Part shown: piece by piece, positions 1 to 61,551 of the stretch
Position numbering within the stretch: position 1 is the stretch's first letter
Layout: every line of letters starts with the position of its first letter
From: a virus
Taxonomy: Duplodnaviria; Caudoviricetes
IMG/VR virus record: IMGVR_UViG_3300030107_003029
Span: 1 to 61,551 of that record
Direction: 5' to 3' (one strand)
DNA: 61,551 nt
The notes under the pieces: model-generated
The model's database searches: none
What the model was told of the DNA's origin: nothing
The model's input: the letters and a program-made list of their open reading frames with translations, nothing else
Position numbers and translations under genes: made by a program

Positions 1-177
1 TTGATGGCTCAAGAACAAGTTGAATTAGAATTTAGAGATGAGTTCGTTAGGTTCCAGGAAATACAACAGAACCCTGCAGCTGTTCAACAGAACCCACAAC
101 TACAACAAGTCTTACAACAATTCAGTATTAAAGTTGAAGCAAGAAAAGCTAAACTAGAAGCTGAGATGATGGAAGAA
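1..177. repeat. Terminal direct repeat, copy 1 (assembly overlap indicating a circular/complete genome)
   Basis: 1-177 equals 61375-61551 except C100 vs T61474 (synonymous CTA/TTA). Confidence 0.97.
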
Positions 178-495
178 TTCCTAAAAGAGGAGAGAAAAAT
201 CATGGGTGAATTCGGTAATGATCCAATTGCTAAATTAAGAGCAAGAGAATTAGATCTTAGAGCAATGGATGATGAGAGAAAACGAGAAGAAGGTCAAGAG
301 AAGATTAACCTAGATCGTATGAAAACTATGATGAATCAGTCCATACAACAAGAGAAACTAGACCAAAACGAGGAACTAGCTCATCTAAGAGCCGATACTT
401 CTTTAGAAAAAACTCAAATGGGTATTGACGCGAAGATAGAAAATGATAGATTCAAACAAAGGGATGTAAGGATCTTGAAAGGTCCTCGAAGATAG
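1..495 (+). CDS. Portal protein, C-terminal part (continues in frame from 59359 across the join)
   Basis: In frame with the ORF from ATG 59359; Gln/Glu-rich coiled-coil tail typical of P22-like portal barrels. Confidence 0.85.
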   Translation: MMAQEQVELEFRDEFVRFQEIQQNPAAVQQNPQLQQVLQQFSIKVEARKAKLEAEMMEEFLKEERKIMGEFGNDPIAKLRARELDLRAMDDERKREEGQEKINLDRMKTMMNQSIQQEKLDQNEELAHLRADTSLEKTQMGIDAKIENDRFKQRDVRILKGPRR

Positions 496-512
496 TATAT
501 AAAAGGAGCATT

Positions 513-1271
513 ATGCCAAGTTACGATTCAACAGCTAGAGTACCATTCGCTTCAGGCGGAAAAGTAGGTTCTAAGAAACCTAAAGTTAAAAGAATTATTC
601 TATGGAAAGGCAAAGCTAAAGATTGGCCAGGTGCTAAGAAGGCTGCTGAACAAACTAGAAATAGAAAAGCTGAAGGTGGATGGATTACTAAAAAGAAAAA
701 AACTAATCCTTGGATTACTAAAAAAGCAAAAAAACCCACGCATGATGCTGATACAATGCAAACTCAATCTGAGTGGATTAAAAAAAAGAAAAAGAATTGG
801 ATTACTAAAAAGAAAAAGAATTGGATTACTAAAAAGAAAAAACAAGGTTACGACGCTAGAGAAGATGAATCTCTAGGTATGAGAAGAGGAAAAGAATCTG
901 GTAAGAAACAATCTTTTAAAGATAGAAGAGATGAATCTTACGGAGCATGGGGAAGACGTCCAAACCAAAGAATTAATAGAGCTAAAGGTGGAAGAGCTAA
1001 AGATTCTGTTAATCAACCAGGAACTCATAGCTGGTGGTTATTAAATAAAAACAAAAGAGATAAAAAAGCTAAAGGTGGCAAAGCTAAAAAGAATTGGATT
1101 CAAGGCGTAAACAAATCAATTAAGGAAAGAGGTACAAAAGGAGTTTGTACTGGTAAAAAATTTGGAAGTGCATCATGCCCACCAGGTTCTAAAAGATATA
1201 ACCTAGCAAAAACTTTCAAAAAAATGGCTAGAGCTAAACACGCAAGTGGTGGACTAGTTAGATTTATATAA
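513..1271 (+). CDS. Very basic Lys-rich protein with WITKKKK repeats and five xxGG motifs; putative internal head/DNA-condensing protein
   Basis: AGGAG RBS; FASGG, AEGG, AKGG x2, HASGG; location after portal. Confidence 0.65.
   Translation: MPSYDSTARVPFASGGKVGSKKPKVKRIILWKGKAKDWPGAKKAAEQTRNRKAEGGWITKKKKTNPWITKKAKKPTHDADTMQTQSEWIKKKKKNWITKKKKNWITKKKKQGYDAREDESLGMRRGKESGKKQSFKDRRDESYGAWGRRPNQRINRAKGGRAKDSVNQPGTHSWWLLNKNKRDKKAKGGKAKKNWIQGVNKSIKERGTKGVCTGKKFGSASCPPGSKRYNLAKTFKKMARAKHASGGLVRFI
681..842 (+). repeat. Coding repeat tggattactaaaaa; tandem 24-nt units at 774/798/822 and dispersed copies at 681, 711
   Basis: Seen directly; encodes W-I-T/K-K-K-K-K. Confidence 0.85.
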
Positions 1272-1280
1272 GGAGAAACT

Positions 1281-1490
1281 ATGTCAAAAGAATTAGGTGT
1301 AGGAAAAGACGGCTATCAAAAAGGTGGCATTAAAATAGAAGTTCCAAGTCAGAACATGAAAGTTGACCCAAGAGCTGCCACTGAAGTTGATGACCCTGCT
1401 AAAGATTATCTTCCAACAGGAGATAAAGTAAAAGTCAGAGGTACAAGACGTATGCTTTCTACTAAAAATAAAACAGCAACCTGGTACTAA
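1281..1490 (+). CDS. Small virion-associated hypothetical protein (YQKGG motif)
   Basis: AAGGAG RBS, operon position. Confidence 0.7.
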   Translation: MSKELGVGKDGYQKGGIKIEVPSQNMKVDPRAATEVDDPAKDYLPTGDKVKVRGTRRMLSTKNKTATWY

Positions 1491-1491
1491 C

Positions 1492-1881
1492 ATGTGGTTA
1501 TCGGCAATTAAATTAGCCGTTTCTGCTGGAAGTAAAATTTACGCTAACAAGCAGCGAACTAAGATGGCTATGTCAGATGCACAATTAATGCATGCTACTA
1601 AGATGGCCCAGGGTGAAGAACAATACCAGGGAAAACTTTTAGAAGCCAGACAGTCAGACTGGAAAGACGAGGCGGTCCTTATAATTTTAAGTTTGCCCGT
1701 TTTGGTGCTCGCTTGGGCAGTCGTATCGGACGATCCGACAGCCATGGACAAGGTAAAATTGTTCTTTGATATGTTCTCCCAATTACCTAGTTGGTTCACA
1801 AATTTATGGATTCTTGTAGTTGCGTCGATATATGGTATAAAGGGTACGCAAATTTTCAGAAATGGAGGGGCAAAAAAATGA
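1492..1881 (+). CDS. Putative holin (3TM/GTA-holin-like)
   Basis: SDWKDE followed by TM helices, LPxWF...ASIYGIKG pattern. Confidence 0.65.
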   Translation: MWLSAIKLAVSAGSKIYANKQRTKMAMSDAQLMHATKMAQGEEQYQGKLLEARQSDWKDEAVLIILSLPVLVLAWAVVSDDPTAMDKVKLFFDMFSQLPSWFTNLWILVVASIYGIKGTQIFRNGGAKK

Positions 1882-2006
1882 TTAAAAGAATAATAGCTTA
1901 TATTAAGGGATTAGTTTCCTCACATAAATGTATAGATATGAAGGATGTTCACAGCATATCCCAATGTATGGACTGTGGTAAAATTCATTATGAAGTTAAT
2001 AAATAA
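1878..2006 (+). CDS. Small hypothetical protein with CxxC (probable start ATG 1878)
   Basis: GGAGG upstream, ATGA overlap with holin stop. Confidence 0.5.
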   Translation: MIKRIIAYIKGLVSSHKCIDMKDVHSISQCMDCGKIHYEVNK

Positions 2007-2046
2007 ACTAGACAGAGGTTATTAAAACTTATATAAAAGGAGCATT

Positions 2047-2472
2047 ATGGCAAACAGATTATACAATAAACAAGTATCACCTAAAGGGTATAAAAAAGGT
2101 GGACGAGTAAACACTGGAAGAATGAATCTTCTAGAAGAAGTTGGAAGAATTGATGCTGAAAGACCTAATCGAAATAGAAGAGCAGAAAAAAGAAGAGTCA
2201 TAAGCGAATTAAAAAAAGGGTATGAGAAAGGTGGAAAAGTAAAAAAATATAAAAAATTTAAAGAACCAGGTGGTGGCGGATGGAATAAACCTGGCCCACA
2301 TAAAGTACATCAAAATAGAAGAGACACAGAAAAATTTTTTGGACACGGAAAATTAACTGATGCTATTGTTAAAATAGCAGATAAGCATGATAAACCAGTT
2401 CATAAAAAATGGAAAAAAAATCTCCAAAAGCAAATGGATAGCGTAAATAAAAAAAATAGGAAAAAGAGTTAA
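2047..2472 (+). CDS. Basic protein with YKKGG/YEKGG motifs
   Basis: AGGAG RBS; Lys/Arg-rich. Confidence 0.65.
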   Translation: MANRLYNKQVSPKGYKKGGRVNTGRMNLLEEVGRIDAERPNRNRRAEKRRVISELKKGYEKGGKVKKYKKFKEPGGGGWNKPGPHKVHQNRRDTEKFFGHGKLTDAIVKIADKHDKPVHKKWKKNLQKQMDSVNKKNRKKS

Positions 2473-2474
2473 TT

Positions 2475-3098
2475 ATGCCAGCACTAGGAAAATCATCTAA
2501 AAAAGCTCCAGGTAAAATAAGATCAACAATTGGTAAATTTAGAAAAAAATGGATGCCAACTTTCGATGAACAGTTTTCAAAAGCAAAAAAAGAAGGTAAG
2601 AAAACTTTTAGATCTACAAGAGATGATAAGAAAAAAGGTAAATTAGAATACCACACAAGAACTAAAGCTGAAGAAGATAAAGCACAAAAAAGACACACTA
2701 ACCGTGAAAGAGCAATGACAGGTGACAAGAGTAAACAGTTATCTGAAAGAGGTGCTAAATTTAAACTAGCTAAAAAAATGGGTAAAGATACTTTTACTCA
2801 TAAAGGTAAAAAATATACCACTCTACTTAAAGGTGAGAAAAAGAAAAAACCTTTAATTTCTGGAAAAGGTTTTTGGGGTAAAAAAATAAATATATCTAAA
2901 CCAGAATTATCTGGAAAAACTTCTAAAAAAATTAAGAGAGCTGTGGGAGCAAAAGGCGGTGGAAGAATCGCTGGTGCTGCACGTAAAGCCCAAGAGCATG
3001 GATGGTATTCACCAGACATGGGAATGAAAGGAAGACGTATGTACGCTAAAGGTGGATTAATTAAAGGAAAACCGAAGCTGGCCGTCAAAGGTTGGTAA
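2475..3098 (+). CDS. Basic protein ending YAKGGLIKGKPKLAVKGW
   Basis: Lys-rich; C-terminus shared with 59146..59358. Confidence 0.65.
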   Translation: MPALGKSSKKAPGKIRSTIGKFRKKWMPTFDEQFSKAKKEGKKTFRSTRDDKKKGKLEYHTRTKAEEDKAQKRHTNRERAMTGDKSKQLSERGAKFKLAKKMGKDTFTHKGKKYTTLLKGEKKKKPLISGKGFWGKKINISKPELSGKTSKKIKRAVGAKGGGRIAGAARKAQEHGWYSPDMGMKGRRMYAKGGLIKGKPKLAVKGW

Positions 3099-3099
3099 C

Positions 3100-3318
3100 T
3101 TGATCCGAGCGAAATTATTAGACGCTCTTTTAGCTAGATACAAAGCAACCGTAAAAGAAGCATCAACTACAATAGAAATCTATTTAAACCATCCTGTAGC
3201 AATTGGGGAACATCCTCAGCATTTACAAGAGATAGATAAACTGTTACAAGTAATAGCAGATGCAGAAGAAAAAATATCAACAATAGAAAGGCATTATGGA
3301 AGACCTAGTATTAATTAG
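3100..3318 (+). CDS. Hypothetical phage protein (IGEHPQ motif)
   Basis: Helical ORF in operon upstream of GroES. Confidence 0.6.
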   Translation: MIRAKLLDALLARYKATVKEASTTIEIYLNHPVAIGEHPQHLQEIDKLLQVIADAEEKISTIERHYGRPSIN

Positions 3319-3538
3319 TAAATTAAGGAAGCTTATCAACGATAGGCATCAAGATGTTATTACAACAATGGTATCTGGAGCTGTTGACAATATGGAAAAA
3401 TACAACTATATGTTAGGACAGATACGAACGTATCAATATTTAAGTCAGGAAATATCCAGCCTGCTAGAAAAAAAGGAGCATTATGAAAACACAGGAACAG
3501 TCGTCGACATCAACCCAAAAGATAATAACACCAAATAA
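3296..3538 (+). CDS. Hypothetical phage protein
   Basis: Overlapping operon arrangement before GroES. Confidence 0.65.
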   Translation: MEDLVLISKLRKLINDRHQDVITTMVSGAVDNMEKYNYMLGQIRTYQYLSQEISSLLEKKEHYENTGTVVDINPKDNNTK

Positions 3539-3914
3539 AGATTTAGTTGGTGTAAAAAAATCAAAAGACAAACAAGAATCAGCCAAATTACCAACTCCTA
3601 CAGGTTGGAGATTATTAGTTCTACCTTTTAAACAAAAAGAAAAAACAAAAGGTGGAATTATTATAACGGACGATGCCATTGATAGATCACAAGTCGCATC
3701 AACTTGTGGTGTAGTTTTAAAAATGGGTCCGGATTGCTACAGGGACAAAGAAAGATACCCAGACGGTCCTTGGTGCAAGGAGAAAGATTGGGTGATCTTT
3801 GCAAGATATGCAGGATCCAGAATTAAAATTGATGGGGGTGAAGTTAGACTTCTAAACGATGATGAAGTTCTAGCGACCGTGGAAAACCCTGAAAGTATAT
3901 TCCACGAATTTTAA
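3483..3914 (+). CDS. groES: Co-chaperonin GroES/Cpn10 homologue
   Basis: PTGWRLLVLP...KTKGGII...GVVLKMGPD...FARYAG...LLNDDEVLA. Confidence 0.92.
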   Translation: MKTQEQSSTSTQKIITPNKDLVGVKKSKDKQESAKLPTPTGWRLLVLPFKQKEKTKGGIIITDDAIDRSQVASTCGVVLKMGPDCYRDKERYPDGPWCKEKDWVIFARYAGSRIKIDGGEVRLLNDDEVLATVENPESIFHEF

Positions 3915-3929
3915 ACATAGAGGAGAACT

Positions 3930-4961
3930 ATGCCAGACGAAAAAGAAAAACAAGAAGGAAAGATGGTAGACATCGACACTAGTGGACCTGGTGCCGAGGT
4001 TGAATTACCAGAAGAAAAGGTAACAGCAGTTGAACAGGAGGAAACGAATGCAGAAACTGATAATAAGGACAGTAATAAGTCCGATGATTCATCTACGAAA
4101 TCTGATGAGCAGTCTAATGTTGAAGATAGCAAACAAGAGACTGAAGTACAAGCTCAAGAATCAGAAGTAGTAGAAGAAAAGAAAGAAGACCAAAAAAAAG
4201 AAATGGATGACTATAGCGAAGGCGTTAAAAAACGTATCGCTAAGTTGACTAAAAAAATGCGTGAAGCAGAAAGACAGCGAGATGAAGCTGTTCAGTATAC
4301 TCAACGTATTATGAAAGAAAAAGATGATTTAAGTTCTAAAGTTTCCAAGTTAGATACAGGTTATGCATCTGAAATGGAAAATAGAATTAAATCTTCTCTC
4401 GCAGCAGCACAAGCAAAATTAAAAACTGCTAGAGAAAATAATGACATTAAATCAGAAGTAGAAGCAACTACGGCTATGTCCCAATTAGGTTATGAACAAG
4501 CTAAACTTGCAGAGTTAAAAACTAGGCAGGAAATGGAAGCAAAAAGAGCTGAAGCACAACCTAAACAGGAACAAACTATACCACCCGTAAGTCCTGATGC
4601 TCCCGATCCACGAGCTTCGGAATGGGCATCTAAAAACAGATGGTTTGGTACAGATTCAGCTATGACGTACACTGCCTTTGATTTACATAGAAAACTTACT
4701 GAAGAAGAGGGATTTGATCCACAGTCAGATGAATATTATTCTGAAGTGGATAGAAGAATAAGACTTGAATTCCCCCACAAATTTGGTAAGAAGGTACAAA
4801 CGACGACTAGTAAACCTACACAGAACGTGGCTTCGGCTACGCGTAGTACAAAGACCGGTCGCAAGAGTGTGAAACTCACGCCTTCACAAGTGCAAATTGC
4901 TAAAAAATTAGGTGTGCCACTAGAAGACTATGCGAAACAACTTATGAACACGGAGGTATAA
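3930..4961 (+). CDS. Capsid scaffolding protein
   Basis: Acidic N-terminus, coiled coil (YSEGVKKRI), C-terminal LTPSQVQIAKKLGVPLEDYAK; upstream of capsid. Confidence 0.8.
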   Translation: MPDEKEKQEGKMVDIDTSGPGAEVELPEEKVTAVEQEETNAETDNKDSNKSDDSSTKSDEQSNVEDSKQETEVQAQESEVVEEKKEDQKKEMDDYSEGVKKRIAKLTKKMREAERQRDEAVQYTQRIMKEKDDLSSKVSKLDTGYASEMENRIKSSLAAAQAKLKTARENNDIKSEVEATTAMSQLGYEQAKLAELKTRQEMEAKRAEAQPKQEQTIPPVSPDAPDPRASEWASKNRWFGTDSAMTYTAFDLHRKLTEEEGFDPQSDEYYSEVDRRIRLEFPHKFGKKVQTTTSKPTQNVASATRSTKTGRKSVKLTPSQVQIAKKLGVPLEDYAKQLMNTEV

Positions 4962-4965
4962 GCAT

Positions 4966-5427
4966 ATGAAAAATGATACAAATAAAGCTTCCCGTGCGAG
5001 CCAGAGTAGAGTGAAAACTGAACGTAAGAAACACTGGACTCCACCATCGTACTTAGATACGCCCAACGCACCAAACGGTTTTAGACATAGGTGGGTTAGG
5101 ATTGAGATTATGGGATACACGGACACGAAAAATGTCCAGGGCAGACTTAGAGCCGGTTATGAACTAGTAAGAGCTGACGAATTCCCTGAACTTGACTACC
5201 CAGTTATTACCGATGGTAAATACAAAGGGGTGATCGGGCACGGCGGCCTTGTCTTGACAAGAGTACCGAACGAGATCGCAATAGACCGTTCTAAATATTA
5301 TAGCGAACAAGCTAAAGAACGGAATGAAGCGTTAGAACACGATCTACTGAAGGATCAAGATAAGAGAATGCCAATCAATCAAGATAGGCAGTCTCGTACA
5401 ACCTTCGGTGGTAACAGGAATAGTTAA
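4966..5427 (+). CDS. Conserved head-module hypothetical protein
   Basis: WTPPSYLD...HRWVR; between scaffold and capsid genes. Confidence 0.75.
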   Translation: MKNDTNKASRASQSRVKTERKKHWTPPSYLDTPNAPNGFRHRWVRIEIMGYTDTKNVQGRLRAGYELVRADEFPELDYPVITDGKYKGVIGHGGLVLTRVPNEIAIDRSKYYSEQAKERNEALEHDLLKDQDKRMPINQDRQSRTTFGGNRNS

Positions 5428-5501
5428 TTTTTTAACAATTCTCAAACCAACGAATAAACTAACCAAGTAAATAATTTATTATTTACTAAACGGAGACAAA
5501 T

Positions 5502-6071
5502 ATGGCTAATGCGTCAACAACAGGGTTTGGTTTGAGACCCATAAAAAAAGTTGGTCAGAATGATAACAATGCTGCTCTCAGTGAGTGGAGCATTGCCTCT
5601 GGATCTGCGTTAATTTCACATCACGATTTATGTAAAATTACGACGAACGGAGTGGTACTAGTTTCAGCGGACACAGATGTTAATAACATCGGTTCTCTAA
5701 ACGGTGCTTTTTATACTGATCCGACATCGAACAAGCCGACGTGGTCAAATTATTGGCCAGCCAGCGTTGCAGCATCTGATGCTGTTGCGTTTATAACTGA
5801 CGATCCATACCAAATGTATGAAATTATGTCTGCTGACACAGCGTTCAATCAGAACGAAGTCGGCACATGTGCAGATGGTGCGGCGGCAGTTGGTGTTACA
5901 CCGTTGTTTATATCTAAAACTAAGATATCAGCGACGACTGGAACAGGTACGGCTCAATTTAAAATACTGGGAGTTTCTAGAGACCCTGATCATTCTGATA
6001 CTACTGCTGAGGGCTTTGCTCTTAGAGTTATCATTAATGAGCATCTTTTGAAACAAACAGCAGGGATATAA
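5502..6071 (+). CDS. Head decoration/cement protein (putative)
   Basis: MANxxxxFGLRP start, beta-rich, directly before MCP. Confidence 0.65.
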   Translation: MANASTTGFGLRPIKKVGQNDNNAALSEWSIASGSALISHHDLCKITTNGVVLVSADTDVNNIGSLNGAFYTDPTSNKPTWSNYWPASVAASDAVAFITDDPYQMYEIMSADTAFNQNEVGTCADGAAAVGVTPLFISKTKISATTGTGTAQFKILGVSRDPDHSDTTAEGFALRVIINEHLLKQTAGI

Positions 6072-6089
6072 TAGGAGGTATTTAATACT

Positions 6090-7001
6090 ATGGCTATATC
6101 ACGTAATCAACTAGTTAAAGAACTAGAGCCAGGTCTAAATGCACTATTTGGCCTGGAATATAAACGTTACGAAAATCAATCAAGTGAGATTTACGTAACA
6201 GAGTCATCCGACAGAGCTTTTGAAGAAGAAGTTATGTTAGGAGGTTTCGCGCAAGCAAAAGTTAAGCCAGAAGGTTCGGCTGTTTCTTTTGATTCTGCTC
6301 AAGAAACTTTCACAGCAAGATACACAATGGAGACTATTGCTCTCGCATTTGCTATCACTGAGGAAGCTATTGAAGACAACCTTTACGACAGACTTGCTTC
6401 TCGTTATACGAAAGCTTTAGCAAGATCGATGGCTAACACTAAACAAGTTAAAGCTGTTAATCCATTAATTCAAGGATTGCCAACAACTGATGGTTATGAT
6501 TCAGGTGATGGTGTTTCTTTGTTTAATACATCGCACCCTACAATCGCGGGTACGTTCCAAAACACTCTAACTACTCAATCAGACTTAAACGAAACTTCAT
6601 TAGAACAAGCGTTAATTGATATCGCTGCAATGACTGATGAAAGAGGTTTAAAAGTTGCGGCTAAAGGAGTAAAAATGATTATTCCTTCTCAGCTTCAATT
6701 TACTGCTGAGAGATTGATGAAATCTCAGGGTAGAGTTGGAACAGCTGACAATGATATCAACGCAATCGTTTCTATGGGAATGATTCCGCAAGGATACAGA
6801 GTTAATAACTATTTAACTGACTCTGATGCTTGGTACATTATCACTGATGTTCCTAATGGAATGAAGCATTTCGACAGAGCTCCATTGACTACTAAAATGG
6901 AAGGCGATTTCGATACTGGCAACGTAAGATACAAAGCTAGAGAAAGATACGTATTTGGCGTATCAGACCCTAGAGGAATCTTCGGCGTTGAAGGTGCTTA
7001 A
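6090..7001 (+). CDS. Major capsid protein (HK97 fold)
   Basis: MAISRNQLVKELEPGLNALFG...ITEEAIEDNLY...RYKARERY..GVSDPRG; strong AGGAGG RBS; terminator after. Confidence 0.92.
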   Translation: MAISRNQLVKELEPGLNALFGLEYKRYENQSSEIYVTESSDRAFEEEVMLGGFAQAKVKPEGSAVSFDSAQETFTARYTMETIALAFAITEEAIEDNLYDRLASRYTKALARSMANTKQVKAVNPLIQGLPTTDGYDSGDGVSLFNTSHPTIAGTFQNTLTTQSDLNETSLEQALIDIAAMTDERGLKVAAKGVKMIIPSQLQFTAERLMKSQGRVGTADNDINAIVSMGMIPQGYRVNNYLTDSDAWYIITDVPNGMKHFDRAPLTTKMEGDFDTGNVRYKARERYVFGVSDPRGIFGVEGA

Positions 7002-7013
7002 TAACTAAAAATT

Positions 7014-7039
7014 TTGTGGCGGACATTGTTCCGCCACAA
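7014..7039 (+). terminator. Stem-loop terminator after MCP
   Basis: ttgtggcgga/tccgccacaa 10-bp stem. Confidence 0.7.
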
Positions 7040-7059
7040 TCTCAAATTAGAAAGAAAAA

Positions 7060-7311
7060 ATGAGAAAATTCCTAGTAAAAATCAACGCTTATCAATATCA
7101 CGCTGAATTTGAAGTTCTAGCTAACGATAATGTTGAATCTATTGAAAATGCAATCATTGACAAACTAGGAAAAAAAGATATAAAATGGGAACATCTTGGA
7201 GAAATGATGGATCCAAGAGTTAAACGCATAACCTATGAGGAGGTTATCGATGGTCAAAGACCTGTACAAACAAAAACGGTCCTTGGAGTTGAGGTGGCAA
7301 CTGGAGTATGA
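7060..7311 (+). CDS. Hypothetical protein
   Basis: AGAAAG RBS, ORF. Confidence 0.65.
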   Translation: MRKFLVKINAYQYHAEFEVLANDNVESIENAIIDKLGKKDIKWEHLGEMMDPRVKRITYEEVIDGQRPVQTKTVLGVEVATGV

Positions 7312-7459
7312 GCAAGAAGGTAAATATACTCTGGATATGGTCAAAATTGATAATGCTATCAGAGATGTTATCACTGAGATCAAACTCGAAGAATCTAAGA
7401 TTGCAGACAGACAAAATGCAATCGAAAGCGCTGCTGCCCAAGTTTCTGTGGCTACTTAA
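7250..7459 (+). CDS. Hypothetical coiled-coil protein (start ATG 7250)
   Basis: GAGGAGG immediately upstream. Confidence 0.65.
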   Translation: MVKDLYKQKRSLELRWQLEYEQEGKYTLDMVKIDNAIRDVITEIKLEESKIADRQNAIESAAAQVSVAT

Positions 7460-7503
7460 ATAAACGCCACATCGCTGAAATCGTACATTTCTGTTAGGAT
7501 CCC

Positions 7504-7532
7504 TTGCACTCTACTAAAATCTACTATATAAA
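7504..7532 (+). promoter_or_regulatory. Sigma70-like promoter TTGCAC-17-TATAAA
   Basis: Sequence match, intergenic. Confidence 0.55.
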
Positions 7533-7554
7533 TAAATCACTATACAATTAATTA

Positions 7555-7608
7555 GAATACTGACGAGTATAGTCGACGGCCTAGAGACAGTATTCGAAAA
7601 CTAGGAGG
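7555..7608 (+). promoter_or_regulatory. Structured 5' leader with possible SD-sequestering pseudoknot
   Basis: gaatactg/cagtattc stem; loop CCTAG complementary to CTAGG overlapping AGGAGG. Confidence 0.45.
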
Positions 7609-7616
7609 ATATAATT

Positions 7617-8081
7617 ATGGCAACAACTACATTTTCGGGACCGATAAAAGCGGGAACGATTAGAAACACAACTGGGACTACAGTCGGAACAGACATGGCG
7701 AATGTCGGTTACGTAGTAATGGCTCAGTCTGCAGCGATTACACAATCTACAACTGCGGCGGCTTCAGGAATTATTATTCCTGCGCACAGTCAAATTGTGG
7801 AAGCTACAGTTTACGTAACAACTGCGTATGACAACTCAGCAACTTTAAGCATTGGAACTACTTCATCTTCAAATGAATTGGCGACAGCTGTTGCTGTATC
7901 TACTATCAACACGATTAAATTAGCGTCTCAAGCTACGATACCAGATGCTGATGCATGGGTAGATGTCGGAGCAACAGATGTTAAAATCTTTACGGACTCT
8001 TCTGCGACTACTTCAGATGCAGGACGTGCGACGTTGACGGTAACTTACGTTCAACAAATATCGCCAGGTTTAACAGCGTAA
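7617..8081 (+). CDS. Virion structural protein (capsid fibre/decoration-like)
   Basis: MATTTFSGPIK start, beta-sandwich composition. Confidence 0.7.
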   Translation: MATTTFSGPIKAGTIRNTTGTTVGTDMANVGYVVMAQSAAITQSTTAAASGIIIPAHSQIVEATVYVTTAYDNSATLSIGTTSSSNELATAVAVSTINTIKLASQATIPDADAWVDVGATDVKIFTDSSATTSDAGRATLTVTYVQQISPGLTA

Positions 8082-8096
8082 TAAATAATTAACTCT

Positions 8097-8123
8097 GAGT
8101 GGGGTGTAATGACCCCACTCTTT
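8097..8123 (+). terminator. Intrinsic terminator-like hairpin
   Basis: gagtggggt/accccactc then ttt. Confidence 0.65.
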
Positions 8124-8136
8124 AATAGGAGGAAAC

Positions 8137-8553
8137 ATGGCATACGATCCAACAATAAACACGCAGTTCGACGGAGCTAAAAAACTAATCTATGTTTTTA
8201 ACATAGATGCTACTAAAGATGGAAGTACTGGAACAACTACTATAGATGTTTCTACTTTAGCTAAATCTAACCTTAACCAAGCGTGTAATAGAATAGCATT
8301 AAATAAAATTTGGTTTAATGTAAATATTACTGCCGTTGCAGATGGGGCTAGACTTACATGGGAAAACTCTGGTGGAGATGAAACTTTCCTTACTTTAAAT
8401 GGATATGATAGTTGGGACTTTAGTAATATCGGAGGTTTAGTAAATCCAAATACTAGTAATAATGCAAACGGAGATGTTAATATAGAAATTCCTACGCATT
8501 CTGCTGGTGATACTTTTTCGATTGTTACTGAATGGATTAAATATTACGCATAG
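8137..8553 (+). CDS. Virion structural protein, hypothetical
   Basis: AGGAGG RBS, structural operon. Confidence 0.7.
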   Translation: MAYDPTINTQFDGAKKLIYVFNIDATKDGSTGTTTIDVSTLAKSNLNQACNRIALNKIWFNVNITAVADGARLTWENSGGDETFLTLNGYDSWDFSNIGGLVNPNTSNNANGDVNIEIPTHSAGDTFSIVTEWIKYYA

Positions 8554-8561
8554 GAGGTTAA

Positions 8562-9293
8562 ATGGCCAACACAACTTCCGGAACATATGTTTTTGGTAAG
8601 AACTTCTCTATTGATGAAATAGTAGAAGAGGCTTATGAAAGATGTGGTGTACAATCTGTCTCGGGATATCAGTTAAAAGCAGCTAGAAGATCTCTAAATA
8701 TTCTTTTCCAGGAATGGGGGAATAGAGGATTACATTATTGGGAAGTTGCCAATAACTCTCTTACTCTTGTTGATGGAAAATCTGAATATACAATGTATCG
8801 TTCTACAGGAGATGGTACTTCTGACGCTACGGCTGTATATGGAGTAGCAGATGTATTAGAGGCTTCTTATAGAAATGCTTCTAGTGTAGATGCACCTTTA
8901 ACTAAAATTGATCGTTCAACTTATCAAGCTTTTTCTAATAAAACAGCTAAGGGTCAACCAACTCAATATTGGGTTCAAAGATTTATAGATAAAGTTACAA
9001 TTACTTTATATTTAACTCCTGGTTCTTCTCAAGCAGGACATTTTCTTAATTACTATTATGTAAAAAGAATTCAAGATGTAGGGGCATATAGTAATGCTGC
9101 CGATCTTCCATATAGATTTGTACCACCAATGGTTTCAGGTCTAGCGTTTTATTTATCACAAAAATATGCTGTTCAAAGAACACAAGAATTAAAATTATTA
9201 TATGAGGACGAATTAGCGAGAGCTCTAAAAGAAGATGGTTCTCCTACTAGTGCTTATATTTCACCAGCAACTTATTACCCAACGGCTAGTTAA
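8562..9293 (+). CDS. Head-tail adaptor/connector protein
   Basis: ARRSLNILFQEWGNRG..., KGQPTQY pattern of podovirus adaptor proteins. Confidence 0.65.
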   Translation: MANTTSGTYVFGKNFSIDEIVEEAYERCGVQSVSGYQLKAARRSLNILFQEWGNRGLHYWEVANNSLTLVDGKSEYTMYRSTGDGTSDATAVYGVADVLEASYRNASSVDAPLTKIDRSTYQAFSNKTAKGQPTQYWVQRFIDKVTITLYLTPGSSQAGHFLNYYYVKRIQDVGAYSNAADLPYRFVPPMVSGLAFYLSQKYAVQRTQELKLLYEDELARALKEDGSPTSAYISPATYYPTAS

Positions 9294-9295
9294 TT

Positions 9296-10093
9296 ATGAC
9301 AAAATTTGCAACAGGAAAATATGCTTTATCAATTTCAGACAGATCGGGATTAGCGTTTCCTTATTTAGAAATGGTAAAAGAATGGAATGGAGCATGGGTT
9401 CATTTTTCAGAATATGAACCTAAACAACCACAGCTTCAACCAAAACCTGTAAGTGCAGATCCACAAGCTTTAAAACATGCACGCCCACAAAGAACTGCAT
9501 TTTTTACACCAAGTGTTTTAAATGATAATCCTTTTTCAACAACAGGAAGCAGTACAACTGTAACTGTTACAGAAGATAGACACGGGAGATCTACAGGAGA
9601 TGCTGTTAGATTTTATGAAGTTAAAGAAATCGTTGGTGGAGTGGGAATTTCTACTTTTGAATTAAACACTACATTAAATGGAAATATTACAGATAGCGCT
9701 ACAACTATTACTTTAGCTGACGCATCATCATTTCCTACTTCAGGTTATATTGTAATTGTTTCAACAGATGCTACTACAGGACTTTATACGAGTGAAACAA
9801 TTCAATACACAGGAAAATCAAGTAATGATTTAACAGGGTGTACAAGAGGTACTTCTGCACCTTCTTATGGAACTACTCCTGAAAGTACAACTGCGGTTGC
9901 TCATACAAGTGGTGCCAAGGTCTATGGTTCTTATATCATTACTAAAGTTACAGAAACTATTAACTATCCTGGACAACCATCTACAGAAACAGTTAGTAAT
10001 AAATTTACAATTACATTAGCAAGCAATGCATCATCAACAGCAGTAGGGGGAGGATATTTCGTTTTCGGTGGTCCTGTTAACGATAGACCATAA
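9296..10093 (+). CDS. Structural protein with FCCH-like and LNGxI..TITL..FP..G...TRG beta modules
   Basis: Modules shared with 20610..22844. Confidence 0.7.
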   Translation: MTKFATGKYALSISDRSGLAFPYLEMVKEWNGAWVHFSEYEPKQPQLQPKPVSADPQALKHARPQRTAFFTPSVLNDNPFSTTGSSTTVTVTEDRHGRSTGDAVRFYEVKEIVGGVGISTFELNTTLNGNITDSATTITLADASSFPTSGYIVIVSTDATTGLYTSETIQYTGKSSNDLTGCTRGTSAPSYGTTPESTTAVAHTSGAKVYGSYIITKVTETINYPGQPSTETVSNKFTITLASNASSTAVGGGYFVFGGPVNDRP

Positions 10094-10800
10094 TGGCTTA
10101 TTTACTTGCAACATTACAAACAGATATCAGAAACTATACGGAAGTTGATAGTGGAGTATTAACCGATGCGATTGTTAATACTTTTATTGTTAACGCTGAA
10201 AATAAAATTTACAGAGAAGCAGATTCTGATGATAATAGATTCTATGCTACTTCAAACTTAACTACTGGAAATAGATATGTGACAATTCCAGATGATTTAA
10301 GAATAATTAGATATATTCAACTTAAAGACACGACTGTCACACCCAATGTTCAAACATTTTTAGAAAAAAAAGATACTTCGTATATGGCAACTTATTATGA
10401 TACGCCTGGAACAAATTCAGGTATTCCTAAATATTATGCCAATTGGGATGCTAATTATTGGGTGGTCGCCCCAACACCTGCGGCTGGATATGAAATAACT
10501 ATGGCTTATATTAAACAGCCCTATAGTTTAACCGATACAGTAAATCCAACTACTGCACCTTCGGCTACAAATGGAACTTATTTATCAAATAAATATCAGG
10601 ATTTACTTTTGTACGGCTGTTTGGTAAATGCATATGGATACTTGAAAGGTCCAGCAGATATGATACAATACTATACGCAGGCATATCAAACTGCGCTACA
10701 ATCGTATGCGATCGAACAACAAGGTCGTAGACGTAGGGATGAATGGCAAGATGGAGTTATTCGTACACCCCTTAAATCACCGTTTCCATCAGATTATTAA
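10093..10800 (+). CDS. Tail adaptor/tubular protein A-like
   Basis: GIPKYYA..VAPTP..Y..LS..YQDLLLYGCL pattern. Confidence 0.65.
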   Translation: MAYLLATLQTDIRNYTEVDSGVLTDAIVNTFIVNAENKIYREADSDDNRFYATSNLTTGNRYVTIPDDLRIIRYIQLKDTTVTPNVQTFLEKKDTSYMATYYDTPGTNSGIPKYYANWDANYWVVAPTPAAGYEITMAYIKQPYSLTDTVNPTTAPSATNGTYLSNKYQDLLLYGCLVNAYGYLKGPADMIQYYTQAYQTALQSYAIEQQGRRRRDEWQDGVIRTPLKSPFPSDY

Positions 10801-10811
10801 GGAGATAAAAA

Positions 10812-11240
10812 ATGGCAAATATAATACCTTATGCATTCCGTGGGGAGTTATTCTCAGGAACACATAATTTTGCATCTGGAGGAGATAGTTTTAAATTAGC
10901 TTTATACACTGCAAATCCATACACTACAGCGAGTTCGGTTTATAGTGCGAGTAGTGAAGTAAGTTCAAGTGGTGGAAGCAACTATACGACAGCAGGAAAA
11001 GCTTTAACTGGAAACGCAGTTGTTTCTACAGGAGCAATTGCAACTACAGATTTTGCAGATGCGACTTGGACATCAGCTACTTTTACAGCAGCTTTTGGAG
11101 CAATTTACAATGATGACCAAGGCGATAAATTATGTGTGGTGTTAGATTTCGGAGGAAATAAAACTTGTACTAATGGTACATTTAAAATTACTTTCCCTGA
11201 TCCATCGACACCTGCAAATGCTATCATAAGTATGAGTTAA
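10812..11240 (+). CDS. Tail-associated structural protein
   Basis: FKLALYT...YTTAGKAL...VLDFGG. Confidence 0.7.
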   Translation: MANIIPYAFRGELFSGTHNFASGGDSFKLALYTANPYTTASSVYSASSEVSSSGGSNYTTAGKALTGNAVVSTGAIATTDFADATWTSATFTAAFGAIYNDDQGDKLCVVLDFGGNKTCTNGTFKITFPDPSTPANAIISMS

Positions 11241-11249
11241 GGAGGATAA

Positions 11250-11636
11250 ATGGCATTAGTTATAAATGATAGGGTAAAAGAAACTAGTACGACTACTGGT
11301 ACAGGAACTTTGAATTTAGCGGGAGCTCAAACAGGGTTCGATACTTTTGTAGCGGGAGTTGGAAATAGTAATACTACCTATTATGCAATTTATAACCAAG
11401 GTACTTCTGAATGGGAAGTTGGAATTGGAACTGTAACAGACGCAACGCCTGATACACTTTCAAGAGATACAGTAATTTCAAGTTCTAACTCAGATTCAGC
11501 TGTAACGTTTAGTGCAGGAACTAAAGATGTATTTTGTACATTACCTGCAAGCAAAGCAGTTTATTTAGACGCAAGTGGTGTACCAGTAGGTGCAGCAAGT
11601 AATGGATTCGCAGTGGCAATGGCCATTGCGTTATAG
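11250..11636 (+). CDS. Tail fibre attachment-type protein
   Basis: MALVINDRVKETSTTTGTG...WEVG.G...KDVFCTLPA; ends AMAIAL. Confidence 0.75.
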   Translation: MALVINDRVKETSTTTGTGTLNLAGAQTGFDTFVAGVGNSNTTYYAIYNQGTSEWEVGIGTVTDATPDTLSRDTVISSSNSDSAVTFSAGTKDVFCTLPASKAVYLDASGVPVGAASNGFAVAMAIAL

Positions 11637-11651
11637 AGGAGAAAATAAAAA

Positions 11652-11978
11652 ATGGCTCAAGATTTTACAAGAACCGCCCAGCAGATAACGAATTCAGCAA
11701 CAACTATTGTGACTGCTAATTCTAATGATGCGGTAATTGGACTAAGATTAGCCAACATATTAACAAGTGCTATTACAATATCTGTTTGGGTTTCTGTTGG
11801 GGGAAGTACAACTAGATATCTTGTAAAAGATTTGAGTATACCGCCGTCAAGTGCTGTAGAATTAGTACAGGGTGGAGCAAAATTTGTAATGCAAAATACT
11901 GATGTATTGAAAGCACAAAGTTCAGCAGCAAGTAGTGTTGATGCTTATGTTAGTGTTGTCGATTCAATTAGTGCATAG
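11652..11978 (+). CDS. Tail-associated small beta protein
   Basis: Paralog-like to 24209..24544; RBS. Confidence 0.7.
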   Translation: MAQDFTRTAQQITNSATTIVTANSNDAVIGLRLANILTSAITISVWVSVGGSTTRYLVKDLSIPPSSAVELVQGGAKFVMQNTDVLKAQSSAASSVDAYVSVVDSISA

Positions 11979-11986
11979 GAGATAAA

Positions 11987-12157
11987 ATGAATAGTTTATA
12001 TAATACTATATACATAGGTAATAAACCTGGAGCAGAAGAGATATATACTCACGCTGCAACAATGGATAATATTTTAATAATTGAAAATGCTGTCCTTGCA
12101 GGTCCTGTTACCTTTACCCAAACATTAACAGTAACAGGAACATTGGTAATAGTATAA
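11987..12157 (+). CDS. 56-aa fibre-associated protein (missed by ORF track), MNSLYNTIY...AGPVTFTQTLTVTGTLVIV
   Basis: AGGAG RBS; stop overlaps next ATG (TAATG). Confidence 0.75.
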   Translation: MNSLYNTIYIGNKPGAEEIYTHAATMDNILIIENAVLAGPVTFTQTLTVTGTLVIV

Positions 12158-13533
12158 TGAGTAAAATAGAAGTAAATACAGTCGAACCACAATGCGGAAC
12201 TACCTTAACTTTAGGTGGTTGTGGACAAACAGTAGCTTTAGGTACAGGTGCTTCTCAAACAGGTTTTGGAAGATCAGGATCTGTTAATTGGCAAACAACA
12301 CCAAAAACTTCTACGTTTACAGCAGTAGATGGAGAAGGATATTTTGTAAATTCAGGAAGTGCTTTAACAATGAACTTACCAGCAGGTAGTGCTGGAGCTA
12401 TTGTAGCTGTTTCTGATTATGCAAGAAATTTTCAAACATATAATTTAACAGTTAGTCCTAATGGATCAGAAAAAATTGGTGGAATTGCACAAGATGCAAC
12501 ATTAAATGTTGATGGTCAGGCAGCTACATTTGTTTATGTTGATTCAACAAAAGGTTGGGTTAATGTTCAAAACGCAGAAGATACAGAAACAGGTATTCCT
12601 CCTTATATAGGTGCAACAGGTGGAACAATTACAACTTCTGGAAATTGCAAAATTCATACATTTACAGGTCCTGGAACTTTTACAGTATGTAGAATAGCAA
12701 CTACTTGTGCTCCAGTTAATAATCTAGTTAGTTATATGGTTATAGCTGGCGGTGGAGGCGGTGGTGGTTATTATGCCGGAGGTGGCGGAGGTGCTGGTGG
12801 TTATAGAGAAGTAGTAAGTCCAGGTTCACCTTATACAGGTTCACCAAGTCAAGGATACCCAACACCCGGTAATAGAATTACAGTAACAGCCACATCTTAT
12901 CCCATCACAGTAGGTGCTGGTGGAAATGGAGGTGGAGATGATAGCGGTTCTGGTGCTAATAATGGAACTCAAGGAGCAACATCAACTTTTTCAACAATTT
13001 CAAGTGCTGGCGGTGGTTATGGAGTAGGTCATGATGGTGGTGGAACTCAACCAACAGGAGGTTCGGGTGGTTCTGGTGGAGGTGGTACAGGAAACTGTGG
13101 CCCTTCAAATGGCGGAGCAGGTAATACTCCCCCAACAACTCCAGCTCAAGGATATAATGGTGCCAATGCATTATCATCTCCAGGAGATAGAGGCGGTGGA
13201 GGCGGTGGCGGTGCTACTGCTGTCGGTCAAGCAGGTCAACCAAGTCCAGGAACAGGTGGTTCTGGAGGAACAGGAGCAACCTCATCAATTAATGCAACAC
13301 CTACTGCTAGAGCAGGAGGCGGCGGAGGTGGATCAGGTCAATCTCCAACTTCAGCAGCTCCAGTAGCGGGCGGTGGAAAAGGGGGACTAGGAAGTTCACC
13401 TGCACCGGGAGCATCTGCAACAGCAGGAACAGCTAACACTGGCGGTGGTGGCGGAGGTGGAGGCGGTGGACCTTCAAGTTCAGGTGCTGGTGGAGGTAGT
13501 GGTCTTGTCATAATAAGGTATAGATATCAATAA
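12157..13533 (+). CDS. Glycine-rich fibre/adhesin paralog 1
   Basis: N-terminal T4 gp34-like repeat; ATGGTIT..IHTFTGPGTF; poly-Gly runs; ends GGSGLVIIRYRYQ. Confidence 0.85.
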   Translation: MSKIEVNTVEPQCGTTLTLGGCGQTVALGTGASQTGFGRSGSVNWQTTPKTSTFTAVDGEGYFVNSGSALTMNLPAGSAGAIVAVSDYARNFQTYNLTVSPNGSEKIGGIAQDATLNVDGQAATFVYVDSTKGWVNVQNAEDTETGIPPYIGATGGTITTSGNCKIHTFTGPGTFTVCRIATTCAPVNNLVSYMVIAGGGGGGGYYAGGGGGAGGYREVVSPGSPYTGSPSQGYPTPGNRITVTATSYPITVGAGGNGGGDDSGSGANNGTQGATSTFSTISSAGGGYGVGHDGGGTQPTGGSGGSGGGGTGNCGPSNGGAGNTPPTTPAQGYNGANALSSPGDRGGGGGGGATAVGQAGQPSPGTGGSGGTGATSSINATPTARAGGGGGGSGQSPTSAAPVAGGGKGGLGSSPAPGASATAGTANTGGGGGGGGGGPSSSGAGGGSGLVIIRYRYQ

Positions 13534-14993
13534 TGACTAGCACAATTAAAGTAGATAATGTACAAAAAACATCAGACGCTTCTAATATAATTAAGAAGTG
13601 TAGTTCAACAACAACAGTCGGATCAGGAGCTGGTAATACAATTGTTGTATGTGGCGCAACAGTTACAATTGGGAGATGTGGTGGAACTGTATCTCTTGCA
13701 TCAGGTGCAACACAATCAGGATTTGGAAGATCAGGATCTGTTAATTGGGACACTTCAATTAAAACTTCTACGTTTACAGCAGTTTCAGGAAATGGATATT
13801 TTTGTAATACAACTGGTGGAGCATTTACAGTAAATTTACCAAGTTCACCATCAGTTGGAGATATCGTAGCTCTTAAAGATTATGCTAGTAATTTTGCAAT
13901 AGCTAATTTAACAATTGGTAGAGGTGGTTCTAATATGAATGGAACAGCTGGAGATTATGTAATAACTACAAATAATTTAAGTTTAACTATGGTTTATGCT
14001 GATGCAACAAAAGGTTGGATACCAGTAGAGGAAGGAACAGGATTTGTTGGAGAAGCTTTTATAAGTGCATCAGGAGGAACTATTAGTTGTAGTGGAGATT
14101 ATAAAATTCATACTTTTACAGGTCCTGGAACATTTACTGTAAACACACTTGCTAGTTGTTCTGCTAATAACAAAGTAGATTATTTAGTAGTGGCTGGTGG
14201 TGGAAGTTCTACAGGAGCCGCAGGAAGTGGAGCAGGAGCAGGAGGATTTAGAATGTCGAATGACACTTGTATGCCAGCACCTTTAACTTCACCTTTAGCA
14301 AATCCAACAGGTATTACAGTTTCAGCAGAAGCTTATCCAATTACAATTGGAGCAGGAGGTACAAGGCCTGAACCAAATGCAACATGTGCGCCAGCAGGTA
14401 GTAATTCACTATTTTCAACAATAACATCAGCTGGTGGTGCTGGTGGTGCCGGACAGGGAACTACTGGACAAGATGGTGGATCAGGTGGTGGCGGTGGCGG
14501 TGAAAAACCAAGCTCACCAGCTCCTGGTGGAAGTGGTAATACTCCTCCAGTTAGTCCTCCACAAGGCAATAATGGTGGAGGTGGTGGAGTGTCACCAAGT
14601 GGAAGAGGAGCAGGCGGTGGTGGTGGTGCTGGAGCGGTAGGAGAAACTGTTAGTGCACCAGGAGGTGATGGCGGAGTTGGTTCATATGCTGTTGGAACAG
14701 GTTTTGCTGGGTGTAATGGAACAACAGGTCCAGTTACTAATGCAAGATATTTTGCTGGTGGTGGCGGTGGAGGATATGAAGCCAATAGTGGACATAATGG
14801 AGAAGGTGGCGATGGCGGAGGCGGAGACGCAGGGCCAGGACCAGGAACATCTCCAGGAGATGGACAAGCTGGAGCTACTAACACTGGTGGCGGTGGCGGC
14901 GGTGGATCAAGAGGTGCTCCCGGAACAAACTCTGGTCAAAAAGGTGGAAATGGTGGAAGTGGTATTGTAATATTAAGGTATAAATATCAATAA
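13533..14993 (+). CDS. Glycine-rich fibre/adhesin paralog 2
   Basis: Same architecture; ends GGSGIVILRYKYQ. Confidence 0.85.
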   Translation: MTSTIKVDNVQKTSDASNIIKKCSSTTTVGSGAGNTIVVCGATVTIGRCGGTVSLASGATQSGFGRSGSVNWDTSIKTSTFTAVSGNGYFCNTTGGAFTVNLPSSPSVGDIVALKDYASNFAIANLTIGRGGSNMNGTAGDYVITTNNLSLTMVYADATKGWIPVEEGTGFVGEAFISASGGTISCSGDYKIHTFTGPGTFTVNTLASCSANNKVDYLVVAGGGSSTGAAGSGAGAGGFRMSNDTCMPAPLTSPLANPTGITVSAEAYPITIGAGGTRPEPNATCAPAGSNSLFSTITSAGGAGGAGQGTTGQDGGSGGGGGGEKPSSPAPGGSGNTPPVSPPQGNNGGGGGVSPSGRGAGGGGGAGAVGETVSAPGGDGGVGSYAVGTGFAGCNGTTGPVTNARYFAGGGGGGYEANSGHNGEGGDGGGGDAGPGPGTSPGDGQAGATNTGGGGGGGSRGAPGTNSGQKGGNGGSGIVILRYKYQ

Positions 14994-16474
14994 TGAGTGA
15001 AATAAAAGTAAATAAAATTAGTCCAAGAACAGCGTGTGGTACAGTTACATTAGGAGATAGTGGAGATACATTCACAATTCCTGCTGGTGCAACAATTACA
15101 AACTCTGGAACGGCATCAGGATTCGGTGCAACAGGTTCGGCTTCTTGGAGTACAACAGTTAAAACAGGAGACTTTACAGCAACAGCTGGAATAGGATATT
15201 TTGTAAATACAACTTCAGGAGAAGTTGATGTAACATTACCAGCAGGAACTGCTGGAGATGTTATTGCAGTAAAAGATTATGCAAACACTTGGGATACAAA
15301 TAATTGTATATTAATTGCTAATGGTTCAGAAAAAATTGGTGGTTCAACTAACAATGCAACTTTATCAACAGAAGGTTTAGCAGTAACATTAGTTTATATA
15401 GATTCAACACAAGGTTGGTTAGTAACTGACGATGGAACTCAATCAGTTGCATCAACCACACAATATATTACAGCTACAGGCGGAACAATTACAACATCTG
15501 GTAATTACAAAATTCATACTTTTACAGGACCAGGAACTTTTACTGTTTGTTCAGTTGGAAGTACACCTGGTTGCAATGTAGTAGATTATATGGTCGTTGC
15601 TGGGGGTGCATCCGGTCAATCTAAAAATAGTAAAAACGGAACTATGCCTCAAAGATATGGTATGGGCGGTGGAGGAGCAGGTGGTTGGAGAGCATCTTCT
15701 GGAACTGCTACAGGTTGTTACACAGCAGGACCAGGTCCTTTAACATCACCAGTTTCCGCATTACCCGTAACCGCAACTGGTTATCCCGTTACAGTAGGAG
15801 CAGGTGGAACCGCACCAGCAGTTCCAACTTCTTGTGCAACAGGTGCAGTAGGTTCTAATTCAGTTTTTACAGGAAGTTCAACAATTACATCGGCAGGTGG
15901 TGGCGGAGGTGGTTATGGTTCCCCTCCATCACAAAGTACTGCTGGCGCTGCTGGAGGTTCTGGCGGCGGTGGCGGTGGGTCACCTAGCCCTCCGGGGGCG
16001 CATCTTGGAGGTGCAGGTAATACTCCCCCAGTTAGTCCTTCTCAAGGAAATAGTGGTGGAAGTGGATCGGACGATGCAGATACCGGCGGTGGTGCAGGCG
16101 GTGGAGCGACTGCTGTAGGAGCTAATGCAGGACCAAATAGTCCATCTCCAAGAACTTCTATAGGAGGAGCAGGAGGAACAGGTGCTACATCGGCAATTAC
16201 AGGTACTCCCGCAGTTTATGCTGGCGGTGGTGGAGGAGGCGCAGGATATGGAGGAGAGCCAGGATCAGGTACAGTTACTCCAGGAGCTGGAGGATCTGGT
16301 GGCGGCGGATATGGTGGTGGACCACCAAGTAATCCAACACCTAATGATACAAGCGCTGGAGTAGCAGGAACTGCCAACACGGGAGGTGGCGGTGGCGGTG
16401 CTGGTGGAACATGTGCAGCTATTGGTGGTAATGGTGGATCTGGAGTTGTAATTATAAGGTATAAATTTCAATAA
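14993..16474 (+). CDS. Glycine-rich fibre/adhesin paralog 3
   Basis: Same architecture; ends GGSGVVIIRYKFQ. Confidence 0.85.
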   Translation: MSEIKVNKISPRTACGTVTLGDSGDTFTIPAGATITNSGTASGFGATGSASWSTTVKTGDFTATAGIGYFVNTTSGEVDVTLPAGTAGDVIAVKDYANTWDTNNCILIANGSEKIGGSTNNATLSTEGLAVTLVYIDSTQGWLVTDDGTQSVASTTQYITATGGTITTSGNYKIHTFTGPGTFTVCSVGSTPGCNVVDYMVVAGGASGQSKNSKNGTMPQRYGMGGGGAGGWRASSGTATGCYTAGPGPLTSPVSALPVTATGYPVTVGAGGTAPAVPTSCATGAVGSNSVFTGSSTITSAGGGGGGYGSPPSQSTAGAAGGSGGGGGGSPSPPGAHLGGAGNTPPVSPSQGNSGGSGSDDADTGGGAGGGATAVGANAGPNSPSPRTSIGGAGGTGATSAITGTPAVYAGGGGGGAGYGGEPGSGTVTPGAGGSGGGGYGGGPPSNPTPNDTSAGVAGTANTGGGGGGAGGTCAAIGGNGGSGVVIIRYKFQ

Positions 16475-16523
16475 TATTTATGTATTGTTTAACAATTAAT
16501 TTTAAGATATAAGGAGAAACATT

Positions 16524-16973
16524 ATGGCACATTTCGCAAAATTAGGATCAAACGGAAAAGTTATTCAAGTATTAACTTTAGATAATAAAGATATGCTTAA
16601 TGCTGATGGTGTTGAAGATGAATCAGTAGGTCAACAATATTTAGAAACACATAATAACTGGCCAGCACAAATGTGGATTCAAACTTCATACAACACACAC
16701 GGTGGTCAACACAAAGATGGTGGTACACCTTTAAGAGGAAATTACGCAGGTATAGGTTATACTTGGGATGAAGATGATCAAATCTTTTGGCCTAAAAAAC
16801 CTTATGCATCTTGGGTAAAACACAATGAATCAGCTTCGTGGAAATCACCAATCGGTGATGCTCCAGCATTAACAGCTGAACAAGAATCACAAAACACAGC
16901 AGATACTCATTCTTGGAGTTATGTTTGGAATGAAACTAATACAACTTGGGACTTGACAGATTCAAAAGCATAA
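16524..16973 (+). CDS. Fibre-associated protein (assembly/chaperone-like, MAHFAKL...WIQTSYN...YAGIGY)
   Basis: Position right after Gly-rich fibres; Trp/Pro-rich C-terminus. Confidence 0.65.
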   Translation: MAHFAKLGSNGKVIQVLTLDNKDMLNADGVEDESVGQQYLETHNNWPAQMWIQTSYNTHGGQHKDGGTPLRGNYAGIGYTWDEDDQIFWPKKPYASWVKHNESASWKSPIGDAPALTAEQESQNTADTHSWSYVWNETNTTWDLTDSKA

Positions 16974-16991
16974 ATTAAAAACAGTGGTGGT

Positions 16992-17495
16992 ATGCAGAAG
17001 AAAGTATTAAGCGAACAAGCGTTATATTACGGTGATGTGGCAATGCCTAAAGATTGGGACATTGACCGAGATAAATTATCAGGCGATATTTTACAATCAG
17101 TAATTCAAAATAAAGATTTTCCATTTTCAAGAACTTGGGATATGTTAAATACATATATGCGAGATCATGTTGGTCTTGAATATGGTTTTACTTTAATTAA
17201 CAAAGAAACGTGGGGAAATATCTATAAACCTGCGGAAACAACTATTCCTTTATTAAATATTGATCCAGTGGATCTACGTAACTCTCCAGACTTTACATTA
17301 TTATATGGTGTAAAAGTTAAAGACTGTAATGTTAGAATACATTATGAAGATAACAGACGTAAAGGAAGAAATTGGGATATACCACTTTTAAATAACAGAT
17401 TTATACTGTTTCCATCAACAAATATGTATTACTTAACTAACAATCAAAAAGATAGTTTAAATTTTGTACAGACTATAACGTATGAATATATCTAA
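16992..17495 (+). CDS. 2OG-Fe(II) oxygenase-fold protein, apparently lacking metal ligands
   Basis: WGNIY..., FILFPS..YY pattern parallels 18117 but without HxD/H. Confidence 0.55.
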   Translation: MQKKVLSEQALYYGDVAMPKDWDIDRDKLSGDILQSVIQNKDFPFSRTWDMLNTYMRDHVGLEYGFTLINKETWGNIYKPAETTIPLLNIDPVDLRNSPDFTLLYGVKVKDCNVRIHYEDNRRKGRNWDIPLLNNRFILFPSTNMYYLTNNQKDSLNFVQTITYEYI

Positions 17496-18117
17496 TTATT
17501 ATTGGTATTTCAGTGGTGTACTTACACCTAAATTTTGTGATGAAGTTATAAAATATGCAAATGCACAAAAAGAAGTTATGGCTAGAACAGGTGGCTATGG
17601 TGATAGAAAATTAAAAAAAGAAGAAGTTAAAAATTTACAAAGAAAAAGAAAATCAGATTTAGTATGGCTTAATGATACTTGGATATACAAAGAATTACAC
17701 CCCTATGTTCACCAAGCTAATCGAAAAGCTGGTTGGAATTTTGATTGGGAAAGATCTGAGTCGTGTCAGTTTACAAAATATAAATTAAATCAATATTATG
17801 ATTGGCATTGTGATAGTTGGGATAAACCTTACAAAAGAAAAGAAGGAGATCCTGAGAATGGTAAGATTCGAAAACTATCTATGACTTGTCAGTTAACAGA
17901 TGGTTCAGAATATAAAGGCGGTGAATTAGAATTTGATTTTAGAAACTATGATCCACATATGCGAGACGAATCGAAGCATAGAATACAATGTAAAGAAATA
18001 TTACCAAAAGGATCTATCATTGTATTTCCTTCATTTGTTTGGCATAGAGTTAAACCAGTAACATCAGGCACAAGATACAGTCTTGTTGTTTGGCATTTAG
18101 GAAAGCCGTTTAGATAA
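17482..18117 (+). CDS. 2OG-Fe(II) oxygenase, prolyl 4-hydroxylase-like
   Basis: WHCD, RKLS, YKGGEL, FPS..WHRVKPV..GTRYSLV.W. Confidence 0.9.
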   Translation: MNISNYYWYFSGVLTPKFCDEVIKYANAQKEVMARTGGYGDRKLKKEEVKNLQRKRKSDLVWLNDTWIYKELHPYVHQANRKAGWNFDWERSESCQFTKYKLNQYYDWHCDSWDKPYKRKEGDPENGKIRKLSMTCQLTDGSEYKGGELEFDFRNYDPHMRDESKHRIQCKEILPKGSIIVFPSFVWHRVKPVTSGTRYSLVVWHLGKPFR

Positions 18118-18749
18118 TGTATATAAATAACTATTTTAACACGACCATTTGGTCAGAACACAAACCAGAGTTTGTAAAATCTTTAAACAAAGCAAGTAAT
18201 AAATATATTCAAGAAGCTCGTAAAAGAGAAAAGAAAAGAATAAAAGAACATGGTGATTTTGGCACAAGTTATCATTCAACACCACTAACAGCTGATAATG
18301 ACTTCTTAGATTTTAGAAATTATATTGGTCAAAAGTCTTGGGAGTATTTAGATCATCAAGGTTATGATATGTCTCAATACCAAACTATATTTAGTGAGAT
18401 GTGGGTACAAGAATTTGCTAAAAAAGGTGGTGGTCATCACTCTGCACACATACATTGGAATCAACATGTATCAGGATTTTATTTTTTAAAGTGTAGTGAT
18501 AAAACATCATTCCCTATATTTCACGAACCAAAAACTGGTGCAAGATGTACAAAATTAAAAATGAAACCAGACTTAAAAGGTGTATGGCCTGGTCACGAAC
18601 AATTTCACCTTAAACCAAAACCAGGCACATTAATTATATTTCCAGGATATTTAGAGCACGAATATGCAGTAGACTTTGGTATTGAGCCTTTTAGATTTAT
18701 ACATTGGAATATACAAGCTGTACCAAAAGAAATGGCTAAAGATGTTTAA
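18117..18749 (+). CDS. 2OG-Fe(II) oxygenase (HxH type)
   Basis: HSAHIH..VSGFYF..P.PG.LIIFPGYLEH..R. Confidence 0.85.
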   Translation: MYINNYFNTTIWSEHKPEFVKSLNKASNKYIQEARKREKKRIKEHGDFGTSYHSTPLTADNDFLDFRNYIGQKSWEYLDHQGYDMSQYQTIFSEMWVQEFAKKGGGHHSAHIHWNQHVSGFYFLKCSDKTSFPIFHEPKTGARCTKLKMKPDLKGVWPGHEQFHLKPKPGTLIIFPGYLEHEYAVDFGIEPFRFIHWNIQAVPKEMAKDV

Positions 18750-19362
18750 GAAAAAAAAATATACAGTTATCCGTCAAGCAATATCAAAAGACCTAGCAGC
18801 TTTTGTTGCAAATTATTTTTTAATGCAAAAACAAGTTTACGATACCTGTAGAGAACGTAGATACTTTTCACCATTTGAAACTATTATTGGATATTATGAA
18901 GGAGAAAATGAACAAATACCAAATACCTATAGTCAGTATTCTAATATGGCTATGGAAACATTACTACTTAAATGTTTACCTGATATGGAAAAAGCAACAG
19001 GGTTAAAATTATATCCAGCTTATACTTATGCACGAATCTATAAAAAAGGTGATATTCTTAAAAGACACAAAGATAGATTTAGTTGTGAGATATCTACTAC
19101 TATGAATCTTGGTGGTGATGATTGGCCTATATACCTAGAGCCATCTGGAGAAGTTGGCAAAAAAGGTGTTAGAGTAGATTTAAAACCAGGAGATATGCTG
19201 GTTTATTCTGGATGTGAGCTAGAACATTGGAGAGAAAAATTTAAGGGTAAAGAATGCGTACAAGTTTTTCTGCATTATAACAATCGTAAAACACCTGGAG
19301 CGAAAGATAATATGTTTGATAAGCGCCCTCATTTAGGTCTTCCATCTTGGTTTAAACGATGA
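18742..19362 (+). CDS. 2OG-Fe(II) oxygenase-like protein (start ATG 18742)
   Basis: YARIY..GDILKRHKDR..CEIS..PGD..Y.G..LEHWRE. Confidence 0.8.
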   Translation: MFKKKKYTVIRQAISKDLAAFVANYFLMQKQVYDTCRERRYFSPFETIIGYYEGENEQIPNTYSQYSNMAMETLLLKCLPDMEKATGLKLYPAYTYARIYKKGDILKRHKDRFSCEISTTMNLGGDDWPIYLEPSGEVGKKGVRVDLKPGDMLVYSGCELEHWREKFKGKECVQVFLHYNNRKTPGAKDNMFDKRPHLGLPSWFKR

Positions 19363-19416
19363 TATAATTCTTAGATGGAGGCAGTAGATCCACCACATAC
19401 CCTACTGTCTCCTTTT
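19360..19416 (+). ncRNA. Extended -10 promoter followed by hairpin with C-rich loop and U-tract (terminator or short RNA)
   Basis: TGaTATAAT 19360-68; stem ggaggcagtag/ctactgtctcc; loop atccaccacatacc; tttt. Confidence 0.45.
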
Positions 19417-19427
19417 AAGGATTATAT

Positions 19428-19874
19428 ATGTTAGGATTTAGTACATTTTCAGAGTTCCCATGGTCTACAGTAGGACCCGACAATAGCGTAACTCTTACAG
19501 TTTCAGGAAATGCATTAACTATCAGTATAGGTAATCCAGGAATTACAGCAGACTCTATTACAGAATTAGTAGATGGCTCAGATATTGTATTAGGAACTGG
19601 TACAGTAACTATTACAGGAGATGCTAATTTAAGTCCAAGTGGTTCCGCAGTTACTTTAGGAACAGGTACTGTTACGGTTACGGCTGGAGCAACGACCGCT
19701 GTTAGCGGAAATAGTGTTGTAATTTCTTCAGGAACTGTTACAATAACAGCAGACTCTAACCATACAGTAACGGGAAGTGGATTAACCCTTTCTACTGGTA
19801 CAGTGTCGGCAATAACATGGAGTGCAATCGTTCCAGGCGCAACAATGGTCTGGACACCAATAGACCCGAATTAA
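19428..19874 (+). CDS. Tail structural protein with Gly/Thr/Val beta repeats
   Basis: Repeated L..GTVTIT units. Confidence 0.7.
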   Translation: MLGFSTFSEFPWSTVGPDNSVTLTVSGNALTISIGNPGITADSITELVDGSDIVLGTGTVTITGDANLSPSGSAVTLGTGTVTVTAGATTAVSGNSVVISSGTVTITADSNHTVTGSGLTLSTGTVSAITWSAIVPGATMVWTPIDPN

Positions 19875-19878
19875 TATT

Positions 19879-20598
19879 ATGGCATCATCTTATTCAACTA
19901 ATGCAGGTTTAGAACTCGTTACAACTGGTGAAAAAGCTGGTTTATGGGGAGATATAACTAATACCAATTTACAAATTTTAGAACAAACAGCTACAGGTTA
20001 TCTTTCTGTCGATATGGCAGGTGCAAGTGTAACCCTTACTTTAACTAATGGCGCAACATCCAATGGTAAAAATATATATTTAAGACTTTATGGAACATTA
20101 GCCGGGGACCGAACCCTTACAATGCCAGGTACTGCTAACAGAGTTTGGATAGTAAAAGATGAAACTGTTAGAGGAACATCAAATAGAACTTTAGGAGTTT
20201 TAACTGCTTCTGGAACAACACAACCTATTCCTCCAGGTGCAACTGTTTTATGTAGATCTAACGGTACACAAACAGATGTAACAATTCTTTCACAAGGTTA
20301 TGCAACTATTACTGATTCTAATAGCCCTTATACATCGGTAGCAGGAGCTCAAATTTTTGCTAATACCACAGCCAACCCAATAACAATAAACTTACCTGCA
20401 TCACCAACTGTTGGAGATGAAGTTAGTGTTTTAGATACAAGAGGTACTTGGAATTCAAACAATTGTACTATAGGAAGAAATGGCCAACCAATTAATTCGG
20501 CAACATCTGATTTAACTTTAAACACAAATGGTCAAGCCATCACCCTAGTGTATGTAGATGCGACTAGAGGCTGGGCTTATAAGACCAATACAGCTTAG
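19879..20598 (+). CDS. Tail fibre/spike base protein
   Basis: MASSYS..GEKAG.WG..TN.N; C-terminal gp34-like repeat (LPASPTVGD). Confidence 0.75.
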   Translation: MASSYSTNAGLELVTTGEKAGLWGDITNTNLQILEQTATGYLSVDMAGASVTLTLTNGATSNGKNIYLRLYGTLAGDRTLTMPGTANRVWIVKDETVRGTSNRTLGVLTASGTTQPIPPGATVLCRSNGTQTDVTILSQGYATITDSNSPYTSVAGAQIFANTTANPITINLPASPTVGDEVSVLDTRGTWNSNNCTIGRNGQPINSATSDLTLNTNGQAITLVYVDATRGWAYKTNTA

Positions 20599-20609
20599 GG
20601 GCTACACTT

Positions 20610-22844
20610 ATGGCTCTTGTCAATTTTAAATTCTTACCGGGAATTGATAAACAGGATACTCCTTCTGGTGCAGAAAACCGTTGGGTTGATTCTGATAAAG
20701 CAAGATTTAGATATGGCTTACCTGAAAAAGTAGGAGGATGGTCTTCTCTTTTAGCAAGTACAGTTTGTGGTGTAGCGAGAAAAGTACACGGCTTTAGTGA
20801 TCTTGACGGAAATAAATATGTAGCAATGGGAACCGATAAATTCTTATTGATTTATTTTGAAGGAACGATTTATGATATTACTCCTTGGAGAAGTAATAAT
20901 GCAGGAACTCAAACTACATTTACAGGTTCAACTTTAACTACCAATAGCACCGCTCCTGGAACTTCAATTACTATTACTACTACTTCTAATCATGGATTAG
21001 TTATAGGAGATATTGTTGTTTTAGATTCAGTTACAATGCCAACTTCATCAGGTTTATCTGCTACTTTATTTGAAGATAAACTTTGTCAAGTTATTACAGT
21101 TCCAACATCAACTACTTTTACTATTACTTCACCAAGCGCTGAAACAGGTGGAGGAGGTTCCAATTTAACTTCTGGAAGTTCGTGTGTTGTACAACCTTAC
21201 CAATCTGTAGGACCCGCTGCTCAAACTTATGGATATGGATTTGGTGTTGGGAATTATGGTGGAACGATTACAGGAGCTCAAACAAATGATTTAGATGGTG
21301 CTTTATTAAACGATACTAACGGAACAGGTGGAGCTGGTACTAGTATTACATTAACATCTACTACAGGATTTCCAACAGGAGGAGGTACAATTCTAGTTGA
21401 TTCAGAATTAATTACTTATAGTGGAGTAGCGGGTGCTAATTTAACAGGAATTACTAGGGGGCAAAAAGGAACACCCACAGCTGCTCATAGTGATGAGGCA
21501 ATAGTTTATAATGCAACTGATTATACAGGATGGGGAGATGCAGTAAACGCTTCTGATCTTACACTAGAACCAGGGCTTTGGTCTTTAAATAACTGGGGTT
21601 CTGTTTTAGTTGCAACGATTGCAAATGGAAAAACATTTACTTGGGATGCATCAATTGCTAATAGATTTACGGCTCGCGCTTCAACGACTACTAACAATTA
21701 TGCTACAGCCATTACTGCAAGCGGTGGAAACCCAACGGCAAGTAGAGTAACTATTGTTTCTCCAACAACAAGACACTTAATTCATCTAGGAACAGAAACC
21801 ACTATTGGAACACCATCAACTCAAGATGATATGTTTATTAGGTTCTCAGACCAAGAAGATATAAATGTATATACGCCCACTGTAACTAATGCGGCAGGTT
21901 CACAAAGACTCCAAGATGGAACTAAAATTATGGGAGCCATTGTAGCTAAAGAAAATATTCTAGTATGGACTGATAATGCATTGTATTCAATGAAGTTTGT
22001 TGGAGCCCCATTTACATTTGGATTTGAACAAGTTGGAACTAACTGTGGATTAATAGGAATGAATGCCGCCGTTGAAGTAGACGGGGTTGCCTATTGGATT
22101 AGTAATAATGGTTTCTTTATGTTTGATGGTACCGTTAAAACTTTAACAGCTTCTGTTGAAGATTATGTTTATAATGATTTTGCTACAACTAAAGGTCAAC
22201 AAGTTTATGCAGGAATTAATAATTTATTTAGTGAAGTTGTTTGGTATTACCCGTCAGCGGGTTCAACTTATAATGATAGATATGTAGTATTTAATTATGG
22301 GGAATCTAATCCTCAACAAGGCCTTGTTTGGTATACAGGAACCGAAGCTAGAACTAGCTGGATTGATGCTATTGTTTATCCTAAACCTTATGCAACTAAA
22401 TTTGATAGCACTGGAACAGGAACCTTTCCGAGTATCGTAGGAGAAACAGGATTAGGACAGACTACTTTCTATGAACACGAAGTAGGAACTGACCAAATCA
22501 ATCCTGATGGTACTACAACTGCCATTACATCTTATATTAAATCCTATGATTTTGACCTTGATCTTCAAGGTGATGGAGAATTTTTTCTTTCTATTAGTAG
22601 GGTTTTACCTAATTTTAAAACACTAACAGGGACTGCTACCTTTACTATGGGTATAAAAGCATATCCATCAGATACTCAAACTACTAGCCCTTACAGTCCT
22701 TTTAGTGTAACATCATCAACACAAAAATTTAATACTCGTGCAAGGGGTAGATTCGGCAATGTTAAAATTGAGAATCAATCAGCAGGCGAGGATTGGAGAT
22801 TTGGAACATTAAGGGTCGATATCAGACCTGACGGGAGAAGATAA
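20610..22844 (+). CDS. Tail tube/nozzle (P22 gp10 / T7 gp12-like stabilisation protein)
   Basis: IRFSDQED, ILVWTD, NCGLIG, F.EV.WYYP, ends RVDIRPDGRR. Confidence 0.8.
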   Translation: MALVNFKFLPGIDKQDTPSGAENRWVDSDKARFRYGLPEKVGGWSSLLASTVCGVARKVHGFSDLDGNKYVAMGTDKFLLIYFEGTIYDITPWRSNNAGTQTTFTGSTLTTNSTAPGTSITITTTSNHGLVIGDIVVLDSVTMPTSSGLSATLFEDKLCQVITVPTSTTFTITSPSAETGGGGSNLTSGSSCVVQPYQSVGPAAQTYGYGFGVGNYGGTITGAQTNDLDGALLNDTNGTGGAGTSITLTSTTGFPTGGGTILVDSELITYSGVAGANLTGITRGQKGTPTAAHSDEAIVYNATDYTGWGDAVNASDLTLEPGLWSLNNWGSVLVATIANGKTFTWDASIANRFTARASTTTNNYATAITASGGNPTASRVTIVSPTTRHLIHLGTETTIGTPSTQDDMFIRFSDQEDINVYTPTVTNAAGSQRLQDGTKIMGAIVAKENILVWTDNALYSMKFVGAPFTFGFEQVGTNCGLIGMNAAVEVDGVAYWISNNGFFMFDGTVKTLTASVEDYVYNDFATTKGQQVYAGINNLFSEVVWYYPSAGSTYNDRYVVFNYGESNPQQGLVWYTGTEARTSWIDAIVYPKPYATKFDSTGTGTFPSIVGETGLGQTTFYEHEVGTDQINPDGTTTAITSYIKSYDFDLDLQGDGEFFLSISRVLPNFKTLTGTATFTMGIKAYPSDTQTTSPYSPFSVTSSTQKFNTRARGRFGNVKIENQSAGEDWRFGTLRVDIRPDGRR

Positions 22845-24052
22845 TGGTCGCAATACCTAATATGAATTGGATGGGTAATGAACCCACTGGAAGTGCCTAC
22901 GATGTTTATCGTTATTATATGGGAGGTGGAAACCCAGATGCTAACGCAGGTGGCGGAGGTGGTGGAGGAACCACTGGAATCATGCAAGCTTTTCCAACTA
23001 GCGGTGGAGATGGTGGTTTTAATCCATACTCTCCTAATGCTAATGTAAACACAAACTACACACCTAACTACGACTTTAGACAATTTTCAGAATATGGGGC
23101 TAATCCAAGTACAATGGATAGAAAACAAATGGACATGAACCAAGAATTTTTTTATGGAAAAACTCCTTCAGCACTCCAAAGGAAAATGAGTAATATTATG
23201 AATTTTATACCGGGTGTTGGTGCGTTTAAAAGAGGTGCAGAATTTTTAGGGGATAAACTCCAAGGTATACTCCCTGTAAACCAAAGAGCTATTTTTGAAA
23301 ACGAATTAAGAGGATCAGGTGTTTATACTGATGATATTGGGAGAATTGCAATAGGACCAGACGGTAAATATAATACACCAGAAGGAATCATGGCTGGATA
23401 TAATGCCAATCAAATGACTGATAAAACTTTTGATAAAAGAACAGGTAAGATATCAGAAACATTGGGAAATAAATATGGCATAAGTACAGAAGACATACAA
23501 GGAATAATGGATGGAACAATTAGCGATGAAGAGATAGAAGCTAAATATGGAATAACAACTAATCTAACTAGTAATTTAAAAAATATAAATTTAGCAAAAA
23601 AAAATTGGCAAAAGAAAAAGGAATACTCAAATAAGATAGCTGAGTATGAAAAACAGAAAAGAGAAGAAAAGAAAAAAGAAAAAGCAGCAGCTAAATCGAG
23701 GGCAGAATCAAAGCGACAATATGATCCCAATAAACACGGACCAACTAATTATGGATTAGGTAGTGATGGTAAGCAATCTTATGATACAGGACAAGGATTT
23801 GGGGCTCATGCAACAAGCGGCGGTCCTGTAAGTAATAGAACAGGTAGAGGAAGAACTGATTGGGCTGAAGGCGGAATGATAGACCCAGATTTAAGTAAAG
23901 ACGCAGAATATTTAGGATGGAAAAAAGTATATAAAATGAATCCAGAGTTAGGTTCTATGCATGAAAAACATCCAACCTTTATTAAGTTTTATAAAAAACA
24001 TGAACGAGATCAGAAAAAATTTGGAGGTCTAGCAGGATTATTATATGGCTAA
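22844..24052 (+). CDS. Putative internal virion protein with xxGG motifs
   Basis: WAEGGMI, KKFGGLAGLL; low complexity. Confidence 0.6.
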   Translation: MVAIPNMNWMGNEPTGSAYDVYRYYMGGGNPDANAGGGGGGGTTGIMQAFPTSGGDGGFNPYSPNANVNTNYTPNYDFRQFSEYGANPSTMDRKQMDMNQEFFYGKTPSALQRKMSNIMNFIPGVGAFKRGAEFLGDKLQGILPVNQRAIFENELRGSGVYTDDIGRIAIGPDGKYNTPEGIMAGYNANQMTDKTFDKRTGKISETLGNKYGISTEDIQGIMDGTISDEEIEAKYGITTNLTSNLKNINLAKKNWQKKKEYSNKIAEYEKQKREEKKKEKAAAKSRAESKRQYDPNKHGPTNYGLGSDGKQSYDTGQGFGAHATSGGPVSNRTGRGRTDWAEGGMIDPDLSKDAEYLGWKKVYKMNPELGSMHEKHPTFIKFYKKHERDQKKFGGLAGLLYG

Positions 24053-24209
24053 AATTATTGTAAGAGTCCCTGAACCTAAACCACAATATGAAGTTGACAA
24101 CCAACGTCAAATTTCTAGATCAATTACTTCAATGGTGGAACAATTAAACTCAACATTTTTAACTCAGGAAAAAGAGGAACAGGAAAGATTTAATTTCTTT
24201 TTATCATAA
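24045..24209 (+). CDS. 54-aa tail-associated protein (missed by ORF track), MAKIIVRVPEP...RFNFFLS
   Basis: Fills gap; stop overlaps next ATG. Confidence 0.75.
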   Translation: MAKIIVRVPEPKPQYEVDNQRQISRSITSMVEQLNSTFLTQEKEEQERFNFFLS

Positions 24210-24544
24210 TGGCTAATGTCTATACCAATATTCAATCACAAATCAGTGCATCAGGATCAGATGTTGATATGTATGAGTCTCCAGATGCAACGACAAGTAT
24301 TGTTAAAACAATTAAGTTATACAACACGCACGGGAGTGCTTTAGATGTGACCATTAAAGTATATGATGCCTCTAGTACTACTGATTTTGAATATGATGTG
24401 GCAAACGTTACGCCTAGTAAAGGCGTAGATGTCTTGACGTTTAATAACATATTGATACTAGAAGCAGGAGATAAATTAAAAATGCAGACTACTCAGACTA
24501 ATGTGATTAAAATGACAGCTGCAGTATTACAAATAAGTAGATAA
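24209..24544 (+). CDS. Tail-associated small beta protein
   Basis: LILEAGDKLK pattern; coupled. Confidence 0.75.
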   Translation: MANVYTNIQSQISASGSDVDMYESPDATTSIVKTIKLYNTHGSALDVTIKVYDASSTTDFEYDVANVTPSKGVDVLTFNNILILEAGDKLKMQTTQTNVIKMTAAVLQISR

Positions 24545-24545
24545 T

Positions 24546-24794
24546 ATGCCATTTATAGAAACAGAAGCTAAGATAGAATACAAGAAAATTAACGGTAAAA
24601 GAACGGCTGTTATTACGCCTGAATGTCAGATTACTTTAAAAAACCTTGAAACAGGACAGGAATATATGTCAGACGCTGAAGCTGATGCTGATGTAGATAA
24701 CCCTGAAACACCAACAAAGAGAGAGCATATCTCCCGAAGCGTGGAGATTAAGGTTGAAGATATCGATCTAGGTTCTCAAACAGGGGAGTTGTAA
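24546..24794 (+). CDS. Hypothetical protein
   Basis: Coupled ORF. Confidence 0.7.
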   Translation: MPFIETEAKIEYKKINGKRTAVITPECQITLKNLETGQEYMSDAEADADVDNPETPTKREHISRSVEIKVEDIDLGSQTGEL

Positions 24795-24825
24795 AATATA
24801 ACAAAATAGGATAATTTAATAAACT

Positions 24826-26052
24826 ATGCCAATTTCACGAATGCAAAATCCAAGACAATTATACGGACTAGGGAGTCTAGTTAAAAAGATTACCCGTCCA
24901 ATTAAGAAAATCTTTAAAAGCCCTATAGGAAAAGCGGCAATGTTAGGGCTTGGAGCCTATGGATTAGGTGGAGGATTCGGTGCAGGTGGATTTAAATTTG
25001 CAAATATTCCAGGATTTACAGCAGGAAAAAATTTTCTTATGGGTTCTCCCTTGGGTTATAAATCAGCCGCTGGTTCAGTGGCTAGAAGTCCAGGCTTATT
25101 TAGTAAGATAGGAAGTATGTTTGGAAAAGGTTCGATAGGTAAAGGAGCCATGGCCCTTGGACTTGGAGGCGGTCTAGCTAGTCTATTAGCTAAACAACCT
25201 GAAGAAGAGGAAGTAGAATACATTGACAGAATTAGAACTTTAAAACCTTATCTAGAAAAATATTATAAGAATGCAAACCCAACTGCTTCTGATGAAGATT
25301 TAGAAGATTTCTTAACTACTAACTTATCTGAATACGGAGAAGGCGGTGCTAAGGATGGTGGTCTGATTGGTTATCAAGAAGGTGGCCCGGTCGAGGAAGA
25401 AGAGATCGCGGACCAGGAAACAATAACAGAAGATGTTCCAACACCAACTGGAATGGAAAAATTACAAGAGACTTTAACAGAAGTAGCTAAAGTATTATAC
25501 AGAGCAACGCCTGTGGGTGCAGCTATGTTTACTTATGACGAAGCAAAGAAAATTTATGATGGCCTTCCTGATATTTCAAAAGAAATGATACATAGAATTG
25601 GAAAAACTGTTGCTATGATGACACCTCTCGGTATGGCTTCAGCAGGAGCAAAAGGATTAGCAACTCTATTAAGAGGTGGAATGGAAGAAGGTGAAGCTCA
25701 AGATACTCTAGGACATAGAGAAAAAAGAAAAAGAAAAGCAGAGAAAAAAGATAAAGTAGGAGATCTTATAGATCAAGGGGCTTCGTTTGAAGAAGCTGTA
25801 GATATTACTACTAGACAAGGAGCAGCTACAGGAGGTCTTATGGATCTAGGTGGCTATGAAAAAGATTATAGAATGGGAGGATTTGTTCCTTTAGGCAAAA
25901 AAGAAAAAGCAGATGATGTTCCTGCAAGATTAAGCAAAAATGAATTCGTCTTCACGGCAGACGCAGTAAGAGCCGCAGGTGGAGGAAGCGTTGATAAAGG
26001 CGCCCAAAAGATGTATGATACAATGAAACGATTAGAAAATAGGGTAGCATAA
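24826..26052 (+). CDS. Internal virion/ejection protein
   Basis: Gly/Ala-rich amphipathic N-terminus, xxGG motifs, C-terminal DDVPARLSKNEFVFTADAV. Confidence 0.7.
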   Translation: MPISRMQNPRQLYGLGSLVKKITRPIKKIFKSPIGKAAMLGLGAYGLGGGFGAGGFKFANIPGFTAGKNFLMGSPLGYKSAAGSVARSPGLFSKIGSMFGKGSIGKGAMALGLGGGLASLLAKQPEEEEVEYIDRIRTLKPYLEKYYKNANPTASDEDLEDFLTTNLSEYGEGGAKDGGLIGYQEGGPVEEEEIADQETITEDVPTPTGMEKLQETLTEVAKVLYRATPVGAAMFTYDEAKKIYDGLPDISKEMIHRIGKTVAMMTPLGMASAGAKGLATLLRGGMEEGEAQDTLGHREKRKRKAEKKDKVGDLIDQGASFEEAVDITTRQGAATGGLMDLGGYEKDYRMGGFVPLGKKEKADDVPARLSKNEFVFTADAVRAAGGGSVDKGAQKMYDTMKRLENRVA

Positions 26053-26987
26053 TGGCAGATATTTCAACTACACGACAATTACCAGCACAGTTTATAGAAG
26101 CATTAGGTAAAACATATTCAGATCAACTTACTAAACAAGTTGGTCAACCAGTTACAACTACAGCTGCAACTCAACAACCAGGAGAGTCAGCAGCTCAATG
26201 GGCACAAAGACAAAAGGCGGCTCAACAATTTGGAATTACAAAAGCAGGAATGGCAGAACTTGCACCGCAAGTTGCAGGTCAAGACTGGTTACAAACTAAA
26301 GCAGCAGATCTTGCTAAATCAGGAATTGGTGCTTATCAACCTTATGTAACAGCAGCAGAGTCTGCTCTTACTAAAGCAGGCGGACTAACAGGTGCGGATG
26401 CTTATAAAGATTTTATGTCTCCTTATCAAAAGGATGTCATCGATGCAACGCTACAAGATTTTGATAAACAAGCAGCTATCAATAGAAATAAAATTGGACA
26501 AAGTGCTATGTCCGCAGGAGCATTCGGTGGAGCAAGACACGGTGTTCAATCTGCTGAATACCAATCACAATCAGATTTAAACAGAGCAGCATTACAAGCA
26601 AAAATGTTACAACAAGGTTTTGGTCAAGCACAACAAGGAGCACAGACAGCTTTTGGTCAACAGCAACAATTAGCAACAGCACAACAAGGTTTAGGACAAT
26701 TCTTACCAGGAGCTCAAAGAGCAGACATTCAAACTCTAGGTTCAGTTGGTGGAGTACAACAAGCACAAACTCAAGCAGGCTTAGATGCTTCAAGACAAGC
26801 AGCACAAATGGCTGTTGATGAACCTTACAAACGATTAGGAATCTTTGGTCAAGGGGTAACTGGAATGATGGGTGGTATGCAGAACTTCGGTCAAACGACT
26901 ACAACGCAACCATCAGCAAGTCCATTACAAAGTGCATTAGGAATTGGAACTAGCTTAGCTGGAATCTACGGAGCATTAAGAAATTAA
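26052..26987 (+). CDS. DNA ejection protein (Gln/Ala-rich)
   Basis: FMSPYQ..VID, AGAFGG.R, hydrophobic Gly-rich C-terminus. Confidence 0.7.
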   Translation: MADISTTRQLPAQFIEALGKTYSDQLTKQVGQPVTTTAATQQPGESAAQWAQRQKAAQQFGITKAGMAELAPQVAGQDWLQTKAADLAKSGIGAYQPYVTAAESALTKAGGLTGADAYKDFMSPYQKDVIDATLQDFDKQAAINRNKIGQSAMSAGAFGGARHGVQSAEYQSQSDLNRAALQAKMLQQGFGQAQQGAQTAFGQQQQLATAQQGLGQFLPGAQRADIQTLGSVGGVQQAQTQAGLDASRQAAQMAVDEPYKRLGIFGQGVTGMMGGMQNFGQTTTTQPSASPLQSALGIGTSLAGIYGALRN

Positions 26988-28223
26988 ATGGCAGAGAGAA
27001 TTTTAAAAAGACCTATGTTCAGAAGGGGTGGGTCTGCTAACGAAGGCATTATGACTGGGTTAGTAGATAGATCAGCCCATGCTGATGGTAATATGGTTGG
27101 TATTAATTCTTTAGTTCGACCGGGTTATGCTGAAGGAGACAGTGTTAAAGAATCTCAATCTTGGTGGAAAGATGCATTAGATATTCCACCAGCACCTTAT
27201 GGTGAAATGACTCGAGAGCAAGCAGAAGATTATTTATATGACTACTCTTCATTAGGAGATGCAGTTGATTCTGCGGGAAGATCCTTAATAGGTTGGAGTG
27301 CAGACGCTGCAGGTAACTATGTAGCCAATCCTCTAACACATGTTTGGAATTGGGCTACAGGTATGGATATACCAACTCCTGTTTATAACACTAAAGAGGA
27401 AACAATTGATAGATGGTCTGGAACTAAAAGAGATGAAGCAGGAAATATTATTTCAGATGAAGTTACAGAAGTAGTAAGACCTGGTGAAAATGAACAAGGA
27501 ACTAGAGAAGGTGACAAAATAATTGATACAACTAAACAAGTAACTATCGGCGACAATACAAGAGAGAGTGATGTCAAAGCTATCTACGAAGATATATTAC
27601 CATTGTTACAATCCACAATGGGTGTTGATGATAGCGAAATGAATAGACAAAAATATTTAGAACTAGCAAAATTTGGTGCTAACTTAATGGCACAACCAGG
27701 AGGTTCTTTAACTAGAGCAATAGGTAAAGCAGCAGAACAACCATTAGAAGGTTTAACTAGAATTGCAGAGACTAAAAGAAAAGGTGATAGAGTTCCTGCT
27801 GAACTTGCAATGAAGATTGCATTACAAGAAACAGAATCAGGTCCTGTAGGAAAACAAATAAGAGATCTTAAAAAGATTTACCCTCAAAGAAAAGGTGAAA
27901 GCGTTGCTGAATGGAATAAGAGAATTGGTGATAAAGTCCTTGAAAGAGGAACGGCGACTAGAGAGGCTACAGCTGAGGGTAGAGTAAAAATGAATACTGA
28001 CATTTTAATTTCATCAAATATTTTTAAAACTGAAGCAGAAGCAGCCAAAGTAGCACGAGCAATTGATAACACTGGACTAGATATTACTTATTTTGAAATG
28101 TGGCCTAAAGATAAAGCAGAGGCAGTAGACGGGCAACATTATTACACTAAGGATGGAAAATTAAAATTAGTTAAAGATAAAAAAGTTTTAACATGGGATC
28201 CTAAATCCAAAAAATTTAAATAA
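26988..28223 (+). CDS. Internal virion/ejection protein
   Basis: RPMFRRGG start; in ejection cluster. Confidence 0.65.
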   Translation: MAERILKRPMFRRGGSANEGIMTGLVDRSAHADGNMVGINSLVRPGYAEGDSVKESQSWWKDALDIPPAPYGEMTREQAEDYLYDYSSLGDAVDSAGRSLIGWSADAAGNYVANPLTHVWNWATGMDIPTPVYNTKEETIDRWSGTKRDEAGNIISDEVTEVVRPGENEQGTREGDKIIDTTKQVTIGDNTRESDVKAIYEDILPLLQSTMGVDDSEMNRQKYLELAKFGANLMAQPGGSLTRAIGKAAEQPLEGLTRIAETKRKGDRVPAELAMKIALQETESGPVGKQIRDLKKIYPQRKGESVAEWNKRIGDKVLERGTATREATAEGRVKMNTDILISSNIFKTEAEAAKVARAIDNTGLDITYFEMWPKDKAEAVDGQHYYTKDGKLKLVKDKKVLTWDPKSKKFK

Positions 28224-28236
28224 GTGAGGAGGCCTA

Positions 28237-31200
28237 ATGGCAGTCAGTCTAGATGAAGCTTTTAAACAGGAATCCGAACGAGAAGAAAAAGAGAAAGACG
28301 AAGAAGTAGGATTCTTTGAATCAGCATTAGCAGGAGTAGCAACAGGATTATGGAATATTCCTAAAGGAGTATTCTCTCTTGGTGCAACTATGTTAGACTT
28401 AGTCGGAGATACTAATATGGCTAGGGATGTTGAAGCATGGTTTGATGAACAAAACCCATGGGACGATGAAGCTGAAGCAAGAACCATTGGAAAAATTACA
28501 ACCGCATTATCACAAATAGCAATACCGGCTGGGGTAGGTTTTAAAGTAGGTTCTGCGGCAGCTAGAGCGTGGCAAGCAAAGAACGCAACTGACATTGCAC
28601 AAAAAGCATTAGCTGCAAAAAAAGCAGGAAAATATTTTAGTTTAGCACGAGCAGGAGAACTAATTTCTAAGACTCCAGGAAGAGCAAGTTTAACAGGGGG
28701 AATAGTTGGTTCAGGTTTAGGGGAGGCAGTCGTAGCTGATGAAGATATAGGAACCTTTGCTGATATGGCAGAAGGTACATCCTTAGAACCTTTAGCTCTT
28801 ACTATGATGGATAAGAACCAAAGTTTAGAAGGAAGAGAAGATGCATTTAGAAGATTAAAAAATAGATTAAAGTTTGGAACTGAAGGAGCATTATTTAATT
28901 TAGCATTAGTAGGTGCAGGAAAAGGTATTCAAAGATTAAGAGGTAGAGGAGCCCACAAAGGATTAGATGAAGGACTTGATGAATATGGAAAAACTACAAT
29001 CGAACAGGACTTTCAAAAAGTAGGTTCAAGATATGGATTAAGACCTGAAGGAACAGGGACCAAGGCAATTCATGAAATGAAAGGTTACCACCAAGGAACT
29101 GAAAAAGCTATTCGAAGAGCAGCAGGTGTTACTGTAGCCGAAGTTGACACAGCGATTAAAGATTTAGGAAAAAATATATCCGATGTCCAAGGTTATCGTA
29201 ATACACCCGCAGGACAAGAATTATTTAGAAAAAATTTAATGGATAAAGTATTAGCTCCTAATCCAAAAGATAAATTTGGTAGGAATATTGATGCAGGCAC
29301 ACTTCTTAAACCTGAAGCAAAAACAAGAATTCTTAAAGAATTAGAACTTGTTAGAAGATATAATAAACTAAGACATAAGATTCGTGAACTGACTCCTAGG
29401 ATGAATAATCCTAGATTAGATATGGATGCAAGAAGAGCATTACAACAAGAACTTGACACATTAAGAAATGAATGGAATTCATTAAGAAGAACTAATCCAG
29501 ATATCATTGACTTGGTTAAAAGAGTTGAAGGTGAAGGGGCTTTTAAAGCTGATGATTACTATAGATCAACGGATGAAAATTTAACAGGAGATGCTGCTAA
29601 AGCCTTAAAACAAATGATGGATGAAGTTTCCAAAACAGGGGGTGCCATTAAGCCTTTAGAAGATTCTGTTATTCAAATGAGAATGGCGATTGATAATATG
29701 TCTGGAAGATTGGGAATTGGAGGTACTTCTGATGAGGCTTTTGAAACAGTCAAAGCTAATCTTGGAAAATATATGACTAAAGTTTATCGTCATCATGAAC
29801 AAAAAGGTTTATGGGGATTAGGAAAATATAAACCTATGGCTGAAGAAATAAATGCAGCTAAATCTAGTTTTGTAGATAGTAGATTAATTGGGGCTCGAAG
29901 AAAAATTTTAGCAGATAAATTAAAAGCAGCAAACGCTTCAGCACGTGCAGCTACAACACCTGGAACTCTGGCAGAAGTAATAAAAAAAGGAGATCCAATG
30001 TGGCAACAGTTTGAAAAAGAAGCCATCGAACAAGTAGATAAATTAAGTAAGAATCCTAAGTATATCGAAGGAATAGAAAGAGAAGCCGATGAAGCTATAG
30101 CTAGATATTTAGATAAAATTGCAAAAGATGAAATAGCTGTTCCAGGATCAATTAAGAAAAAAGGTTTTGGGGATGTTGATGTTAAAGAATTAGACGAGAT
30201 TAGAATTGATAACAGTGTTTTAAAAGAAAGAGTATTAGAACCATGGCAACGACATTTATTAGGAGAGGTTAAAGATCCTTCTTATACTTTCTTTGCAACA
30301 GTTGGTAAACAAGCTCATTTAAATTCTACTTTAAGAATTATGGATGATATTGCTAAAATGGGAACTCAAGGCGAAAACCCTTTTGTAAAAACAGCCGATG
30401 AAGTTATAGATGCCATTGATCCACGAACAGGTGATGTTGATGTAAGAAAATGGAAAAAGGTAGATGGCTTAGAAGGAATAGCTACTCCTTTAGATAATCT
30501 TTATATTAAAGCACCATATTATGATGCCATTTTTGACACGCGAAGTAATTGGTTGGATAGAAGTAGTGTAGGTTTATTTTATAAGTATGCAATCTTAGGA
30601 CCAAAAGCAACATCTCAAATTGCTAAAACTATTTTATCACCTTTAACTCACGTTCGAAACGCATTAAGTGCAGGTGCCTTTGTAGCAGCGAATGGTGCCT
30701 TCTTTCCAAACTACGGAGATATCCAAATGCTTTTACCAAAAGCATTAGGGGGACAAGCCATTTATAAACAAGCTTGGAATTTATCTGGTAAAAGAGTTCT
30801 TGGTACAATGACTAAAGCCGATGAGGCTTTATACCAAAGGCTTTTAAAAGTTGGAGTAGTAGATTCACAAGTTCAAGCAGGTGAAATAAAACAACTCTTA
30901 GATGATATTTTAAAAGACCCATCCAAAATTGATAGACAAATGGGGTCAAGGATTCCAAGTAAAGTAGATGCAGCTAGAAGAAAAGCATTAAAAGGTTTTG
31001 CTAAACTTCAAGACTCATATGTAGCAGAAGATGATTTCTGGAAAGTAATTAACTGGAGCTTAGAACGAAATAGATATGATCAACTTGCTAAAACTATGGG
31101 ACTTAACCGAGACAACTTTAAAGAATTTTTAACACCAGGTACTGTAAAAGGAAACTCATCTGCTGGTAAATATTTTCAAAAGATGGCACAAAGAAAAGGA

Positions 31201-32793
31201 TATATTAATAGTGCTATTACTCCCGAAGAAGGGTTCTCTAATTTTTTAGATGAAGTTGCAGGAAAACTTACTCGTAATAATGTACCTAACTATGGCTACA
31301 TTGGTAGAACAGGTAGAGCTCTAAGACAAACTCCTTTTGGAAACTTCATAGCCTTTCCAATTGAAATTATGAGAACAGGAAATAATATTTATACTACAGC
31401 GATTGATGAAATTACAACAGGAATTGGAAAAGGAACTTGGGACAATCCAGAGTTTAAAGAACTTTATCAAATGGGACTTAAAAGATTATTTAGTTTTGGT
31501 GCAACCACAGTCGGAGTTCCAAGTAGTCTTGTAGCGACAGCTAAAGCATATCATGATGTTGATGATGAAGAAATGGATGCACTTAGAAAGATGGTTCCAG
31601 AGTGGTCTAAAAATTCTACATTAATACCAATGGGTAGAGATGAAAATGGATATTTAAAATATATCGATTTCAGTTATTCCAATGCTTACGATACTTTGAT
31701 CAGACCTTTTAATGCAATTGTTACAGCTTTAGGTGAGAATGAAGGTAGAGATTCTTTAATGAAAGCTTTGGGTACTGGAATGGAAGATAGTTTATCTGAA
31801 ATATTAAAACCTTACGCTACTGAATCTATTTACACAGAAGCATTGATAGATGCTGTAATTAGAAAAGGAGTTGGTAGAGGAGGAAGAAAAATTTGGAACG
31901 ATGAAGATGATTGGGGAGTTAAGACAGGTAAATCATTATTACATTTAGGAAAAGCATTAGAGCCAGGTTCTTGGAGACAATTAATTAGAATAGGTAGAGC
32001 CGCTACGGGAACAACTGATAAATATGGAAGACACCATAAATTAGAAGATGAAATTCATTCTCTTTATGGAATGCGTATTATAAATTCTGATCCAGAAAAT
32101 TCAATGAAATATATGATCACTGATTTTACTAAGAGATTGACTAATGATAGAAACTTATTTCAATCTCCATTGATCAAGGGAGGAAGAGTTAGTCCTAATG
32201 ATATTTTAAATAGATATAAATATTCAGAAGCCAAAAGATTTGCCACTATGAAAGAAATGTATCAACAAATTGAAGCAGCTAGAAAACTTGGAGTACCTGA
32301 TTCCAAAATTAAAAAAATGTTATACGCTAGAAAAGGATTAGATCGAGATGTAGCAAAAGATGTATTAAAAGGATTATATGAACCCAAGAGACCAAGTACA
32401 TTCTTTAAAAAAAGAATAGCAGAAATTAATAGAGACTTAAATGAAAAAGAAGGAGTTGATATTGAAAACCCATATCAACTAGCCCTACCATTTATTATGG
32501 AAATTATTCGGTCTAACAGCAACATAAGTCTTTTAGATGACTACATTAAAATTCCTGAGTTTGAAGAAGAAATTCCTGATCCAACTGGAGCATTAGGATT
32601 AAAGGTTCAAAATATGTTGCCTGGAAATACCCAAGTTCCACAAAACTATAATTTAGATGCAGGTATCGTCCAAGCCTTTAACCAGGGAACAGGGACCGAC
32701 CAAGTAAGTCCTGTTACAGGATTAACTTATGTAGAAGAGTCTTTACTTAAACCTTGGGAAAAAATAATAAAACAAAAAGAGAGAACAACATAA
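28237..32793 (+). CDS. Large internal virion/ejection protein (1518 aa)
   Basis: Size, position at end of morphogenesis block, PFGNFIAFP.E..R pattern. Confidence 0.75.
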   Translation: MAVSLDEAFKQESEREEKEKDEEVGFFESALAGVATGLWNIPKGVFSLGATMLDLVGDTNMARDVEAWFDEQNPWDDEAEARTIGKITTALSQIAIPAGVGFKVGSAAARAWQAKNATDIAQKALAAKKAGKYFSLARAGELISKTPGRASLTGGIVGSGLGEAVVADEDIGTFADMAEGTSLEPLALTMMDKNQSLEGREDAFRRLKNRLKFGTEGALFNLALVGAGKGIQRLRGRGAHKGLDEGLDEYGKTTIEQDFQKVGSRYGLRPEGTGTKAIHEMKGYHQGTEKAIRRAAGVTVAEVDTAIKDLGKNISDVQGYRNTPAGQELFRKNLMDKVLAPNPKDKFGRNIDAGTLLKPEAKTRILKELELVRRYNKLRHKIRELTPRMNNPRLDMDARRALQQELDTLRNEWNSLRRTNPDIIDLVKRVEGEGAFKADDYYRSTDENLTGDAAKALKQMMDEVSKTGGAIKPLEDSVIQMRMAIDNMSGRLGIGGTSDEAFETVKANLGKYMTKVYRHHEQKGLWGLGKYKPMAEEINAAKSSFVDSRLIGARRKILADKLKAANASARAATTPGTLAEVIKKGDPMWQQFEKEAIEQVDKLSKNPKYIEGIEREADEAIARYLDKIAKDEIAVPGSIKKKGFGDVDVKELDEIRIDNSVLKERVLEPWQRHLLGEVKDPSYTFFATVGKQAHLNSTLRIMDDIAKMGTQGENPFVKTADEVIDAIDPRTGDVDVRKWKKVDGLEGIATPLDNLYIKAPYYDAIFDTRSNWLDRSSVGLFYKYAILGPKATSQIAKTILSPLTHVRNALSAGAFVAANGAFFPNYGDIQMLLPKALGGQAIYKQAWNLSGKRVLGTMTKADEALYQRLLKVGVVDSQVQAGEIKQLLDDILKDPSKIDRQMGSRIPSKVDAARRKALKGFAKLQDSYVAEDDFWKVINWSLERNRYDQLAKTMGLNRDNFKEFLTPGTVKGNSSAGKYFQKMAQRKGYINSAITPEEGFSNFLDEVAGKLTRNNVPNYGYIGRTGRALRQTPFGNFIAFPIEIMRTGNNIYTTAIDEITTGIGKGTWDNPEFKELYQMGLKRLFSFGATTVGVPSSLVATAKAYHDVDDEEMDALRKMVPEWSKNSTLIPMGRDENGYLKYIDFSYSNAYDTLIRPFNAIVTALGENEGRDSLMKALGTGMEDSLSEILKPYATESIYTEALIDAVIRKGVGRGGRKIWNDEDDWGVKTGKSLLHLGKALEPGSWRQLIRIGRAATGTTDKYGRHHKLEDEIHSLYGMRIINSDPENSMKYMITDFTKRLTNDRNLFQSPLIKGGRVSPNDILNRYKYSEAKRFATMKEMYQQIEAARKLGVPDSKIKKMLYARKGLDRDVAKDVLKGLYEPKRPSTFFKKRIAEINRDLNEKEGVDIENPYQLALPFIMEIIRSNSNISLLDDYIKIPEFEEEIPDPTGALGLKVQNMLPGNTQVPQNYNLDAGIVQAFNQGTGTDQVSPVTGLTYVEESLLKPWEKIIKQKERTT

Positions 32794-33005
32794 TGGATAT
32801 AAAACCTAAAAGTACTAGAGAACATCTCATTTCTCTTTATGGCCACATCACAGGTCTAAAGAAGTCACAATATCATATGCACAAAGGCATCCACGAATTG
32901 GGCGGCAAGATAGACAAAATCTATTGGGTATTATTAGGTACAGTGGGGGCTGTATCCTTAGTTCTTCTAGAAAGAATTCTAGATATCAAAGGCTTTATAT
33001 TTTAA
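32793..33005 (+). CDS. Small membrane-anchored protein (probable start ATG 32793)
   Basis: TAATG coupling; C-terminal TM helix. Confidence 0.6.
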   Translation: MDIKPKSTREHLISLYGHITGLKKSQYHMHKGIHELGGKIDKIYWVLLGTVGAVSLVLLERILDIKGFIF

Positions 33006-34432
33006 ATCCAGTCTTTAAGTTCTTCACCCATTATTTGGGTAGCGATATCAACTTTCTTTCTAAGAGACTTAACAATTCTTTCATCAACTGTGTCTTCACA
33101 GATGATGTCAATATATGTCATCGGTCTTGTTTGACCAATCCTATCAATCCTTGCTTCTGATTGCTGACGCTTCTCTAAATCATAACCATTAGAATAATAA
33201 ATCATTGTAGATGCTGCCGTTAAAGTAATACCATATCCCCCTGTTTGTGGAGTTCCTACAAAGAATCTTATGTTAGGATCTTCTTGAAACTTTTTAATAT
33301 TATCTTGCCTTTCATTAGCAGGGGTCAATCCAAAGTAATCCACGCAATGACCTTTATCAAATTCATTATTGATAGCTTCTATTATTTTGTAGACATCTTT
33401 TTGCCAATGCGCCCAGATGACAACCTTACCTTCAACTTCATGAAGGACATTTATTAGTTCATCAATACGATTATTTTTAACATCTTGAGTGGTACCATCA
33501 TCAGCCGTAAAGTGACCACAAGTAATTTGTTGCAGTCTCATCAATTGTGTTAGAACTGTGGCGGTCGTCATACTTTTGCCATTAAGATATGCAAGTGCCA
33601 TTTGTTTCATTTGGTTATATAATTTAAGCTGATCGTGGCTTAATTGAATAACTCTCTTCATAAAAGTTTTAGGAGGTAAATCCAAGCAATCATCTTTTAA
33701 AACTCTATAAGAAAAAGCCTTTAATTTCACGGTTAATTCGGGGAGTCTCTGATAACCAACTACAATATTTACTTGCCTTCCACCGAAATTCATCTTTCTC
33801 ATGACAGCGTATCTTTGTTTAAATGTATAAAAGGACACATGACCAAGGAGCTCGGGTCTTAAGAACTCACATTGTTTGAATAAATCTAGCGGCGATTTTG
33901 TGACAGGAGAACCTGTAAGAATTCTACGATACCTAGAATGAATAGAAAGACTACAGATATTCTTAGTTCTTTTAGCTTCAGGATTTTTAATGGTTGTACT
34001 CTCATCAATAACCATCATTGTTCTATGGCAAGATAAAAACTTAGCCGCAAACTCAACACCTTTAGTAGTAGAGAATGCTTCCACATTCATACATAATATA
34101 TGTAAGCGATGGTCTGTATCAAACAGGGTTCTTAATATTTTATCCTGCTTCTTATTTATATTGGCTTGCCATAACACATTAGTTGTTTCAATATGGTCAG
34201 CTAAGTGGGCGGGGATTTCTTGTTCGTGCCAATTCTTATATACCCCTTTTGGCGCTATAATTAATAGGCCATCTATTTTACCATTGTCATAAAGCATTGC
34301 CGCATTGTCTATAAGTACTTTAGATTTACCTGTACCCATTTCCATAAAGTAGGCGTAATACTCTTTTTGCCAGGATTTTTCCAACGCAGTAATTTGATGT
34401 GCGTATGGATTCGTCTTAAATTTATAGTTCAT
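33002..34432 (-). CDS. SNF2-family (SF2) helicase
   Basis: MEMGTGKS, IDES, LTGSP, QSEARIDRIGQ; likely start MNYKF at 34432. Confidence 0.92.
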   Translation of the reverse strand: MNYKFKTNPYAHQITALEKSWQKEYYAYFMEMGTGKSKVLIDNAAMLYDNGKIDGLLIIAPKGVYKNWHEQEIPAHLADHIETTNVLWQANINKKQDKILRTLFDTDHRLHILCMNVEAFSTTKGVEFAAKFLSCHRTMMVIDESTTIKNPEAKRTKNICSLSIHSRYRRILTGSPVTKSPLDLFKQCEFLRPELLGHVSFYTFKQRYAVMRKMNFGGRQVNIVVGYQRLPELTVKLKAFSYRVLKDDCLDLPPKTFMKRVIQLSHDQLKLYNQMKQMALAYLNGKSMTTATVLTQLMRLQQITCGHFTADDGTTQDVKNNRIDELINVLHEVEGKVVIWAHWQKDVYKIIEAINNEFDKGHCVDYFGLTPANERQDNIKKFQEDPNIRFFVGTPQTGGYGITLTAASTMIYYSNGYDLEKRQQSEARIDRIGQTRPMTYIDIICEDTVDERIVKSLRKKVDIATQIMGEELKDWI

Positions 34433-34450
34433 AATTTTTCTTCTTTCTGT

Positions 34451-34489
34451 ATTGACATCTTTTAACACAAGATATATATCTTTGTCAAT
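34451..34489. promoter_or_regulatory. Facing TTGACA boxes (attgaca...tgtcaat) between divergent genes
   Basis: Inverted -35 hexamers at 34452 and 34483-88; -10 boxes weak. Confidence 0.5.
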
Positions 34490-34844
34490 GAAAGAAAATA
34501 CAGTTTATGTAATTCAAGAAATACCGGGAACTCGGGAAGGCCGACCCAAAATAAATATTATGGGGGCAGCTGACTACGGGACCTTAAAATTTTTATTACC
34601 TGAACTTTCACAAATAATTTTTTCTCCGGGTCCATTAATTTTTAAATTAAGAAAAACCCTGAAAGATTTTACGAGTGATGATTATCTTTTATTAACTGGA
34701 GATCCTGCTATAATTGGTGTGGCTTGTTCAATTGTATCGGATATAACAAATGGAAAATACAAGCTTTTAAAATGGGATAAACAAGAGAGAAAATATTATC
34801 CTATTACAATTAATCTATATGAGAAAGGAGAAATAGATGATTAA
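34488..34844 (+). CDS. Conserved phage hypothetical protein (YLLLTGDP)
   Basis: Start ATG 34488; head of replication operon. Confidence 0.75.
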   Translation: MKENTVYVIQEIPGTREGRPKINIMGAADYGTLKFLLPELSQIIFSPGPLIFKLRKTLKDFTSDDYLLLTGDPAIIGVACSIVSDITNGKYKLLKWDKQERKYYPITINLYEKGEIDD

Positions 34845-35430
34845 TGATGACGTAAAAGTTAAAGTGTTCACAGGTAGTGGATCTATTAACTTCGAAGAAG
34901 ATAGAAAAGAAAGTTTAGGAGCAGTTAATGAGGCTAAAGAACTTTCTGATCAAGTAGTTAATCTTCGATCTTTGGAAGATGAGATTGAAGAAAAAGAAAA
35001 AGAACTAAAAGAGTTGAAAAGAAAATCTGAATTATTGTCAGGAGAAGTTATTCCGACTATGATGCAGGAAATGAATATTTCAACTTTAAAATTAGCAGAT
35101 GGTTCCGCTGTTGAAGTGAAACCTATCTACGGTGCTTCTATTCCTAAAGATAAACAGGAAGGAGCATTTAAATGGCTTCGAGATAACGGCCTGGGTGATT
35201 TGATTAAGAATCAAATTATCGTTGCTTTTGGTCGTAACGAAGACAACAAGGCAATGGCTTACGCTACCCTTGCGCAAGGTCAAGGATATGAACCTGTCCA
35301 GAAATTAAAGGTTGAACCCATGACCCTTAAAGCTTTAGTTCGTGAGCGTCTTGAATCTGGAAAAGAGATGCCCACGGAACTATTTAACGTGTTTGCAGGC
35401 AACCAAACCAAAATAACAAGGAGCAAATAA
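34837..35430 (+). CDS. Replication-module hypothetical protein
   Basis: Coiled coil + AFKWLRDNG.GDLIK, V.PMTLKA. Confidence 0.75.
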   Translation: MINDDVKVKVFTGSGSINFEEDRKESLGAVNEAKELSDQVVNLRSLEDEIEEKEKELKELKRKSELLSGEVIPTMMQEMNISTLKLADGSAVEVKPIYGASIPKDKQEGAFKWLRDNGLGDLIKNQIIVAFGRNEDNKAMAYATLAQGQGYEPVQKLKVEPMTLKALVRERLESGKEMPTELFNVFAGNQTKITRSK

Positions 35431-35432
35431 CC

Positions 35433-36203
35433 ATGAACCAAGAAACAAACGTTCAAGTTAAATCCAATGCACAGCTTCCAGCGAATACATTCGAGCAGGA
35501 TGCAGGCAAAGGATTGGGTAAACTAACTCAAGAAGATTTAGCTTTACCTTTTTTAAAAATCCTAGGGCAGCTATCTCCCGAAGTAAATAAGAGAGATGGT
35601 AAATATGTCGAAGGTGCAGAACCAGGAATGATTTTCAATTCTGTTTCTGGAGAGTTATATGATGGTACGAAGGGCATTAGTGTCATTCCGTGTTTTTATA
35701 AACTCGAATACATCGAATGGAAAGACAGAGGAGAAGGATCAGGTGGACCTGTAGCAATACATTCGTCAGCATCTGATATAATGAGTAAAACAAAAATGGA
35801 CGCAAACTATAAAGATAGATTACCTAACGGTAATTATATTGAAAAGACTGCGAGTCATTTTGTATTAATTACTCAACCAACAGCCGCAACCGCATTGATT
35901 TCTATGAAATCTACTCAATTAAAAATTAGTAGAAAGTGGAACTCAATGATGGCAGGAATAAAGATGAAGGGAAAGAATGGTATGTTCACTCCTGCATCTT
36001 TTAGCCATACTTATCAATTAAGAACTGTACAACAGTCTAATGATAAAGGAACTTGGTTTGGCTGGGAGGTACAAAAGATCGGTCCTGTATCTAATACAGA
36101 GATTTATCAACAAGCTAAAGCTTTTGCTGACAATATTTCTCAAGGAAATGTTAAAGCAAAGCATGGTGAAGCAGCCCCGAAAGAGGCAGGTTCACACTTC
36201 TAA
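35433..36203 (+). CDS. Putative ssDNA-binding protein
   Basis: Position, beta-rich, terminal Phe; function inferred. Confidence 0.5.
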   Translation: MNQETNVQVKSNAQLPANTFEQDAGKGLGKLTQEDLALPFLKILGQLSPEVNKRDGKYVEGAEPGMIFNSVSGELYDGTKGISVIPCFYKLEYIEWKDRGEGSGGPVAIHSSASDIMSKTKMDANYKDRLPNGNYIEKTASHFVLITQPTAATALISMKSTQLKISRKWNSMMAGIKMKGKNGMFTPASFSHTYQLRTVQQSNDKGTWFGWEVQKIGPVSNTEIYQQAKAFADNISQGNVKAKHGEAAPKEAGSHF

Positions 36204-36227
36204 TTCCTTTTGGGAATAGTTGCAACA

Positions 36228-36257
36228 GAGGCGGGGAAGCGAGAGTGGAACCGCCTC
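36228..36257 (+). promoter_or_regulatory. Hairpin with GAGA tetraloop and GGAA/GGAA internal loop upstream of primase
   Basis: gaggcgg/ccgcctc stem. Confidence 0.55.
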
Positions 36258-36270
36258 AGAAAAACATGCT

Positions 36271-37887
36271 ATGGAGCAAAAGTTTATAGAAATATTTACA
36301 GGATTTAGTGATAACTACGGGCAAGCTGACATGCAACGCCTTGAGGTAGACCCTATCTCTAAAAAACAAAAGCCTGAATACAGATGGGCACAAAGCAAAA
36401 TTACTGACGAAGATTACTTAGACCATTTAAAAGGAACTAAATCAATTGGTGTTCAACCATGTAATGAAAAGAATCATGCAAGGTTTGGAGCAATTGATAT
36501 TGACCCTAATGAATACCAGGGTTTTAATAGAAAATTTTATTTAGATAAAATTAAAGAATATAACTTACCTTTAATCCCTATTCTTTCTAAGAGTGGTGGA
36601 CTTCATATTTATATTTTTACAAAAGAATTTATACCAGCAAGTATTATTAGATCTTTTTTAACTAATTTAATTCCAATATTTAATTTAAAACCTGAAACAG
36701 AAGTGTTCCCTAAACAGACAGAACTTGTCAAAGACAGTGAGACCGGGGAAATTAATAAGGGGAATTTTATTAACCTCCCTTATTTTAAGACAACAGAAAG
36801 AAGAGCTCTTAATTTCGACGGAACAGAATTTCCTTTTGAACAATTCATACCATTAGTAGAAGCAAATTTTTTAGATGCAGAAAGAATTAAAGACATAGAC
36901 GAACAGTTAGAGAAAAAAGTTTTAGAAGGATCAAGTGCAGAATTTATAGATGGTCCTCCGTGTTTGGCAGCACTATCAAAAAATAAATTAAGTGATGGCA
37001 GAGATAGATTTTTATATAATTATATGGTCTTTGCTAAAAAGAAATACCCAGACAATTGGGAAGAGAAAGTAATGAGTGCACCCGTATTATATTTTGAAGA
37101 CTCAGTTGCTTGGTCTAAACAAAAACTATCTCAGAAGATTCGTTCCTGGAAACAAAACTATAAAGGTTACACGTGTAATCAAGATCCCATTGCTCCACAT
37201 TGTATGAGAGGGTTGTGTGTAAAAAGAGCTTTTGGAGTTGCATCAGATTTTCAAGATTCATATCCTTTATGTGGTAACTTAGAAAAAGTAGATCTTGAAC
37301 CAGAACCAGAATATAATTTTGATGTTACTCTTCCTGATGGACAGACTGTAAGATCAGTTCATTGTAAAACAATTGAACATTTAACAGACCAAAGAAAAAG
37401 AAGAAATTCCATAGCAAAGTACGCAGGATTCGTCCCACCTTTACAAAAAGGTGCGGACGACCAGAAAGTATTAGATGGTTTATTTAAAACTCAAAAAGTA
37501 ATGCCACCACCAATTGGTACAACACCAAGAGAAAAACTTCACGACAATCTTTATCAAAAGATTACAGGACCCGAAGCTAAGAATGATGCATCGTTTAAAT
37601 CAGGGACTACTCTTCTTCAAGAAGGCTATGCTTATTTTAAATTTGATATGTTTTATAAAAAATTAAAAAATAAAGGATGGCGTTATCCCGAGGATAAGAC
37701 AGGTTCTATGATGTTAAAGATATACAAAGATTGTGAAATAGATTTTCTAGATCAAAAAAGATTTCCGACTAAAGAAAAAGGTAGACACAATAGTCCTACT
37801 AAAAATGTAGTAGTCATTGCTGTTAAAAAATTTGATAAAATTCAAATCTTTCATAAACTAACCGAACATAAAAAGGATATTCTGTGA
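36271..37887 (+). CDS. AEP-type primase (primase-polymerase-like)
   Basis: AIDID, SKSGGLH, INLPY; PPC and Cys-rich C-terminal domain; start MEQKF. Confidence 0.75.
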   Translation: MEQKFIEIFTGFSDNYGQADMQRLEVDPISKKQKPEYRWAQSKITDEDYLDHLKGTKSIGVQPCNEKNHARFGAIDIDPNEYQGFNRKFYLDKIKEYNLPLIPILSKSGGLHIYIFTKEFIPASIIRSFLTNLIPIFNLKPETEVFPKQTELVKDSETGEINKGNFINLPYFKTTERRALNFDGTEFPFEQFIPLVEANFLDAERIKDIDEQLEKKVLEGSSAEFIDGPPCLAALSKNKLSDGRDRFLYNYMVFAKKKYPDNWEEKVMSAPVLYFEDSVAWSKQKLSQKIRSWKQNYKGYTCNQDPIAPHCMRGLCVKRAFGVASDFQDSYPLCGNLEKVDLEPEPEYNFDVTLPDGQTVRSVHCKTIEHLTDQRKRRNSIAKYAGFVPPLQKGADDQKVLDGLFKTQKVMPPPIGTTPREKLHDNLYQKITGPEAKNDASFKSGTTLLQEGYAYFKFDMFYKKLKNKGWRYPEDKTGSMMLKIYKDCEIDFLDQKRFPTKEKGRHNSPTKNVVVIAVKKFDKIQIFHKLTEHKKDIL

Positions 37888-39365
37888 TAAGAAAAATATT
37901 GGGTCCCCCTGGTACAGGTAAAACCACTAGACTTTTAAAGTATGTACAAACATTTTTAAAATTAGGAACTCCATTAGATAAGATAGGATACTTCGCATTC
38001 ACTAAGAAAGCAGCTAACGAAGCAAAAGAAAGAATGTTAAAAATATATCCTCAGTATGGGTATAGAGATTTAAGGTCTTTTCAAACTCTACATTCACTGG
38101 CTTTTGCAACTTTAGGTATGAAGAAAGATAATGTTATGCAACCCGAACACTACGAAGAAGTGGGTAAAGCAATTGGTATACAGGTAACAGTTTATAAAGG
38201 AGGAGAAGAAGACACAGGATACATAGATTCTGATAGTGAATACTTTAATATTATTAATATAGCTCGGATTAAAAACCATACTATTAAAGAAGAATTTGAT
38301 ACTGATTTATATTCAGATGATTTGGAATATAATTTTTTAGAAATTATAGAAAAAGAATTAAACAATTATAAAAAATCTTTTGGGTTAGTGGACTTCACAG
38401 ATATGATTGAAAGATTTATTGAATCTAATTTATGTCCTAAGTTTGATGTAATCTTTATTGATGAAGCCCAAGACCTTTCCCCTATTCAATGGAAGATGTA
38501 CGATATCCTAAAGAAAAATTCTAAAATAGTTATTCTTGCAGGAGATGATGATCAAGCTATTTATGGATGGGCAGGTGCAGATGTCAAAAGATTCCAAGAT
38601 GAACCCGCTAAAGAAAAAGTTTTACCTAAATCTTATAGAGTTCCAATTAAAGTTCAACAGGTTGCAGACTCTATTATTACTCAAATATCTACCCGACTTA
38701 CAAAAGAATGGGAACCTAGAGATTATGAGGGACACTGTGAAGATGTCTATAGTATTGATGAAGTTGATTTAACACAAGGTAATTGGTTAATACTCGCAAG
38801 AACTAATTATAGATTAATTAAATTAAAAGAACCTTTAATAGAACGAGGAATTTATTTTGAATATAAAGATAGAAAAAGTTTTAGTGCGAAACTTTATAAA
38901 GCCATTCAAGATTTTACAAGATGGACTAATGGGAACCCACTTACACCACCTGAAATAAAAGATATTTTTGATTATACGGGACACACCTTTGATGTAGATG
39001 AAGCAAATACTTATGAATGTACGGAGTTTGGAATTGATTATACAGATACCTGGTACGAAAAATTCAACGCTGATCCAGAACAAACATTATACATTAGACA
39101 AATGTTAAGTAATAAAGAAAAACTTTCTCAAGATGCACGAGTTAAACTTTCCACAATCCATTCAGCAAAAGGAGGCGAAGCTGATAATGTATTATTGATA
39201 CTAGATAATACAGATAAGATTAGGGAAGCAATAGAAAAAAGCCCTGAGAAAGCAGACGAAGAACATCGAGTTTGGTATGTCGGTGTTACAAGAACAAAAC
39301 AAAATCTATACATCATGGCAGCAAAGGAGGAAAGACTAGGATATGAAATCCAAAGTATACACTAA
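37884..39365 (+). CDS. UvrD/Rep-like SF1 helicase
   Basis: GPPGTGKT, IDEAQD, GDDDQAIY, STIHSAKGGE, YVGVTR. Confidence 0.92.
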   Translation: MIRKILGPPGTGKTTRLLKYVQTFLKLGTPLDKIGYFAFTKKAANEAKERMLKIYPQYGYRDLRSFQTLHSLAFATLGMKKDNVMQPEHYEEVGKAIGIQVTVYKGGEEDTGYIDSDSEYFNIINIARIKNHTIKEEFDTDLYSDDLEYNFLEIIEKELNNYKKSFGLVDFTDMIERFIESNLCPKFDVIFIDEAQDLSPIQWKMYDILKKNSKIVILAGDDDQAIYGWAGADVKRFQDEPAKEKVLPKSYRVPIKVQQVADSIITQISTRLTKEWEPRDYEGHCEDVYSIDEVDLTQGNWLILARTNYRLIKLKEPLIERGIYFEYKDRKSFSAKLYKAIQDFTRWTNGNPLTPPEIKDIFDYTGHTFDVDEANTYECTEFGIDYTDTWYEKFNADPEQTLYIRQMLSNKEKLSQDARVKLSTIHSAKGGEADNVLLILDNTDKIREAIEKSPEKADEEHRVWYVGVTRTKQNLYIMAAKEERLGYEIQSIH

Positions 39366-39567
39366 ACAACACGGAGGGAATCATTACTCTAACTTCAAGA
39401 TTCAACCTTCCCAATTTATTAACGCTAACAATTTGCCTTTTGCAGAAGGGAATGCTATTAAGTATATTTGCAGACACCCATACAAAGGAAAGAAGGAAGA
39501 TTTGAAAAAAGCAATACACTACATAGAAATGATAATGGAGAGAGATTATGAAGATACCGAAGTTTGA
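39343..39567 (+). CDS. DUF3310 (SaV/T7 gp1.7-like) protein
   Basis: GGNHY...GNAIKYICR...KEDLKKAIHY. Confidence 0.85.
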   Translation: MKSKVYTKQHGGNHYSNFKIQPSQFINANNLPFAEGNAIKYICRHPYKGKKEDLKKAIHYIEMIMERDYEDTEV

Positions 39568-41401
39568 AGCACAAACTGAGTGGGTTAAACCTACAGAGTT
39601 TCCAGACCTAAGACAAGTAGATGAAATAGCAATTGACTTAGAGACAAAAGACCCAGGACTAAAGGAACGAGGATCAGGTTCTGTAATTGGTAATGGAGAT
39701 GTAGTAGGAATTTCTGTAGCAACTAGTCATTACAAAGGATACTTTCCTATTGCTCACGAAGGTGGTGGCAATATGGATAGAGATAAAGTTTTGGAATGGT
39801 TAAAAGACATTCTAGAATCCCCATCTACCAAGGTTTTTCATAACGCCATGTATGATGTGTGTTGGTTGAGAAGACTTGGACTTAAAATCAATGGCGATAT
39901 TGTTTGCACAATGATAGCCGCAGCTGTTACCAATGAGAACAGATTTCGTTATGATCTCAATAGTTTATCGTGGAAGTATTTAGGCTACGGTAAAAATGAA
40001 GCAGCCTTAACAGAGGCAGCACATAGTTGGGGTATAGATCCTAAAGCTGAAATGTATAAACTTCCTGCAATGCACGTTGGTGCGTATGCAGAAAGAGATG
40101 CTGAAGTAACTTTAGGTTTATGGCAAGAACTTAAGAAAGAAATTATTCATCAAGACTTAGAAGATATTTTTGATCTTGAAACAGAATTGTTTCCTTGTCT
40201 AGTTGATATGAGATTTAAGGGAGTAAGAGTAGATGTAGAAAAAGCACATCGAATGAAAAAAGAATTTATTAAAGAAGAGAATGATCTCCTTACTAAAATA
40301 GAATCTGAAACAAATATAAGACCACAAATTTGGGCGGCTAGAAGTATAGCAAATGTTTTTGATACACTCAAGATACCATATGAGAGAACAGAAAAAACTT
40401 CTGCACCTAGTTTTACTAAAAATTTTTTACAGGAACATGAACATCCTGTTGTTAATTTAATTGCACAAGCAAGAGAGATTAATAAAGCACACACAACTTT
40501 TATTGATTCGATATTAAGACACGAACACAAAGGAAGAATACACGCCGAGATAAACCAATTAAGATCCGATAACGGAGGAACAATAACAGGAAGATTTTCT
40601 TATCAGAATCCTAACCTCCAACAAATTCCTGCAAGGAACAAGGATCTCGGACCTAAGATCAGATCATTATTTATTCCCGAAGAAGGACATAAGTGGGGAT
40701 GCTTTGATTATTCTCAACAAGAACCAAGACTCGTAGTTCATTATGCATCTTTATATAAACTACCTTCGGTTTATGATGTAGTTGATGCTTATCAAAATGA
40801 TTCTAATTCAGATTTCCATGGAACAGTTGCTGAGATGGCTGACATACCAAGGACCCAAGCTAAAACAATTAACTTAGGTTTATTCTATGGAATGGGTAAA
40901 GCTAAACTTCAAGCAGAACTTGGTGTAAGTAAAGAGAAGGCAGAAGAATTATTTTCTCAGTACCATAACAAAGTACCTTTTGTTAAACAGTTAATGGGTA
41001 AAGCTTCTAACAGAGCTCAAGAGAGAGGACAAATCAGAACCTTACTTGGAAGATTATGTAGGTTCCATCTATGGGAACCAAATAGTTTTGGTATGCATAA
41101 AGCATTACCGCACGAAGAAGCACTCCAGGAACATGGACCAGGGATCAAGAGAGCATACACATACAAAGCATTAAATAAATTAATCCAAGGTAGTGCAGCG
41201 GATATGACAAAGAAATCTATGTTGGAATTATATAAGGAAGGAATTGTCGCACACATACAAATACATGATGAGTTGTGTGTTTCAGTTGAAAATAAATCTC
41301 AATCTGATAAAATAAAAAAAATAATGGAGGAGGCAGTAACCCTTGAAGTTCCTAATAAAGTGGACTATGAAGAGGGCGAAAACTGGGGTGAAATTCATTA
41401 A
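39548..41401 (+). CDS. polA: Family A DNA polymerase with 3'-5' exonuclease
   Basis: DLET, HNAMYD, TGRFS..PNLQQIP, DYSQQE, KTINLGLFYG, IQGSAAD, HDE. Confidence 0.96.
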   Translation: MKIPKFEAQTEWVKPTEFPDLRQVDEIAIDLETKDPGLKERGSGSVIGNGDVVGISVATSHYKGYFPIAHEGGGNMDRDKVLEWLKDILESPSTKVFHNAMYDVCWLRRLGLKINGDIVCTMIAAAVTNENRFRYDLNSLSWKYLGYGKNEAALTEAAHSWGIDPKAEMYKLPAMHVGAYAERDAEVTLGLWQELKKEIIHQDLEDIFDLETELFPCLVDMRFKGVRVDVEKAHRMKKEFIKEENDLLTKIESETNIRPQIWAARSIANVFDTLKIPYERTEKTSAPSFTKNFLQEHEHPVVNLIAQAREINKAHTTFIDSILRHEHKGRIHAEINQLRSDNGGTITGRFSYQNPNLQQIPARNKDLGPKIRSLFIPEEGHKWGCFDYSQQEPRLVVHYASLYKLPSVYDVVDAYQNDSNSDFHGTVAEMADIPRTQAKTINLGLFYGMGKAKLQAELGVSKEKAEELFSQYHNKVPFVKQLMGKASNRAQERGQIRTLLGRLCRFHLWEPNSFGMHKALPHEEALQEHGPGIKRAYTYKALNKLIQGSAADMTKKSMLELYKEGIVAHIQIHDELCVSVENKSQSDKIKKIMEEAVTLEVPNKVDYEEGENWGEIH

Positions 41402-41415
41402 TAAAAAGGTTTACA

Positions 41416-42066
41416 ATGGCTTATTTAAATGCAAATATACCTGTAACTTACGCACAAATAAGGAGGGAATACTTATATGACCTTACCGGACATTATGGAG
41501 AAGTTGAAGACTGTATTATCTTTGGCTTGGCATCGATTACAGGACGGCCTATACTCTTTCATGCAATCATGGAAAATGGTGCTGTCTTCTATCGTCTCCC
41601 GATTTCTGCCTTCATGCAGCGAGGCTTTAAACCAGAAGAAGTTCCTAAATATAGACTTGATGAGTTGGAGCTCTGGAATTGTTTTAGTTATTATCCTGCT
41701 GTTACTTCTTTCGATATTCTAGACGGACAATCGGGTAAATTTTTTGGTAAAGATAAAAAATTACATCCAGGAAAATATCTTTTTACCGTTGACTGGGGGC
41801 ACCCAGAGAGTAATATAGTAGATACAGATCATTCTGAAATACCGCACGAACATAAGTGCGCACACATACTTGCCTTAGACGACGGTAACTATGCGGCACA
41901 GCCAAACAATCGAATACTTTGGGACATACCATCATTTACAGTCAAGAATAATGTTCCTGACTGGAAAGTACAAACAAGTGATTGGAATGTTGAAGATAGT
42001 GGTAAATGGAAAACAGAAGATACCGATAGGTTCTTCTATAATATTGAGGATAAAAAAGATGACTGA
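41416..42066 (+). CDS. Conserved phage hypothetical protein
   Basis: YLFTVDW...EHKCAH...AQPNNR. Confidence 0.8.
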   Translation: MAYLNANIPVTYAQIRREYLYDLTGHYGEVEDCIIFGLASITGRPILFHAIMENGAVFYRLPISAFMQRGFKPEEVPKYRLDELELWNCFSYYPAVTSFDILDGQSGKFFGKDKKLHPGKYLFTVDWGHPESNIVDTDHSEIPHEHKCAHILALDDGNYAAQPNNRILWDIPSFTVKNNVPDWKVQTSDWNVEDSGKWKTEDTDRFFYNIEDKKDD

Positions 42067-42223
42067 ACGTTGGTGTAAAAAATGTAATAAAATGTGTCAC
42101 TGTCTTAATACAGAAGATGAGTGTACCAACTGTGAATGTAACGGTAGAGCAGAAGATAAAAGTTTTGAAAACGAAGGTGGTCTCGTAATTGACGACACCG
42201 GAGAATGTGAAAGCTGTCAATAA
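42059..42223 (+). CDS. 54-aa Cys-rich peptide (9 Cys), start ATG 42059
   Basis: GAGG RBS; CKKC..CHC..CTNCEC...ECESCQ. Confidence 0.7.
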   Translation: MTERWCKKCNKMCHCLNTEDECTNCECNGRAEDKSFENEGGLVIDDTGECESCQ

Positions 42224-42237
42224 TATGGAGGCTTATT

Positions 42238-42399
42238 ATGGACTACAGATTTACAGCAGTTTTGATAATTTTGATGTGTTTACTGGCTATTTTCGTACGT
42301 CCAGTTCAGGAGACACCATTGAAAGTTGATTCAAAAGATTATATACTTCCTAAACCAAAACCAATTGATGACGAAGCGGCTTGGAATGAGATTGAATGA
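42238..42399 (+). CDS. 53-aa membrane-anchored peptide (missed by ORF track)
   Basis: GGAGG RBS; N-terminal TM; ATGA coupling. Confidence 0.7.
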   Translation: MDYRFTAVLIILMCLLAIFVRPVQETPLKVDSKDYILPKPKPIDDEAAWNEIE

Positions 42400-42647
42400 T
42401 TGAAAAATTAATGACAATGTTGGTAGGAATCTTGCTAGCACTAGCTGGCTGGAGTCTATCTAGAACTTTTGAACTGTCAACTATCCAAGCAGTACAACAA
42501 GATAAAGTACACAAATTAGAAAGATATGTAGAAAAACTACAAGATCAAATGGATGACATGCAGGACTCTGATAAAGAGATCATGGACCAACACGAACAAT
42601 TATTTAAAAAATTAGAACAAGGCAACACAGGATATAGTTATAACTAA
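42396..42647 (+). CDS. N-terminal TM + coiled-coil protein
   Basis: Hydrophobic N-terminus. Confidence 0.7.
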   Translation: MIEKLMTMLVGILLALAGWSLSRTFELSTIQAVQQDKVHKLERYVEKLQDQMDDMQDSDKEIMDQHEQLFKKLEQGNTGYSYN

Positions 42648-43066
42648 TGGGTAAACCTCTCAAAATTTCTGAAGAAGCAGCTGTGCAAATGCCGATGAAA
42701 ACGGTAGCCTCTTTGATCGCGATGGTCGCGATTGGAACCTGGGCTTACTTCGGTATCATTGAGACGCAAAACAAAATTCAAACAACAGTAGAACTAATGT
42801 CTAAAGATTTAACTGAGAACACAGAGTTTAGAATCAAATGGCCACGGGGTCAACTTGGTTCACTTCCGGCAGATTCCGAGCAATTTATGATGATCGAGGA
42901 TTTATATAAGACCGTGGATAAGTTAAACAAACATATTGAATCAATGGCTTTAAACAAAGTCAACATAGAATTTTTAAGAAAACAAATGGATAAAGTTTTA
43001 GAAGATATTGAAAAGCTTAAAGATGCTAACAGAGAAATACATTATAAAAATGGAGGTCAAAATTGA
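42647..43066 (+). CDS. TM + coiled-coil protein (lysis-region)
   Basis: TM helix then heptads. Confidence 0.7.
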   Translation: MGKPLKISEEAAVQMPMKTVASLIAMVAIGTWAYFGIIETQNKIQTTVELMSKDLTENTEFRIKWPRGQLGSLPADSEQFMMIEDLYKTVDKLNKHIESMALNKVNIEFLRKQMDKVLEDIEKLKDANREIHYKNGGQN

Positions 43067-43272
43067 TAGAGAGTGTGATCGCCCTTCTGATGTTTGTAAA
43101 CGGAGAAATTAAGGAGCACCTTATTCAACCGTCAATGGCCCAATGCTTACGCGGGAAACGTGAAGCGGAGAGACAGTACTCCGAAACTGTATCTTATAAA
43201 TGCTATAAAGGTAAGGCTAAGACTGAGATATATCAGGGCAGAAAAAATATCAGAGCTTTAATCCTTGACTAA
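43063..43272 (+). CDS. Hypothetical protein
   Basis: GGAGG RBS, TTG start. Confidence 0.65.
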   Translation: MIESVIALLMFVNGEIKEHLIQPSMAQCLRGKREAERQYSETVSYKCYKGKAKTEIYQGRKNIRALILD

Positions 43273-43381
43273 AAAGAAAAACCCTATAGCTAAACATTTA
43301 AGACAAAGGAGATACAGAATGCTTGTAGTAAAGAATAAAAAGAAATATAACAGGAAGAGGTATAAAAATGCAACTGAGTAA
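43265..43381 (+). CDS. 38-aa basic peptide MTKKKNPIAKHLRQRRYRMLVVKNKKKYNRKRYKNATE (ArfA-like pattern)
   Basis: Fills gap, overlaps both neighbours; missed by ORF track. Confidence 0.55.
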   Translation: MTKKKNPIAKHLRQRRYRMLVVKNKKKYNRKRYKNATE

Positions 43382-43853
43382 ACATTTTAAATTAATAGAG
43401 TTCACTAAGTCCATGACTGCTACTCGTAAGGGTATCAAGAATGAACCAGGTGCCGGGGATATTAAAAACTTAGGGGATGTGTGCTATGAAATTTTGGAAC
43501 CGGTTCGTGCGAAGTTTGATAAACCCGTTACTATTACCTCTGGTTACAGATCGGAAGCACTTTGCGAAGCTATCGGCTCGAAAAAAACGAGCCAGCATGC
43601 TAAGGGCCAAGCGGTCGACTTCGAAATAGCAGGAGTACCAAACATTAAACTAGCATATTGGATTCAAAACAACTGTGACTTTGATCAATTAATCCTCGAG
43701 TTCTACGACAAAGACGATCCAGCCGGCGGATGGGTTCACTGCAGCTATAGTGAAAAAGGATCTAATAGAAAACAAGTTTTAACTTACGACGGGAAGAGTT
43801 ATGAAGATGGTCTTCCAGATATGGAATGGAAAGATGGTAAGGTAATTGGATGA
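43368..43853 (+). CDS. Endolysin, peptidase M15A
   Basis: ITSGYR, SQH..GQAVD, WVH. Confidence 0.9.
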   Translation: MQLSKHFKLIEFTKSMTATRKGIKNEPGAGDIKNLGDVCYEILEPVRAKFDKPVTITSGYRSEALCEAIGSKKTSQHAKGQAVDFEIAGVPNIKLAYWIQNNCDFDQLILEFYDKDDPAGGWVHCSYSEKGSNRKQVLTYDGKSYEDGLPDMEWKDGKVIG

Positions 43854-44059
43854 GATGGGTAACTGAAGTAGTAAATGGGGTATGTCCCGATTGTGCTAGA
43901 GAATCAATCCTTATTTCAATAGATAAATTTTTTAAATGCACTAGATGTGGGGGTGAATTAGAGCAGAAAATTAATGGTAAAATTAGCTATATTCCATCCG
44001 GTACTAAACCTGATGAAATTAAAATGATTCTAAAGAACGACGATGGGCAAAGCACCTAA
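43850..44059 (+). CDS. Zinc-ribbon protein
   Basis: CPDC...CTRC. Confidence 0.7.
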   Translation: MRWVTEVVNGVCPDCARESILISIDKFFKCTRCGGELEQKINGKISYIPSGTKPDEIKMILKNDDGQST

Positions 44060-44174
44060 GTTCGGCGTTAATAATTACCACAAAAGAACCCCCCGTAAAC
44101 GCCCAGGGAGGCACGCTAAGAGCTATTCTAAGAGAATCCCTAGGAGGAAGCCATATGTGGGGCAAGGTCGTTAA
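44043..44174 (+). CDS. 43-aa Arg/Lys-rich peptide ending YVGQGR (missed by ORF track)
   Basis: MGKAPKFG...RKPYVGQGR. Confidence 0.65.
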   Translation: MGKAPKFGVNNYHKRTPRKRPGRHAKSYSKRIPRRKPYVGQGR

Positions 44175-44192
44175 AATCGCTTTATTTTAAAG

Positions 44193-44221
44193 TTGACAAT
44201 ATTCTCAGACTATCCTATAAA
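44193..44221 (+). promoter_or_regulatory. Promoter TTGACA-17-TATAAA containing ATCCTATA
   Basis: Consensus match. Confidence 0.7.
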
Positions 44222-44241
44222 TTTACATCGAAAGGAAAAAT

Positions 44242-44451
44242 ATGAGAGAAATAAATATAAAGATAGATAAAATCACGCCAAAGCAATGGGCTAACTTTCT
44301 TATTGAATTAAATTTAATGAAGGATGCCTGGAAAAGATTTGGCCCTGAAGTAAATATTAAAGCTAAGAACTTTAATAAAATAATTAAATGGGGAAAGAGA
44401 AAACCAGGTGGACACGACGAAGATGGATCAGATAGCGATCCTTTGGAATAA
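44242..44451 (+). CDS. Hypothetical protein
   Basis: GAAAGGA RBS after promoter. Confidence 0.7.
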   Translation: MREINIKIDKITPKQWANFLIELNLMKDAWKRFGPEVNIKAKNFNKIIKWGKRKPGGHDEDGSDSDPLE

Positions 44452-44608
44452 AACCAAAGATCCTAAGTATAAAGAAGAATGGTATAAACTTATAAAGGAG
44501 TTTGCTAATGGACCTAATAATCTTAACCGACGGACTGTATCATCTAGTACCAGTAACCAAACAAATGACCGAGGGGATAGAACTCTTCACAAAGGTAAAT
44601 TGTTTTGA
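44408..44608 (+). CDS. Hypothetical protein
   Basis: WNKTKDPKYKEEW; overlapping. Confidence 0.5.
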   Translation: MDTTKMDQIAILWNKTKDPKYKEEWYKLIKEFANGPNNLNRRTVSSSTSNQTNDRGDRTLHKGKLF

Positions 44609-44723
44609 GCTCTGTGATATCTTAAGGATAAAATTAAGTACCTATGTGGATGCACCTTTTAACCAACATGTAATGAATGATGGTAGCGGGGATTTCTACG
44701 GATGTATTTGTAAAACTGATTAA
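44508..44723 (+). CDS. Hypothetical protein (start ATG 44508)
   Basis: AAGGAG upstream. Confidence 0.6.
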   Translation: MDLIILTDGLYHLVPVTKQMTEGIELFTKVNCFELCDILRIKLSTYVDAPFNQHVMNDGSGDFYGCICKTD

Positions 44724-44941
44724 GTAGTTTCTTCTACTTCTTGTTGTTGACAATAAAATTTAATTATAGTTCCATACTTATTTACATCTGAGGGTCCCAT
44801 CTCTCTAGCCTTTTTAAGAGACTCATTATATCCAGCAATCATACATTCGTAATGGCTATCATATGCAGTAGGCATTTGGTGAGGGGGTAAGCACTGCTGA
44901 TAAACACTGGTACAAATAATCATGCTTAATAAAAATTTCAT
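44720..44941 (-). CDS. Small secreted/Cys-containing hypothetical protein
   Basis: Hydrophobic N-terminus, 4 Cys. Confidence 0.6.
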   Translation of the reverse strand: MKFLLSMIICTSVYQQCLPPHQMPTAYDSHYECMIAGYNESLKKAREMGPSDVNKYGTIIKFYCQQQEVEETT

Positions 44942-45005
44942 TTGACTAATATTCTATATTATGAGATAAATCCTATAAATTAAATATGAAAGAAGGATAT
45001 ATTAA

Positions 45006-45200
45006 ATGACCGATACAAGCAAATATAAAAATGTATCATTATCACATAAGACCTATTCGAATTTAGAATTGCTTCGCAATAGTTTAGATCCTAATCTAAA
45101 ACTTAGCAGAAGTCAGACGGTAACTTATTTGGTCAATGAGAAATTAAAAAAGTTAAATGGTAAAGCAGAAAGGAAAGGCCATGACAAGAATAAAACATAA
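45006..45200 (+). CDS. Ribbon-helix-helix-like DNA-binding protein
   Basis: YKNVSLS..TY..L....LSRSQTV. Confidence 0.55.
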   Translation: MTDTSKYKNVSLSHKTYSNLELLRNSLDPNLKLSRSQTVTYLVNEKLKKLNGKAERKGHDKNKT

Positions 45201-45363
45201 AGCAATTTGTCCTTCCTGCAAAGGAAACGGATTCGTAAGAGTTCCTTACGAATTAGCAAGAGAAGAACAACATGCTAATTGTGAAGTATGTAAATCACAA
45301 GGAGAGATTACATTGGATGAAAAAGATTTTATTGATCAGTATAGTCCTAGTAAGTCTAACTAG
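45181..45363 (+). CDS. DnaJ-type zinc-finger small protein
   Basis: CPSCKGNG / CEVCKSQG. Confidence 0.7.
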   Translation: MTRIKHKAICPSCKGNGFVRVPYELAREEQHANCEVCKSQGEITLDEKDFIDQYSPSKSN

Positions 45364-45436
45364 TTGTAGCAAACATTTTGATGCCAATCCATTAACAACA
45401 GTAGGAAGGTATATAATAACTCATGGTAATAACTAA
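45317..45436 (+). CDS. 39-aa lipoprotein MKKILLISIVLVSLTSC... (missed by ORF track)
   Basis: Lipobox LTSC; GGAG upstream. Confidence 0.65.
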   Translation: MKKILLISIVLVSLTSCSKHFDANPLTTVGRYIITHGNN

Positions 45437-45626
45437 AGAAACAAAGACCGAGAACCGGGGAAAATCTGATTTACAATATCAGATTGATTACCTAACAAAT
45501 CAAAACAAGTTCCTTAAAAATAAACTTATTAAGGCAGCAGAAAATTTAAAAATATATAAAGAAGTATTAAGAAAGGAGGGAGAGCCGTCATTTATAGACC
45601 AACTACGTAAAGAAGGTAAAATGTGA
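45423..45626 (+). CDS. Coiled-coil hypothetical protein
   Basis: ORF, coupled. Confidence 0.6.
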   Translation: MVITKETKTENRGKSDLQYQIDYLTNQNKFLKNKLIKAAENLKIYKEVLRKEGEPSFIDQLRKEGKM

Positions 45627-45703
45627 ATAAAATTTTTTTCTTCATATTTGCATTCTTAGGATTGATGACCTTGTTATCAATTTATATGGTAGTTACTTTA
45701 TGA
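45623..45703 (+). CDS. 26-aa single-TM peptide (GTG start)
   Basis: GTGA/ATGA coupling at both ends. Confidence 0.5.
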   Translation: MNKIFFFIFAFLGLMTLLSIYMVVTL

Positions 45704-46044
45704 GTGATAGGTATCTTGCAGGACTCTTTGATGGCGAAGGGTGTGTAACCTATTCCAATAATATGGTAAAAAGAAAAGGAAAGAAAAAAGCTTACCCTAC
45801 CTGGAACATAAGATTAGAAATAGCTATGACTTGTAAAGAAACTATTCAATATGCTTTAGATACATTTGGTTGTGGACATATGAATTTTAGACCAAGGGCT
45901 TCTCATCAAACAATGGATCAATGGCGATGGCGTTGTTCTCATAGAGATGCTTTACAATGTGCAAAAAGGATGGTACCCTTCAGCATAACTAAAAAAGATA
46001 AATTAGAAAGTATAGTTAAACATTATGAAGTTAAAGATTCTTGA
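45700..46044 (+). CDS. Single-motif LAGLIDADG-like endonuclease/DNA-binding protein, free-standing
   Basis: YLAGLFDGEG...IAMT...FG.G...WRW...K. Confidence 0.8.
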   Translation: MSDRYLAGLFDGEGCVTYSNNMVKRKGKKKAYPTWNIRLEIAMTCKETIQYALDTFGCGHMNFRPRASHQTMDQWRWRCSHRDALQCAKRMVPFSITKKDKLESIVKHYEVKDS

Positions 46045-47392
46045 TCTATTCTCTGGACTGGGTGGTTTTTCACTTGGTTTAGAACGTACAGGAAGCTTTG
46101 AAACAGTAGCATTTTGCGACAACGATAAATATAGCAAATTAGTGCTGCAAAAACATTGGAAAGGAGTTAAGATATATAACGATGTCAAAGAAATCACAAA
46201 AGAAAAATTCATTACAGACGGAATTCAATTTCCCGATATCATCACAGGAGGGTTCCCGTGCCAACCGTTCTCGGTCGCAGGCAAACAAGCAGGAACCGAT
46301 GACGACAGACACCTCTGGCCTGTTATGTTTCGAATCATCCAAGAGTTTACCCCGAGGTGGGTTATTGGAGAAAATGTCAAAGGTCTTACTAACATCCAAG
46401 ACGGCGTGGTCTTCGAGACTGTGTGTACTGACTTGGAAGGAGAAGGTTACGAAGTCAGGACGTTCAATATTCCAGCTGCAAGCGTCGGCGCCCCGCATCG
46501 ACGCGAAAGACTCTGGATTGTTGCCCACCGAAAAGAATCTATGGTCAACCCCGACGACATTCGACTCGAACAACATAACACAGCCGAGGAAGAAACATCC
46601 TGGTGGAGGACAAGTACCACCTTTGAACCAACAAGTGATGTGGTTGACACCATCAGCAACGGTGAGGGGCGAGAGATCCCCCGAAGCTATGAAGAGGAGA
46701 GAGGAATACAGGAAGAGCATAGGCAGGACGACAGTTCCGCCAGGCTCACTAGCAGAACAAGTTCAATACGGCAAACCAACAACGGACATGAAGATATGGA
46801 GGACTCCCGACGCACATTGCGACAGGGGACCGAGCTCGGAGAAAAGAATGAAGATGAAGTTAGAGAAGGGTATGCCAATCAGCATCAACGATCAGGTAGC
46901 ACATCCGAATTTGATGTGGCCAACGCCAAGGGCGAACGAACCAGGGAGAACGACGAAGGGTTACGGTCGAGGACTAGCGGAGTTAGTGGAAGGCAAGGAA
47001 CAAGTGGAACCGAAGAAGATGTGGCCAACACCTACGCAAGACTCAGCAACGGAACGTACGAAGAAGTACAGTCAAGGGGGCAAACCATTAACACTAGCAG
47101 TGAAGGAAGCACAGATGTGGCCAACACCGAGAGCAGCGATCGGCATGACAATGAAGCTGTCGCAGGGAATGGCGAATCTTCGACACAAGAAGTATTTGGA
47201 GACGGAAGTAGCGTATCAGGAGAAGGCTCCTGGTGGCACACTGAACCCGACGTGGGTCGAGTGGCTCATGGGGTACCCGGCAGGGTATACAGACTTAAAG
47301 GATTGGGAAATTCTATCGTCCCGAAAATCGCGGAAGAAATCGGCAAAGCCATCATCGAAGCGGAAGGATTAAATGACAGCACCGAATCTTAG
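46025..47392 (+). CDS. dcm: DNA cytosine-5 methyltransferase, alpha-type chain (motifs I-VIII and X, no IX)
   Basis: LDLFSGLGG, GGFPCQPFS, GENV, PHRRERLW, RLKGLGNSIVP. Confidence 0.9.
   Translation: MKLKILDLFSGLGGFSLGLERTGSFETVAFCDNDKYSKLVLQKHWKGVKIYNDVKEITKEKFITDGIQFPDIITGGFPCQPFSVAGKQAGTDDDRHLWPVMFRIIQEFTPRWVIGENVKGLTNIQDGVVFETVCTDLEGEGYEVRTFNIPAASVGAPHRRERLWIVAHRKESMVNPDDIRLEQHNTAEEETSWWRTSTTFEPTSDVVDTISNGEGREIPRSYEEERGIQEEHRQDDSSARLTSRTSSIRQTNNGHEDMEDSRRTLRQGTELGEKNEDEVREGYANQHQRSGSTSEFDVANAKGERTRENDEGLRSRTSGVSGRQGTSGTEEDVANTYARLSNGTYEEVQSRGQTINTSSEGSTDVANTESSDRHDNEAVAGNGESSTQEVFGDGSSVSGEGSWWHTEPDVGRVAHGVPGRVYRLKGLGNSIVPKIAEEIGKAIIEAEGLNDSTES
46182..47372 (+). CDS. Nested +1-frame chain: six WxTP modules plus motif IX (beta-type chain); true start uncertain
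   Basis: 396 open codons inside the MTase; LNPTWVEWLMGYPAGYT resembles motif IX. Confidence 0.75.
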   Translation: MSKKSQKKNSLQTEFNFPISSQEGSRANRSRSQANKQEPMTTDTSGLLCFESSKSLPRGGLLEKMSKVLLTSKTAWSSRLCVLTWKEKVTKSGRSIFQLQASAPRIDAKDSGLLPTEKNLWSTPTTFDSNNITQPRKKHPGGGQVPPLNQQVMWLTPSATVRGERSPEAMKRREEYRKSIGRTTVPPGSLAEQVQYGKPTTDMKIWRTPDAHCDRGPSSEKRMKMKLEKGMPISINDQVAHPNLMWPTPRANEPGRTTKGYGRGLAELVEGKEQVEPKKMWPTPTQDSATERTKKYSQGGKPLTLAVKEAQMWPTPRAAIGMTMKLSQGMANLRHKKYLETEVAYQEKAPGGTLNPTWVEWLMGYPAGYTDLKDWEILSSRKSRKKSAKPSSKRKD

Positions 47393-48203
47393 AATCTTAT
47401 CACTTGGCGCAGGAGTACAAAGCTCAACTCTAGCATTAAAAATAAAACATGGAGAAATTCCTATGGTGGATGCAGCAATCTTCGCCGATGTGAAAGGAGA
47501 GCCTAAAGCCGTTTACACCTGGTTAGAGTGGTTAAAGAAACAGCTAAATTATCCTGTATATACAGTGACTTACAGAGATTTAAGGCAAGATATCCTTGAT
47601 GCTTCAGTTGGAAAATATAAAGCTTTTACCGCACCGTTCTATACTAAAAATTCAGAGACCGGGAAAAAGGGATTACTTCGTCGCCAGTGCACGGCAGATT
47701 ATAAAATAAAACCCGTCGTTAAAAAAGTTAGAGAAATGTTAGGATTAAAATGGGGAGAGAAAAGAAAGAAAGGTACCCGTGTTGAAATGATTATGGGTAT
47801 ATCTATCGATGAAGTTTTTAGAATGAAGACCAATCAAATAAAATATATTACAAATGTTTATCCATTGATTGATGAAAAGTTATCAAGGGAAGATTGTAAA
47901 AAGTGGATGAAAGAAAATGGATATCCAACACCACCTAGATCGGCTTGTACTTTTTGTCCTTATCATTCAACGGAGGAATGGTTAAATGTTAAAAAGAATC
48001 CAGAGGAATGGGCTCAAGTTGTAGCCATGGATAAAGCAATTAGGAACACGGAAAAATTTAAAGATGGTGGAAAGGCTACTAAAGTAAATGATGAATTATA
48101 TTTACATAGAAGTTGTGTACCCATTGATGAAGTAGACTTTGGTAAAGAAGATCCACAAATGGATTTATTCAATTCGGAATGCGAGGGCATGTGCGGGAAT
48201 TAG
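47373..48203 (+). CDS. PAPS-reductase-family (PP-loop, Fe-S Cys) protein, probable DNA-modification enzyme
   Basis: LSLGAGVQSS, RQCT..YKI, GIS.DE, YPL, RSACTFCPY, ECEGMC. Confidence 0.8.
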   Translation: MTAPNLRILSLGAGVQSSTLALKIKHGEIPMVDAAIFADVKGEPKAVYTWLEWLKKQLNYPVYTVTYRDLRQDILDASVGKYKAFTAPFYTKNSETGKKGLLRRQCTADYKIKPVVKKVREMLGLKWGEKRKKGTRVEMIMGISIDEVFRMKTNQIKYITNVYPLIDEKLSREDCKKWMKENGYPTPPRSACTFCPYHSTEEWLNVKKNPEEWAQVVAMDKAIRNTEKFKDGGKATKVNDELYLHRSCVPIDEVDFGKEDPQMDLFNSECEGMCGN

Positions 48204-48385
48204 TCGAAAGTATTATTGATGTTGGATCAGGATTAATTATAGCTACATTATTACAGTTATTTATCTTTCCATTCTTTGGAATGTATCCTACAGTATGGGA
48301 AAGTTTTCACATAGCCGTTATTTTTATGTGTGTATCTATGTTTAGATCTTGGTTATGGAGATTATTTTTCAGGAGGTTTAGATGA
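48179..48385 (+). CDS. Small two-TM membrane protein
   Basis: ESIIDV..G.., two hydrophobic helices. Confidence 0.6.
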   Translation: MRGHVRELVESIIDVGSGLIIATLLQLFIFPFFGMYPTVWESFHIAVIFMCVSMFRSWLWRLFFRRFR

Positions 48386-48555
48386 AAGAAGACTACCAAA
48401 CATTACTTGAAATGTGGAGAGAAGAGAAAAGTAAAAGACAGAAAGCTGAAGAAGAAATAGAAAAATTAAAAGCAGAACTTGCACGGGCTAAAGAAGATCA
48501 TCAATATGATAACCTGGTGCATCAAAAAGAATTGGAGAGGATGTTAAAGAAATGA
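48382..48555 (+). CDS. 57-aa coiled-coil protein (missed by ORF track)
   Basis: AGGAGG RBS; ATGA coupling. Confidence 0.7.
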   Translation: MKEDYQTLLEMWREEKSKRQKAEEEIEKLKAELARAKEDHQYDNLVHQKELERMLKK

Positions 48556-49232
48556 AATGGAATAAAAAATTTGAGTATCCTGAAACCGTTAGGGGAATGG
48601 TTGAAGGTTTAAGACACTACGATATTAATAACGAGAAATTACCGAGTGTTACAACGATTTTGAATAAGACTCAGACAGCCGAGAAAGCTGAAGGGTTAGC
48701 CAATTGGCGAGCTCGAGTAGGCGAGGCAGAAGCACAAAGGATCATGGACCAGGCAGCCCAACGAGGTACTGCGATGCATACCATCTTGGAACATCACATA
48801 TTGGGAAAGAATAGATTAGACTTGACAGATGTCGGTCAACAAGCCCATAAAATGGCTGATGTAGTAATTGAGAAGGGTTTAAGCCACTTAGATGAAATAT
48901 GGGGCAGTGAAGTTGCCCTTTATTACCCAGAATTGTACGCTGGTGCGACAGATTTAGTAGGGGTTTATAAAAACGCCGAAAGCATAATAGATTTTAAGCA
49001 AACAAACAAGCCCAAAAGACGAGAATGGATAGAAGATTATATGATTCAGCTTGGTGCATACGCTATGGCACACAATTATGTATATCAAACCAAGATACAA
49101 CAGGGGGTTGTGCTAATGTGTAGCAAGGATGGGTACTTCCAGGAGTTCATTGTATCCGAAAAGGAGTTCCAAAAATACCAGCATGAATGGCTTAAAAGGG
49201 TTGATTTATATTACAAAAACGCTCAAAAATAG
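48552..49232 (+). CDS. PD-(D/E)XK exonuclease (Cas4/MGME1-like)
   Basis: PSVTTIL, RGT.MH, YAG.TD, IIDFKQ, QL.AY. Confidence 0.88.
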   Translation: MKWNKKFEYPETVRGMVEGLRHYDINNEKLPSVTTILNKTQTAEKAEGLANWRARVGEAEAQRIMDQAAQRGTAMHTILEHHILGKNRLDLTDVGQQAHKMADVVIEKGLSHLDEIWGSEVALYYPELYAGATDLVGVYKNAESIIDFKQTNKPKRREWIEDYMIQLGAYAMAHNYVYQTKIQQGVVLMCSKDGYFQEFIVSEKEFQKYQHEWLKRVDLYYKNAQK

Positions 49233-49298
49233 TCTGTATACTCTACAGATTATAAAATAAAAAAATAAAAAATTTTTTTTTAAAAAGGTACTTTCCGG

Positions 49299-49426
49299 TA
49301 TACAAATGCTAGAAGTAAGCAATACCAACGCTTATTCGCTCAAATTTGTATCCAAATTTGTATACCGCAAATATACAAATTCTAGAATCCTTATATACCA
49401 ACGCTTATTCATCGAAATTTGTATCC
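49299..49426. repeat. Two 55-bp direct repeats at 73-bp period after an A/T tract; candidate replication origin
   Basis: ataccaacgcttattc-NNNN-aaatttgtatcc at 49322 and 49395; tacaaat/atttgta inverted pairs. Confidence 0.7.
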
Positions 49427-49519
49427 GGAGGGTTTTTCAGCGTAGCTGTCTAGGGGACGCGCGCACGGAAAAGGGTTTCAAAAATATTTCATTTTCAAAT
49501 TATCAGTGTATACTAGGGC

Positions 49520-49813
49520 ATGCCTAAAAAACGAAAACTCAATATCTCATCTAGAGAACCAAACCCGATTCCATTTACTAAATACAGAGTAGACTGGATC
49601 GACATCGTTAGTGATTCGGGCTGGGCTGAAGAAAAAGAATTTAATAAGATGAAACTATCAACACCTGTCAATGAAGGTTGGCTTTACTCTAAAGATAAAA
49701 ACTCTATTAAGTTGTTTGCTTCTTATGATCGGGATGAGGATGGCTCTCTGACTTTTGGGGATCGGACGATGATTCCTCTTTCTTGCGTGAAGAAGATGAT
49801 AAAGATTTCATAG
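49520..49813 (+). CDS. Conserved phage hypothetical protein
   Basis: V.W.DI.SDSGW...GW...IP..CV. Confidence 0.75.
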   Translation: MPKKRKLNISSREPNPIPFTKYRVDWIDIVSDSGWAEEKEFNKMKLSTPVNEGWLYSKDKNSIKLFASYDRDEDGSLTFGDRTMIPLSCVKKMIKIS

Positions 49814-50285
49814 GTGCGGCTAATTCTTTTTTAACTTTCTTTAATTCCGTTTCTTCATCATAGATAACTTTCATTTTTGTTCTAAGTTCTTCGGTTGTAA
49901 GATCATCTAACTTGCCTGTACGCATTTCAGTTCTGTTAATATATAGATCTGACGCTTTACCTCTTAACTCTTCTGCTCTAATTGCCGCTTGCATGTTGCC
50001 TTTCTTTTCAGATTTAATCCCTAGATTTCCGAGTCTTGCTACGTGGTTTTCGTAGTTGACTTCAAACTTTGAAAGCTTGTCTCTTCTGAGTTCCGTCAGG
50101 TAGGCTACTACCTTTGGATATTTCTTATAGTTCTGTAGTTCTGAAGCTGTGAATCTAGCTCTATCTACGCTGTATCCTGCTTGAATTGCGGCTTCCGTTC
50201 CTGTGACTGGTCCTTCTTTACCGCCATAAACCAGGATTTCGCAGAATTTCATCTGCATTTCTGTTAATCTACTTGGTACTCCCAT
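49707..50285 (-). CDS. terS: Terminase small subunit
   Basis: LTEMQ.KF...T.AAIQAGYS..A...ASEL....P.V..Y; AAIRAEELRGK. Confidence 0.8.
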   Translation of the reverse strand: MGVPSRLTEMQMKFCEILVYGGKEGPVTGTEAAIQAGYSVDRARFTASELQNYKKYPKVVAYLTELRRDKLSKFEVNYENHVARLGNLGIKSEKKGNMQAAIRAEELRGKASDLYINRTEMRTGKLDDLTTEELRTKMKVIYDEETELKKVKKELAAPMKSLSSSSRKKEESSSDPQKSESHPHPDHKKQTT

Positions 50286-50322
50286 ACTTGCAATATATCC
50301 TATATAGTTTATAAATCAATAT

Positions 50323-50550
50323 ATGACAGGAAAGGAATTAGCACAAGTATTAAACAAGTTCTTAAAATCGCCTGTAGCTCAAAATGCTAGGGTTCAAATT
50401 GAAATGCCCAATGGCGAAATGCTTGATGTCTATGAGATACAACTCTTAGAGAATAGACTTATAGGCGACCGGGATACCCACCGAATTAACATCAAAGGCC
50501 AGGCTAAATTAGGCACTTGGAAGATGGGTAAAATAATTGGAAAATTATAA
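50323..50550 (+). CDS. Hypothetical protein
   Basis: Divergent from terS, promoter-like upstream. Confidence 0.7.
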   Translation: MTGKELAQVLNKFLKSPVAQNARVQIEMPNGEMLDVYEIQLLENRLIGDRDTHRINIKGQAKLGTWKMGKIIGKL

Positions 50551-50559
50551 ATTATCTTC

Positions 50560-50590
50560 TTGACATTTAAGTCATAAAATCCCATATTAT
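50560..50590 (+). promoter_or_regulatory. Promoter with TTGACA and TCATAAAATCCCATA box
   Basis: 15-bp box identical to that in the minus-strand promoter at 53008-53036. Confidence 0.65.
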
Positions 50591-50611
50591 CTGAATGAAA
50601 GGAAAAATAAT

Positions 50612-50878
50612 ATGAGCAGTCATAGTTACGAAACAGAATGTCCAAATTGTTCAAAAGAAATGACAAGTTGCCAGGAAAGTAAACCGATAGATTATACTAC
50701 TAGCGAATGTGTAAATTGTGGTTTCTATGTAGTGGCAAGAAGTGGATTTATGTCATTAGCAGATTTAAATGAAGCAAGAGGTCATTTTGATGAAAAACCA
50801 TTAAAGGAACTACCTAAACAAGACAAGAGTCTTTTTAATTTTGTTCCTGAATTATATGAATCAATGGAAGGTAAATAA
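50612..50878 (+). CDS. Zinc-ribbon hypothetical protein
   Basis: CPNC...CVNCG; GAAAGGA RBS. Confidence 0.7.
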   Translation: MSSHSYETECPNCSKEMTSCQESKPIDYTTSECVNCGFYVVARSGFMSLADLNEARGHFDEKPLKELPKQDKSLFNFVPELYESMEGK

Positions 50879-51060
50879 TGAAAAATAAATACTTATACAA
50901 AGTAGAAAGAGAACGAGTTGTTACTGATTGGTGGTATGTGGAAGCCTACGATGAAGTGGAGGCAAAAATTAAAGCGTTTGCTTCAGAAGTAGATGACTCT
51001 GATTATGGTAATAATATTAAAGTAATAGCAGAAAGATTGGAGGAGATTAATGAAAAATAA
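50878..51060 (+). CDS. Hypothetical protein
   Basis: TAATG coupling. Confidence 0.65.
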   Translation: MKNKYLYKVERERVVTDWWYVEAYDEVEAKIKAFASEVDDSDYGNNIKVIAERLEEINEK

Positions 51061-51466
51061 AATCAAACTTACAGGTGTAGAACTTAATTGTATTGAGATT
51101 GCAGTACAACATCATATAGATGAGTTAGAGGATGCACTTGCAGATACAGGTACAGGTTGGAAATCTGCCTATAAAAAAGATGAATATAAATCTTTAAAGG
51201 AAAGATTAAAAGCAACCAAATCAGTTAAAGATAAATTATGGAATCTTAGTGGATTGATAGATGATTTAGAACAATCACATTATCCTGTAACAGCACAACA
51301 AGTTGCTAAATTTACAGACACTTATGATTACGGGGATTCTGATTCCTGGATTGCAGATATTCTTAATGCAGAGGTAAATATACCTAAATTAAGACATGCA
51401 ATAAGAGGCTTGGATGAAAAAAATCCAGGCGATGTAAAATATTTATATAGAAAGGAGGTAGAATAA
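51050..51466 (+). CDS. Hypothetical protein
   Basis: GGAGG RBS. Confidence 0.7.
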   Translation: MKNKIKLTGVELNCIEIAVQHHIDELEDALADTGTGWKSAYKKDEYKSLKERLKATKSVKDKLWNLSGLIDDLEQSHYPVTAQQVAKFTDTYDYGDSDSWIADILNAEVNIPKLRHAIRGLDEKNPGDVKYLYRKEVE

Positions 51467-51735
51467 TGGAATATCAATTACTAAAAAGAACTAAATATTC
51501 AGGAAGTACTCCTGATAGTTTAGTACATCAGAAAACTTCAAAGACTCTTAGGAAAGCTATTGAGTATAAAATAGCCCTAGAGAACTTGTTAGAAGATTAT
51601 GAAAAAGACAGAGCATCTTTTGAAATCTGCATTAAATTAGATGATGCATTCAAATATGTGACAGAAGGTTCTGAAAAATTAGATAAAGAAGAACCTGAAG
51701 AAGAAGTTAAAGACGATAAAATTGTAAATTTCTAA
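51466..51735 (+). CDS. Hypothetical protein
   Basis: AGGAGG RBS, coupling. Confidence 0.7.
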   Translation: MEYQLLKRTKYSGSTPDSLVHQKTSKTLRKAIEYKIALENLLEDYEKDRASFEICIKLDDAFKYVTEGSEKLDKEEPEEEVKDDKIVNF

Positions 51736-51779
51736 AAAACTTCTAGCCAAATGACTTCGGTTGTGTTACTGCAAAAAAG

Positions 51780-52162
51780 TGGTACGACCGGAGTCAAAAT
51801 TATATGCAGATCTTAAAAAAATCACTCCACAAATTAAGTGGACACGCCTTGAAAATTGGGCTTTATTTGGCACTCCTGACCTATTGGGCTATTCTCCTAA
51901 TCACAACTTTTTTACAGTAGAGTTAAAAGTAACAAAACGCAACAAAGTGGCTATATCCCCGCACCAGGTTGCGTGGCATATGAGCCATGGTCCTGGCACC
52001 TTCGTGCTTGTGCGTTCTTTAGATAAAAAAAATAAAAAAAATTTTAATTGCTATCTTTACCCTGGTTCCCGGATCCTGGAACTGGTTGAACTGGGTTTGA
52101 ACCTTGAACCGCTGGTTCTTGGTTCGCTTGAGGATTGTGCTTGTCACCTGCGTGATCTCTAG
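51780..52162 (+). CDS. VRR-NUC/Holliday-junction resolvase-like nuclease (start approximate)
   Basis: ES.LY..L, RLE, GTPDL, VELK, SPHQ..W. Confidence 0.78.
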
Positions 52163-52227
52163 CTTGTGCCTGTAGTCTAGAGGGAGGGGGTGGGGGGGAT
52201 TCAGCTTGAGCCTGTGCTTGTAGTCTA
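52162..52227 (+). repeat. GCYTGTGCBTGTAGTCTA repeat family, cluster 1 (52162, 52210)
   Basis: Direct observation. Confidence 0.85.
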
Positions 52228-52299
52228 GCTTGTGCTTTTAACTTTTTCCAATAGTTTGGGTGTTTCCAAGTGAATGACATAGTAACCGGTCCTGGTTGC

Positions 52300-52905
52300 T
52301 TAGTGCTTGCCGTACTTAACATGTTTAACGGCAGGATTCCAGCAAGCTCTACAGCTTAGACACTTTCCGCCTTGCTTTGGTGCCGGGCAGGTCTCGCTGC
52401 CGTCAGTCACCACGCTACTGCTGTGCGTCCAGGCCTTGGGCTCTGGTCCGTTGATCTTGGAACTTGACAACCTAATGACCAAATTGGCAGGGACTTCTCC
52501 CGGGTCAATTGCCATCAAATATTGTCGCTCTTGAGTTGGCAACCAGTGCCGGGTCCCTGGTGTGTTGTTGCATACTTCGAAGATCTGGCGCAGGTGCTCA
52601 ACGCTCTGGATGTCTCCGGCATCGTGCCACCTGAAGACTTCAAAGCCTGTGACCAATGCCGTCATAGCATCAACCCACAGTGGATTTTCCAGGCTGTCTA
52701 GCCTTCTGTATTGGGCTGCCTTAATTGCTGGATATCTTGCGTAGTTGCCTTTAAAGGCATAACAGCCAAAGCAGGGCGTGCCCGGGATCTTCCGTAGCTT
52801 TGCACCTGTTTGGCACATGTCCGCTGGCAAGCTGTAACTAAAGCCCGGCATTTTGCTGGTACGCGTTAGCCCGTGGACTATTTTTTTAGCGTCTTTTTTT
52901 AACAT
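52300..52905 (-). CDS. GP88-family (radical-SAM-like Cys) protein
   Basis: SKMPG.S.SLPA..C..G......C..CYA, FRWHDAGD, HWLPT, C..C.ACW. Confidence 0.8.
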   Translation of the reverse strand: MLKKDAKKIVHGLTRTSKMPGFSYSLPADMCQTGAKLRKIPGTPCFGCYAFKGNYARYPAIKAAQYRRLDSLENPLWVDAMTALVTGFEVFRWHDAGDIQSVEHLRQIFEVCNNTPGTRHWLPTQERQYLMAIDPGEVPANLVIRLSSSKINGPEPKAWTHSSSVVTDGSETCPAPKQGGKCLSCRACWNPAVKHVKYGKH

Positions 52906-52928
52906 TTTTTATATTCTCACTTTCTAAA

Positions 52929-53001
52929 GACCAGGGCAATACCGAACTGCAAAGCTGTTCTGGACTATTGCTGCTAAATATCTTTAGCTCCGTGCCTGAT
53001 C
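52929..53001 (-). ncRNA. 73-nt three-way-junction RNA starting at predicted +1 of a consensus promoter
   Basis: P1 GAUCAGG/CCUGGUC, P2 GCUAAA-GAUA-UUUAGC, P3 GCAAUA/UAUUGC with extension. Confidence 0.55.
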
Positions 53002-53007
53002 AAATTC

Positions 53008-53036
53008 TTTATATATGGGATTTTATGAACTGTCAA
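53008..53036 (-). promoter_or_regulatory. Promoter TTGACA-gttcataaaatcccata-TATAAA
   Basis: Consensus with 17-nt spacer. Confidence 0.8.
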
Positions 53037-53050
53037 ATAAAAAATTACTA

Positions 53051-53552
53051 CGCGAGCCGGGCTTCCGGCGTGGCGCTCGCTTGTGCTTGTAGTCTAAAAA
53101 AATAAAAAAATTTTACAGATTAAGTGCGTGAGCCCTGTAGCAGCCAACTGGGTCCGCTGTGTGCTTGTGCTTGTAGTCTAAATAAAAAATAAAAAAAAAT
53201 AGCAGAAACATCACGCAACGGAACCAGATCTGCTTGTGCGTTCTGCGTGAGGCACGCAAAAAATGGAGGTCCAGCTAGGTCGTTCTGCGTGAGAAGGTGA
53301 TGAGGTGCGTGGTGGTCCCTGCCGGTTGCTGTGTGTTTCTGCGTAAGAAGGTGATAAGGTGCGTGGCGCTCACGGGCGCTTGCTTGTGTGTTTTGCTCCA
53401 AAACTTCAGTTATCAGGCGTGAGGTACGCATAGGTCCCTGAGCTGTGCTAGGTGTTTCTGCTTGTGCGTTGAATTTTTTCATAGTTTATTGTCGTGAGTT
53501 AAGCAATTACCAATGTGGTTGCTTGTGCGTTTCTGCTTGTGCCTGTGCCTTA
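53051..53552 (+). repeat. Repeat-rich non-coding block: GCTTGTGCTTGTAGTCTA (53079, 53163), many GCTTGTGC, 30-bp repeat at 53283/53337
   Basis: Direct observation; phased A-tracts. Confidence 0.85.
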
Positions 53553-53574
53553 AACATAAAAATAAAAAATAAAA

Positions 53575-53600
53575 CCCCTACAATCAAAGATTGTAGGGGG
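53575..53600. terminator. Hairpin cccctacaatc-aaa-gattgtagggg, U-rich tail on minus strand
   Basis: 11-bp perfect stem. Confidence 0.7.
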
Positions 53601-53780
53601 TAGAAAGGTGCGAAAGGGCAACACCCGATATTTTATATGGTTTCGCCATCTTTCCCTATTTAAAGGGTTTTAGTTGCCTTTAGGTCTTTCACAATATCCT
53701 ATATAATAACATTTTATTTTTTTTCAATATTTGATATAAGAATAGTGCAAATCAATTTAACGATTTGCAGAAAGGTAAAA

Positions 53781-54761
53781 ATGGCTAGAGTGAAAAATAA
53801 TAATGAGTATCGTACAAAGGTCGGAAACCTTATGCGAAACGCATTAGAGAGTAATCCTAACAATAAAAAAATGTTAGATTATTCAAACACACTAGAGCAA
53901 GTCAAAGTAGATTATAAAAACTATTTTGACAAAGCAAAAACGATTGTCAAAAGGGCATATCCAAAAGAACATTGCGATACTTTGCAGTATTTCAAAGGTT
54001 TGTATGGAAGTCCTTGTGATGTTGTTGCTGATGATAAGTGCTACTACTTTGCCTATACTGATGAAGATAGTGTAGATGAAGATGGGCAACCTATTCAAAA
54101 TCAAAAACATTTTGATTTTAGAATAAATGGTAGTCTAAATGGTAGTGAGTATAATCACAATAACGAGTTTGCTTATGCGTATTTTCGTGATGAGATGAAA
54201 GCAAATAATCTCAACGCAGATATAAACATAGAGCAAGAGGACAATCAAAACAATCCACACTTACAAAAACATACTGACGCAAACAATAAGTTTTTGGGAT
54301 TAAGTAATCGTAGCGAGGATAATGTAAGTCTTGCTAGAGAATTTAATGACCAATTCTGTTGTGATGTAATCGGTACGAGTTATTGTAGGTCAAGGGCTAT
54401 TGCTTGTACTAAAGATGAATTTTTAGAAATGGAAAAATTTCTAATGATGAAATCTGAATTAGTACGAACTCATAGAGATTGGATAAAAAGTGTCGTTGAT
54501 GATATGAAAGATATCAAAGGGGCATTAAAATCTTATCGTTATCTTGATGAGGCAATAGAACTTGCTAACTCAACATTTGAGGCATTAGGTCTTGATACTA
54601 GACTTGAAGAAAGTCAAATTATCAGAACTAATTCCACAGGATTAACTTTATATAATCCTGAAAATGTTGCGTCTAGGATTGCAGAAAGACATAAAGCGAA
54701 AATGACAAGAGAGGAAAAAATCGCTTTATTTAAACAATCTCAATCTAGTGTTATGAACTAG
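53781..54761 (+). CDS. First early gene, hypothetical (start ATG 53781)
   Basis: AGAAAGGTAAAA-ATG RBS; IGTSYC.SR.I.C motif. Confidence 0.8.
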   Translation: MARVKNNNEYRTKVGNLMRNALESNPNNKKMLDYSNTLEQVKVDYKNYFDKAKTIVKRAYPKEHCDTLQYFKGLYGSPCDVVADDKCYYFAYTDEDSVDEDGQPIQNQKHFDFRINGSLNGSEYNHNNEFAYAYFRDEMKANNLNADINIEQEDNQNNPHLQKHTDANNKFLGLSNRSEDNVSLAREFNDQFCCDVIGTSYCRSRAIACTKDEFLEMEKFLMMKSELVRTHRDWIKSVVDDMKDIKGALKSYRYLDEAIELANSTFEALGLDTRLEESQIIRTNSTGLTLYNPENVASRIAERHKAKMTREEKIALFKQSQSSVMN

Positions 54762-54771
54762 GTTGAAATAA

Positions 54772-54799
54772 GTTAGGGGGAGTATATACTCCCCTTAAC
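54772..54799. other. Intergenic hairpin gttagggggagt/actccccttaac
   Basis: Near-perfect inverted repeat just before RBS. Confidence 0.55.
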
Positions 54800-54811
54800 A
54801 GAAAGGTAAAA

Positions 54812-54979
54812 ATGAGAACACAAATAAGCGACTATGAACTGATTACTTTCTTTAATAATCTAAAAGAGATTATTCAAGCACAGAAAGAACTTAATCATGT
54901 TCTTGCAAAAAGAATAACTAATCTTGAAAATAGATTAGAAAAACTAGAACAAAAAGAAAGGGGTCAAGATGTTGTTTAA
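54812..54979 (+). CDS. 55-aa coiled-coil early protein (missed by ORF track)
   Basis: Same cagaaaggtaaaaATG leader as 53781. Confidence 0.75.
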   Translation: MRTQISDYELITFFNNLKEIIQAQKELNHVLAKRITNLENRLEKLEQKERGQDVV

Positions 54980-55304
54980 GAGAGGCGATAGATTTACTCT
55001 AGTTGTTAAAAACGACACGCATAATGGTAATCCGAATAAATTTACTATGTTGCGTTATGGTATTTTTGATAAACAAAGTAAATTTCTAGTTTCCAAAAAC
55101 CAATTAACTTTTTTTGATACGACTAGAAAGGATTATCGTCGTATGAAATTGTCTAATATTTTTGGAATAACAAATATTACTAGGTTAGATGAAGAACAAG
55201 AAAATCAAACACCTACAAATATTTGTAGAGCAAAAACTTGCAACAATTCTTTGATGGGGTGGACTTCAAAATCTGACCCAAGATATTGTGAGGATTGTCT
55301 ATGA
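54969..55304 (+). CDS. Early hypothetical protein with C-terminal Cys cluster
   Basis: FFD....YR motif; C...C...C..C. Confidence 0.7.
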   Translation: MLFKRGDRFTLVVKNDTHNGNPNKFTMLRYGIFDKQSKFLVSKNQLTFFDTTRKDYRRMKLSNIFGITNITRLDEEQENQTPTNICRAKTCNNSLMGWTSKSDPRYCEDCL

Positions 55305-55429
55305 TACCTTTAGAAATAAAAGTAATTATTCTCGCTACTTTAGTGATGGGAATATTGTTGTACCTTGATGAACGCAAGATAAAAAAAGAAAGACAAAGGC
55401 AAGAAAGGTTGAACAAGATAAAATGGTAG
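55301..55429 (+). CDS. 42-aa TM peptide (missed by ORF track)
   Basis: ATGA coupling, GAGG. Confidence 0.55.
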   Translation: MIPLEIKVIILATLVMGILLYLDERKIKKERQRQERLNKIKW

Positions 55430-55710
55430 AAAAAAATATCTGTCAAAACCCTAAATGTTTTGAAAGTCATACAAAGGATAGGTGGAATAAAAAAATAGGT
55501 AGGTATCAATCAAGAAAGGCATATTTTAAACCTAACCATACAAATCGCTATGGTTATTCTTGCTCTATCCTTGAATTTTTTTGTACAACAAGTTGTGCGA
55601 ATACATGGCTAGAGGATAATCTTGAAAACATCATTGAACGAAAACATTGTCCGAATAAAATAGTTGAAAAATTAAATGGAATAACAAGAGAGCAAGGTCT
55701 AGTAGATTAA
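55423..55710 (+). CDS. Early Cys-containing hypothetical protein
   Basis: CQNPKC...FCTTSC. Confidence 0.7.
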   Translation: MVEKNICQNPKCFESHTKDRWNKKIGRYQSRKAYFKPNHTNRYGYSCSILEFFCTTSCANTWLEDNLENIIERKHCPNKIVEKLNGITREQGLVD

Positions 55711-55725
55711 GGTAATTGGACTTTT

Positions 55726-55761
55726 AAACGACAAGCGAGAAATCGCTTGTCGTTTTTTTTT
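55726..55761 (+). terminator. Intrinsic terminator
   Basis: aaacgacaagcga-gaaa-tcgcttgtcgttt + long T tract. Confidence 0.9.
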
Positions 55762-55779
55762 GCGTGTTTTGTAAAAATC

Positions 55780-55956
55780 GCTTGTAGTCTGAAAAAATTT
55801 TCTTCCATATCTCAACGCACATTAAGATTTTAAACTTTTTTGATACAAGGGTAAGGGCAAAAAAATGCTTGTTCTCTAAAAATCTATGCTTGTGCGTGTA
55901 GTCTATTTAAAAGAAAATAATTTTTTTTAGTCCAATTTGCTTGTGCCTGTAGTCTA
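55780..55956 (+). repeat. GCYTGTGCBTGTAGTCTA repeat family, cluster 3 (55888, 55939, partials 55780, 55867)
   Basis: Direct observation, same strand as other clusters. Confidence 0.85.
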
Positions 55957-56109
55957 AACATAAAGAAAAAAAATAAAAAAAGAAAAAAATAAAGAAAAAT
56001 AAAAAAAGCTCTATAGCTGCCCTGCTAAAATTTTCTTAAACCCTTGTTAAGATACTTGACCTATAAGGGCTAGTAATGGTACAAGATGAATAGAAAGTGA
56101 GAAATAAAT

Positions 56110-56274
56110 ATGAAAAAAATAAGATCTAAAAAAAATAATCTTTTAAATTACTTTATTTGTAATCATAAAGATTTAAGTAAACAGTATTTAAAAAGTTGTA
56201 ATCAATTTTTTAAATCATTAAAAGAAAAACAAAGAAAGGAAAAAGAAAATGAAAACAAAAAAAGAAACAATTAA
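56110..56274 (+). CDS. 54-aa early protein (missed by ORF track)
   Basis: AGAAAGTGAG RBS; TTGACC promoter-like upstream. Confidence 0.6.
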   Translation: MKKIRSKKNNLLNYFICNHKDLSKQYLKSCNQFFKSLKEKQRKEKENENKKRNN

Positions 56275-56443
56275 TATTTCTTCAACATGGGAAAATGTTT
56301 TACCGCAAATGGTAAGATTATATTCTTCATTAAATAGTGATGGAAAAAAAGAAGTATTAAGAAGAATGACGGTAATAGGTAAAATAGTTGATAAGTGCAA
56401 AGTGTTAAAAAAAGAAAGGAAAAATAAATATGAAACTAAATAA
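56249..56443 (+). CDS. Early hypothetical protein
   Basis: AGAAAGGA RBS. Confidence 0.65.
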   Translation: MKTKKETINISSTWENVLPQMVRLYSSLNSDGKKEVLRRMTVIGKIVDKCKVLKKERKNKYETK

Positions 56444-56633
56444 AGACGACTTAAGAAATAAAGAAATTATTCTTGAGTTAAAAAATGTTTATGGCAAAGA
56501 TTTAATATATCCATCTTGCCATATTGCTAATGCAATGATTAAATTAAAAGCAGGAAAAACATTTACTAAAAATGATTTAAATGTTTTTAAAGCTCTAGGT
56601 TTAATTATTAAATGGAAAGCAGGGCAGCTATGA
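56430..56633 (+). CDS. Early hypothetical protein (KNVYG..LIYP...KT)
   Basis: AGAAAGGA RBS. Confidence 0.7.
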   Translation: MKLNKDDLRNKEIILELKNVYGKDLIYPSCHIANAMIKLKAGKTFTKNDLNVFKALGLIIKWKAGQL

Positions 56634-56845
56634 ATAAAGATGATTTTAAAAAAATAAAAGATGGTTTTTATTCTGCTATGCAAGATGCAATAAATAAAGG
56701 TTTAATCAAAGTTATCATAAATGATAATGGAGAAAGAATTGTTGAAATTATTGCAAGTGAAGAAGAAATAAAACAAGCTTATTTGAATGATGATGATTTA
56801 TCAGATGAGCAGAAAGGAAAAATAAAAAATGATGATACTAACTAA
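56630..56845 (+). CDS. Early hypothetical protein (start ATG 56630)
   Basis: ATGA coupling. Confidence 0.6.
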   Translation: MNKDDFKKIKDGFYSAMQDAINKGLIKVIINDNGERIVEIIASEEEIKQAYLNDDDLSDEQKGKIKNDDTN

Positions 56846-57137
56846 AGCAATTAAAGAAAAATTAATTGCAAATCATAAAAAACAAATAGAGGGAAAAACT
56901 CATTATGAGTTTAAAGCTGTGTTAAAGCTTTTTAATCCAACAGGTATCGGCACATGGTATCTGTCGGAATTAGATCCTGAAACTAATATGGCATTCGGTT
57001 TATGTTGCTTAACTGAAAAAGAGTTAGGTTATGTAAATCTAGATGAATTATTATCTTTCAAAGGTCGAATGGGATTAGGAATTGAAAGAGATAAATTCTT
57101 TAAACCTAAAACATTAGATGAGTGTAGATCTTTATGA
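56829..57137 (+). CDS. DUF2958-like protein
   Basis: KLF.P.G..TWYL.E....AFGL....ELGYV.L.EL...IERD..F. Confidence 0.85.
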   Translation: MMILTKAIKEKLIANHKKQIEGKTHYEFKAVLKLFNPTGIGTWYLSELDPETNMAFGLCCLTEKELGYVNLDELLSFKGRMGLGIERDKFFKPKTLDECRSL

Positions 57138-57310
57138 GTGATACATTAAACAAAAAAGAAATAAAAAGATTAATTGAGTTAGGTAAATCAATTATGCTTT
57201 GTTTAGATTGTGATATCAATGGGACAGGTTTACCTTGTCGCACTGATAGGTTAGCATCTGTAAGATATATGATTGAATATTTAAAAATACATAACTACAA
57301 AATAAATTAA
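57134..57310 (+). CDS. 58-aa early protein (missed by ORF track)
   Basis: ATGA coupling; ends before terminator. Confidence 0.55.
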   Translation: MSDTLNKKEIKRLIELGKSIMLCLDCDINGTGLPCRTDRLASVRYMIEYLKIHNYKIN

Positions 57311-57325
57311 ATCATTAATTAAATT

Positions 57326-57358
57326 ACAGGCGACACTTGCGTGTCGCCTGTTTTTTTT
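57326..57358 (+). terminator. Intrinsic terminator
   Basis: acaggcgacac-ttgc-gtgtcgcctgt + T tract. Confidence 0.9.
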
Positions 57359-57571
57359 CGTCCAAAATTTCACACAATATAAGAGTATACTTTAGTATTC
57401 CTTATATTATTTAAAGATAAGAGTCTTTAGTCCTTTAATAGAGGTACCAAGGATAGTATCAAATTAGTATTGATTAATAATCTTAAATCATCTAAACTCA
57501 AAAGGGATCCTAAACTTAAGACTAAAGTCAAGGATTTATACAGTCAGAGGGACTAAAATCCCAACTCACTT

Positions 57572-59047
57572 ATGACCAAAAAGAAAAAAAATATTATAAA
57601 AAATTTTGAGAACCCGGATAACGAAAGAGAATATTTATTAGCAGCATTAAAGTTGAAACAACGAGAAAAGGAGTCTCTTGTTAAGAATGACTTCCTGGCG
57701 TTTGTTAAACATATGTGGCCTGAGTTTATAGAAGGGTACCATCACAAAGTCATAGCCGATAAATTTAATAAATTGGCTACAGGCGAAATCAAGAGACTTA
57801 TTGTCAATATGCCCCCTAGACATACCAAGTCAGAATTTGCTTCCAACTATTTACCTGCTTGGATGATTGGGAAGAACCCTAAATTAAAAATAATTCAAAC
57901 GACCCACACAGCAGAACTTGCTGTAAGGTTTGGTCGTAAAGCTAAACATCTAATTGATTCTCCTGAGTATCAGGAAGTATTTAAAACTAGACTTCAAGAA
58001 GATTCCAAAGCAGCAGGAAGATGGGAAACCGAAGGCGGAGGAGAATACTTCGCGGCTGGTACAGGCGGAGCGATCACTGGTCGTGGTGCTGATCTATTAA
58101 TCATTGACGATCCACACAAGGAACAAGATGCATTGAGTAAAGAAGGTTTTGATAAAGCTTTTGAGTGGTATACTTCAGGACCTAGACAGCGTCTTCAACC
58201 AGGAGGTTCCATTGTAATTGTAATGACTCGTTGGGCTACTAAAGATTTAACAGGTAGACTGATACAATCTCAAAAAGAAATTAAAGGTGATCAATGGGAA
58301 GTTATTGAGTTCCCAGCAATCATGCCAAATGGAAAACCTGTATGGCCAGAGTATTGGAATATAGATGAATTAGAAACTCAGAAAGCATCTTTACCCGTTA
58401 AGAAATGGAATGCTCAGTTTATGCAACAACCGACAGCGGACGAAGGAGCAATTATTAAACGAGAGTGGTGGAGAGATTGGCCTGATGACAACCCTCCTAG
58501 AGTGGATTACATTATACAATCTTATGATACAGCTTTCTTGAAAAAGGAATCTGCTGACTATTCAGCTATTACAACCTGGGGCGTGTTCCGTGATGATGAC
58601 GGCGGGATTCATATAATCCTGTTAGATGCTGAGAAAGACCGGTTCGAGTTCCCCGAGCTTCGACGCGTGGCTCATGAATCATATCTCTTTTGGCGACCTG
58701 ATATGGTTTTAATCGAGGCCAAAGCTTCAGGGATTCCATTGACTCACGAATTAAGGAACATGGAAATTCCAGTAGTCAATTTCACTCCTTCCAAAGGAAA
58801 CGATAAACACGTTAGAGTTAATTCAGTTGCACCTTTTTTTGAAAGTGGTAGAGTATGGGCTCCTATGCATAAGCAATATGCACAGGAAGTTATCGAGGAA
58901 TGTGCAGCGTTCCCGAATGGAGATAACGATGACTACGTTGACTCGATGACTCAAGCAGTAATGAGATTGAGGCAAGGAGGATTCTTAAGACACCCGGAGG
59001 ATGCAAAAGAAGTCACGGTCCGGGGATCAAGGGTATATTATGGTTAA
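57572..59047 (+). CDS. terL: Terminase large subunit
   Basis: NMPPRHTKS, ITGRGADLLIIDDP, MTRW, SYDTA, IEAKASG, FPNG.NDD.VDS. Confidence 0.96.
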   Translation: MTKKKKNIIKNFENPDNEREYLLAALKLKQREKESLVKNDFLAFVKHMWPEFIEGYHHKVIADKFNKLATGEIKRLIVNMPPRHTKSEFASNYLPAWMIGKNPKLKIIQTTHTAELAVRFGRKAKHLIDSPEYQEVFKTRLQEDSKAAGRWETEGGGEYFAAGTGGAITGRGADLLIIDDPHKEQDALSKEGFDKAFEWYTSGPRQRLQPGGSIVIVMTRWATKDLTGRLIQSQKEIKGDQWEVIEFPAIMPNGKPVWPEYWNIDELETQKASLPVKKWNAQFMQQPTADEGAIIKREWWRDWPDDNPPRVDYIIQSYDTAFLKKESADYSAITTWGVFRDDDGGIHIILLDAEKDRFEFPELRRVAHESYLFWRPDMVLIEAKASGIPLTHELRNMEIPVVNFTPSKGNDKHVRVNSVAPFFESGRVWAPMHKQYAQEVIEECAAFPNGDNDDYVDSMTQAVMRLRQGGFLRHPEDAKEVTVRGSRVYYG

Positions 59048-59189
59048 ACGATTAACCTTAACAATTCCACCATTAAGAGGACCTGACCCACAAGGGTTGA
59101 ATATTCCTTCAAAACAAGTTAAAACAATCAAACTGGAGAAATTAAATGGTAAAAAGCCTAAGACAAATCTACAAAGAATCAAGAAATAA
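59040..59189 (+). CDS. Small protein with PPLRGPDPQGL motif (start ATG 59040)
   Basis: Overlaps terL stop. Confidence 0.55.
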   Translation: MVKRLTLTIPPLRGPDPQGLNIPSKQVKTIKLEKLNGKKPKTNLQRIKK

Positions 59190-59358
59190 AAGAGGTTATA
59201 AAGGCTCTTGGGATGATTTTAAATCCGATTTTGGTAATTCAGAAGAATATTTTTTTGATAGCATTGGAGATTGGAGAAAGTGGAGAAACAAAAAAGGATA
59301 TGAATCTGGTGGACTCATTAAAGGCAAACCAAAATTAGCAAAAAAAGGTTGGAATTAA
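59146..59358 (+). CDS. Small basic protein ending YESGGLIKGKPKLAKKGWN
   Basis: GGAG RBS; C-terminus shared with 2475..3098. Confidence 0.7.
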   Translation: MVKSLRQIYKESRNKRGYKGSWDDFKSDFGNSEEYFFDSIGDWRKWRNKKGYESGGLIKGKPKLAKKGWN

Positions 59359-61551
59359 ATGGCAGATCAAGACAACATCGACAAGGCATTGCCGAACGTC
59401 GAACAAACCGTAACTATACCGCCTGAAGAAGAAATCGTAGAAGCACAAGAAACGATTAAAGAATCAGCGCCTGGTGAACCTGAAGTTGTTGAACAGGAAG
59501 ACGGTTCTGTTGATATTAATTTTGAACCAGGGGCCGTGAACCAAGCAGGCTCGGAAGATCATTACACTAACTTAGCAGAATTATTACCCGACGATGTTTT
59601 AGATAAAATCGGCGGCGATCTCTTTGGAGATTATACAGAATATAAAAATTCTAGATCAGAGTGGGAACAAACCTACACTAAAGGTCTAGATCTTTTAGGT
59701 TTCAAATACACTAACCCGTCGCAACCTTTTGAAGGTGCTTCGGGCGCTACGCATCCTGTCCTCGCTGAAGCTGTAACTCAGTTTCAGGCAGGGGCGTACA
59801 AAGAATTATTACCCGCAGATGGTCCTGTCAGAACTCAGATTCTAGGAAACATTAACCAACAGAAACAGGAACAAGCAACTCGGGTTAGAGATTTTATGAA
59901 TTATCAACTCATGGATCAAATGAAGGAATATGAACCTGATTTTGATCAAATGCTCTTTTACCTCCCTCTTGCCGGCTCTGCTTTTAAGAAAGTCTATTAT
60001 GACGAAATTTTAAGCAGAGCGGTTTCTAAATTTGTACCCGCTGATGATTTAATTGTACCGTACACAGCAACATCTTTAGAAGATGCAGAAGCAGTAATGC
60101 ATACGGTTAAGATGTCAGAAAATGATTTAAGAAAGCAACAGCTTTCAGGATTTTATTTAGATATCGATATTAAACCAGGCTACGATACAGAAACTCCGGT
60201 TGAGAAAAAGGAAAGAGAATTAGAAGGAGTTCGTAGATCAGGTAGAAACGAAGATGTATTTAGATTAGTTGAATGCCATGTCAATCTTGACCTTGAAGGG
60301 TTTGAAGATAAAGATGACACAGGCGATATGACAGGAATTAAATTACCTTACATTGTAACAATCGATGAAGGTTCAAGAAAAGTTTTATCTATTAAAAGAA
60401 ACTTCAAAGCAGACGATCCACTAAAACAAAAGATCCAATATTTTGTCCATTTCAAATTTCTTCCAGGACTTGGGTTTTACGGTTTTGGTTTGATCCATAT
60501 GATTGGTGGCCTCTCTCGAACAGCGACAACTGCGCTACGCCAATTACTTGATGCGGGTACGTTATCCAATCTACCCGCCGGGTTTAAACAAAGAGGGATT
60601 CGTGTACAAGATCAAGCACAATCCATACAACCAGGAGAATTTAGAGATGTCGATGCTCCAGGTGGAAACATTAGAGATGCATTTATGCCTCTACCTTTCA
60701 AAGAACCATCGGCAACATTATTACAACTAATGGGAATAGTTGTCCAAGCAGGACAAAGATTTGCATCTATTGCTGATATGGCTGTGGGTGATGGTAATCA
60801 ACAGGCTGCAGTTGGTACAACGGTTGCTCTTTTAGAAAGAGGTTCTCGTGTAATGTCAGCTATTCATAAAAGATTATACGTTGGATTAAAACAAGAATTC
60901 AAATTACTTGCACATATTTTTAAAACTTATTTACCAAATGAATATCCTTACGATGTAGTGGGTGCACAAAGAACAGTTAAGGTTCAAGACTTCGATGATA
61001 AGATTGATATTATCCCGGTTGCTGATCCTAATATCTTTTCTCAAACTCAAAGAATTAGTGTTGCTCAAACAGAATTACAATTAGCACAATCAAACCCTGG
61101 AATGCATAACTTATACGAAGCGTATAAACATATGTATCAAGCGATTGGTGTTAAAGATATTAATTTAATATTACCACCACCACAGCCACCTGTACCAACA
61201 GATCCTGTTACAGAAAACATGATGGCTTTAGCAGGTAAACCTTTTCAAGCTTTTCCAAAACAAGACCATAGAGCTCACATTGATTGTCACTTAGCATTCA
61301 TGGGAACGAACATGGCAAGAAACAATCCCATGATCCTTGGTGCTTTGGAAAAGAATATTTTTGAACATATTAATTTGATGGCTCAAGAACAAGTTGAATT
61401 AGAATTTAGAGATGAGTTCGTTAGGTTCCAGGAAATACAACAGAACCCTGCAGCTGTTCAACAGAACCCACAATTACAACAAGTCTTACAACAATTCAGT
61501 ATTAAAGTTGAAGCAAGAAAAGCTAAACTAGAAGCTGAGATGATGGAAGAA
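59359..61551 (+). CDS. Portal protein (about 836 aa including 1..495); absent from ORF track because it runs off the end
   Basis: ATG 59359 open to end; HPVLAEAVTQFQA, GSAFKKVYYD, GLGFYGFGL, AGTLSNLP; follows terL. Confidence 0.93.
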   Translation, partial: MADQDNIDKALPNVEQTVTIPPEEEIVEAQETIKESAPGEPEVVEQEDGSVDINFEPGAVNQAGSEDHYTNLAELLPDDVLDKIGGDLFGDYTEYKNSRSEWEQTYTKGLDLLGFKYTNPSQPFEGASGATHPVLAEAVTQFQAGAYKELLPADGPVRTQILGNINQQKQEQATRVRDFMNYQLMDQMKEYEPDFDQMLFYLPLAGSAFKKVYYDEILSRAVSKFVPADDLIVPYTATSLEDAEAVMHTVKMSENDLRKQQLSGFYLDIDIKPGYDTETPVEKKERELEGVRRSGRNEDVFRLVECHVNLDLEGFEDKDDTGDMTGIKLPYIVTIDEGSRKVLSIKRNFKADDPLKQKIQYFVHFKFLPGLGFYGFGLIHMIGGLSRTATTALRQLLDAGTLSNLPAGFKQRGIRVQDQAQSIQPGEFRDVDAPGGNIRDAFMPLPFKEPSATLLQLMGIVVQAGQRFASIADMAVGDGNQQAAVGTTVALLERGSRVMSAIHKRLYVGLKQEFKLLAHIFKTYLPNEYPYDVVGAQRTVKVQDFDDKIDIIPVADPNIFSQTQRISVAQTELQLAQSNPGMHNLYEAYKHMYQAIGVKDINLILPPPQPPVPTDPVTENMMALAGKPFQAFPKQDHRAHIDCHLAFMGTNMARNNPMILGALEKNIFEHINLMAQEQVELEFRDEFVRFQEIQQNPAAVQQNPQLQQVLQQFSIKVEARKAKLEAEMMEE
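61375..61551. repeat. Terminal direct repeat, copy 2
   Basis: Matches 1-177. Confidence 0.97.

Follow-up and report, generated by a model that had tools for sequence, protein, structure and literature searches.

The six tandem W-x-T-P modules found in this phage sequence are probably the recognition array of beta, one subunit of a two-subunit phage C5-cytosine methyltransferase whose beta gene is nested in the alpha gene, as in M.EcoHK31I. The sequence, referred to below as the window, is the IMG/VR record IMGVR_UViG_3300030107_003029 (Caudoviricetes; 61,551 nt), and the locus occupies positions 46025-47392 (Table 1). Computation on sequences and structural models shows dual coding of the region, selection on frame B within the array, start signals belonging to beta itself, and shuffling of the cassettes, together with a predicted interface between the two subunits.

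Table 1. Features of the nested methyltransferase locus in the window
Feature	Position	Strand	Basis
Gene A (alpha; 455 aa), large-domain subunit of a C5-cytosine DNA methyltransferase	46025..47392	+	ORF, frame A, family matches
Alpha N-terminal catalytic domain, motifs I-VIII (FSGLGG, PCQPFS, ENV, HRRERLWIVA)	46025..46537	+	AF2, alignment of relatives
Shine-Dalgarno-like core AAGGAG	46161..46166	+	15 nt upstream of beta ATG
Gene B (beta; 396 aa), contained entirely in gene A, +1 frame	46182..47372	+	ORF, phrog_1008, database relatives
N-terminal part of beta (residues 1-120), written over alpha motifs IV-VIII, with helix 61-71 and hairpin 82-102 as predicted docking element	46182..46541	+	Interface, invariant residues
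Alpha linker, ∼residues 172-400, frame-A read-through of beta array	46538..47224	+	Composition, pLDDT, stop count, codon-position diversity
Module 1, type 9, WSTPTTFD...LNQQV	46542..46640	+	Translation, module typing
Module 2, type 2, WLTPSAT...LAEQV	46641..46796	+	Translation, module typing
Module 3, type 1, WRTPDAHC...INDQV	46797..46916	+	Translation, module typing
Anchor GATGTGGCCAAC, copy 1 (recombination breakpoint)	46913..46924	+	Sequence and breakpoint analysis
Module 4, type 7, WPTPRANEPG...LAELV	46917..47021	+	Module typing
Anchor GATGTGGCCAAC, copy 2	47018..47029	+	Sequence and breakpoint analysis
Module 5, type 3, WPTPTQDSAT...LTLAV	47022..47117	+	Translation, module typing
Anchor GATGTGGCCAAC, copy 3	47114..47125	+	Sequence and breakpoint analysis
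Module 6, type 4, WPTPRAAIGM...LETEV	47118..47240	+	Translation, module typing, interface prediction
Alpha C-terminal conserved segment (WWHTEPDVGRVAHGVPGRVYRLKGLGNSIVP..., motif X helix)	47225..47389	+	Conservation, pLDDT, interface prediction
Beta motif-IX-like segment LNPTWVEWLMGYPAGYTD	47241..47294	+	Invariant L354-Y365; predicted interface 339-378
Beta basic tail and stop	47295..47372	+	ORF; stop abuts next gene's ATG (47373)

The alpha subunit

By its sequence and predicted fold, alpha is a member of the C5-cytosine DNA methyltransferase family, with motifs I, IV (PCQ), VI (ENV), and VIII. It matches PF00145 with an E value of 2.2e-51 (residues 3-270 aligned to positions 1-260 of the 324-position profile) and TIGR00675 with an E value of 3.7e-43; residues 3-172 align with residues 12-175 of M.HhaI (E 1.2e-21), and the AF2 model, in which residues 1-170 have pLDDT values mostly of 85-96, has a fold match to M.HaeIII (1dct; E 1.7e-13). 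Motif IX and a folded small (TRD) domain are absent from alpha: the Pfam match ends at profile position 260 (or 253) of 324, and no PDB alignment extends past residue 175.

The linker contains only 15% hydrophobic residues and is rich in E/S/T/R/G, residues 173-424 are modeled with pLDDT below 50, and in the window the linker has no stop codons versus 7.5 expected. Nucleotide diversity in this region peaks at codon position 1 of frame A. Taken together, the sequence and model data indicate that the “variable region” of alpha is a disordered read-through that is kept open, with its amino acids unconstrained. Downstream of it, the C-terminal segment is kept in frame A in 51 of the 52 loci with a C-terminal match, with LGNSIVP and the helix that follows it conserved in that frame and E407, P408, R412, V413, R420, R423, L424, G428, N429, and P433 invariant in the alignment of relatives. 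Residues 430-450 have pLDDT of ∼85, and phrog_32758 matches residues 348-446 (E 1.4e-21). According to the family, PDB, and phrog matches, alpha carries motifs I-VIII and X, as in M.EcoHK31I-type alpha subunits.

The beta subunit and its predicted complex with alpha

The overlap of the two genes spans 1191 nt (46182-47372). The beta product matches phrog_1008 (E 2.7e-23) and has more than 3350 relatives in the databases, many of them full-length “hypothetical proteins.” Its profile retrieved 35,811 cluster representatives at E≤0.001 from a library of 1.84 billion proteins and in hhalign comparisons scored 99.8% against gp62 of Paenibacillus phage Leyra (E 2e-30) and 98.8% against the nested ORF of E. 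coli phage CarlMeissner. A Shine-Dalgarno-like core lies within 20 nt of the beta ATG in 41 of 49 loci, whereas the background rate is 19% over all windows and 226 of 780 for other ATGs in the +1 frame; the 12- to 15-nt distance typical of the window's own clade is long. Across loci, the beta ATG falls at alpha residues 45-66. The idea that the beta start is created by the Asn codon of motif VI (ENV) was rejected, there being no strong bias between AAT (35) and AAC (19); the true start is located further upstream.

The N-terminal region of beta has five invariant residues (G46, L70, W85, L99, and G112). At its other end, LNPTWVEWLMGYP is invariant among beta relatives and by eye resembles KLSPLECWRLQAF of M.Phi3TI; HMM, PDB, and hhalign comparisons gave the motif-IX label no support. 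The nucleotides encoding beta LNPTWVEWLMGYPAGYTD also encode alpha EPDVGRVAHGVPGRV (47241..47294). The basic tail is not conserved, and in many loci beta ends 12 nt past motif IX. Comparison with PF00145 yielded no significant match (0 of 45 beta members at E≤10), and Pfam, NCBIfam, and PDB sequence searches with beta, the beta profile, and the motif-IX segment returned nothing relevant; the best PDB rows for beta (interleukin-15 receptor and antibody chains) were dismissed as chance matches. In the AF2 model of beta alone, the mean pLDDT is 52, with values of 72-90 at residues 220-250, in the area of module 3; Foldseek found no match for this poor model at E≤0.001, and the fold comparison carries no meaning. 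Because there is no significant match to PF00145, a solved structure, or M.Phi3TI, the “motif IX” and “TRD” labels for beta rest on pattern, position, and analogy.

Three predictions of the alpha-beta complex gave ipSAE values of 0.88, 0.89, and 0.88 (best of three controls, 0.00), a mark that 58 of 80 solved complexes attain, as do 2 of 110 mismatched pairs, although these predictions were built on the alignments made for this report and the memory of solved monomeric C5-methyltransferases may have helped them. The runs share at least 95% of contacts, and the partner pLDDT is 72. On the beta side, the predicted interface comprises residues 56-101, 308-326, and 339-378, the closest pairs being A146-150 with B96-99; on the alpha side, it includes residues 400-447. 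The two subunits are thus predicted to associate partly via the N-terminal part of beta. Strands predicted to contact each other share nucleotides: alpha TFNIP with beta IFQL, and alpha EPDVGRVAHGVP with beta LNPTWVEWLMGYP.

Module array and cassette shuffling

Translation of frame B (46182-47372) has W-x-T-P at residues 121, 154, 206, 246, 281, and 313, which reproduces the six modules of the original prediction, with Trp codons at 46542 (LWSTP), 46641 (MWLTP), 46797 (IWRTP), 46917, 47022, and 47118 (MWPTP). The spacing of 33, 52, 40, 35, and 32 aa agrees with the module size of 32-52 aa given there, and the last module extends for 41 aa to the motif-IX-like LNPTWVEWLMGYP. All six closings (LNQQV, LAEQV, INDQV, LAELV, LTLAV, and LETEV) were found in the frame-B translation, and the 12-nt DNA anchor GATGTGGCCAAC, said to recur three times, was located at 46913, 47018, and 47114. 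The alternative frame assigned to the array is the +1 frame relative to the methyltransferase ORF at 46025-47392. Its placement in the variable region, between motifs VIII and IX, holds for the linear position, which is equivalent, but not for a single polypeptide, as motif VIII is in frame A and the modules and motif IX are in frame B, in a separate protein.

This array is not a chance pattern, because the same modular array was found in the same relative frame in 583 of the 599 IMG/VR candidate stretches; the best 80 of these were taken for analysis. The suggestion that the cassettes are recombinable is borne out by 59 module types in 63 distinct architectures, with 13 type pairs occurring in both orders and breakpoints falling at the anchors. 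Comparison of module number and order among homologs, proposed as a check, revealed a variable rather than an invariant module set: the relatives carry from 1 to 9 modules per beta protein (6 in the window), with 1 to 7 counted before motif IX, and 130 of 177 similarity-block breakpoints lie within ±15 nt of a W codon, versus 23% expected. The module 4 cassette (type 7), for example, occupies other positions in loci L012 and L013 and is missing from L004 and L005. Type 1 (module 3) is the commonest, accounting for 53 of 305 modules; type 2 (module 2) is the type nearest to the single module of the E. coli phages.

The principal alternative, which we consider unlikely yet worth weighing, is that the modules are structural repeats of a single DNA-binding or clamping domain of beta. 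Alpha and beta would still form a heterodimer, whose specificity would be single or relaxed and determined chiefly by the module adjoining motif IX, and the extra modules would contribute affinity or processivity or be mere passengers. Such a role would fit the plan W-x-T-P ... L..QV common to all modules, the beta ORFs of E. coli phages, which work with one module, and the predicted complex, where module 6 (beta residues 308-326) is the only one contacting alpha. The modules also lack significant homology to M.Phi3TI and its proven TRDs: the hhalign comparison with the beta profile gave a probability of 0.24% and an E value of 0.25, with the best-scoring stretch on the SPTLTT segment. However, every module type tested is under purifying selection, and at least 10 different types occupy the slot adjoining motif IX among the relatives. 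Affinity repeats usually expand by duplication, and here no module type is repeated within a protein in any of the 63 architectures, versus 19.7 expected, a non-redundancy that could partly reflect shared descent.

Dual coding among the relatives

In all 72 loci with both matches, the module piece is read in frame f+1 relative to frame f of the piece with motifs I-VIII, and this layout is conserved down to ∼35% identity; it is also found in E. coli phages CarlMeissner and Delraymugoa, phage C75C1, and ctgrD200. No stop interrupts frame A across the array in 68 of the 72 loci. Among 58 non-identical loci, this frame contains 28 stops; synonymous shuffling of frame B predicts 413, and the third frame has 948. 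Locus L077, in which alpha is truncated, holds 24 of these 28 stops; since this is near the expectation there (20.9), it serves as a natural control for stop avoidance. Nucleotide diversity of the modules tracks the codon positions of frame B (0.25/0.16/0.47 for type 1 and 0.13/0.07/0.37 for type 4), indicating that selection within the array acts on frame B and not on frame A. Over the overlap with beta, the synonymous diversity of alpha drops from 0.54 to 0.39 and its amino acid diversity stays flat. The count of 0 stops in the N region versus 97.5 expected is partly circular, as this region was defined from the open start of frame B, and therefore more weight is given to synonymous diversity and the start-signal data.

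Several loci depart from simple nesting. Beta extends past the alpha stop in L016, L042, P0060, and P0096; in L020 it is fused to motif X, and L077 has three separate ORFs, for a shortened alpha, for beta, and for motif X. Ten database proteins with similarity to both PF00145 and beta were checked (including P0014, P0027, and P0114); because their frame switches are scattered singletons and most of them are without motif X, they appear to be indel chimeras and not single-chain forms.

A very unlikely explanation of this layout is that one polypeptide is made through two programmed frameshifts, +1 after motif VIII (near CGA AAA GAA, 46525-46533) and −1 after motif IX (near TTA AAG G, 47289-47295), giving a canonical I-VIII/TRD/IX/X enzyme. 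Double ribosomal frameshifting was first suggested by the short A runs at both junctions in the window; the motif order across the frames is canonical, and the product joined at those points reads naturally. It was rejected on several grounds: conserved motifs of alpha and beta share nucleotides at both junctions in many loci (alpha RERIWIVA with beta SGLWxTP, and alpha EPDVGRVAHGVP with beta LNPTWVEWLMGYP); because one chain cannot hold both motifs read from the same nucleotides, a single frameshifted chain is excluded. In addition, the openness of frame A across the array would be needless, yet it is maintained; beta has its own Shine-Dalgarno sequence and ATG ∼120 codons upstream, and that stretch is constrained; and L077 encodes the three parts as separate ORFs. 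Inspection of 17 of the 82 loci revealed no conserved slippery site or heptamer (L013 has AGA GAA GAA), and the frame-joining database proteins, as described above, switch at scattered points as singletons.

It is most improbable that the 455-aa frame-A protein is the sole product, frame B being either an artefact of sequencing indels or what is left of a decayed ancestral frame: frame A alone is annotated by gene callers and in four GenBank records, and frame B has no Pfam match, but a sequencing error or pseudogene is ruled out by the two-frame layout in 72 of 72 scorable relatives, codon-position diversity points to selection on B and not A in the array, the beta profile has its 35,811 matches, and M.EcoHK31I, studied experimentally, needs both subunits. 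Equally remote is the idea that beta, rather than being a recognition subunit, regulates or inhibits alpha, for example by timing methylation during infection: the complex prediction covers binding and not function, and beta has no detectable methyltransferase homology, but the alpha variable region shows no constraint and has predicted disorder, so there is no other candidate for sequence recognition than beta, and in the M.EcoHK31I precedent beta is needed for activity.

Proposed mechanism and significance

In the two-subunit enzyme proposed here, alpha would supply the AdoMet-binding and catalytic large domain, composed of motifs I-VIII and the motif X helix, and its variable region would be only a disordered tether; this tether is free of stops, and therefore translation would reach motif X. 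Beta would be translated from its own Shine-Dalgarno sequence and ATG, dock on alpha via its N-terminal helix-hairpin and its motif-IX-like end, and carry from one to nine W-x-T-P cassettes, which relatives have gained, lost, and reordered by recombination at the conserved W-x-T-P anchor. Whether each cassette is an autonomous target-recognizing unit that docks in turn via the invariant W-x-T-P is a close call that we judge just short of even. The enzyme would then be multispecific because each cassette would recognize targets and dock in turn, and phage DNA would be protected from several restriction systems; one specificity per module is plausible, its one indirect support being that module types are never repeated within a protein. 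Somewhat more tentatively, beta could be a plug-in multispecific recognition subunit, and phages could revise the set of anti-restriction specificities they carry by exchanging cassettes at the anchors; these exchanges would take place within >1 kb of dual-coding sequence and would each have to leave the frame of alpha open.

Shuffled cassettes would provide a compact and fast-evolving counter-defense against restriction. Should recognition reside in a separable subunit assembled from small cassettes, the cassette content could reveal specificity and offer a way to engineer it. The profile matches could represent a widespread and largely unannotated class of phage methyltransferases: the four GenBank phage records examined annotate alpha only, and beta is listed in the databases as a “hypothetical protein” with no Pfam family. 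Frame-hopping chimeras are also present in protein databases. Routinely looking in the +1 frame for beta would put thousands of database entries right. Finally, with one frame under amino acid selection, the other under stop avoidance only, and natural “unpacked” variants (L077 and L020), the 1191-nt overlap offers a clean model for the origin, persistence, and resolution of overprinted genes.

Comparison with known systems

In M.SPRI, M.Phi3TI, and M.H2I, orphan C5-methyltransferases of Bacillus phages, one specificity per module is proven. The array described here is similar to them in form, with its six modules of 32-52 aa at an equivalent linear position and in variable number and order. 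Those enzymes, however, are single polypeptides encoded in one frame (M.Phi3TI is a 444-aa ORF), whereas here frame A encodes the catalytic motifs and frame B the modules. Papers cited by PMC8936443 carry titles pointing to several short tandem TRDs in their variable regions.

M.AquI is a C5-methyltransferase made of two polypeptides, the split falling within the variable region (PMC3404938), with alpha comprising motifs I-VIII together with some of the variable region and beta comprising the remainder and motifs IX-X. The same layout is shared by the relative L020 and by mycobacteriophage Phontbonne gp79/gp78. In the window, in contrast, alpha retains motif X, and beta lies entirely within the alpha gene instead of after it.

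In Paenibacillus phage Leyra, gp61 and gp62 are both named DNA-cytosine methyltransferase, and gp62 (234 aa) lies inside gp61 in its +1 frame, as beta does in alpha here, but has three modules instead of six. The section of PMC6070908 that was available gives both genes in a table without discussing their nesting.

The closest parallel in layout is M.EcoHK31I, a natural alpha/beta C5-methyltransferase from E. coli (YGGCCR), whose beta is likewise nested; the likeness is one of described layout (beta being in the +1 frame here), and of 34 proteins retrieved with the E. coli phage beta ORF, none provided a name link to it. Its nested-frame architecture was reportedly published in 1995. According to the available text, M.EcoHK31I beta is encoded entirely in the alternate frame of alpha and is necessary for activity, so that both subunits are required, and the enzyme has been used before as a split platform for targeted methylation (PMC2836561). 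N-terminal deletions of its beta weaken association with alpha (excerpts of PMC2836561 and PMC3404938), which parallels the presence of beta residues 56-101 in the interface predicted here. The published view, in the accessible parts of PMC3404938 and PMC2836561, puts the TRD of M.EcoHK31I in alpha, not beta, whereas in the present locus the variable region of alpha appears disordered and the conserved modules are in beta; the same excerpts mention no tandem cassette array. A search of the literature for earlier descriptions of phage C5-methyltransferases with cassette arrays or nested beta genes, with subscription journals and supplements largely outside its reach, found only the M.EcoHK31I and M.AquI work.

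The hidden frame, put forward in the original prediction as an undescribed system, is thus not a new one, because M.EcoHK31I already has beta nested in the alternate frame of alpha (PMC2836561, as available), and both nested Leyra coding sequences are already in GenBank. The nested layout is already known; the cassette array is the new part.

Two nested reading frames

The window, a 61,551-bp IMG/VR virus record (estimated completeness, 98%), carries two long ORFs, A and B, which code for the alpha and beta proteins, respectively (see the table). The PF00145 profile matches A with an E value of 2.2e-51, covering just profile positions 1-260 of 324, and the alignment of A with M.HhaI stops after spanning M.HhaI residues 12-175. 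B has no family or structure matches in Pfam, NCBIfam, or solved structures and is matched (E 2.7e-23) by phrog_1008, labeled "DNA methyltransferase."

Features of the methyltransferase locus in the window and of variant loci elsewhere
Feature	Location	Strand	Description
ORF A (alpha)	46025-47392	+	Long ORF, 455 aa
ORF B (beta)	46182-47372	+	396 aa; +1 frame of A, entirely within A
Homing-endonuclease-like gene	45700-46044		LAGLIDADG_1, E 2e-4 (just under cut-off); phrog_5046 "HNH endonuclease," E 3.7e-19
PAPS-reductase-like gene	47373-48203		phrog_424, E 2.8e-43
PD-(D/E)XK/Cas4-like exonuclease gene	48552-49232		phrog_298, E 3e-53; weaker CRISPR/Cas-associated phrog match
Related locus L016	478-2208		Beta ORF extending past motif-IX-like segment and alpha stop
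Related locus L042	about 2015-3823		Beta ORF extending past motif-IX-like segment and alpha stop
Related locus L077	2080-3354		Natural "unpacked" variant, three ORFs
Related locus L020	1-1393		Natural "unpacked" variant, beta fused to motif X
Related locus L087	1303-2398		Natural "unpacked" variant
phi3T (L090/L091)	104194-106519		Two adjacent PF00145 genes

The homing-endonuclease-like gene lies directly upstream of alpha and overlaps its start by 20 nt. A "putative homing endonuclease" is also found directly upstream of the methyltransferase in the E. coli phage CarlMeissner, and an endonuclease is listed next to the methylase in several Streptococcus and Mycobacterium phage matches. The PAPS-reductase-like gene, with nothing in Pfam at E≤0.01, has its ATG immediately after the beta stop codon, 20 nt inside alpha, so its translation may be coupled to that of beta and not to that of alpha. 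The exonuclease gene sits downstream of the methylase cluster.

Conservation of the layout

Each locus was split in three (frame A motifs I to VIII, the frame B array, and the frame A C terminus), and the pieces were searched separately in the best 80 of the 583 IMG/VR relatives confirmed among 599 candidate stretches, in the window's own locus, and in one GenBank phage. In the window, frame B contains every one of the six W-x-T-P modules, together with their closing motifs and the three GATGTGGCCAAC copies, exactly where the original prediction had placed them. Its alternative-frame array recurs among the relatives: relative to the catalytic domain, the array reads in the +1 frame in all 72 loci having both matches, with array identity among the compared loci going down to about 35%. 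Motif X returns to the first frame in 51 of the 52 loci with a C-terminal match, the exception being L020. The same arrangement is found in the E. coli phages CarlMeissner (Vequintavirus) and Delraymugoa (Krischvirus), phage C75C1, and Caudoviricetes sp. ctgrD200, whose records annotate the frame A CDS only; in Paenibacillus phage Leyra, both nested CDSs are annotated. The two-frame layout is conserved and is not an error. The beta family spans marine, enterobacterial (hhalign 98.8%), and Firmicute (hhalign 99.8%) phages, and its profile matches 35,811 representatives at E≤0.001 (19,696 of them at 1e-10); this phage family is very large and for the most part lacks annotation.

Evidence for two chains rather than one

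The initial reading, a double ribosomal frameshift, was dropped on the overlapping motifs, the lack of a slippery site, B's own start, and the existence of split variants. In many loci, the same nucleotides encode both RERIWIVA of alpha and SGLWxTP of beta, and likewise both EPDVGRVAHGVP.RV.RLK of alpha and LNPTWVEWLMGYP of beta; a single chain therefore cannot hold both. The second pair of motifs is arranged consecutively, without overlap, in L020 and in the L028 class, so each of the two is real by itself. No conserved slippery site was found among the 17 loci inspected. The start codon of B, an ATG, follows directly on a frame B stop and falls at alpha residues 45-66. Of 49 loci, 41 have an SD-like core no more than 20 nt from this ATG, and in 19 of the 41 the spacing is 7 nt; such a core occurs in 19% of all sequence windows, near 226 of 780 other +1-frame ATGs, and at the start of alpha itself in 15 of 49 loci. 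The SD and ATG positions of B differ between two clades.

Natural variants separate the chains further. L077 consists of alpha' (motifs I to VIII), beta, and a 78-codon motif X frame (the ORF starts at an internal ATG). In L020 and in gp79/gp78 of mycobacteriophage Phontbonne, alpha' is followed or overlapped by a beta that includes motif X, a layout similar to that of M.AquI. In L016, L042, and the database proteins P0060 and P0096, B extends beyond the motif-IX-like segment and the stop of A, with more modules and an HTH-like insert of roughly 140 aa (module type 21/29). Weak Pfam matches to MerR_1, HTH_28, and Homeodomain, each seen for a single sequence of the beta alignment, probably come from this insert.

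Ten public proteins (P0014, P0022, P0027, P0036, P0089, P0097, P0099, P0110, P0114, and P0117) are predictions that change from one of the two frames to the other at varying positions, several times in P0114. As both frames are open, any indel or sequencing error gives a long chimeric ORF; such entries carry PF00145 and contaminate homology searches.

Selection on the two frames

In 68 of 72 loci, frame A crosses the array without a stop. The 11,533 array codons of 58 non-identical loci contain 28 frame A stops, whereas synonymous shuffles of frame B predict 413 (the figure for the third frame is 948). L077, in which alpha ends after motif VIII, holds 24 of the 28, matching its expectation of 20.9 and serving as a natural control; L042 accounts for the remaining 4, beyond the end of A. 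Nucleotide diversity in the modules tracks the frame B codon positions (0.25/0.16/0.47 in type 1, 0.13/0.06/0.38 in type 3, and 0.13/0.07/0.37 in type 4), so A's first codon position is the most variable site. Since stops are avoided while diversity follows frame B codons, the sole constraint on frame A across the array is staying open. Its product there (in the window, 15% hydrophobic and rich in E, S, T, R, and G) is expected to lack ordered structure, as pLDDT stays below 50 over alpha residues 173-424. Upstream of the array, where B overlaps motifs IV to VIII, the coding pattern is that of frame A. Third-position diversity of alpha is nevertheless lower there, dropping from 0.54 over residues 1-38, which B does not overlap, to 0.39 over residues 131-168 with flat amino-acid diversity, and some synonymous sites, e.g., at A151, L137, and G127, are almost invariant.

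A shuffled cassette array

The 74 beta ORFs, some of them cut by contig ends, have 1 to 7 modules (mode, 4) before the motif-IX-like segment and, in three loci, up to 5 more after it. At an identity threshold of 55% or more, 305 modules fall into 59 types. Their order in the window is 9-2-1-7-3-4; relatives have, for example, 2-23-1-3-4, 6-1-3-4, 26-1-22-15-4, and 7-2-1-8-3, and both orders occur for 13 of the 260 type pairs that share a protein. Module 4 (46914-47032) behaves as a unit, being absent from L004 and L005 and located elsewhere in L012 and L013. In all, 130 of 177 DNA similarity-block ends (window versus 73 loci) are within ±15 nt of a W codon, versus 23% expected. Because related loci are not independent, the following contrasts are indicative only: none of 63 architectures contains the same type twice, versus a mean of 19.7 and a minimum of 11 in 2000 shuffles, and at a looser 45% threshold, the corresponding numbers are 15 versus 27.8. 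The recombinable cassette array of the original prediction is borne out by this variation in module number and order and by the block ends at W codons; the module set is not invariant among phage homologues.

Predicted alpha-beta assembly

Modelled alone, alpha forms the C5-methyltransferase large domain plus a C-terminal helix, and beta folds poorly. For the complex, predicted from our own alignments (45 alpha and 45 beta sequences), the ipSAE values were 0.88, 0.89, and 0.88, versus 0.00 for the best of 3 controls, although the predictor may have been helped by solved monomeric C5-methyltransferases. A score at this level is seen in 58 of 80 solved complexes and in 2 of 110 mismatched pairs; contact agreement between runs is at least 95%, with a pLDDT of 72 for the partner and 82 for the others. 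The model supports, but does not show, alpha-beta binding. The predicted interface comprises alpha residues 143-170 and 400-447; beta contributes residues 56-101, residues 308-326 from the head of module 6, and residues 339-378 from the motif-IX-like segment.

Alpha 146-150 and beta 96-99, which form the tightest predicted pairs, have coding stretches that overlap (46460-46474 and 46467-46478), and so do alpha 407-430 and beta 350-372. The same nucleotides in two frames specify the predicted contact segments TFNIP (alpha) and IFQL (beta) at 46460-46478, and EPDVGRVAHGVP... (alpha) and ...LNPTWVEWLMGYP (beta) at 47229-47314. In L028, frame A over the beta motif-IX-like segment resembles the alpha motif, and the real alpha motif is 72 nt downstream. 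The presence of this alpha-motif-like peptide even in L028 hints that one of the two segments arose from the other via duplication and a frame change.

Possible mechanism and relation to known systems

Because the variable region of alpha is unconstrained and disordered, sequence recognition would have to come from beta. The beta versions of CarlMeissner and Delraymugoa have a single module and the motif-IX-like end, which apparently suffices in these E. coli phages. As the invariant W-x-T-P head of module 6 contacts alpha in the predicted complex and the module middles are variable and basic, any cassette might dock via W-x-T-P and then present its own recognition loop. The outcome could be a multispecific orphan methyltransferase for anti-restriction, functionally similar to M.SPRI and M.Phi3TI, a tentative reading that is judged slightly less likely than not. 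Homology of the modules to the Phi3TI TRDs is below significance, and "motif IX" and "TRD" are labels assigned from pattern and position. In phi3T, the two PF00145 genes are a 326-codon ORF and a 444-aa enzyme, whose Pfam match is split (profile positions 2-86 and 82-323) because of an insertion after motif IV.

The part of the literature that was searched contains no account of a nested beta as a general feature of phage methyltransferases, nor of a cassette array in beta. In the E. coli two-subunit enzyme M.EcoHK31I, beta is reported to be encoded wholly in a second frame of the alpha gene; N-terminal beta deletions progressively weaken the association with alpha, and activity is lost when the beta starts are removed by silent changes (PMC2836561; PMC3404938). 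With this precedent, the hidden frame, which the original prediction had counted as part of an undescribed system, is a known architecture, and the novelty narrows to the array. By layout, with its nested beta subunit, the window methyltransferase is of the M.EcoHK31I kind; the feature of its own nested beta is the shuffled, non-redundant cassette array.

Follow-up and report, generated by a model that had tools for sequence, protein, structure and literature searches.

Here, we propose that a single small transcription unit in a marine phage genome has been purged of restriction targets by selection. The DNA analysed (the window) is the whole 61.5-kb genome of an HTVC023P-type pelagiphage, and within it the stretch at 53445..56006, hereafter the island, contains none of 12 restriction-type words (AGCT, GATC, TCGA, ACGT, CCGG, GGCC, GCGC, CGCG, GANTC, CCNGG, GCNGC, and GGNCC). 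That selection has acted against restriction targets on this early-type unit is well supported. With moderate confidence we go further and read the island as an early-type, selectively restriction-free unit that host RNA polymerase transcribes as infection begins, while the DNA is still unprotected. Selection would keep it clear of the short palindromes cut by Type II-like restriction enzymes, either because it enters first, as a leading segment, or merely because it is expressed first, and its products would then shield the remaining genome or take over the cell. We infer restriction to be the selecting agent; the unit would be early, genome entry ordered, and the encoded proteins protective.

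The large terminase subunit (TerL; Pfam Terminase_6C/6N), our downstream landmark at 57572..59047 on the plus strand, is 68% identical to that of HTVC027P, and relatives of the phage infect Pelagibacter HTCC1062. No other known group of ocean phages is described as more abundant than the HTVC023P-type pelagiphages. A megablast search of 52000-58000 against cultured phages found no match, nor did Rfam and tRNA scans over the whole 61.5-kb window. To the left, the island is abutted by a GC-richer non-coding repeat region (52940..53444) of normal to high site density (20 sites observed, 21.9 expected), beyond which lies a divergently read GP88-family gene, homologous to HTVC027P gp33 (52300..52905, minus strand; Pfam PF17338, E 2.6e-27), that is not depleted (33 sites vs 29.1 expected). 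A 120-aa ORF at 53120-53482 on the minus strand is not taken for a gene, its protein being conserved less than its DNA (53% amino acid identity vs about 86% for the DNA). To the right, the next unit holds six small genes, one of them a DUF2958 gene (56110..57310, plus strand), and ends at a terminator at 57326-57351; the interval 56007-57571 is not depleted either (15 sites vs 19.0 expected).

The absences were first reported in a sequence-only reading of this genome, and its counts are exact. AGCT, with 246 copies in the 61.5-kb window, is missing throughout 53445-56006 (nearest copies at 53441 and 56007), GATC (179 copies) has none between 53227 and 56123, GANTC (171 copies) has none between 52335 and 57421, and CCGG, GGCC, GCGC, CCNGG, GCNGC, GGNCC, and TCGA all count 0 in 53445-56006, where ACGT and CGCG are likewise at 0. 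CTAG, GTAC, and TGCA persist as that reading had stated (15, 6, and 6 copies), and CATG keeps 2. The gaps in GANTC, TCGA, and ACGT that extend beyond 53445-56006 are not significant, because the DNA there is AT-rich. More restriction-type words are missing from the island itself, namely CCAG/CTGG (7.2 expected), ACGG, CCGC, and CGGC, and G/C-flanked 6-mer palindromes number 1 vs 6.9 expected.

Could this be an artefact of composition, of amino acid content, or of recent import from a wholly palindrome-poor phage? The island is indeed AT-richer than the genome (31% vs 37% GC), and some other 2.5-kb segments also lack rare GC-rich words, as many as 5 of the 16 palindromes of four bases being missing at 36.5-39 kb. 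Even so, we consider such an origin highly improbable, since it is contradicted by local Markov models as well as by codon-preserving shuffles. From the island's own composition, a first-order Markov model predicts 43.6 sites for the 12 words, against 0 observed, so that the depletion outlasts the composition modelling proposed as its check, whereas both flanks sit at their Markov expectation. The longest stretch without any of the sites spans 2566 bp; the runner-up in the genome reaches 468 bp, and in 100 simulations that kept local composition the longest gap had a mean of 415 bp and a maximum of 675 bp. When the synonymous codons of the five genes were resampled or permuted with the protein sequences fixed (2000 replicates), the shuffled genes carried a mean of 23.8-28.0 sites and a minimum of 11, and 0/2000 reached zero; nine control genes behaved as expected. 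The absence is thus far beyond chance, and the purge has been achieved through codon choice. Because the 12 words were picked after the fact, we also made an unbiased count, in which 2562-bp scan windows overlapping the island lack 7 of the 16 possible palindromes of four bases and the exact region lacks 8, as opposed to at most 5 elsewhere in the genome; on this measure the island is still the genome's extreme, though the contrast is smaller. The depletion is confined to the island, about 4% of the genome, and the remaining 96%, which holds about 1190 sites, is at or above expectation. The Markov, gap-simulation, and codon-shuffle tests together confirm a purge that is real, sharply bounded, and under selection.

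The island covers a self-contained set of small genes, none with an assigned function, behind a TATAAT-containing promoter block: to judge from its sequence elements, it is a single transcription unit in which a conserved promoter block is followed by five genes (326, 55, 111, 44, and 95 aa) and closed by a terminator. The putative promoter, a block ending in TATAAT at 53690..53707 (plus strand) about 75 nt 5' of the start codon, was identified from columns that are invariant in an alignment of seven relatives rather than from a consensus sigma-70 scan, in which promoters were no commoner than expected (22 vs 21.2) and none lay ahead of the first gene. Its motif, AWATCCYATATWDW, occurs 4 times in the genome vs 0.12 expected, once in this block and otherwise at 50295, 50577, and 53010 on the minus strand, in units that are not depleted (35 sites vs 37.4 expected and 33 vs 29.1). 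Just inside the left edge lies a terminator-like hairpin with a T run (53575..53599, minus strand; terminator scan), and a predicted 5'-leader hairpin stands beside the ribosome-binding site (53746..53769, plus strand; RNA fold -9.2 kcal/mol, z -2.2), with one pair that varies from G-C to G-T in 2/7 sequences and to A-T in 1/7 (alignment A2). The first gene, for the 326-aa protein (53781..54761), is a homologue of HTVC027P gp35 and belongs to an unknown family. It is followed, after a hairpin with 14-nt arms that are 93% complementary (54772..54799; inverted repeat I22), by ORFs for a 55-aa protein predicted to be helical (54812..54979), with the same ribosome-binding site as gene 1, a 111-aa basic protein with four C-terminal cysteines (54969..55304), a 44-aa basic protein with a hydrophobic segment (55295..55429), and a 95-aa cysteine-rich basic protein (55423..55710), all on the plus strand. 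A probable intrinsic terminator, with a 13-pair stem and then a T run, closes the unit (55726..55755, plus strand). The whole is bracketed by arrays of a 20-nt motif and by two 41-nt direct repeats (53534..53574 and 55938..55978, both plus strand and 85% identical; family D3), the left one consisting of a variant of the 20-nt motif and an A-rich tail.

What the five proteins do is harder to read. Pfam gave no match at E<=0.001 for the 326-, 55-, 111-, and 95-aa proteins (the 55-aa protein, near neutral at pI 6.56, had one sub-threshold and unrelated match, E 0.0037), and PHROGs gave all five only weak matches to unknown-function or holin families; known anti-restriction families (Ocr, ArdA, ArdB/KlcA, and similar) are not among these matches. 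Homologues of the 111-, 44-, and 95-aa proteins occur in 10, 8, and 13 loci, and the 55-aa protein is present in 1 relative locus. The 326-aa protein has 6418 homologues, with C202 and R205 invariant. Its AlphaFold2 model (pLDDT 83) finds a best E of 0.16 in a Foldseek search of the PDB and, with VIA-align wide, a best Z of 6.0 over 69 residues; the best PDB sequence-profile match covers a short stretch (E 0.012), matches in BFVD are to uncharacterised viral proteins only, and the best ESM Atlas score (0.84) is to unnamed viral clusters. By these Pfam, PHROGs, and PDB comparisons it would belong to no known family and have no known fold, and for that reason an anti-restriction role is one that we infer. 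An acidic DNA mimic was considered and rejected (pI 5.64, 52 acidic vs 45 basic residues). The protein is core-like and well conserved, unlike typical fast-changing anti-defence genes.

The purge is inherited. In 94 non-identical loci the coding sequence for the 326-aa protein holds 490 sites vs 1562 expected (0.31), with depletion to below 0.7 of expectation in 92/94, whereas the distal flanks are not depleted (8116 sites vs 6688 expected, 1.21). The depletion is kept across 27-93% protein identity, and in relatives the unit holds its place in the gene order and has diverged in step with its flanks, both of which speak against an artefact or a recent import; avoidance has been maintained during divergence, by selection rather than history. 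In the profile averaged across the 94 relatives, site density drops over roughly the 300 nt that precede the start codon, from 48-59 per kb in the zone left of the island to 2 per kb, and the closest site on the upstream side has a median position 175 nt before the ATG. Homologous islands hold 6 sites vs 40.8 expected (L007) and 12 vs 40.4 (L010), and in one clade (L018-L025) about 24 vs 45, the survivors being almost only GATC, TCGA, and AGCT; such lineage-specific survivors are as expected if the enzymes differ between hosts. In the cultured phage HTVC027P, no other interval of the first 50 kb is as low as that of gp35 (5 vs 15.9 expected). HTVC023P has neither the gene nor a strong island, its lowest 1-kb window holding 4 sites vs 9.9 expected. 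HTVC033P, of another pelagiphage type, carries a homologue among small genes upstream of primase and helicase, and its observed/expected ratio climbs from 0.57 for the early arm through 0.69 for the replication arm to 1.13 for the late arm.

Among relatives that lack the gene, 3/5 have different cassettes of small genes upstream of TerL, and these too are purged (L070, 5 sites vs 20.2 expected; L062, 9 vs 27.5; L049, 45 vs 81.6), so the purge is tied to the locus and not to the 326-aa gene alone. These different gene sets, all purged at one locus, also suggest that the site upstream of the terminase is one where restriction-proof accessory or anti-defence cassettes are swapped, in a genome that enters in one step and has no end nearby; the cassettes would have been purged so as to work in many restriction backgrounds, or to be expressed from a fragment after the genome is cut. 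The bracketing repeats and motif arrays would suit such an exchange, as would metagenome contigs that connect copies of the motif in other arrangements, the homologue in an unrelated pelagiphage type, and terminase relatives that may be headful packagers. Under whole-genome entry, however, the other sites would be cut regardless of the cassette, and purging 2.5 kb would therefore gain little. Moreover, far from being sporadic, the 326-aa gene is core-like and keeps its synteny, being present in 15/20 loci with enough upstream DNA, and its divergence follows that of the terminase. We regard cassette exchange as possible but doubtful.

Methylation might also have shaped the island. The phage encodes one C5 methyltransferase, adjoining a PAPS-reductase-like gene, and the unit could shun the words marked by this enzyme or by orphan methyltransferases of the host (GANTC/GAWTC, GATC), gaining either undisturbed expression or freedom from methyl-dependent (Type IV) nucleases. 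SAR11 genomes are described as having CcrM-type GANTC/GAWTC methylation with those words under-represented, and marine viral genomes as carrying methylation most frequently at RGCY, CCNGG, and GGWCC, words that overlap with those purged here (PMC8919816). Nevertheless, at least 12 unrelated words and several 6-mers are missing, far beyond what one or two methyltransferases would mark, three further units with the same promoter motif retain the words, and survivors that vary by lineage fit varying nucleases better than a conserved regulatory methylase. We therefore find methylation avoidance decidedly unlikely. No N6 or N4 methyltransferase was detected in the phage, which leaves the 179 GATC, 171 GANTC, and 92 TCGA elsewhere without obvious self-protection.

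In light of the island being purged, when and how might it reach the cell? Near-universal loss of sites among relatives means that the unit probably must act while host enzymes still threaten the phage, as in our preferred reading, early transcription from unprotected DNA. In one metatranscriptome, contigs cover the 326-aa gene (53767-54709, depth 18-42) but hardly any other part of 49-61.5 kb, a weak hint from one run. The early genes of HTVC027P, a podovirus-group member, are described as all of unknown function, and the phage is reported to encode no RNA polymerase (PMC12753301). For the position of the genome end, the data on relatives and runs are contigs only (24 runs), and four of these runs, placed on the genome, gave no starts or ends and no usable depth. 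DNA contigs run unbroken over 51793-54032 and 54967-57167, through both edges of the island, and the upstream contig ends of 61 relatives are evenly spread, with no pile-up upstream of the 326-aa gene; the left end earlier proposed at 53450-53560 thus gains no support from this contig analysis. Relatives of the terminase found by tblastn include T1-like coliphages, Klebsiella phages, and cluster-B-type mycobacteriophages. These phages package by the headful mechanism, under which no one segment is always injected first. Solved relatives comprise only two large-terminase chains (E 2e-4 and 5e-4), and assigning a packaging type from the terminase was given up, the relatives being too mixed and too distant. 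A length of about 2.5 kb, some 4% of the genome, is that of a headful terminal redundancy or of a short T5-like repeat. A more specific version of the preferred reading, which we offer only tentatively, is that HTVC023P-type phages deliver their DNA in order and expose a segment of about 2.5 kb first, and that the 326-aa family, whose fold would be new, and its zinc-finger-like partners may form a new anti-restriction or takeover device.

Several observations count against the main reading: no physical end is seen, the terminase has relatives among headful packagers, the other units with the promoter motif are not depleted, HTVC023P lacks a strong island, and the 326-aa protein is core-like, well conserved, not acidic, and unmatched by known anti-restriction families. 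The sparse defence repertoire of SAR11 counts against a restriction-driven reading, SAR11 hosts being described as typically without defence systems, with systems in 8/24 cultured strains (PMC13712998). Since the surviving sites differ between phage lineages, they are indirect evidence for diverse restriction pressure in SAR11. Should the ordered-delivery reading be true, restriction would be stronger on SAR11 phages than that repertoire suggests, and the 326-aa family would be a widespread device against host restriction or for SAR11 takeover. The signature in 92/94 relatives would mark one small unit as the part that survives host nucleases unaided, and it yields a short, ranked set of genes that are candidates for counter-defence or takeover, along with a prediction of ordered genome entry. 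As it is computable from sequence alone, it could find the first-working DNA of uncultured phages generally.

The analogy with T5, drawn when the island was first described, and with other leading regions is a published concept. In Murciavirus phages and T5, restriction motifs are reported to have an effect only where they lie in the DNA injected first, and T5 turns EcoRI-sensitive once a site arises in its first-step-transfer block (PMC12455610). Like that block, the island is a bounded block of presumably early genes without restriction targets, flanked by repeats, in a genome whose remainder has them. The T5 block measures about 10 kb and sits within a mapped terminal repeat, and injection has been shown to pause after it; the island, unlike it, is 2.6 kb, known from contigs alone, and encodes five proteins without a Pfam or PHROG family at E<=0.001. 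Genome-wide site avoidance in phages, known from earlier surveys (some cited in PMC12455610), involves the same palindromes and synonymous codon choice, whereas avoidance here covers 4% of the genome only. The leading regions of conjugative plasmids are depleted in restriction targets, as the island is, and cluster anti-defence genes in the first-entering DNA (PMC12455610), although in plasmids it is single-stranded DNA that enters, starting at a defined origin of transfer. The leading region of the T7-like Murciavirus phages is variable, carries anti-defence genes, and is the sole determinant of motif sensitivity (PMC12455610). There the motif is a single Type I one, the ends are fixed, and entry is driven by transcription, unlike the at least 12 Type II-like palindromes here; what the two share is the presence, at one locus, of alternative cassettes, which in the pelagiphages are purged.

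We propose that the segment 53445-56006 (the island) is best read as a selected, restriction-site-free unit of early type, one that is needed before the genome is protected. The sequence-only reading had called it an early operon purged of restriction palindromes, probably injected first and perhaps anti-restriction in function; the observation holds and the interpretation is partly supported, in that a selected, site-free, early-type unit stands, with first injection and anti-restriction function plausible but unproven. All the site counts of that reading were reproduced on recount: AGCT, GATC, TCGA, ACGT, CCGG, GGCC, GCGC, CGCG, GANTC, CCNGG, GCNGC and GGNCC are each absent from the island. 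The depletion also survives correction for composition, with 0 sites observed against 43.6 expected from the island's dinucleotide composition, and the flanks lie near expectation (left, 20 vs 21.9 expected; right, 15 vs 19.0). Across the whole window there are 1193 sites, the longest site-free gap is 2566 bp and the second longest 468 bp; the longest gap in 100 simulations of local composition had a mean of 415 bp and a maximum of 675 bp. Windows of 1 kb outside the island hold 0.51 to 1.35 of the expected sites. Wider gaps that had been read for GANTC and other words beyond the island are literally true and not significant.

These 12 words are a post hoc choice; in an unbiased count, 7 of the 16 four-base palindromes are missing in scan windows at the island and at most 5 elsewhere (8 of 16 in the exact island region), which is the genome's extreme and less dramatic. 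The four-base palindromes kept include GTAC (6), TGCA (6), CATG (2) and CTAG (15), the last being enriched over both a first-order (5.9 expected) and a second-order (10.9) model. Further restriction-type words are absent, namely CCAG/CTGG (7.2 expected), ACGG, CCGC and CGGC, and palindromic 6-mers flanked by G/C number 1 against 6.9 expected. With the five encoded proteins held fixed, codon resampling gave a mean of 28.0 sites under genome usage and 26.7 under island usage, and permuting synonymous codons within each gene gave 23.8; the minimum in 2000 replicates was 11 sites, none reached zero, and nine control genes had the site counts expected.

The unit is syntenic and site-depleted in related contigs. 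Over an initial 27 loci, its first gene, which encodes 326 aa (53781..54761, plus strand), has 182 sites vs 479 expected (0.38), and the terminase 1128 vs 947 (1.19). A second scan found 101 loci with a homologue of 250 aa or longer, 94 after removal of identical coding sequences, in which the gene totals 490 sites where 1562 are expected (0.31) and the distal flanks 8116 where 6688 are expected (1.21). Ninety-two of the 94 fall below 0.7 of expectation, the exceptions being L078 (0.81) and L054 (1.02). Among homologous islands, L007 keeps 6 of 40.8 expected sites and L010 12 of 40.4; the L018-L025 clade keeps about 24 of 45, almost only GATC, TCGA and AGCT, and elsewhere in each such locus the sites reach or exceed the expected number. 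When the loci are aligned at the start codon, the profile runs at 48-59 sites per kb from -1000 to -300, falls to 2 per kb at -100, stays at 2-9 per kb through the gene and has recovered to some 25 per kb at +2000, with the nearest site upstream of the ATG at a median distance of 175 nt. Thus the boundary on the upstream side is sharp and is conserved, and the one on the downstream side shifts with the length of the operon. The window's purge is the most complete and longest of all. An artefact of composition or import is ruled out by the codon shuffles, the gap simulations and the depletion across the 94 relatives. Separately, the zone directly 5' of the unit (52940-53444; -1000 to -300 in the 94 loci) is GC-richer and palindrome-dense, at 1.4-1.5 times expected sites in the averaged profile, so that site-rich DNA adjoins site-free DNA, and CCNGG is in strong excess on the left side of the island (50300-52299, 11 where 2.5 are expected; the region of the GP88-family gene, 52300-52939, 11 where 2.7 are expected).

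Is the purge tied to one gene or to a place? The 326-aa gene occurs in 15 of the 20 loci whose sequence reaches 3.5 kb or more beyond the terminase on its upstream side, and three of the other five carry different purged cassettes there: L070, with eleven tightly packed small minus-strand ORFs (5755-8151; 5 sites vs 20.2 expected), L062 (9 vs 27.5) and L049 (45 vs 81.6), all with flanks near expectation. The remaining two, L033 and L068, show little depletion. In HTVC027P, the window containing the homologue gp35 is the lowest in the first 50 kb (5 sites vs 15.9 expected). HTVC033P, a different pelagiphage type, has a homologue of 30% identity among small genes upstream of the primase and helicase, and its first 7 kb carry 0.57 of the expected sites, the replication arm 0.69 and the structural arm 1.13. 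HTVC023P has no detectable 326-aa homologue and no strong island (lowest window, 4 vs 9.9 expected). Taken together, the other purged cassettes and the HTVC027P and HTVC033P patterns make the purge a mark of early-type small-gene cassettes rather than of a single gene.

That selection against restriction cleavage acts on the island is near certain, because many unrelated palindromes have been lost through codon choice, the survivors are lineage-specific and the pattern is kept over deep divergence. Avoidance of methylation rather than of cutting could draw on the CcrM-type GANTC/GAWTC marks of SAR11 and the viral RGCY and CCNGG marks described in the available text of PMC8919816, but the breadth of the purged word set counts against it.

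The 61,551-bp IMG/VR record, of which the window is the entirety, is classed as linear and 98% complete. Its SU10-type portal gene is split over both ends (1-495 and 59359-61551), leaving at the 3' end and resuming at the 5' end, so the cut point is arbitrary and the record represents a circular or permuted assembly broken within that gene. Around the island the order is replication genes (AEP primase, UvrD helicase, PolA); a LAGLIDADG-like ORF, a C5 methyltransferase and a PAPS-reductase-like gene; an exonuclease; a weak small-terminase match (minus strand); small genes; a GP88-family gene (52300-52905, minus strand); a GC-richer repeat region of 500 bp; the island; six small genes; the large terminase (57572-59047), 68% identical to that of Pelagibacter phage HTVC027P; and the portal. 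The second group (45700-48203) is a possible DNA-modification module, in which the methyltransferase (455 aa) has an additional C-terminal part and its gene is overlapped by the PAPS-reductase-like gene (PHROG 424). Elsewhere, 12157-16474 encodes three successive paralogous proteins (458, 486 and 493 aa), all with a Pfam Gly_rich_2 domain at their C-terminal end.

The island is a single transcription unit. A block ending in TATAAT, near-invariant in an alignment of seven relatives, lies about 75 nt upstream of the first start codon; between it and gene 1, beside the ribosome-binding site, is a leader hairpin (-9.2 kcal/mol, z -2.2), one pair of which changes from G-C to G-T in two of the seven sequences and to A-T in one. 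Five genes (326, 55, 111, 44 and 95 aa) follow, closed by an intrinsic terminator with a 13-pair stem (55726-55755), and a hairpin resembling a terminator on the minus strand is found immediately within the left island edge. The promoter-like word AWATCCYATATWDW has four copies in the genome vs 0.12 expected, at 50295-50308 (+), 50577-50590 (+), 53010-53023 (-), where TTGACA precedes the TATAAA by 17 nt, and 53694-53707 (+), each just 5' of a gene start; they look like one promoter class restricted to 50.3-53.7 kb.

Direct repeats of 41 nt, 85% identical, flank the unit on both sides and are built from a 20-nt motif plus an A-rich tail. Six copies of this motif occur, all on the plus strand and confined to 52162-55958 in a scan of the window (0.02 expected): 52162-52181, 52210-52229, 53079-53098, 53163-53182, 55888-55907 and 55939-55958, with variants at 53535 and 55780. 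Its relative positions are kept in 8 of 82 related loci, and it is conserved above its flanks; it might serve to bind terminase or a regulator, to guide recombination or to form part of an origin. Metagenome contigs of run X3 (49000-61551) join places near the motif in other orders (e.g. 52042 to 53556, and 55926 back to 53556), which suggests reshuffling of the cassette region in related genomes or alignment ambiguity among repeats. The bracketing repeats, the alternative cassettes at the locus and possible headful packaging would suit a restriction-proof swap cassette with no ordered entry, but a 2.5-kb purge would be of little use with about 1190 other sites exposed simultaneously.

The best available answer to why only this unit is purged would be leading-region logic, by which the unit would have to function before the genome is protected. 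In T5 and T7-like Murciavirus phages, as the available text of PMC12455610 describes them, only motifs in first-injected DNA matter, because the products of that DNA then neutralise restriction. The conserved TATAAT block fits this logic. So does the apparent lack of protection elsewhere: no N6/N4 methyltransferase is detectable in the phage, which has one C5 methyltransferase, so that its many GATC, GANTC and TCGA sites outside the island have no obvious safeguard of their own. One metatranscriptome has contigs, which cannot rank expression, on the 326-aa gene and nearly none on the other 11 kb, a weak hint in favour from a single run. For HTVC027P, the available text of PMC12753301 gives the function of all early genes as unknown, temporal classes as interleaved along the genome, and gp33 (homologue of the GP88-family gene) and gp34, the left-hand neighbours, as early-to-middle.

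No genome end was observed: contigs continue through both island edges and no pile-up of relatives' contig ends was found at the locus, so the left end that had been placed near 53450-53560 has nothing but the purge edge in its favour. Only two large-terminase chains of solved structure are related to the window's terminase (E 2e-4 and 5e-4), and we take both to be T7's; many of its tblastn relatives are presumably headful packagers. Even headful packaging, if limited to few rounds, could make a pac-proximal segment, about 4% of the genome, the DNA that usually leads. Arguing against leading-region logic are the three other units with the shared promoter motif, which are not purged, HTVC023P without an island, the core-gene-like conservation of the 326-aa gene and the sparse defence repertoire of SAR11, described in the available text of PMC13712998 as defence-poor, with systems in 8 of 24 cultured strains.

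The five island proteins matched no family of known function in Pfam and PHROG. A large protein collection contains 6418 homologues of the 326-aa protein at E<=0.001 (228 cluster representatives), none with a Pfam domain, and C202 and R205 are invariant within its conserved DVIGTSYCRSR in an alignment of 28 sequences. The AlphaFold2 model of the 326-aa protein is confident (pLDDT 83.3, pTM 0.78), with no match in the PDB (best Foldseek E 0.16; best VIA-align Z 6.0 over 69 residues, under that tool's own noise guide) and only uncharacterised viral proteins in BFVD. An acidic DNA mimic is excluded by its pI of 5.64, and with these searches the function of the island proteins is inferred from context only. 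Two of the smaller ones, of 111 and 95 aa, are basic and rich in cysteine.

Our literature search, made only indirectly (HTVC023P and pelagiphages; phage early-gene restriction-site avoidance), found no published report of such a purge in pelagiphages. In kind, it is the already known avoidance of restriction sites in leading or early regions, which the island shares with T5, Murciavirus phages and conjugative plasmids. What is new is the phage group showing it, how complete and how small the purge is (one operon, 4% of the genome), its presence in nearly all of the 94 relatives and the large, unknown family of proteins to which it points.
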